DNA of 36,846 nucleotides, taken from Atractiella rhizophila. Taxonomy: Eukaryota. A program made the translations under genes and the position numbers. Shown piece by piece: positions 1 to 36,846 of this stretch; position 1 is the stretch's first letter; every line of letters begins with the position of its first letter. Below the pieces are notes generated by a model. It was not told the DNA's origin. It did not search any database and saw only the letters and a program-made list of their open reading frames with translations. The DNA lies in assembly GCA_021432655.1 (NCBI GenBank), contig MU271306.1, positions 62,001 through 98,846 on the forward strand. Reading direction: 5' to 3'.

Positions 1-208
1 TTGGAGGAGGTATCGTTGTAACGAACCCCGGAGCTGAGTGGACAATCGCCATCCATGATTTCCTTCCCATAGTCATTTGCTCTTTTATTCCGCTTTTTGG
101 ACACGCTGAAACAGGTGGCAACTCGTGAGCCTCCATATACTCGTCGACTACTTGCAGGTCGAAGAGTGAATACTTCAAATGCGTTTCATGGTTACTAAGA
201 GAAACTTT
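1..208 (-). CDS. Partial hypothetical gene running off the left edge (one apparent exon)
   Basis: Minus-strand frame KVSLSNHETHLKYSLFDLQVVDEYMEAHELPP...RYNDTSS is open to base 1. It follows a TAG acceptor at ~209-211, with a GTGAGT donor near 279. No family recognised. Confidence 0.35.
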
Positions 209-487
209 CTACGCGCAACAAGGAGAAGAGGCGACAAGAGCTGCTCCCAAAGAATTCCCATTTCATCAAAAGACTCACTAAGATGTATCTTCTTTTTCCA
301 CCACATATGCATCTTTTGACAGCCCGCCCTGTTCATCTGTTTCCGCCACTAAGTCTACCACACCAAAGATAAACAACATTGTTGAGTCGTGACTCACACC
401 TGTGGCTGTTGGCTGAAAACTCAAGGCAAGGAACGACGAGATCTGCTTAGAAGCCTCCCTCTTTCACCACTTTCATTCTCGAGCCTC

Positions 488-1392
488 ATGGAATCACTCT
501 CCCACCTCTCAGACTCCCTCAGTGCCGCGGACAAGGGCGGAAGACACGATTATACGCCACAAGATCTGACGAATCAGTTCAAACAGGCGGCAGCAGGAAT
601 CAGCGTGCTTTACACTGAGGCTGCTAAGGCATCGAAGAAAGGTATGTCCTTGCTCTTGTCTGTTATGATCCGAGGATATTTCTTGATATTGCTTTGTTAA
701 AGCTTACAGCACCGGTTATGCTTCTGCGATGAAGGATGTCCTCGAGTTCCTTCAGCATGGGTTAGACCATCGGCCTCCCCAACATGTTCACGGTTCTCGG
801 GGGAGATCAAGGGCTGACCACAACGCCATCACGATTGAGAGAGTGATAGATTACATTGAGGTGCGTGTTTCCATTTTCAAGGGGAACGAGGCTTGACATC
901 ACCTGACTGCGTTACTGTCTGCAGGCACGGCAAGAAACCGTTCGCTCGCTTTGGGAAGAACAATTCGGAGGCGAACCGCCAGTGGCTCCTCATCAATCTG
1001 CACGACCTACTGAAATGGCGCACGTCCCCGCTCAAGCTCCGTCTGCGAAATATGCAGCTCCTCCCGCACCCGCAGCCGAAAATGCTTCCTCTTCTCGCCC
1101 CAAGCCCGCTGTATCAGCACCAAGACGGACGTCCCCATCCACCCGCTCTTCCCCACTCCAGGAACGGGATAGGAAAGCGAGAGCTAGTGGAAATACCGCG
1201 AGTGGACACAAGCGACGCAGGAGTCCCGACGTCGTTCCCGTCGTCCCTACCCTGGTTGATTCGGATATGAAGGTCACGGAGATTCTGATGGGTGAGAATG
1301 AGGAGGGGATGACGGAACAAGGAGGTAGTTATGGCAATGAGTGGGCCGAAGTGAGGGGCGAACGGCCGTTCAAGAGGTTGAATCGGAGGTAG
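488..1392 (+). CDS. Three-exon protein resembling the HAPSTR1/C16orf72 (TAPR1-like) family
   Basis: ATG at 488. Introns 642-702 (GTATGT..AAG) and 861-924 (GTGCGT..CAG) join in frame: DLTNQFKQAAAGISVLYTEAAKASKK-AYSTGYASAMKDVLEFL...ITIERVIDYIE-ARQE. A P/S-rich disordered region and a basic C-terminus (RPFKRLNRR) follow. Family call is from recalled motif similarity. Confidence 0.7.
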
Positions 1393-2640
1393 AGGTATGT
1401 CTGTTGCTTTTGTTATTACCTTATGAATGGGTTTAAATGCATTTTTATGTGCAAAGGTTGTTTAAGGTTGTTTACTTAATGGTTTTTGCATGTGATATGG
1501 TCCGACTTACTGAACACACGAGGAGTTTCTCGACGACGTTTTACTCATCTGACGATCAACCGACATCAAACAATACAGCCACAATCAATCAAAGGCAATC
1601 CAGTTCCTTGTACCAGATATTCGAGCAGATCTCGTACTTCGCTTCATCCTCCCAACGAATTATTCCCATGTTCCTTCCGTTCGATTTCTGGAAGCCATCG
1701 CCTCTTCCTTCGAGATTTGTTGCCCCTAATTTGTACTCTGGTTGATTTTCAGTTCCAGCATGTGATATTTGTACCCACTTTCTTCATCTCCCTGCTTCTC
1801 GGTTTTCCTTTGCTTGTCCTGTTCCTCCTTGATCGCTTCAGATTCAGTTGGTCACCTTTTACAATACATCTCTCTTCTGCAACGCAATGTCCTATGCTCC
1901 CATGCATTTCTCGTCCCCGATGTTACTCTAAATTGCTAAGTACTTGTATGTCGCTGGGTGAGCATTGTGGTCTCAAGTTCAAGCAGGATTCGTGACAACT
2001 ATATACAGAGGGAGCACTGCTAGTATGAGGGGGATACTGAGCTGATCGAAAAGAGCACTGAGAGTCAAAGAATATGGAGCAACCTAAAGAAAGAAGCACT
2101 GCCTAAGACTCGAATTGCGAGAAGGGTGTTGCCGTAATCTACATTCGATTGATCGGGGGCACGAAGGGTTACAGCAGTAAGAGAGAGAGGAAGAGAAGTA
2201 AGGGAAGGGAAATGTATTGTGATTTGAAAGGGAGAGAGGGAGCAAGGAGGCTGATACAGTCTGCAGCCTCGTGAGGTAGAGGTAGAGCACTGAAGCGGAG
2301 GCTGATGGATGTGGCACTTTCAGATGAAGAACGTGAGGAGAAAGATGGATCCTGAAACGAGAAGAATGGAGAAAGAAGACTCGATGAGGAAGAGAGACGA
2401 GAGGAGAGCCAAAGAACCTGAACGTCTGTACCTATCTAGCCGAAGCAAACTGCAAGAGATCGAGAGAGAGAAGACAAGAGCAAAGAGGGAGAGAAGATAA
2501 TCGGAAGATATGAGCCCGCCCCCCAACACGCGCAAATCTAGCGACCAAAACATACCACTATTAACCGTTACCGTGAGTAGAACGTCATTTGAGCCAAACA
2601 CTAAACATCACTGAAGTGGAATCGAAGGGAACTACATCGA

Positions 2641-4209
2641 TCAGTCTCCTTCGTTCGCTTCTTCCCCTTCGTCCTTCCGCTTCGCTCCTCTCCTCGTCGG
2701 TATGCGAACTCCTTGTTTTGCGAAATGTTTAGAGAGTGGAGTGGGATCGACCATTCCTGGGCTGTATCACCATGATGATGAACTATAAGTTGGAGTGTTG
2801 TATGCAGATGGAAAGCGCACAATTTTTTTGCCGTGTATACAGTGAATGGCTGCGTGTGACAGGTGCACACAGCTCTCGTCATTCCATTGCTGGTAGTCCA
2901 TCCATTCCTGTTCCCACGTTAGGGGTCAGTTATGATGTCATGGCAACCAGAGGAAGAAGCACTTACTCTCCCTGAACTCCGATGTTGAAGAGCATTAATC
3001 TCAGTCTGTATGTTCCTTCCGTCCTCACACTATCCATCAGGACGCAAGAAGTCAACTCATCATTCGAGTTTAGCTGAGCAATAAAGAGAGAAGAACTGAG
3101 GGGATGAGAAGAGGGAACCCGAACCTAAGGTCGTGGAAGATGAACCAGATACCACTCTTGCCTTCCAAATCGTACAATTTATGATTACTAGCTTGCAAAT
3201 GTCCCACCACGTTAGCGGTCGCCTCAGGCGCGTCCCCTTGCGTCGAAGGCAACACGAGCCCTTGTCCCTGTTGCTGCGGCTGCAATGGTTGTCGTGAAGA
3301 AGACGGGCCCTCGCCCTGTGGGTTCTCGTTGTCCAGCTCCGAGTTGATCGCTTCCAATAACGGGTTGGTGGGCGGGGTACTTGAGTAGTGAGGAGGGAGC
3401 GGTCCGTATCCTCCCTGTGCTTGGGGATGCGCTTGGTGTTGGTGGAGCGCAAAGTCCTTCCAAAGGAAACAAAGCAGAAGACATGGTCAGAATTGACTCA
3501 AACAGAGGTGAGAAGGTGGCGAGGAAGGAACTGACTGTAGCTGACGATTCACCGGCACCGTTCTCATATGGAGATCCCCCCGATCCGTTCCAGGACCCTC
3601 CTCCGTTGCCGCTGGCTGGGTTCAGGAGATGAGAAACGTTTGGAGAGGTGCTCATGCCGTGAGGATGGATGACCATGTTGAGGTCGGTGGAGAGGTTCTC
3701 AGCCCAGATGTCAGCGTTGAGGACGAAGAATGTAGCTTCGATATCACTTCAACCATCCATTCCGCCTTATCAGCTCCTCCGCGACGGGACTCAGATGAGG
3801 AGGGAGGAGAGAGAAGATGTGGAACGCACTCGCAAGGTACTTCTTCGTCGTCCGCATTCCAGGCGTGCAACTTGACCATCACTGGTGGAGAAATCGGACG
3901 ACGATCCTGTAGTTCAGAGAACGAAGACGTGAGGACTGCGGGAATGAAATAGGAGGAGGTGTGCGAGAGGAAGAGGCACTTTGTCTCCGAATCCACACAT
4001 CCGTGCCCTCTGTGGCTGCTGCACGATCTCGAGAGTCCATCTCACGCTGTTTTCCGGATTTGCCACAGAAGAAACAAGATGTGATATTGCGAATACGAGG
4101 GTTGGGATGGTCAGATGGGAACACGGATGAGAAGAAAGGGAGAAGCGCACATCTGGTCTGCGTCGTTCTGCTGCATCATCTCTCCATTGAGGAAATCGAA
4201 ATCTGCCAT
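2641..4209 (-). CDS. velB: Velvet-family regulator, VelB-type (multi-exon, split velvet domain)
   Basis: Velvet motifs in order: LEIVQQPQRARMCGFGDK / DRRPISPP / FFVLNADIW / TANVVGHLQAS..KLYDLEGKSGIWFIFHDL / SVRTEGTYRLRLMLFNIG / PFTVYTAKK / PGMVDPTPLSKHFAKQGVRIPTRR, with TGA at 2643-2641. Predicted start MADFDFLNGE at 4209, first intron 4150-4047. A ~100-aa low-complexity insert inside the domain and a stop soon after the domain fit VelB. Confidence 0.9.
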
Positions 4210-4509
4210 CTTCCCGTTTCTGGCTTTTAAGGGTATTGACAACGACCCAAGACCGAATCCTGCAGATATTCTCCCGCGTCAAAAGATTTTGGAAGTGAGG
4301 AATGAATAAGCCGACTTCTCGAATGCAAACAAGAACGCGTCTAGAAAGGTTGTGGAGTTGTTTTTGCAGCGATCCGCCTGGCAATCTCGATGGGAATTGA
4401 ATGGACGTGCCGATGGAGTGCCTGTAGGCCAGGGAGGAGGGGAGGCACCCTTGCTCTGGGTCGTTGCTTGAATTTCCTCAACGTTGCTAAACGCCGGAAG
4501 TATTTACGG

Positions 4510-5875
4510 ATGTGGCGGCGACTGCTATAGTTGGATGTCTTCTTCCCTTTGTTCCAGCGTTGTGTTTCCGTCACCAACCCCGCTTTCGCTTCACTCACAA
4601 TGCAACTTGAACTGTCGAAATCAGGAAGTCAGAGTCTTGGACTCTTTATCTCGCTTTCCTTTTGTCTACTATTTCCGCCTTTATTGTAAAGTTTTCTGTG
4701 CTTATCTTTGCTTCCTCCAGAGCCTGCACCAAGCTCCGAATGAAAGCGATCGTAGATTTCAATGGAATGATGCAGTACGAACTCAACTCGCTTATTGTGC
4801 ACTTATCAACTAGCGGGTACGATATGATTATCATTCTTCATTGTCAGTATTACTGGATATACACCATAACTTACCCTCTGTACATCTATTGTGTTGATTA
4901 TGCTAGAGGAGGATGCAGTAGATCCAGATGTCTCAGTAGGCAGTATGGAAGCGGCACTGTACCCAGGTGATTGCAACACTGTCGACGTGGCCTGTCGACG
5001 TGTTCTGCGCTTCAGATGGGTCGCAAGTCACGCTGCTGTGCATTATGCCATATCTGGATTCTGGAGCACCTAGATGGTGCATAAAAGGCGAGGGCACGAT
5101 AGTCTTCGTCAAACACCACGAAGGCAACTTGAAGGAAGATGGCAAAGACCACGTTCCTCTCCCTTCCCCGCGAAATCCATCGACAGATCTTCAATCACCA
5201 TGTGGCGGCGACTGCTATAGTTGGATGTCTTCTTCCCTTTGTTCCAGCGTTGTGTTTCCGTCACCAACCCCGCTTTCGCTTCACTCACAATGCAACTTGA
5301 ACTGTCGAAATCAGGAAGTCAGAGTCTTGGACTCTTTATCTGGCTTTTCTTTTGTCTGCTATTTCCGCCTTTATTGTAAAGTTTTCTGTGCTTATCTTTG
5401 CTTCCTCCAGAGCTGCACCAAGCTCCGAATGAAAGCGATCGTAGATTTCAATGCAATGATGCAGTACCTCGCTTTGTGTACTTATAGACTAGCGGGCATG
5501 ATATGCTTATCATTCTTCATTGTCAGGATTACTGGATACACCATAACTTACCCTCTGCACATCTATTGTCTTGATTATGCTAGAGGAGGATGCAGTAGAT
5601 CCAGATGTCTCAGTTTGCAGTATCGAAGCAGCATTGTAGCAAGGTGATTGCAACCCTGTCGACGTGGCCTGTCGACGTGTTCTGCGCTTCAGATGGGTCG
5701 CAAGTCACGCTGCTGTGCATTATGCCATATCTGGATTCTGGAGCACCGAAATGGTGCATAAAAGGCGAGGGCACGATATCCTTGCCAAGCACCACGAAGG
5801 CAACTTGAAAGAAGATGGCAAAGACCACGTTCCTCTCCCTCCCCCGCGAAATCCATCGACAGATCTTCAATCACC
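4510..5875. repeat. Imperfect tandem duplication, ~690-bp unit (4510-5199 / 5200-5875)
   Basis: Both units start ATGTGGCGGCGACTGCTATAGTTGG and end ...GACAGATCTTCAATCACC. They differ by scattered substitutions and small indels. Confidence 0.95.
5139..5199 (+). pseudogene. Truncated duplicate of the first 20 codons (F-box start) of the 5815 gene
   Basis: MAKTTFLSLPREIHRQIFNH is identical to the N-terminus of 5815..7089 and is cut by the duplication junction at 5199/5200. Confidence 0.85.
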
Positions 5876-7089
5876 TCCTCCCATACACCATCACCGTATC
5901 CTCAAACGCTTCCGACTTCTCCACACTCCTCTCTCTCTCTCTCGTCTCTCGTTCCATCTCTCCAATCGCCCGAGCAATCTTGCACGAACGACCCATCTTC
6001 CTCCAACAGACAAACGTGGATGGATTCCTTCGAGCTTTGGTAAAGGACAATGTTGATGGGATGGGGAAGAATGAGATGAGGGAGATGGTCAAGGAGCTAG
6101 ATGTCAATTTGTCTGGTTTTTTGGATGAGAAAGGGGATCCGCAACGCGGTCCTTCCATTTCCTGGTTGGAGAGTGTACTCTCTGTCGTCCATCTCCACTC
6201 CTGTGCTATCCGAGGTTGGTGCCTATCTCCCACCCTTAGCAGGCAACTGATCCAGAAACGATTATCCATCGCAGGGCTTACCAATGTCACCTTCCGTCCA
6301 GCCCTCGACGCTCTGGCCAGTCACAAGCTGATCCGCCTCTCCCTCCGCGCACACACCAATGCGTCCTTGAACACAGCCTACCTCTCCCGCCTACGTCACT
6401 TTCCTTCCCTCCTCTCCCTCTCCCTCTACGGAGTCAACCTTCCTACCATCCTACGCTCGAAAGAATATGTCTGGGAAGAGGGTACCGAACCGACCTTTCG
6501 CCTCCGTCGTCTCGAACTCGAATACTGCGAAATCGCACCATGCCTTCCAGGTCTACTACGCTCTTCTCTCGCACCAAAAGAAGGGGAATACACAGTCGGA
6601 TCACTCACGACTCTACTCGTTAAAAACCACACCAGCTCAATAATCGCCGTCCTCCGGACCCTCTTGCACATCCCAAGCTGTCGAGTGGTCAACATATGGA
6701 TAAGCGTCTCCTCCCGTCCAGTCGATCTGGACTACACGCTCAGGCAACAACTCATGATGAGCGGGATATCCAATCCGCCTCTAGGTCTCAATGGGGACCC
6801 AGAGCTGGACCGGTCCCTGTGCGCTCTCGAAGGAGTGAGAAGACTGCGTTTCAGCGTGTCTGCCGCTCTCGCCCGTCAGCCAGTTCCTGGGAGCGAACCG
6901 GGAATTTTGAGGTTGAACACGTTGGAGGTGTTGGCGAAGAAGGGATTGGAGGAGGTCGTGTTAGAGATGGATGAGTCCGAACATGAGTGGAGGATGAGAG
7001 GAGGGAAGGAGGATCTAGCTGCTAAGTTGAGTGAGTGGATCAAGGCTGGAAAGCTCGATGGCGTCCGTGTGAGGGTTGTTTGGAAATGA
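5815..7089 (+). CDS. F-box-like / LRR (RNI-like) protein, 424 aa, apparently intronless
   Basis: N-terminal FLSLPREIHRQIFNHL...LLSLSLVSRSI F-box pattern. Repeated LxxLxL units follow (FPSLLSLSLYGV, FRLRRLELEYC, SLTTLLV). Confidence 0.8.
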   Translation: MAKTTFLSLPREIHRQIFNHLLPYTITVSSNASDFSTLLSLSLVSRSISPIARAILHERPIFLQQTNVDGFLRALVKDNVDGMGKNEMREMVKELDVNLSGFLDEKGDPQRGPSISWLESVLSVVHLHSCAIRGWCLSPTLSRQLIQKRLSIAGLTNVTFRPALDALASHKLIRLSLRAHTNASLNTAYLSRLRHFPSLLSLSLYGVNLPTILRSKEYVWEEGTEPTFRLRRLELEYCEIAPCLPGLLRSSLAPKEGEYTVGSLTTLLVKNHTSSIIAVLRTLLHIPSCRVVNIWISVSSRPVDLDYTLRQQLMMSGISNPPLGLNGDPELDRSLCALEGVRRLRFSVSAALARQPVPGSEPGILRLNTLEVLAKKGLEEVVLEMDESEHEWRMRGGKEDLAAKLSEWIKAGKLDGVRVRVVWK

Positions 7090-7272
7090 TCGCCTTTTGG
7101 GGAAGAATGGCAGTCCTCAGGGACGCGTACTCATAAGATGGAAGAAGCAGAGAGCACACTTTGCAGGACACGAAAGGTTACAACAGCTACGAAAGAAAAT
7201 ATGCCTGTGGTCAGCGCATTTCAGCATTCCGAATTGTCAACATGTAAACCTCAAAACATGGCAGTTCAACTC

Positions 7273-8970
7273 CTAATGAAAGACGTGTTCCCACTGAGAT
7301 TCCCCGAGTCAGGTTCCTCAAAATACCAATGGTTTCGGTACATTTACATACAACCTCTCCCCAGACAAGAGTCTGCAAGGTTGGGGGGGATACTTCGAGT
7401 ATGGGTACAAAGTCAATCCCAATTCTGCTGTCATACATCGCTAACACTTGAAGTCTAAAATCAGGTTTGTCAAAGCAATAGTCAATGACAGTAGTAGTAT
7501 TCGGTAGGTTGCCGAACGAAGGCTCAAAATGGTTAAATGCCGCATGACGAAGCTCAAGCTCGCAAAGCGAACGAAATCGTGAGAGGTAGTCGAGTGAGTC
7601 AGATATTTGAAGCGGGTGCTCGTCTGGGACCCCATGAAGCTTCAAGCTCGATAGATGACTGTAAAGACTAGCCGAATGCATCATGACGTAAACGCAGGCG
7701 TTTTGATGTAACCCTGAACATGGGAAACCTAGTACACTAAGGCAAATGGTTACATGAAGCAACACACCTTGCAGAGACAGTGATTTAATGCTTGCTTCAT
7801 GCAGAATCCTGGACAAGCTCGCTGACCCACCGTGGAGCCCAATAGCCAAGTCATAGCTAATATTTTTGACCAAATTGCGCAGTTGAGGACTCCGCTTCAA
7901 AGTCTGCAGAAACAAGACTTCATCGTTCTGGTCCTCCCATTGATACCATCCTTTCAGCCGTGGTGTCTCGTAAAGATGTCGCCTCCCGATATCAAAGAAC
8001 CTCTTGTCAGATCGAATGAAGGAGGTTAGCCCGTGTCTTCCGCCCAAATTATCGGCAGCTTTGGCATCAAAATTAGAGTCGAAGGAAAAGGTAATGGCTT
8101 GAGGAAGAATAAATCTCATCTACGAGCTCCAGAGGTAGTCGTCCAAAAGCTAGCATCTCATAGAGAACCACCGTCTTGATCTAAACGCCATAATGATGAG
8201 TTCTTCCAACCAATAACGAATTCGCCTACCATAACGACTGGTGCACGCAGCTTTGGCTTCCTATTTACCTTCAGATCAATAACCTGTCATTATGTCCCAG
8301 TAACATTAGTCACCTATTCTTCTGCTTCTTTCTTTTTTCTTCCATGGCGACTGAGGTGCTCATAACGGAACGCACTAAAGTCCAGAGAATCCTCACTCTC
8401 TGGGGGTTGCTTAAAAGCTGCATAAAAATTTGTTCTTTCGGCTGGCCCTATCTTGTAGATGCCGTTGCTGTCTGGGTGCCATTCGTAGAAATCATAACCA
8501 TACCGAAAACAAACAACGCCGTAACTTCCTGAATGATCGCCATCAAGCCAGATATAAAGGATCGTGCTAGGTACGGTGTCGGGTAAAGGGAGATCGAAAT
8601 CCTGACAAAGGCTAGAAAACATTGAATATCTTCCCCAAGGATACCAGATCGCAGAATCGTATGGAGCAGAGTATTTGTTGTGATCCAGAGGAAGAAGTCT
8701 TCTTTGGAAGATTGGATAAGAACCAGCTCGCACAAGATCGATGATCCGTTGAATGCATGAATCCGAGAAATGTGGATGAAGGCGGAGTGCAGGACAAATA
8801 TCACCAGGAGATCCTGGTTTTGCTCCACAGGTGGGACAATATTCTGACGGGTTACGATACCCTTCACCCATGTCATCGATTTCTTCATCGGTCAGAGGCT
8901 TGGTGAGATATTCTCTCTATTTCAGCCATTCGGCATCGAGGTCGAGATCTAGCTGCGTATGCTGCTCCAT
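7273..8970 (-). pseudogene. Disabled copy 1 of the CxxC-domain/F-box/LRR family
   Basis: Paralogue of 24835-26519 and 30485-32198. Lesions: TGG>TAG at 8919-8917, a frame offset before the donor near 8313, two 1-nt deletions in the F-box (~8085 and ~8112), and +1 nt near 7303. The ancestral end WEHVFH* is at 7275-7273. The microexon 8230-8260 is retained. Confidence 0.8.
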
Positions 8971-9411
8971 TCTCGAAAGTATAGAGAGCACGATTCTGAA
9001 GTGCAGAGTGAAAACCCTTTGCAACGAAAAGATGCAAAATGGGATCGGCTTAAACGCAGAGTGGGAACTTCCTAAAAGGATGGTGACTTTGTTTACCTGA
9101 TGACTGGATAGGTGGAAACGAAAGCTTGCGGAGAGGACAAAGGGCAGGTCACAAAAGCACACAGCGAAATCGGGGGAGCTGCACCAAAAGGTCCGGTAAG
9201 ATCTTAGCTAAAAGGTATTGGTAAATGATGGTCCTGAGTTAAATTTGTGGCTCCAACAACCCTTGAGGTAAGTTGGACGAATTTCAGGCGACGTTATTAA
9301 GAAATGCTTATTTATTGAAGGGAATAGAGACTCTCAAAGCTCGAATAATTGCCTAATTGTCACAAAGACTCTAAATACTAAGAACAAGCGTACATCGATA
9401 AAGGATCAGCA

Positions 9412-10655
9412 TCAGCCAGCATTCATGTCCAGAACGCACATCTTCCAAACCCTTGCCTTCTCTAGTTCCCTCTGCACGGAGCCTTCCTCTTTGTCCCAGG
9501 GGTGCCATGGGCGAGGCCTTGGAGAGTCGAAGTCCCTCACAGATATCTTCAAGCTGTTCAGAGCAGGAAGGTAATTTGCCTGAATAAGGCAATCGATGAA
9601 GACCCGCCGAAGAAGCGACGGTGTTAGGACATCTTTGTGATATAAAGCAACATTAAAAGATAGTACTCGAATGGTTCGAGGCAAGATGTCGAAGATTGTA
9701 CCGTCCCAACCAGCCCGGTCGCACCAGCCAATGTCGGTGATGGATAACGACTGCAGGTTCGGGCATGCTTCGATTAGAACATGGGCGGACAAATCTTTCC
9801 TAGAATATGTGTGCAGGGACAAGTCAAGCGTTACAATGTGAGCTAGAACGAGCTTATGAGGAAGGTGGGAAATTCCTGCTGACAGGCGCAAAGTACGTAG
9901 GCTCGTCGCTCGTAAGAGGAATGCTTTAAGCATTGAATGAGGGACTTCGCTGTGATACACGAGCTCAATCTCTCGAAGATTTGAGTTAAAATTGTTGGTT
10001 CCGGTTGGTAGAACGGTTGCGTTGTGCAAGACCAAGGTCTGAAGTGTTGTTTGAGAGTTGGACAATGATGTGAGTTTGTGCATCGGAAGCATAGGGCCGT
10101 TTTTAAAGCTAAAGCTGGCAAGTCGCAGGCCCTCAAAGGCATCGAGAAAATAAAGAGGCATTGGAGGCACCAACGGTTGACCTTTGGCATCGACGACCAG
10201 GTGTTTTGTAACCCGTAATCGCGAAAGACAAGCCTTCAAAGGGATAAGAGAAGCTTCTGAAAGCGTTCGTGGGTCGACCACCAACTCGAAGTGAGTAATC
10301 AGCTCGTTTAACCATTCATGCGTCTGAAGGCCGCGAACAAGGGCGAAAAGGGGCAGATATTCGACAGAGCTTTCGTCGTCCAAGTGGACAAACACTGTAC
10401 GAAAGGCAAATCTTCGCACTGGTGCAATCCAAGCCTTGCACCTGTGGGAGAAATATAAAAATGTAGACAAAGGCACTCTGCAAGCGAGATCACTCACATA
10501 AGTGTCAACGGGAGAAATTCCTCTTTAATCACACACCAAGGTGAGACCACATTGGCATCAGCTTGGAGGTCATCCACATAGTCCTCAAAGATCTGATCAA
10601 TGATTTCGGCCGGAAGCAGGAAACGCTCATCTCGCTTTTGCTTTGAGGAGGTCAT
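9412..10655 (-). CDS. F-box-like / LRR protein (2 exons)
   Basis: MTSSKQKRDERFLLPAEIIDQIFEDY F-box. Intron 10497-10442 (GTGAGT..CAG) gives LTLMCKAWIAPVRR. LRR-like units: TLQTLVL, NLREIEL, SLRTLRL, CPNLQSLSI. Confidence 0.8.
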
Positions 10656-11291
10656 GATATGGAGGGACAGGAGAGCTGCGTAGTCACAAAAGTGGTTTAT
10701 CAGCGCCCGCGTTAAAGAGGTGATGCAATGCAAATGTATGTCATTGTCGAGCTAAAAGGAATGTTGCGTTCCTCAAGACTATGGACCTAAACATTTTAAC
10801 TTTTTGCAGAGACTGCCAATCGTTTAAATCTGTGGCATCGCAGCAATGACATCCCTGCTGAATGGAACAATGACTGGGACTGGTGTCCACCAACAACAAC
10901 GTCACCCAGCTACACTTTCAATTGGGGACTCACAGCAGCTTATGTACATAAACCTGCTCCGTTCCCCTCGTCTTTACACCTTGCCTCCTCTTGTATCCCT
11001 TGTGATAGAACAGGATCAGGTGCTGCCTTCGTGAGTCATAGAATCAGCTCAACACATCAGGCAACTCGAGGCAAGAGGCAACATCCACACAAGAATGCGC
11101 ATTCTGGTCTTGTGCAAAACTTGATAACGATGAAGGTGAGAACGACAACACATGCCATTGCGAGAAGTACTAAGATAAAGGTACCAAAATTAATGTCCGT
11201 TGCTGGGAAGGAAAGAAGGACTAAAGTGAGAGTAACCAGACATGATGCAACCATCAATCAGGCGTGTTTTCTCCATCTTGAACGTATGTAT

Positions 11292-14255
11292 TCACCGTGC
11301 TCCTCCTCCACATTGATTGACGCTCGGTGCTGCGGCTCCGTTACCTGACCAAGGATCCAGATAGTGACAATCTACATCCCGCATTTAAGCAAAGACAGAG
11401 GGGTCTAAAGAGTTTGGACGTACTGGGATTCTGAACATACCAACCCGCTTTGTCTTGGTCATTGTCCCATCCGTCAGGTTGGGTAAAGTTGTATCCAGAC
11501 GGAGAAGCTGTTGGAGTAGCATCCGGTTGAGTCACCACCTATCAGAGTACATCAGTGACATTCAGGGATTGAGAGGGATGAGTTTACGGATCCAGTTGGA
11601 GTGTAAGTAGGGAGGAGATTGGCATTTGGATAGCCCGTAATGCTTGTAGGTGGCCAAGTATCATAAGAGGCAGTCTCGCTGGCAATGAGGGTTCCAGCGC
11701 CGGGTCCTCCAGTCTGCCATCCACTGAAGGTTCCAGCCCATGGTTGGTTAGGGGCTGTGGCACCGTGAGCTGGTGGGTAGACCTGGCAAAATCCAACTGC
11801 ATCTCGTGGATTCTGAGGGATGTAGTTGTATTGCAGACCGAGAGAGTAGGACCAGAAGGGGTTGATGGGGGCGTTCGTAACAGTGGAGTTTCCGATCTGC
11901 AGATTTTACAATGAACAAAAAGAAAGCGTGAGAAGAGAGAAGCAAACCTTCCAAGTCCAAAAGAAGTAGTTTCCAGCCATATCCATGAAAGCAGAAGCAA
12001 CGTTCCTCAATCCGGTCTTGATCTCTTCAGAATAAACCTGGTAGTTGTCCCAGCCATCGCATGATCTGTCGCAAAGCGATTAGTCACGGAACCTTTAATA
12101 ATCAAAAGCGATACGAACCCTTGACGAACAGAAGAAGGCGATGACGAGAGCGTAGCTTCGTAGCGAGTGCCCTGTCCTACATTATTGATGTATTTACCGC
12201 AGTCATTGATGGCAAGGGACATCTCTCCCACAAAGCCGAAGCCGAAACGGGTGAAAGTATCATTGTAGAGATTTCCCCAAGTGACCTGTGACGAAATCAT
12301 TGAACCAGAGCCAGCGTTAAGGAGGAGCACATACGCAAGGAAGGTTAGCGTACTGCTCCAATGTGAGGTTCTGGTTAATGATGTCTGGGGTAAACTATTC
12401 GCTTCTCTCAATAGGCATCAACATTGAGAAGAGAAGGCTTACAGCAAAATAAGGGTGATGGTCCAAGAAAACTCTGTCACCACCGTCCAGGAAGCCAAAC
12501 CAATCATCTTGTCCCACGAAGCCGCGATCGATAACATAGGCAGGCCCATTTCCAGCGCCAAACCCCGTAATATCTCTAACCATCTTATATGTCGACAAGT
12601 GAAACTGCTTCATGACCTGGGTGCCAATCATGTCTGCCTTCGGTTCATTGAGAACCGAGAAGATCGGGATAAGTTGCTGTTCCATTTTACCTTCAGCTGA
12701 GCTACGTGAAGATCGCTAGGACGTACGGTGTATTGCGGCTGCGAGACGAATTCGGTGAGCGTTCGGATGTAACTTTGAGTTCTATAGTTTGCCTATCAGC
12801 TGCCTCCCCTTGCCCTTCCAGAGATACGCGCCGTTGGGCATTAGCAATTCCCTAGTCAAAATACCTCAGTATTTGCGAAATCATGATAGACCAATAGCGC
12901 ACCATAACACCCATCAAGAAGTTGACATTCCCCAACTGCAATATGATCTAAGCAAACTTGTGACGAAAACCTAAAACACACACCCTTCCAGAATGATTGT
13001 TTCCGTTTTGTGAGCCTACTCTCGCCATTACTCCTCCGTATTGAATGACAGCAATAGGTCTTACCAGGGACTGCGTGGAGGTCAAGGTTAACGCGAATGC
13101 CGTACTTTCTGCACCACTCAAAACCCTTCAAAACATCTATACAATTTTCATCAGTGGGGACTTGCAAGGGGAGAAGAAAACACAAACATTTCCATCCGAC
13201 GCGTTCGAGGAATGGCTCTCCGTCCCAAGTCTCGATAACCCACCAAGGGATAGGAATCCGAACCCAATTGAGCCCAGCAGCCGCGATGTCAGCGATGTCC
13301 TTCTCGGTCTAAGATAGGGAAACGATGGTGAGTAGCAATGCTCAGTCTGGAAGAAAAAGGCGCACAATAAACGTGTTGTAATGTTCCTCGATTACCTGTG
13401 CTTTCCTCTCTCCCAGAATTGTGGACAGGGTCCATTCGTCCACTGCTGCAGGATTGGAGTTTTCGTAAGGCTCAAAAAGGCCAGGAACAATGAAGGGTTC
13501 GATATTTATCCATCCTGTCCCAAAATGAACCTTTGTTCCTCCTCAAGGAATTTGTGACTAAGCATACCGCCAAGGTTGACACCGTTAATTCTGTACTTAG
13601 CGTAGTCCCTGCGCGACACTTGCCTCAGTATGGCATAGGAAAAGGTAGAGGGAAAAGTACCAAGTCTCATTGAGCGCAGGGACATCAGCTTGAGCCCTGG
13701 CGGTGTTGGAGAAGGGAACTGCGTCCCAAGTTCCGCCGTAGTTATTGACGTAAACAAAACTCGATCCATCGTCCATGATCATTTCAGAGTTATCCATTCC
13801 TGTTCCTCTCCAAGCTCCCGATTTTACAGAAGGATTCGTGGCTGCAAAAGTGCTTGAGGTACCATTCCCGCTGCTCCCCCCGTGCCCGTTGTTTCCTCCG
13901 CTTCCTTCGTTGCTAGAGCCTGAGTTATTCTTCGACGAAGACTTGTTGTTGTTCGATACGACTGTGCGCCTTCATCAGCGATATGTCAGATACAAGGAAA
14001 AAGGAGTCGCGAACCAATGCCCACGGGAATAGCGACTGCAGCAGCCACGACAAGGAGGACTCCAGCGATAATCCAGAGTTTCTTGTTGCTCTTTCGCGCC
14101 ACGTTCTGACCAGTGACTAGTCCCGTCTCTTCCTTGCCTTGTGAGTTGTATAACTTCATACCCGTCGTGCTTCCCCCTCCTGGACCCCCTCCGTACGTGG
14201 AGTCGCCTGGAGTAGACGGGTTGTAGTGTAGCGGCTGAGATTCGTGCGCTGACAT
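11292..14255 (-). CDS. Glycoside hydrolase family 5 exo-beta-1,3-glucanase, type II membrane-anchored (GH5_9/ExgD-like), multi-exon
   Basis: N-terminal TM helix (KLWIIAGVLLVVAAAVAIPVG) and an S/G-rich linker. Motifs: INGVNLGG, EPFIVPGLFE, VDEWTLS, AGLNWVRIPIPWW, KYGIRVNLDLHAVPG, catalytic NEP (12649-12641), FLDHHPYF, nucleophile VGEMSLAINDCG, FFWTWK. Stop at 11294-11292 after CGGGAR. Confidence 0.92.
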
Positions 14256-15194
14256 TTGGTGTAACTGAGATGTTGGAGGTATTAAAGAGTGAAAAACCTA
14301 TGAAGTAGATGAAAAATTCGAAAAGGAGCACCAGAAGACGATGGTCGTCCTTCTTGGAATCAACAGTCGGGATTTAGGGTTCCACACGCACGCCTTGGCA
14401 AGGCTGTACGTTGATGTTCGTTCCTTCATTCAGAGTTCATTATTGGGCCAGGGCAAACCTCGAAAGCTAGAAAGCAATCTATGTTACCCGCGCAAACATC
14501 GCGACAGTGTTGCAAGCACTCTTGAATACGTTGGCGTTCCCAAACAAAATCCGCGCCCGCAAAGCTTTCTTCCTGTGGGCTAGTGGGGTACTTGGTTGGA
14601 GAATTGGCCATTATTTGAGCCATAGTGGAAAGAAAGATGGTTGCCCCAGAGGTGAGTTCAGCTCTCTGGATCGACTGTTCATTTGCAACAACCATTTCAT
14701 CTCAAGCGCAGTTTGCATTGTTGTCCCATCTATCAGGATTCACTACAAATTGCCTCTTGTGGCTTTGGCAAATGCTTAAAAGAGTCAACCGTCTCTTCTT
14801 GTATTCATCAATGATACCAGCTAAAATTGCTTTCCACCTTTATTGAGACTTATGACATTATTTGTGAACAGAGGGAATCAGCAACTTCGTAGAGACCTTC
14901 AATCGAAAGTTATGTCTTTCAGATCAAGCAATCTCCTAGCGATATGAAGCAGGCCAAGTTTTGTATTTGTGGCCTGCTGGAGAACATCACTTTGCAGCTG
15001 AGTTCAATGAGTCGGGACCCTATGAACTGAACATAGTACATCTAGAGCTAGGGAAGCTATTGTCAAGATTTGCAATGCCACTTCGTTACTCACAGTCGTT
15101 CCTTTTCGAACGAACAAGAGGTCCTGACGAGCCGGGATTCGCACCTGTTGCAAATGGCCATAAATGAGGAATATTGATATATTGCTTAATGTAG

Positions 15195-16495
15195 GCACCA
15201 CGTACCTCGAAATTATCATGGAATTCGATACCTGCAGAGATTCTAGACCAGATGCTGGAGGAATTTATACGCATGTTACCAACCGACAAACTAGCTCCCG
15301 CGACAGACTCCTCATTCGGGAGAGGAGCCGTCTTAAACAACCTTCTACAAACGCACTTCGTTTCGTTGTCCCTCGTGTGTGTACATGTTTCCTACGTTAT
15401 ATTGTCAGCTTTGAAGCAACATATAGATCCACATCTTGGACAAGCCGCGTTCGAAAAATAGCCTTCCACTCAATTATAATTGATCTGCGTGCGAACGGGG
15501 TGCAAAAACTTACATATCCCTCAATATCCGTGTTCAACTCCGCACTTCAGAGATATTCCTGGTTGAGAAGCTGTATAGCTCAAGTCCACCTCATTTTCGA
15601 ATCGTCAGCCTCTCCGTCAGTCTTTGCACTAGTCCAACCGTGCTTGTCACGTTTGCCTGGGCTCCTAGAAGTCTGTCTGGAGTGCATCTGGAGTGGCAGA
15701 GGGCACACATTGAGATCGAACGATTGCTTATCAACCTTGGACGGTTTGAAACTCCAGAGGATTCGACTCCATGGTGGTCAAACCTATTTGATGGAAGCTC
15801 TTACTACCCTCCTCATATCGCAGCCAACCATCAATCTGGTTGAACTGAACTACGTTACCCTATCGTCGGCATCAAATCCCCCAACTGCTGGCGAACAAGT
15901 CGACTTGTCAGCTCCTTTGGACGGTCTCCGCACCTTAGAGCTCTATGGAATAGCTGACACAGCGGTGTCACTCCTGCTTTCGTGGGCAAACAACGTCCAG
16001 ACACTACGCTTAAGAACGAGAGACTCTCTTCAACTACCTAACAGTTTGGTTTTCCCTCACATGAAATCCTTGAATATTTTTTTCCTCAAAGAGGGTCGTT
16101 CGGGTTCGAGGGCGCATGAGAAGCCAGCAAATACCCTAGCTTCTCGTTGTCCCAACTTGAAATCACTTGTCGTCGGTGGAGATGGTTGGGATGGTGGTCT
16201 CTTCCAAAAATTACCTCAAGGACTACAAACTATTCAATTGAAAGTGTCGAGAAGGCAAAGAGACGTGATAACGCCGTCCATCATCCGAGAAACCTTTATT
16301 ACCAGTGATTTCCAGAAGAACAAGTTTCTGCCTATGCTAGATTGTTTGGCGATAACCGCGATGATAACCAGCTTTCCACAGGCAGTCCATGGGACGAAAC
16401 ACGTTCACGTATGGGTGCTTCAACAGGAAGGGCTCCAAAGGGATTTACTGGAATGCGGTAGGAAGTGGAGGAAATGTATAGTATCTGTTCTTTAG
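15195..16495 (+). CDS. F-box-like / LRR protein, copy A (true start upstream uncertain)
   Basis: The F-box SWNSIPAEILDQMLEEF lies in a different frame from the long ORF and joins it via an intron (~15377-15426) to give LSLVSTSWTSRVRK. The intron position matches that of the 9412 gene. LRR units: GLRTLEL, NVQTLRL, CPNLKSLVV. Confidence 0.75.
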
Positions 16496-16546
16496 CACAT
16501 TCGTAAATGGAGCTCGAGAGTCATTTTGAGGGCCAAACTGCCAGCA

Positions 16547-16900
16547 TTCCTTCGTTGCTAGAGCCTGAGTTATTCTTCGACGAAGACTTGTTGTTGTTCG
16601 ATACGACTGTGCGCCTTCATCAGCGATATGTCTGATACAAGGAAAAAGGAGTCGCGAACCAATGCCCACGGGAATAGCGACTGCAGCAGCCACGACAAGG
16701 AGGACTCCAGCGATAATCCAGAGTTTCTTGTTGCTCTTCCGCGCCACGTTCTGACCAGTGACTAGTCCCGTCTCTTCCTTGCCTTGTGAGTTGTATAACT
16801 TCATACCCGTCATGCTTCCTCCTCCTGGACCCCCTCCGTACGTGGAGTCGCCTGGAGTAGACGGGTTGTAGTGTAGCGGCTGGGATTCGTGCGCTGACAT
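16547..16900 (-). pseudogene. Truncated 5' duplicate of the GH5 gene (cytosolic N-terminus + TM anchor only)
   Basis: MSAHESQPLHY...AVAIPVG nearly identical to 13986-14255. It is cut at the duplication junction before the catalytic domain. Confidence 0.85.
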
Positions 16901-17845
16901 TTGGTGTAACTGAGATGTTGGGGGTATTAAAGAGTGAAAATCCTATGAAGTAGATGAAAAAAATCGGAAAGGAGCACCAGAAGACGATGGTCGTCCTTCT
17001 TGGAATCAACAGTTGGGATTTAGGGTTCCACACTACGCCTTGGCAAGGCTGTACGTTGATGTTCGTTCCTTCGTTAGTTCATTATGGACTAGGGCAAACC
17101 TATAGACAATCTGGAAAGCAATCTATGTTACCCGCGCAAACATTGCGACAGTGTTGCAAGCAGAGTTTTACTCATCTTGGACTCTTGAATACGTTAGCGT
17201 TCCTAAATAAAATCCGCGCCTGTAAAGCTTTCTTCCTGTGGGCTAGTGCTATACTTGGTTGGAGAATTGGCCATTATTTGAGCCATAGTGGAAAAGAGAG
17301 ATGGTTGCCCCAGAGGTGAGTTCAGCTCTCTGGATCGACTGTTCATTTGCAACACAATTTCATCTCAAGCGCAGCTTGTTGAACGTTTTTTGCATTGTTC
17401 TCCCATCTATCAGGATTCATTACAAATCGTCTCTTGTGGCAAATCCTTAAAAGAGTCAACCGTCTCTTCTTTTATTCATCAATGATACCAGCTAAAATTG
17501 CTTTCCACCTTCATTGAGACTTATGACATTATTTGTGAACAGAGGGAATCAGCAACTTCGTAGAGACCTTCAATCGAAAGTTATGTCTTTTAGATCCAGC
17601 AATCTCCTAGAGATATGAAGCTGGTCAAGTTTTGTATTTGTGGCCTGCTGGAGAACATCACTTTGCAGCTGAGGTCAATGATTCGGGACCCTATGAACTG
17701 AACTTAGTAGCTATTGTCAAGATTTGCAATGCCACTTCGTTACTCACAGTCGTCCCTTTTCGAACGAACCAGAGGTCCTGACGAGCCGGGATTCGCACCT
17801 GCAAATGGCCATAAATGATGAATATTGATATATTGCTTAATGTAG

Positions 17846-19146
17846 GCACCACTTACCGCGAAATTATCATGGAATTCGATACCTGCAGAGATTCTAGACC
17901 AGATACTGGAGGAATTTATACGCATGTTACCAACCGACAAACTAGCTCCCGCGACAGACTCCTCATTCGGGAGAGGAGCCGTCTTAAACAACCTTCTACA
18001 AACGCACTTCGTTTCGTTGTCCCTCGTGTGTGTACATGTTTCCTACGTTATATTGTCAGCTTTGAAGCAACATATAGATCCACATCTTGGACAAGCCGCG
18101 TTCGAAAAATAGCCTTCCACTCAATTATAATTGATCTGCGTGCGAACGGGGTGCAAAAACTTACATATCCCTCAATATCCGTGTTCAACTCCGCACTTCA
18201 GAGATATTCCTGGTTGAGAAGCTGTATAGCTCAAGTCCACCTCATTTTCGAATCGTCAGCCTCTCCGTCAGTCTTTGCACTAGTCCAACCGTGCTTGTCA
18301 CGTTTGCCTGGGCTCCTAGAAGTCTGTCTGGAGTGCATCTGGAGTGGCAGAGGGCACACATTGAGATCGAACGATTGCTTATCAACCTTGGACGGTTTGA
18401 AACTCCAGAGGATTCGACTCCATGGTGGTCAAACCTATTTGATGGAAGCTCTTACTACCCTCCTCATATCGCAGCCAACCATCAATCTGGTTGAACTGAA
18501 CTACGTTACCCTATCTTCGGCATCAAATCCCTCAACTGCTGGCGAACGAGTCGACTTGTCGGCTCCTTTGGACGGTCTCCGCACCTTAGAGCTCTATGGA
18601 ATAGCTGACACAGCGGTGTCACTCCTGCTTTCGTGGGCAAACAACGTCCAGACACTGCGCTTAAGAACGAGAGACTCTCTTCAACTACCTAACAGTTTGG
18701 TTTTCCCTCACATGAAATCCTTGAATATTTTTTTCCTCAAAGAGGGTCGTTCGGGTTCGAGGGCGCATGAGAAGCCAGCAAATACCCTAGCTTCTCGTTG
18801 TCCCAACTTGAAATCACTTGTCGTCGGTGGAGATGGTTGGGATGGTGGTCTCTTCCAAAAATTACCTCAAGGACTACAAACTATTCAATTGAAAGTGTCG
18901 AGAAGGCAAAGAGACGTGATAACGCCGTCCATCATCCGAGAAACCTTTATTACCAGTGATTTCCAGAAGAACAAGTTTCTGCCTATGCTAGATTGTTTGG
19001 CGATAACCGCGATGATAACCAGCTTTCCACAGGCAGTCCATGGGACGAAACACGTTCACGTATGGGTGCTTCAACAGGAAGGGCTCCAAAGGGATTTACT
19101 GGAATGCGGTAGGAAGTGGAGGAAATGTATAGTATCTGTTCTTTAG
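17846..19146 (+). CDS. F-box-like / LRR protein, copy B
   Basis: Almost identical to copy A, with few differences (e.g. PPTAGEQV vs PSTAGERV). Confidence 0.75.
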
Positions 19147-19489
19147 CACATTCGTAAATGGAGCTCGAGAGTCATTTTGAGGGCCAAACTGCCAGCTGTC
19201 TACATTCTGAGCAAACGAAGTTCATTTTCACAAGTTCATTTCCAAGACAAAGCGGACACAATACAACAAGCATCTCGAAGAGATACAATATTCACAAGTG
19301 TAGCAGCACAATAACATTTATCCCAAATATAAGCATACTGATCAAATTTTCTTCTCCTCTTGAAGCTTTTGAAGCGCCGCATTGGTCCTCAAGACGACCA
19401 TATTCTGTCAAACCATCGTCAGCTGATATATTTCCAACTATGTGAAGGGAAGCGGACCTGCAAGCTGACTTTTCCTTTCTGTTTCCTCT

Positions 19490-20002
19490 NNNNNNNNNNN
19501 NNNNNNNNNNNNNNNNNNNNNNNNNNNNNNNNNNNNNNNNNNNNNNNNNNNNNNNNNNNNNNNNNNNNNNNNNNNNNNNNNNNNNNNNNNNNNNNNNNNN
19601 NNNNNNNNNNNNNNNNNNNNNNNNNNNNNNNNNNNNNNNNNNNNNNNNNNNNNNNNNNNNNNNNNNNNNNNNNNNNNNNNNNNNNNNNNNNNNNNNNNNN
19701 NNNNNNNNNNNNNNNNNNNNNNNNNNNNNNNNNNNNNNNNNNNNNNNNNNNNNNNNNNNNNNNNNNNNNNNNNNNNNNNNNNNNNNNNNNNNNNNNNNNN
19801 NNNNNNNNNNNNNNNNNNNNNNNNNNNNNNNNNNNNNNNNNNNNNNNNNNNNNNNNNNNNNNNNNNNNNNNNNNNNNNNNNNNNNNNNNNNNNNNNNNNN
19901 NNNNNNNNNNNNNNNNNNNNNNNNNNNNNNNNNNNNNNNNNNNNNNNNNNNNNNNNNNNNNNNNNNNNNNNNNNNNNNNNNNNNNNNNNNNNNNNNNNNN
20001 NN
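19490..20002. other. Assembly gap (N run)
   Basis: Continuous run of Ns. Confidence 1.
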
Positions 20003-22350
20003 GCAACTCTGGCCTTCGTAAGAAAGGTCCAGGCAGGAGAGTAGAGAATAGCTTCCTTATACGTTCCTAACTCACTTTCTACGATAATTTCCTACCCTAG
20101 CTGCTTTCACTTCGGGAGTCTGGAAGGGAAGAATGTTGCGCTAGCGAGGCCGAGGTTGGAGAGAGGTCGAGCGCGTCGTAGCGCATGGGAGCGGCGGAGG
20201 AGACCGTGGTCGAAATGGAGGGCTGCTGGCTCGAGATAGTATAGGTGGCTCAGGTGTCCACGAGAGCTCGGGTTAGCGTTCAGGGAATGGGGTCGCGTCT
20301 AGGCCGGCTTGCACAACCCTGCCTGCTGCTCGTTTGTGGAATGTGGTCTCGTACACGCCTGGTCTCGCCTCTCAACCCGTGGACCGCACCGACGCAGACG
20401 ATAGTTCCTCCTCTTCCTAAGGCGGCGGTTCTACAAACCTTCCAACTGCCTTCCACCTGCTGGACGACAAGGCCTGTCGAAATCTCTAGTCTTCCGCTCT
20501 CCTCCCTCGTGCGGACGAGGACGACCATTCTGAGTCAACCTCTCCTACCGCTGAAGTTAGAGACGCTTCTCCCTGCGGCCACGCTTACCTTCACGTTCAC
20601 CTTCGTAACCGTTCTCCCAACTTCAACAGTTACTGAGAGGTCTACTTAATCTCTCGAGAAGAAGGCTAAGAAGGCAGAGACTCCTCCTGTCACCTGGACT
20701 CGTTCTTAAGCTCCTACGCCTCCTAAAGCTATCGCTATGACTTGGAAGCTGCGGAAGACAGTGCTTCTGACCCCGTCGTCTCCTGCTTCTCTTCTCCCAG
20801 CCGTGTGTCGAACCACCACCCTTGTAATGCTTAAACTCCTTTTTCTTCCCCTTTGGTAACCTGTTCGAGTGTAAGCTTCTGCAGCGAGATAGGGTTCTTC
20901 TGTAGCATGCGCTGTAGAGGCTGCAAGCTCATCGTGAGGTGGAGAAGGAGTTGAGAGCTTACTAGCTTCGGCTTCTGTAGACGAACAGGCGCCGTCTAGT
21001 GTCCGACATAAAGTCGCAGCCTAAGAGGGAGTAAGTTACGTATTTCAGAGAGTACTGGAAGCTTGGACTTCTAGATCTGCGCCGGTAAGTGTGGACAGCG
21101 CTAAGTCACTGGTAGTGGGTCGAGAACTCTTTCGCTCTGGTAAGCTGCTAGCTCAGAAAGCCAGCAAAGCAGTTTCCATGGAGGAGGCAGTTGTGGTAAG
21201 CTTTGTACTGGCAGCAGGTTGCTGTGCGGCTTGACCACATGCGGCTTACGCAGGAGGACTTTCGATAGGAGCCGTAGTAGATGAGCCCACTGAAAGAGCG
21301 GAAAGAATTCCTTCGAGAGTTGTACGCTTTGCGAATACGGTAAATAGCTGTTGAGCGGTCTAAGCAGCTACTCCGACTATTGCGACGGTTTCCGCCATTT
21401 CTGCTCCGCTAGCTGGTCCTGAAGGCAAGACCGCAGAAGGATCCGTTACCGGACTAGAGAGAGTAGGAGAGGGAGAATGGACCTTTCCAAAACTTCTACT
21501 ACCTCCAGAAACCAAAGTGGCCTCTCTCCCTCATACGCGAGTTCTGCAACTACTTTCGACCTCCAACCTACTTACCGTTCTTCCTCGGTAGCTACTTCCG
21601 CCTCCTCCTCCCTTAATCCTCTGTCTAAACACTATACCGAGATGAGAAAATAAAGGAGCAGTATAGGTGAATAGAAGGGACAGTGACCTCAGCTATAGCT
21701 CGAACGACTACGGTAAAACGTGATGTTGAACCGCTCTATAGGGGTTCCATGCAAGACAGTATATCTCCAGAGGGTTTGGACTACATGGGAAAAACGTCCG
21801 CAGAAGAAGGAAATAAAGGAGACCTGCAGAAATGCGATGAGCGTGCCTTTCACTCTCTCGACACTTTGTCAAGTTAAAACCGCTAGTTTCGAGTTTCTCC
21901 ATACGTTAGAAATAATATTAGGATGTGGGTGCTAGTACCATGAATAAAAAGTTAGATCTCATATAAGTTGACGTTGTGTAGACAGAAAACCCTGTACCGC
22001 GAGTGGTTGTACCGTTTGATGGTTAAGCGCAGGCGTATGCTAGTTGAGTTGTAAGAGCGATTCCTCAGCTTAACCAGCTTCGCTATATACGCATGCGGTT
22101 CCGTCATTACGAGATACTCTGCCTCTATTCCTTTTCCGGTGCCGGTATTACTTCTGGCAAGGGCTAAACTACGTCTCTTAGCGTCCTTCATCCACAGAAG
22201 CAAAGGTAGAGCTTATTTCGTGAGTACCGTTTGGCAACGTCTCTCGTAAGGAGAGCTTCATTCGACTTATAAAATGCTTCCAAATAGTTTGCCGACTTTA
22301 GCCCTATCTTTAAAGCAACGTGCTGCGAGTTTTTTCATGGAAGGTTTTAC
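20003..22350 (-). mobile_element. Decayed repeat or transposon-like sequence with TpA excess
   Basis: One minus-strand frame from ~21500 to the gap reads as an S/P/A-rich then R-rich protein interrupted by about 13 stops. TA dinucleotides look more frequent than in flanking genes. It abuts the gap. No diagnostic TE motif was recognised. Confidence 0.45.
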
Positions 22351-23768
22351 CTTTGGCAGAGTATACAGGACCCCATCTTAACCGAATACAGGAATTGACG
22401 GAGCCGTACCGGGGAGCAGCTCGTGAGAAACCTATCTTTCTTCCCTAACGAACTCCCTCCCGATGCTGAGACAGAGCTCTTCCGCGAGTCTCGCTTGAAA
22501 AGAGGCATTTTGATAAGGGTCGAGATTACGAAACGGGGTTGTTCAGGCTTGATAACTTGTCCACCAAATGTGTATTTGATGTGTCTGAAATGTCTGAAAT
22601 GCCGTATTGCCAAGTCCAAGCTTACGCAAGGGGACAGCGCAGGAAGTTATAGAGCAAGTGGCAGACGCAGAAGAGTCCCCGGATAGTGGCGAGTGAGTGA
22701 AATGAGGGGTAAAGCTGGGGTAAAATCACGAATCCAGAGTCAAGACAGGAAAAAGAGCGGAAGCAGCGGGCGGGTATGTCGGCGACGGCTTTCGTCCGCA
22801 TTGCCGTTTCCTGTGGACCCGTTTGCTGAGTTCGGATATTTTCAGTCACTTTCGACCCGTAGTTACTACACTGTCAGGATGATTGAGGTCTGGTAAAGAG
22901 GCTGTAAGGGTGGTCTGAAGCAATGGGTTTGAGCATCTTTGCCTGATACATGGGTGGTTGTCGTTTCACGAGCTAGGATCGGAGTAAATTGATAGCTCTG
23001 AGTAGCATAATATGAAATCTAACGCTCTTAGCGTCGCTCTGTCACTCATTCTGTGTACATTGAAGGACACACGCTGTATTTTGTGCTGCATACGCTGTCG
23101 AATGCTTTGTACCATGCCTCAGCTTCATTCGTCCTGCTCTCTGGAGTTCCACCATAAGTCAATCACTTGCATTCCCCCTTCAGATGAAATTCCATTAAAG
23201 GAACATGAACGAGGAGCAAACCCGTGATGCCAGCAAATATCAACAGCTCTGGAGAAAATGAACGCTACCCAGCATTGCTCGTCGCATCTGCGTATAGTTT
23301 CCTTCCAAAATGTAATCCCATGACTATGTATTCGGGATAGGGATAAAATTTTCCAACTTGATTATGACGGACTTCACTCTTCCTTCCCCTTGCAAGCATT
23401 AGGAGATCTATCTATAAACGTATTCAATTGAGATTATCATTCTCCTTGAAACCAATTTCATCCATATCCAAACTAATCTAGTCCTCCAGGAGGATCATGC
23501 AAAGACATCTGGACTGGACATCAACGTCAGGAAGGTCATGTAACTCAGCATGAATTCTTGGGAAGATTGCTCAAATGAGGTCTGTTCGGGACTTGAGCAT
23601 CTGATTTCTTGAATTTTCTGCCTTTTCAGAAATACGTCTGACTCTGATCTTATTGCGCGTAACTGAACACTTTCTGGACTGTGCTGGGTCTTTTGGAGTC
23701 TCATCCTTCAAGAAAGCGTGATGGATGCGGTTTCAATATTCTGACGGTCCAGGCAAGCATCCGTGCAA

Positions 23769-24078
23769 TTATTTCTTTTTATCGCAAACTTTTGTAAGCG
23801 CGCACACACTACCATGAATTTGTAAAAATGTGTCGATATGGTCGTCATATTCTTCTGGCATTTCGTTCATCAACCCTGTTATCGCGCTCCCAGCCCACCA
23901 TGGGGCACCTGGTGCCGCGTTGAAGCGAGATCCGACCCAGCGTACAGCTTCGTAGTGTCCTACCTGAAACCTCCAACGAATGCGGCAGAAATGCGGATCC
24001 TCTGGGATAACCATGTTGCCGACGCTTGGACTTGGTAATCCTGCTGGCGTAGAGCGGATGCAAATCAATCCGCGGCAT
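23769..24078 (-). pseudogene. Chimeric remnant fusing paralogues of the 28402 and 27042 genes
   Basis: MPRIDLHPLYASRITKSKR (compare MPWIDLHPLYTNKITKSKR at 28402) is joined out of frame to GNMVIPEDPHFCRIRWRFQVGHYEAVRWVGSR (compare GNMVIPHDPHFNRICWRLQAGHHEAIRWVGSR at ~27300). Confidence 0.7.
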
Positions 24079-24213
24079 TTCAATATTCGATATTCAACAT
24101 TCCGTCGTAAAAAAGTTTTGTCTGGAAATGTCGACATTTGCAGGTGTTGCTACCTCTTGAGAGCGGAGCATACTGGCAAGCTGGCTTCATGTCAGTTCCG
24201 CCAACCACTAGCC

Positions 24214-24311
24214 TTTGTCGCCTAGAGCTGTCAACCAAACTACTCAAGCTTCTCGAGTTTGTTTTGTCGCCTAGAGCTGTCAACCAAACTACTCAAGCTT
24301 CTCGAGTTTGT
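24214..24311. repeat. Exact 49-bp tandem repeat (2 copies)
   Basis: TTTGTCGCCTAGAGCTGTCAACCAAACTACTCAAGCTTCTCGAGTTTGT at 24214-24262 and 24263-24311. Confidence 0.95.
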
Positions 24312-24834
24312 CTTGGAAGCCTTGTAAGCCTGTTAACAGTTGGATAGAGTTCTTTGAGAGCTGTTCCTCTTGTCTTCAAGTTCCTTGTAACTTTGTTGCG
24401 CCCATTCATCTGGTTGATTCCAGCCTTTGTATGCGATCATTGTCTGCTTTTCAGCAAATATCGGTTTACTGCGTTCTCCTGGTTTGGTACAGGTCGTTAC
24501 TGTCAAATAAATTTGCAACCTAACCGATGGACACATTGATGCAGAGTGGTGAACTGGTGACAAATTGTCCGTCCGGCTATCTCTATTACTCCTATTGCCA
24601 ATAAACCCCAGCGAGCAAAATATCTAAATCTCCTGCACATGACGATTTAGAGGCTACTGTTCAGCATGTTTCGGGACTCTCATGCGAGCTCTTGAGGGAC
24701 GAATCGGTGGCTGTTGATGAGAGAACCGTAGAAGCAGCTTTCAACCTGCGACTGCAAGGTTGCTGTCCAAACGGTGCTTTCAATGATAATCAATAGCTCT
24801 TAAAAGTTCAAAATCGTGGGAAAGGGAATTCGTC

Positions 24835-26519
24835 CTAATGAAAGAGGTGTTCCCAAGCGGTTTCTCGAGTCAGCATCCTCAGAATGGAGATAGTTTCTGC
24901 ACTTCCACCCTCGACGCTTTCCCAGACGACAGTTCGTAAGGTAGGAAGTGATACCTCAAATATCGGGACAAAGTCAGGTCCGACTCCACAATCATATATC
25001 GTCAGTACTTGAAGTCTGAAATGCGGTTTGTGAAGGTAATGATATGAACCATTGGAGAGTTCCTTGCAAAATTTGCGTCCAAATGTTGCATGACGAAGCT
25101 CGAGCTCCTGAAGAGAATTAAATTCCGCAAGATAGCGTAGTGTGATGGAAAGTATAAGCCGATCAGCGTTTGGCGCACCGTGAAGCCTCAAGCTTAACAC
25201 ACGACTACAGAAACTGAAAGAATGCATCATCATATACAAGAGGGGTTGGTACGTCAAACCTGAATATTGTAGATATTAGCCTGCTCAGCGCAGAAGTGAA
25301 AAGACACACCCTGCAGATAAATCGACTCGATGCTCTCACTTTCGCGCAATATCCCGCACAAGCTTTCTAGTCCGCCGTGGAGTCCGCTCTCCAAATCATA
25401 TGTAATATTTCTCACCAAACCTCGAAGATGACGGTTTTGCTTGATGGTTCGCAGAAATAAGATTTCGTCAGTCTGGTCTTCCCACTGATACCAACCTTTA
25501 AGCCAAGGAGATTGATAGAGATGCCGTCTCCCAATGTCGACGAATCTTTTAGCGGATCGAAGGAAGGAAGCGAGCCCGTGTCGTCTGCCCAAATTATCGG
25601 CGGCTTTTGCATCGAAATCGGCGTCGAAGGGAAAAGGCAATGGCTTGAGGAAGAATAAAATCTCGTCCACTAGCTCGAGAGGCAGTCGACCAAACGCTGG
25701 CATCTCCTCAAAAACCACAGTTTTGACCTATGGACTTTGAACCTACAATCAAACGAATATAGGAAATTGTGTACCATGACTACGGGAACACGGAGGTTCT
25801 GTCCCCTAAGAACCGTCCAGTTCAATTATCCCTTTCGGCAGCCTTAATGAATCTACAGACCTTTTCTTCCTCCTTTTGGCCAGTCTTTTTCTTTCCTTGG
25901 CATCCAAGGTCTCGTCAAGCTCAGGTGGTAGGGAAAAAGCCGAATAAAATCTTGTTCGACTTGGAGGTCCTAGTTTGATGATCTCGTTCAATTTTGGGTC
26001 CCATTCGTAGAAATTTCCATCATACAGAAAGGAAACAATACCATACTCTGCATACCCGTGAGCTATAGCCCTGTCATCGTACCATGCATACGGAATCGTG
26101 CGCGGTACTGTGTCAGGTAGGGGGAGATTGAAGGTCTGACGGAGGCGAGAAAAAATCGAATATCTTCCCCAAGGATGCCAAATAGCTGGGCCGCTTGGTG
26201 TTGGAGATTCGTTACAATTGAGAGGCAGAAGTCTCCTCTGAAAGATGGGATATGATCCAGATCGTAAAATCCTTGAGATCCATCCGATCCAAGGAATACT
26301 TCCTGCCTCAGGGAAGGGTGGTTCAGCGCGAAGCGCAGGGCAGAGATCGCCCGGAGTTCCTGGTTTTGCTCCACAGTTTGGACAATACTCGAAAGGGTCT
26401 AGATTCCCTTCATTTTCTTCCTCCATAGGTTCGTTTTCTTCATCCGTCAGAGGTTTAGTAAGACATTCTCTCCATTTCATCCATTCAGCATCGAGGTCGA
26501 TTCGTGAAAGTTGTTCCAT
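24835..26519 (-). CDS. Copy 2 of the CxxC-domain/F-box/LRR family (4 exons including a 31-nt microexon)
   Basis: Starts MEQLSRIDLDAEW...YCPNCGAKPG. After ...KRRKKR, the microexon 25805-25775 (GQNLRVPVVM) splices in frame to VKTVVFEEMPAFGRLPLELVDEILFFL. LRR-like tail ends WEHLFH*. Confidence 0.75.
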
Positions 26520-26649
26520 TTTCTCCGAAAAACGAGTCTCAAGATGAAGTCGTATGGAGACGGAGACAACCGAAAGATCAATCGTGCTTACCCCGGAAAT
26601 AAAAACAAAGGGAACTGGGAGATTCTTACATTTCAAATGACCACGCCTG

Positions 26650-26735
26650 ACTGCGTCGAAAGCTCACTGCTTTACTTTGCTCCTGTCTTCTCCCTCTTCT
26701 GCCGGTCCCCCGCTACTACTCGCAGGACAACAGTC
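26650..26735 (+). pseudogene. Degenerate 5' fragment of the thioredoxin-like gene
   Basis: LLYFAPVFSLFCRSPATTRRT resembles MLLFALLPVFSLFCPSSAATRRT (30276 minus). It sits in the same divergent position relative to the CxxC gene. Confidence 0.65.
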
Positions 26736-27041
26736 GACGAGAAGGCACGAGGAAACAAGCCCACTCGTGTCTATGTACCGAAGATGCAGAATTCTAAGGT
26801 GTTCATGTCAGCCTTTAGCGATCGAAGCCGTGCCTAGGATCTTTATGAAAAGGTGTAGTGTTGGTGTGTGCGACGGTGCGTGGCTGGATCGCGGTGAACA
26901 AGGGAAGAGTGCTATTCTCGCTCTTTGGCACACCACACATTACGAGAGATCATAGCTCGAACCAGCGAACAGTGGGAGAACCGATGCTGCAAGGTGATGA
27001 TGGAGTTGAATTTTCTTCATGATGGTCTGGGAAAGCATTCA

Positions 27042-27458
27042 TTACAATGTTTTCTTTTCATTGCAATCCTTTGTGAGCGCATATACACTACCTTGAATGC
27101 CCATAACTGTCCGCAAATGATGATCATATCCCTGCGGAGCTTCATTTATAAGCAATGAGATCACGCTGCCAGCCCACCATGGCGCGCGTGCTGCAGCATC
27201 TGTCCGCGACCCGACCCAACGTATAGCTTCATGATGTCCAGCCTGTAACCTCCAACAAATGCGATTGAAATGGGGATCATGCGGAATGACCATGTTCCCA
27301 AAGAAACGACATTTTGCAGCCCAGTTGTCATCAAGTAGGTCGTGCAATTCATCTACCTCTGCCGCGGTATAGAATTCTGGAAATGCCGCTGCTAGAACTA
27401 TTTTGCGAACTTTTCTTCTACCGAGGATAGGCGGTCCAACTCCTAACTCTATGATCAA
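27042..27458 (-). CDS. Hypothetical protein or exon (start uncertain)
   Basis: 138-aa ORF whose C-terminal half is conserved at the amino-acid level with the paralogue at 23769-24020. Confidence 0.5.
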   Translation of the reverse strand: MIIELGVGPPILGRRKVRKIVLAAAFPEFYTAAEVDELHDLLDDNWAAKCRFFGNMVIPHDPHFNRICWRLQAGHHEAIRWVGSRTDAAARAPWWAGSVISLLINEAPQGYDHHLRTVMGIQGSVYALTKDCNEKKTL

Positions 27459-27966
27459 AAGTGTGAGAAAGGTATTTGGGGAAACCGACTCTGGCTTAAA
27501 TCTGATTGTCCCATATTCCTCTTGGGTGACCTAAATGGACCGCGTAAAGGTCATGTTGGGGTTACTATCATAAGACTCACAAGAATTTTTCGTTTGACAT
27601 GAGCGCTGACCCTCTCGATAGCGGTATGAATGCCTAATATCCCCATCGGTGCACTTTTTAAACGACCGTTGCCTCCCTCCTGTGCGTCCTCAGGTTGGAT
27701 TTATCCACTGCAGAAGCATTTGGAGGATGCATGGGTGACTCATCTTTGATACCATGTTAAATGAAGCTATCTATCCAAGCCACGCCTGCTTCATTCCTTA
27801 CGGTCCCTTTTTGTGGAGCTCGGGACAAACTCTTTTTATTTTGATTTACATTTCAAAAGGATCAAACTACCAAACCAAGAACCGTGCGAGATGGACTGTC
27901 ACTATCCCCAACGGCCTAACCCTGGGAAAGCTCGAATGTTGTTTTTAACAATTGTTCTTCCTGTGA

Positions 27967-28402
27967 TCAAGTCAGTCTTTCGGTTCTTTGGACTGAAGAG
28001 ACAGTCGCACTGTGATAGTCACTTCGAGGTCTTTCTGGGCCGTAGATGGGCTCCACACTCTCTCTGAAACCATACTTATTACCTTTAGAAGGTTGTTCGC
28101 GCTCTTGCTGTATGTGTTTCTGCTCAACCGCCTCTCGCAATTGTCGGTCATAGTCGCTGTTTGGCGGCCTTGGAAAAGTAGCTGCCGTCCAAGGGTATAG
28201 TGGCGCATCGCACTGCTCGTAATGCGGATGCTGATTGGGGTCATGCACGGAACCGTCCTCTCGGATGATCAATGCCTTCTTGGCAACCCTGTAGAAATAG
28301 TTCTAATCATTGTAACGAATGAGAAGGACTGAGCAAAACGAACCAACGTTTAGATTTGGTGATTTTGTTAGTGTAGAGGGGATGCAAATCAATCCAGGGC
28401 AT
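27967..28402 (-). CDS. Small hypothetical protein (2 exons)
   Basis: MPWIDLHPLYTNKITKSKRW, then intron 28343-28289 (GTTCGT..CAG), then VAKKALIIREDGSVHDPNQHP...ERLT*. Exon 1 has a paralogue at 24078. Confidence 0.5.
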
Positions 28403-29131
28403 GATAATCGTTGCTAAATATTCAACTGTTGGATGAGGAGTTGAGAGTTGAGAAGATCTGAGAATGCTACTCAGCTTTGACGGGCCTGCGATCTGAGCTG
28501 CTTTTTCTATCTTCAGTTGCAGCGATTACCTGACTTTGTCGCCTTGAGCAGGACAAACAGACTTACTCAAGCTTTTCTGAGTTGAATGGTGTGAATGGGT
28601 CCCAGATCCCTTTGTCTCAGGGCCCTTGCTATCCTGTTCAGCTTTCAGGTAGGGTACTTCGGAAGCTATTCCTGAGGTCTCTTGCCTCTAACTACCTTGT
28701 AGCTTTGTAGAGCAGCTAGACAGCGTTTCAGTTTCCCTTCGCGCATGGATGATCCTTATGCGTTTGTTACTAATTTCGGTTATTGTTCCGTTGGTAAACT
28801 ATTCATGTTGTCACAATCATTTTGCAAATATGTCCACTGCGCAGATGTGCTAGGAAGAAATGCACTAACCTTCAATGACTTAACAATTGTGTCATGATAT
28901 CCGCCAAGCATCCAACCTCGTCAACATGCTGCTAGCGGTATGCGCTTTCTAGCTAATGACACCTGACTAATGACATAAGACTTGAAAGCGCAAGTGACGA
29001 TAATCCTCAAATCCCGAGTGCAGAATGTAAGGAGTGAACGGTAACTAAATTATGCAAGTAGTCACAGCGCGACACTGAGGTATACACACAACAAACACTC
29101 CATTAGCCCACAACCTAGCCTAAATAACCCA

Positions 29132-30276
29132 TTACTTCCTCTTCTTCTTCCCTCCCCCTCCCGCGCTCGATCCAGCCGCCTCGCTCTTCTTCGCCCACTC
29201 ATTCTTCTTACCCTCGGTGACCGCGCTGCTGCTTCCCCATGCTGGTGCCGCCTCCTTCTTTTTCGGTTGCTCCCACCTCGCTGGCGGTTTCGGACCTTTT
29301 CCAGGACGGTGCATCAGGCCCACGAGCATGTTCGCGAAAGCGCCGGAGCCGATGAGGAGGAGCCAGTTGGGGATGCGGTCAGTGTAGAGGTGGAAGAAAG
29401 AAAAGAAGCGTCCAATGGGAGGCAGGATGAAGGCACTATTCGAATTTCCATAAGCGACATAAAATGCTCGACAGAAGACAAGTACTAAGGTCCATCGGGA
29501 GAGAACCATCCGTTCTTCCATGGCGCAATATACTTCCAGTACTCATCCTTGAGGAAGTCGTGCAAGTCTGTAGCATTGGGCCTGATCGTTCCCAACCGCA
29601 AGAAGCGAAGCTCGAGGTCGGCCATCCGCGCCGGCGAAGGAGCGTCTTCGGGAAGGTGCGAGAAGACGATGAGTGGCGGTCTGCATTCACCGAATAAGAA
29701 TAAGTACAACGTAAACATTTTGGGAAGGAAATGCGTACTTTGGAATCATGAAGACGGTAGTGAGAACGTCCACCTTGAGATAATCCACACGACCAAACCG
29801 ATAGTAATCCGCTAAATCCCCTCCTGCCATCGACGAGTTGTTCTCCGCCACCGAGAGAACTGCTTCGCTGAACATGCTGGTGGAATCGCCGTGTCTAGGG
29901 GACTTCGCATAGCTTCCCATGCCAAAAGACAGAGCATTACACCGTAATCCCATCTAAGCAGAGCAGACAAGTGAAAAGCTCACACGTCGATAACCCACAC
30001 AATTCCCCTCGCACTTTCAGAAAGTAAGGTATTCTCATAATTGCCGTCATTGAAATTCTTCATATATCTCGACGGTTTTATCACTTGGCCATCGTAATGA
30101 GCTTTGATGGCCGTTTCGTTCATCCTGAAGACATTTTTCATGACCCATGGCCATGGTCCCTTCGGCGCATTCTCTTCAACCGCTTCCGCTTTTGTGATAG
30201 GTCCTGCTGTCCTACGGGTGGCAGCTGAGGAAGGGCAGAAGAGAGAGAAGACAGGAAGCAGAGCAAAGAGGAGCAT
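29132..30276 (-). CDS. ER membrane protein with signal peptide, thioredoxin-like fold, TM helix and KKXX motif (multi-exon)
   Basis: Signal peptide MLLFALLPVFSLFCPSSA. Thioredoxin-like sequence: NFNDGNYENTLL...IVWVIDV, YRFGRVDYLKVDVLTTVFMIP, PPLIVF, LHDFLKDEYWKYIAPW. TM-like segment IPNWLLLIGSGAFANMLVGLMH. C-terminus GKKKRK*. Confidence 0.7.
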
Positions 30277-30484
30277 CCTGAGCTTGCGTGGAAGTTGCGT
30301 CGTCGTCTGAGCTGAAAAAGTTTATTTGAAATGGGAGATTGATAAGGTCTGGAGATAATGAATATGGTTGCCTTTGTTTTGCCTTTTGTCGTGTTGGGTC
30401 TTTCGATTGTGTCCTCCCGGCCTCTCTTCACGCGATTTCAGCTGCGGTTTGTGATTCCAGCTTGGGAGGCTTTTTTCTCGGTGG

Positions 30485-32198
30485 ATGGACCAGCTTTCAC
30501 AGGTGGACCTCGATGCGGAATGGATCAAATGGAGAGAATATCTCACTAAACCTTTGACAGAAGAAGAACTCGAAGCTATGAACGAAGAGAATGAAGAGAA
30601 CCCTGATCCCTCTGAGTATTGTCCCATATGTGGAGCAAAACCTGGAACGCCTGGTGATCTTTGTTCTGCTCTTCTACAGGAACCACCTTTGCCTTACATG
30701 AACATGAATGATCTGTCATGGTTCGGTCAGTTCGCCGATATTCTACGGGCGGGGCCTTATCCTATCTTCCAAAGAAGATTTCTACCGCTCGATTGTAACG
30801 AGTCTCCTCAGCCAGAATATCCGGCACTTTGGCACCCTTGGGGCAGATATTCAATATTTTCACGACTCCGTCAGACGTTTGATCTCCCCCTCCCTGACGC
30901 CGCACCAAGCACCATTCCTTATACGTGGTACGATGGCAAGACTATAGCTCCTTATAAAGGGACTTACGCCACCTATGGCGTTGTTTGTTTTCTATACGGC
31001 GGCAGTTTCTACGAGTGGGACCCAAAGTCGAATGCAATTAAGGAACTAGGGCATCCCAGCAGAACGAATATTTATTCAGCCTTTGAGCAACCGCCACAGC
31101 GTGATGAGACTTCCCATTCCAATCGTGGTGAAAGCAAAAAGCAAACCCGGAAAAAGAAGAAGAAATGGTGAGTTGTACTTTTTAGACATACCAAGGCATA
31201 TAATTGAGTCGTAGGGAGCCAAACTTTCGTGCTCCAGTCGTCATGGTACATAATTTCATTTTCTCTTTGGGAGAACTCAGTGTTGCGGCGCTAGGTCAAG
31301 ACCATGGTTCTCAACGACATGCCAGCCTTTGGTCGACTGCCTCTCGAGTTGGTGGACGAGATTTTATTCTTCCTTAAACCGTTGCATTTTCCCTTCGACT
31401 CGGATTTCGACGCGAAAGCTGCCGAAAATCTGGGCAGACGACACGGTCTCAGTTCCTTCATTCGATCTGCCAAGAGGTTCGTCGATATCGGGAGACGACA
31501 TCTTTATCAGTCTCCTTGGTTGAAAGGATGGTATCAGTGGGAAGACCTGACAGACGAGCTCTTGTTTCTGCGAACTATCAAGCAAAATCCACATTTGCGA
31601 AGTTTGGTGAAAAGTTTCACCTACAATTTGGAGATAGGGCTCCACGGCGGTCTAGAAAGTCTGTCTGGGATTTTAGACGAAAGTCATCATATAGAGTCGC
31701 TTAGTCTGCAAGGTATGTCTTCTCTTTTACCTCTTGTTCAGAATAAAGCCATAGTTCAAATATTCAGGTTTGAACTCAATCTCTAGCTTTTACATCATGT
31801 ATTCCTTCAAGGATTTCCGTCGTATCTCTTGTCTGAAGCTTCACGGTATCCCCAAGGCTAGGCGATTTAGCATTTCCATCATACTCCGCTACCTGGCAAG
31901 ATTCACTCATCTTCGCGAGCTCGAGCTCCGTCGAGTGCAATTTTCACCTACGTTCCGCAAGGAAGCGTCCAACCTGATGGATTACTGGTTTCAAAAACCG
32001 GAATTCAAACTTCAAACACTTGCGATCTATGACAGCGGAGTTGGGCCTGACTTTGTCCCTATACTCGAAACCTCGCTGTTTACCTTGAAAACTCTGGTGT
32101 GGGAAGATGTCGAGTGCTCTTGTGACGAAACCGTCCATATTTTGAAGAATCTTACTCGGAATTCTCGCTGGGAACAATTCTTTGGAGTTTATAGGTGA
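30485..32198 (+). CDS. Copy 3 of the CxxC-domain/F-box/LRR family, ~520 aa
   Basis: Exons 30485-31167, 31215-31245, 31295-31712 and 31768-32198 total 1563 nt. All introns are GT..AG and the joins are in frame. Confidence 0.8.
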
Positions 32199-33146
32199 CA
32201 CATTGAGAAATTGGGTGCAAACTCCAATTAGCCTTTCCTACAGTCACTTTTCATACCCGTGCAAAGTAACTTTCATTGTTCCTCATAGCTCCTCAAGATG
32301 CCTCATTGAGGTCCGCCATTAAATCTTCACCAGTTCACCCCTCACACAGACTCCATCAATCCTTCCCGTGTGACTCGGTCAATGGCGCCAGGTCCTCCCG
32401 CCACTCATCCTCTACTCATCCTCCACTTCATCCAGGCCAAAGAGAACCTCTCCCAGTCGCATCTTCCAAATTTCGTCGGCAATGCATCCAGCTTATTCAA
32501 CCTCAACCCCCCGGATAATTTCGTAAGAATTGATCCAACTGATGTGGGATTGTTACCCAGTTGTGAGCGTTGAGGAGTTCAGATAGCGTCCACTTGGCGA
32601 CGTATGAGAGTGTTAATGAGGAATCATAGAGATATGCGCAGTGTCCTTTAGGCTGCTCTCTGCCGAGCTCTACCCAAAGGGAGTAATAAAGTTGGAGTGC
32701 GAACGGGCACCTCACCAAGGCGATAAGCTAACAAGGAGATATTCGAGGATGTCTGGTAGCCAAACTTGGCAGGGCAACAAGCAATAAAAGTACTAAGTTG
32801 GTGTCGAAGGATACCTCAAAGGATGTACTGATCTCCCTTTGTTCAACATCGCAGCGACCCTTTTGTAGGCGACAAGCACTTCAGCAAGACAGTAAGGCTA
32901 ACAAGAGCACTCGAAGGCTACCCGAGATTCGTCTTTGTGCAGAGGAAATCCTCAAAAGGTCGCCCATAAAAAGGTATGGAAGCTTAACTCATCTCATCAC
33001 ACATCATGTCCAGAAACATTCGAGCTCAGTTCGACCACAGTGCCACGCGTTGGGAGGCCTGTCAATGGACGCTGACTGAGGTAACAAGTGTGGGCTCAGC
33101 CAAGCTCCAATTGACAGTGTAGTAGATTGCTCGCTTCTTTGAAGAC

Positions 33147-34972
33147 ATGGCGCATGAAATCAGCGCTGGCAGATACCAACTACAAAGGCAAAGTGACAGA
33201 GACAAATTCATCTCGGTGTATAACACATTCCTAAGGCCTTATCAGGACAACAGCGGATCGCGTTGGGTTCGGCCTCCAACTAAAGTCAATTATTACGAGA
33301 CATCATACGACATCCATAATGTTTACATGGCTCTAGGTCTGGTCTTTGCTTTTAATGTTGTAAAGCTAACCCTGATACAGTGTGGATGCTTGCTTCGATC
33401 GTAGATCCGCCACCACTGCCGGAGAACGAACCCAACCTTTGGATTTTGCAGATGGCTGTAGTTCTGTGCTTCTGGATCTTCAGAGTCAATAACACTCCTA
33501 AAGGAAAACCCGTCGCTGTTGGCTTCATAGGATGGACTGATGGGCTGCACTCCTGGTGGAGTGGCACATCGGCCCCTCCTCGACTTGTTTTTGGTCACTC
33601 CGCGCCAGCTGCTTCCAAGAAGGGGGTGAAGATGGCAGCCGAAGAATATTTCCAGGTTCGTATGGATCTAGGATCGTCGATCACCCAACCGGTAAAAAGC
33701 TGGGAAGGCAGAGGAAGACCGCCTAAAGGGGACGACCCTCGGGATCAATATCGCAAGGGTCGCACACCCTCACCTTTTCCGAAGAAACGGCGAGACATCT
33801 TCTCAACACCTCACCCAGATCAACTTCGGACTGATTCCAAGAATCGCGGCGAACGTAAACATGAATTGGGGATCCTATTAAACCTCCACCTGCCCCAAGA
33901 TTGGGACAACGAGAAGAAATGGTTAGACCACTGGAGGAGCTTGGCAAGAAATCAGGAAGAGAGGTCTAGGATTGAACAGCTGATGAAGTCAACTAACTCG
34001 TTCAAAGCGCGTCCGAAAATGCATTGTGCCGAATCCTGCTCTTACTCCATGTGCGTTCCCTTTAGCGGGTCATGAGACATGGTTAATTGCTTAGCTAGCT
34101 TGTTCGAAGAGCACCACAAATACTCTTATGGGCTCGCAATGAACGTAGAAGATGTAGTCCACACATTCTATGATTCGAAAGCAGGAGCGCTTCTTGATAG
34201 GGGTTGTTGGGATAGTGTTACGGCTCTCAAGCGCCTTATCATTGACCCTTGCGCTGCTTGCTGGCAGCAAAAACGTTGGGTGGAACGGCAACAGGTTGAA
34301 CGAATCGATCGGGACTTCTCTGTCACCGATGCGGCATATTTCTCACCCCAAATCACTGCTAATTTCAGGTTGGATGCTCATTACGAGGACCCACAGTGGG
34401 ACGAAGATGTTTTGCAAAGTCATCAGGGACACCAAAGCTTGCACGATAATTCTTCGAGACCGTCGAACTTCGGAGCATCCACCTCATCGAGAACACTTCC
34501 ATCGTCGTCTCAGCTTTCTGGACGATATCCTTCACCTGCGACTGGGCGATCTGGATACGACAGCGGTCTGTATGCACCACGGCCCGATCCTTACTTGCCT
34601 GATCCCACCTCGAGTCAATCGTCATCGACGAGATTCTTTAGTGCCCCAGGAACGAGGCAACCAGGTCACTACCAACCTCGATACAACGTTCCCACGACAG
34701 GATCAGCCCCCGGTCCCAATTACTCTAGCGGCAAGGGAGAAGCCAGGTATGGCAGCGGGCGGCGCTCGATGTATTCTGAGGCACCTCCTTCTCCTTCTCG
34801 GGCGAACGGGTACGGTGGCCCTTCTCATGGGACCGCATATTCGGACGATTATGACTTGGGAGCCACCTCTCACTCACAAGACAGTCGTTACTATCAAGGG
34901 AATCCTTATAAGCCAGGACAATCTTCTCGCTATCACATGGATTACTATGATCCATATCCTAGGAAGTATTAG
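33147..34972 (+). CDS. Putative zinc-dependent deaminase-fold protein with low-complexity S/G/Y/P tail (3 exons)
   Basis: Introns 33337-33380 (branch GCTAAC; an in-frame alternative acceptor exists at 33404) and 34051-34098 join three ORFs in frame. HCAE at 34022-34033, then YSYGLAM, then PCAAC at 34247-34261. Confidence 0.6.
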
Positions 34973-36846
34973 GCATGCCCGCACGAAAGCGTCTCCTTCC
35001 TCGGTTCTGACTATGCATCATGCCTTCTTCTAAATAAAAATTAAAAAAGTCAAAAAAAAAATTCTTGTACAGCTGCTTTGAGTATACAATGATATATGAC
35101 ACATGTTTTCATGCCAATGTTGATCTCGCAGAACCAGATTTCAGATTTCAGATCTCAGTAAGGCCTTAGCAGAACCTTTCACATGTCATCATTTGTAAAA
35201 AAACAACGTGCAAACTCAACGGTAGGGAGCAGAGGATCATTCACGGTATAACCAGATTGTAATCCTCCTTACATATTTTCATCTGAACTTGGATACTTAT
35301 TATATTATCGTTTGCCTAATGAAAGGCTCTTCTAGTGACACAAAAGCAACCTCGTCCTTCCAAAGCAAAAACCATATATAACAAGTTTCAGCTCCAAAAG
35401 CAAATGAAACAGGCTGTTGTGACATGTATACAACAGAAAGCACTCCGAACTCACCTGTCATAGCTCCCTCCGCTCCCATCCATCCCACTTGATACACCGT
35501 GAACTCCCAACCTTTCACTCTAATCCTCCTCACTTCCCCGTTGCGATTGCACCTGGGCAGTCAGTGCAATTGGTAGAGGAATCTGCTTGTGTTTCGGGAA
35601 GTACAAGTGTGTCAACGGCCTTCGTCCCTCAGGCCCCCCACCCACTTGCAAGGGGCATGGCCCCTTGAACCCTACTGTGACCGTTGTCATTGTCAGGGTT
35701 CGAGTCCAGTACAAAACACATTTTTCAACCCTTTCAGAATAAAATTTCCTTGCAGGTTCAGAAAGGGGCAAGCATATGGGATACGATGGTATAATACATT
35801 TCATTCTATTGTGTATGGTGAGGGAGATGTGAGGGCTCAAAAGTGCGTCTTATGACTCATGCTAAGACCTGATGAATCTTAGAGTATAGGATCAAGATAG
35901 GGTCCCGATTGCGTTATTGGGAACTCGTCACGGAACTGCAGCTGGACGGTGTCAGGAACAGGAACTGAAACTGAACTATGAAGCACCTTGAAGGCAACAA
36001 GTGGACTTTGATTGAACTTTACACTATAGTTCATGAATTATCGTCATGGCCACAAATAGGGTTGCAAATACTTGGCAAGAGTCAGCTGACCCACCGCTAC
36101 TGCTTCTGCATTTCGGCGACTTGGTCGTTGGCAAGTCCATTCGTCGCCTGTCAAAGACAAATGCTCATTGCCTTCTCGCACCATCACCAATGTCGCATTT
36201 ACGAAAATTGCCCTCAATTGCGAGGCCCCCTCCCCCTCACTTTAAGAGGATCTACTCCTCTGCATGCCCCACTGGGTGAATCCCTATGAACGTAGGTCTA
36301 GGCGAGGCGCCGGTCTGTTCCTCAACGGACAGATCGGCAACCAGTTTGTTGGTGAGTCACTCACCCCATTTTCGCAAAACAGTTGCTTATTGCACCAAAA
36401 CAACACCGGTCAAATTTCAAAAAATCCCTCAATTGTGAGGTGCACAATGACTCCCCCTCATCTTACACTCTGTTTTGGTTTTGATGTTTATTGTATCCTA
36501 TTTTTTGCTTTTACCTTTTTGTTTACCTGTCCTTGTTCGCTCGACAACACATTATCCCACAAAGAAGACAGACTGGCGATGAGCACACAAACCGCCGACC
36601 CGTTATACTATGGTGACGGTCACCTAGTCCCAACAACAATGTCTTAGCATGACTCATTGATGATAGTTGATGAATTTTGTTCCAAATTTTCCAGGCTTTT
36701 TTTTTTTCTAGTTCGAGTTGGAGAAGCTGTTCAAGTCACATAAGAAAGAAAGTTGTGATGCACAATTTTGCAAGAATATATTAGTCCAATCAAATTGTGA
36801 AGGAAGAATATGTTTGTAATAACTATGTCTCTCTAAACATCATGTC

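Follow-up and report, generated by a model that had tools for sequence, protein, structure and literature searches.

The root endophyte Atractiella rhizophila (PMC6450171) carries a gene in which two short motifs, CAE and PCxxC, recall the zinc site of the deaminase superfamily, raising the question of whether this fungus encodes a toxin-derived deaminase that acts on nucleic acids. The window analyzed here is the whole stretch of DNA of 36,846 nucleotides (C127:62001-98846), and the candidate gene lies inside it on the + strand, appearing in the ORF list as two same-frame ORFs (33356-34075 and 34076-34972) parted by a single TGA. The gene structure, the organization of the protein, the putative zinc site, the search results and the genomic context were each used to evaluate this possibility. 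Features are collected in Table 1, and residue numbers follow the 577-aa model of the protein.

Gene structure and annotation

An intron at 34051-34098 had been proposed to lie between the two motifs, and this assignment is borne out by its GT-AG signals, the preservation of the frame and the same splice in the public protein. There are 25 GT-AG pairs that span the stop, two of which have a GTGCGT donor and keep the frame, with this intron being the nearer of the two. Splicing does link CAE and PCxxC as originally described, but the intron length is divisible by three and the two motifs therefore share one frame even unspliced, split by one stop. Contrary to the initial description, the gene is annotated: NCBI lists it with the same splice and no function given, and the three-exon model of 577 residues is identical letter for letter to 'hypothetical protein BT69DRAFT_1296734 [Atractiella rhizophila]'.

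The public start is probably too far downstream. A paralog elsewhere in the genome (see below) has a database protein that starts 32–33 residues earlier than the 577-aa model and includes a matching first exon, with 20 of the 32 upstream residues identical, while the position of ATG 33147 is a Val in the paralog. Because the paralog has both this extension and the Val, ATG 33006 is the probable start codon, 141 nt upstream of the public start, for a predicted protein of 609 aa. Judged from the sequence, the public model and the paralog, this is a real four-exon fungal gene.

Table 1. Features of the candidate gene and its repeated neighbors (window positions unless a contig or locus is named)
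Feature	Position	Strand	Details
Probable true first exon	33006..33080	+	25 codons, ATG 33006; absent from the initial and public models; 609-aa open frame when joined
Intron 0	33081..33125	+	45 nt, GTAACA...TAG; 44 nt in paralog
Exon 2	33126..33336	+	public model begins inside, at ATG 33147
Intron 1	33337..33380	+	44 nt, GT...CAG, CTAAC branch site; 50 nt in paralog; spliced in both public proteins
Exon 3	33381..34050	+	hydrophobic N-half of putative domain, basic disordered linker, helical segment, CAE motif
Two hydrophobic segments, residues 88-99 and 107-117	33452..33541	+	putative strands 1 and 2 of deaminase sheet, from the fold order helix-strand-strand-insert-CxE
Basic Pro-rich disordered linker, residues 166-225	33686..33865	+	17 K+R; FoldIndex -0.56; 78% identical in paralog; within putative strand-2/helix-2 insert
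C279-A-E281	34025..34033	+	putative first zinc ligand and catalytic Glu; spliced model; kept in paralog
Intron 2	34051..34098	+	48 nt, in frame, GTGCGT...CTAG, TTAAT branch-like site, TGA at 34073-34075; spliced in public protein
Exon 4	34099..34972	+	putative strand 3, insert, PCxxC, domain end, tail, stop
C338-x-x-C341	34250..34261	+	putative second and third zinc ligands; PCxxC at 337-341; kept in paralog
Disordered tail, residues 393-577, 185 aa	34415..34969	+	S/P/G/Y/R-rich, scored unfolded; 20 Tyr, 15 Arg
Two-gene unit	7271-8945 (-/-), 24833-26500, 30485-32183; L190:2882-8897 (C174), C691, C664, C880	both orientations	65-96% identity

Paralog, haplotypes and selection

A search of the A. 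rhizophila genome recovered a copy on C691 that is identical over the whole gene, along with a diverged one on C174 and a partial one on C1934. Comparison of the flanks points to two loci with two haplotypes apiece (C127 with C664/C691 and C174 with C880/C1934). The C174 copy of the paralog is broken by a one-base frameshift relative to C1934, which is either a null allele or an assembly error, while the C1934 copy is open but ends at the contig end. All three introns occur in the paralog at matching positions (44, 50 and 48 nt). Between the window and the paralog, one-base gaps within the 48-nt intron offset each other and the donor, branch-like site and acceptor are kept, such that the stretch behaves as non-coding DNA. 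Stop-codon editing or read-through at the intron TGA was rejected based on the kept splice signals and a paralog in which the stop is missing at that place.

The paralog pair is under purifying selection, with a dN/dS between the loci of 0.36 over residues 50–392 (340 codons; 73% identity) and 0.25 over the tail (184 codons; 84% identity). Residues 56–125 are 80% identical in the paralog (dN/dS 0.25), and the adjoining block 126–165 (40 codons) has a dN/dS of 1.29, with too few sites to call positive selection.

Two further observations were made around the 3' end of the gene. The first 288 nt of the 3' flank (window 34973-35260) are 94% identical to the C174 paralog (L003), exceeding the identity of synonymous sites (65–75%) and of two introns (74–81%), as a result of either gene conversion or a constrained 3' UTR. 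The +1 frame over the tail is open for 291 codons in the window (34158-35033) and for 266 codons in the paralog (L190:207-1007, - strand). Dual coding by this overlapping ORF was rejected, as 204 of 5,000 synonymous shuffles reach its length (median, 224 versus 271 codons) and the open frame mostly reflects the tail composition.

Organization and localization of the predicted protein

Residues 50–165 appear folded and hydrophobic and are followed by the basic linker, while residues 226–392 contain helices, the CAE, a hydrophobic segment and the PCxxC. The protein ends in the disordered tail of about 190 aa anticipated by the initial annotation, found here to span 185 aa and to be unfolded by score. 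The tail consists of 19% Ser, 12% Pro, 11% Gly, 11% Tyr and 8% Arg (S/G/P/Y/R amount to 62–64% of each 50-residue block), with RG dipeptides absent. It may form condensates or associate with RNA, as first suggested, and is under purifying selection.

The highest 19-residue hydropathy is 1.57 in the window protein and 1.40 in the paralog protein, below the typical transmembrane level, and there is no hydrophobic or signal-like stretch in the full N-terminus of the paralog. Due to the lack of both transmembrane-level hydropathy and a signal-like segment, the protein is probably intracellular. The earlier suggestion of a toxin divides in two: a CxE type akin to the toxin-derived YwqJ clade is the part best supported, but a secreted or membrane toxin is unlikely given the hydropathy maxima and the non-hydrophobic N-terminus of the paralog.

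The putative zinc site

In the spliced protein, the first Cys of the PCxxC lies 57 residues after E281, close to the spacing of about 55 noted initially. Conservation of the four residues had been named as a check, and C279, E281, C338 and C341 are all kept in the paralog, a comparison that spans one paralog of 73% identity in which all four would survive by chance about 1 time in 4. Over residues 50–392, five of the six Cys but only four of the 12 His are kept, the Cys including C283 and C93. The His of the HCAE described originally (H278) is not conserved, with an Asn in the paralog, and the first ligand would therefore be the Cys and the motif CxE rather than HxE. An [HC]xE followed by PCxxC 20–70 residues on occurs in 14 of 20,000 shuffles of residues 50–392, and the looser motif pair without the Pro in 211 of 20,000, both patterns having been chosen post hoc.

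For comparison, 16 bacterial YwqJ-family domains were fetched with PF14431 and aligned (one sub-threshold row included; two sub-threshold Pseudomonadota rows and one row without a locus omitted). The Glu-to-Cys spacing is 39–60 residues (median, 55.5) in all 16 domains, a range that includes the 57 of the window gene, and the first ligand is Cys in 14 of the 16. The YwqJ clade is further marked by the Gly of Gx[CH]xE, and the window gene departs from this feature with a Met at position -2, as does the paralog; the feature is not strict, as the Gly is present in nine of the 16 bacterial members. The paralog retains H120 and H136, neither of which the alignments paired with the His that is invariant among the bacterial domains.

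Sequence and profile searches

Searches of Pfam, NCBIfam and PADLOC at E-values up to 10 returned nothing for the window protein, and those of PHROG (two weak rows of unknown function) and of PDB sequences (one irrelevant row) yielded nothing meaningful. The YwqJ profile (PF14431) returned no candidates in the genome, with the window protein under the Pfam cut-off (25.9 bits). When aligned to the same profile using hhalign, the candidate lines up each motif with its counterpart, CAE with CAE and PCxxC with PCxxC, across 69 columns at a probability of 9% (P 0.0037). As controls, a neighboring unrelated CxxC protein reached P 0.0073 against the YwqJ profile over 10 columns, and the candidate compared with a SUKH profile gave P 0.46. 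An HMM of the 16 YwqJ domains, applied with no filter, gave 4.2, 3.2 and 6.2 bits, scores equalled by 5, 16 and 2 of 1,500 shuffles. The protein is not classed as a YwqJ member because the Gly of Gx[CH]xE is missing and there is no significant profile match.

Relatives beyond the paralog were sought in several collections. A phmmer search of 1.84 billion representatives had one match, a fragment of the paralog, and protein word searches (1,071, 4,457 and 251 candidates) recovered solely the window protein or the paralog protein. None of the pattern matches were confirmed in metagenomes (0/71 and 0/112) or viral sequences (0/57), plasmids gave no match and phages gave four weak irrelevant rows. 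The CAE...GLA DNA pattern had 66 matches versus 44 for its control and did not reveal further paralogs. Weak matches on C241 and C470 of the same genome were rejected as paralogs and attributed to chance, lying in a region that, from reading the translations, we take to be DAHP-synthase-like/WD40.

The genome does contain two OTT_1508-like deaminases above the Pfam cut-off, both on the - strand (C10:25402-25590 and C57:88039-88224; L237 and L238). The PF14441 profile that finds these two loci does not find the window gene, and assignment of the gene as an OTT_1508/OLD enzyme was rejected based on this lack of a match and on a CxE rather than an HxE motif.

Fold predictions and language-model neighbors

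Two AlphaFold2 models are mostly helical, with mean pLDDT values of 38 and 31 that are too low to inform on the fold or the zinc site, and a Foldseek search with the latter model had no matches at E 0.001, the model being too poor for this result to carry meaning. ESM Atlas features offer leads. For residues 225–395, YwqJ is the sole Pfam-named family among the 30 clusters listed (rank 11, 0.77), and the same is true among the 30 listed for residues 50–392 (rank 18, 0.77; family on 11% of members), both scores being below 0.9 and thus to be read as leads. The nearest feature clusters to residues 50–392 are unnamed clusters from the Chordata (0.91 and 0.89) and the Ascomycota (0.90), at a level that, per the tool's own statement, 4–10 of 100 shuffled proteins reach (0.9). 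The unnamed clusters, two from the Ascomycota (259 aa, 102 members; 225 aa, 52 members) and two from the Chordata (364 aa, 114 members; 388 aa, 127 members), have no Pfam family and no function.

The Atlas model of residues 50–392 matches two mostly-Ascomycota clusters with TM-scores by row of 0.58 (192 residues) and 0.61 (184 residues), and by query of 0.46 and 0.42. Based on these matches to unnamed clusters, residues 50–392 have a predicted fold that is shared among fungi. The likeness by row is 0.28 for the C-terminal half alone versus 0.58 with residues 50–224 added, and because of this rise the protein probably has a single domain starting near residue 50, far ahead of the CAE.

Genomic neighborhood

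Both deaminase-like loci adjoin a repeated two-gene unit composed of a protein of about 230 aa (with a CPxCG zinc-ribbon-like knuckle and a basic C-terminal end) and an F-box/LRR-like gene. The 230-aa family has at least 14 matches on five contigs, all around the two loci, and no family match. A role for these proteins as SUKH-type immunity proteins found no support, with profile probabilities of 4% for SMI1_KNR4 and 0.04% for SUKH-4 and no SUKH family in the Pfam scan, through which alone SUKH-3 and Imm6 were covered. The simplest reading of the region is a locally duplicating, fast-changing gene cluster.

Elsewhere in the window, a tandem 2.65-kb duplication (13902-16545 and 16547-19196; 95% identity) carries a 443-codon F-box/LRR-like ORF and adjoins an assembly gap at about 19490-20002, and a 690-nt tandem duplication lies at 4510-5875. 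An orphan 162-codon ORF (27042-27530, - strand) with weak non-significant Pfam and PHROG rows has a local duplicate at 23742-24020. The segment at 3224-4477 (- strand) presumably represents exons of a velvet-domain-like regulator.

Proposed function and alternative explanations

Of the possible readings of the gene, that of a YwqJ-like zinc deaminase of the CxE type has the best support, although this support is partial: the four residues kept in the paralog, the YwqJ-like spacing and YwqJ as the sole named Atlas neighbor among those listed argue for it, whereas the lack of any family or PDB match and the low hhalign probability argue against it. A deaminase fold as such is fairly likely, and the fuller proposal, in which a toxin-derived nucleic-acid deaminase of the CxE type serves defence in the cytosol or nucleus, is modestly probable from the sequence. 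In this enzyme, the zinc would be bound by C279, C338 and C341, with E281 as the proton shuttle in the hydrolytic deamination of a base, following the superfamily chemistry in which zinc activates water and a Glu shuttles the proton (PMC3239186). The core would spread over residues of about 50–392 and be interrupted twice, first by a long insert that separates strand 2 from the CxE helix and contains the basic disordered linker, and then by a second insert ahead of the PCxxC. Cytidine in single-stranded nucleic acid is tentatively the likeliest substrate, by analogy, since the Bacillus YwqJ deaminates C in ssDNA. The basic linker and the Tyr/Arg/Gly/Ser tail may bind or localize the putative enzyme to nucleic acid, and its likeliest role, likewise by analogy, would be intracellular defence against viruses, selfish DNA or non-self nuclei.

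Coincidence is the strongest competitor. The gene could encode a lineage-specific protein with a different fold, its Cys residues serving a structural zinc site or disulfides and its likeness to deaminase motifs being fortuitous, consistent with the absence of any significant sequence or profile link to a deaminase, the similar score of the control CxxC protein on the YwqJ profile and the retention of C283 and C93 in the paralog. The mostly helical AlphaFold2 models point the same way, but models with a pLDDT below 40 are uninformative on the fold. Against coincidence, the motif pair is rare in shuffles (14/20,000), both the spacing and the CAE spelling agree with YwqJ domains and the Atlas features give YwqJ alone among the named families listed, making this explanation rather unlikely.

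A deaminase fold with some other job is unlikely. Such a protein might be a free nucleoside/nucleotide or blasticidin-like antibiotic deaminase, an RNA editor with few targets like the fungal OLD, or a zinc-bound inactive scaffold that binds nucleic acids, and the presence of two loci in the genome with no overall positive selection is compatible with it. All four catalytic positions are, however, intact in both the window gene and the paralog, and there is no CDA sequence match in Pfam or the PDB. Small metabolic deaminases are, to our knowledge, not typically equipped with long inserts or with a conserved basic/aromatic tail of 185 aa. Precedents for other activities do exist: CxE is the usual signature of the CDD/CDA and blasticidin S deaminases (PMC3239186), mRNA editing by the OLD enzymes of Neurospora is confined to few sites (PMC12754623) and, according to a recent preprint, earlier screens of other YwqJ-family enzymes saw no DNA activity (10.64898/2026.09.29.755374).

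It is highly improbable that the 48-nt stretch is no intron and that the window copy is a pseudogene or a stop-codon-edited read-through with its motifs in a decaying gene. In favor of this reading are a length divisible by three, the lack of a stop within the stretch in the paralog and the frameshift in the C174 copy relative to C1934; against it are the donor, branch-like site and acceptor kept in both copies with offsetting gaps, the splice in the public model, the dN/dS of 0.25–0.36 on both sides of the intron and the identical C691 copy.

If the candidate deaminase is indeed a fungal YwqJ relative, its possible action as an intracellular mutator or antiviral enzyme could be tested directly, and base-editing chemistry would gain a new scaffold. 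Should the connection to the unnamed clusters of the Ascomycota and Chordata prove real, the gene would point to an unannotated eukaryotic deaminase family. A further extension is distinctly unlikely, namely that the protein is an outlying member of an unnamed toxin-derived CxE deaminase family spanning fungi and chordates, an APOBEC-like mutator of single-stranded nucleic acid that is independent of AID/APOBEC, is checked or localized by its conserved disordered tail and is possibly regulated by the flanking duplicated pairs of F-box and zinc-ribbon genes. According to a 2018 survey, fungi are without AID/APOBEC enzymes (PMC5889660).

Comparison with known systems

The closest described group is the YwqJ-like clade (PF14431), in which the fold order is helix 1, strand 1, strand 2, a long insert, the CxE helix, strand 3, an insert and the CxxC (PMC3239186, Table 1). 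A domain start near residue 50 fits this order, with the strands assigned from the sequence. The window protein shares with the clade a CxE spelled CAE, the PCxxC, an insert between strand 3 (at its putative position) and the CxxC of 57 versus 39–60 residues, a basidiomycete host, few paralogs and a probable long insert before the CxE helix. It differs in having no Gly two positions before the Cys, a score below the Pfam threshold, a much longer insert with a basic disordered linker and the 185-aa disordered tail. Basidiomycete members of the clade, for example in Laccaria bicolor, the variation between CxE and HxE and both inserts were described by Iyer et al. in 2011, who proposed a defence role for the mushroom YwqJ-like and OTT_1508-like enzymes (PMC3239186). 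The host of the window gene is an Atractiellomycete rather than a mushroom, and the comparison with mushroom members is by published description. The accessible literature on YwqJ deaminases yielded no experimental test of the basidiomycete enzymes predicted in 2011, and nothing further was found in the literature on a described fish or fungal CAE family.

The Bacillus subtilis YwqJ toxin offers a model for the deamination of cytidine in ssDNA; as reported in a preprint, it deaminates C in ssDNA and not in the dsDNA or RNA tested, and an E539A variant is dead (10.64898/2026.09.29.755374). The window protein would resemble it in the putative zinc triad with a catalytic Glu and in extra domain helices. 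The toxin uses a His as the first ligand, carries LXG domains for delivery and is accompanied by an immunity gene as well as an endonuclease V neighbor, whereas the window gene contains introns and lacks both a delivery domain and a recognizable immunity neighbor.

Among fungal enzymes, OLD-1 and OLD-2 of the Neurospora OLD-ZAO module are toxin-derived deaminases for which a different form of defence has been shown (PMC12754623). The OTT_1508-like/OLD enzymes (PF14441) are alike in a proposed defence role and in providing an example of a toxin-derived deaminase acting inside a fungus; unlike the window protein, OLD has an HxE and matches PF14441. No zinc-finger transcription factor was seen adjoining the window gene. 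The unnamed Atlas clusters are the nearest by language-model features (0.89–0.91), with the two fungal clusters also near by predicted structure. As a category the putative enzyme is known, eukaryotic members having been predicted in 2011. It is new in how far it has diverged, in its long insert and conserved tail, and in a possible connection to the unnamed clusters of the Ascomycota and Chordata.
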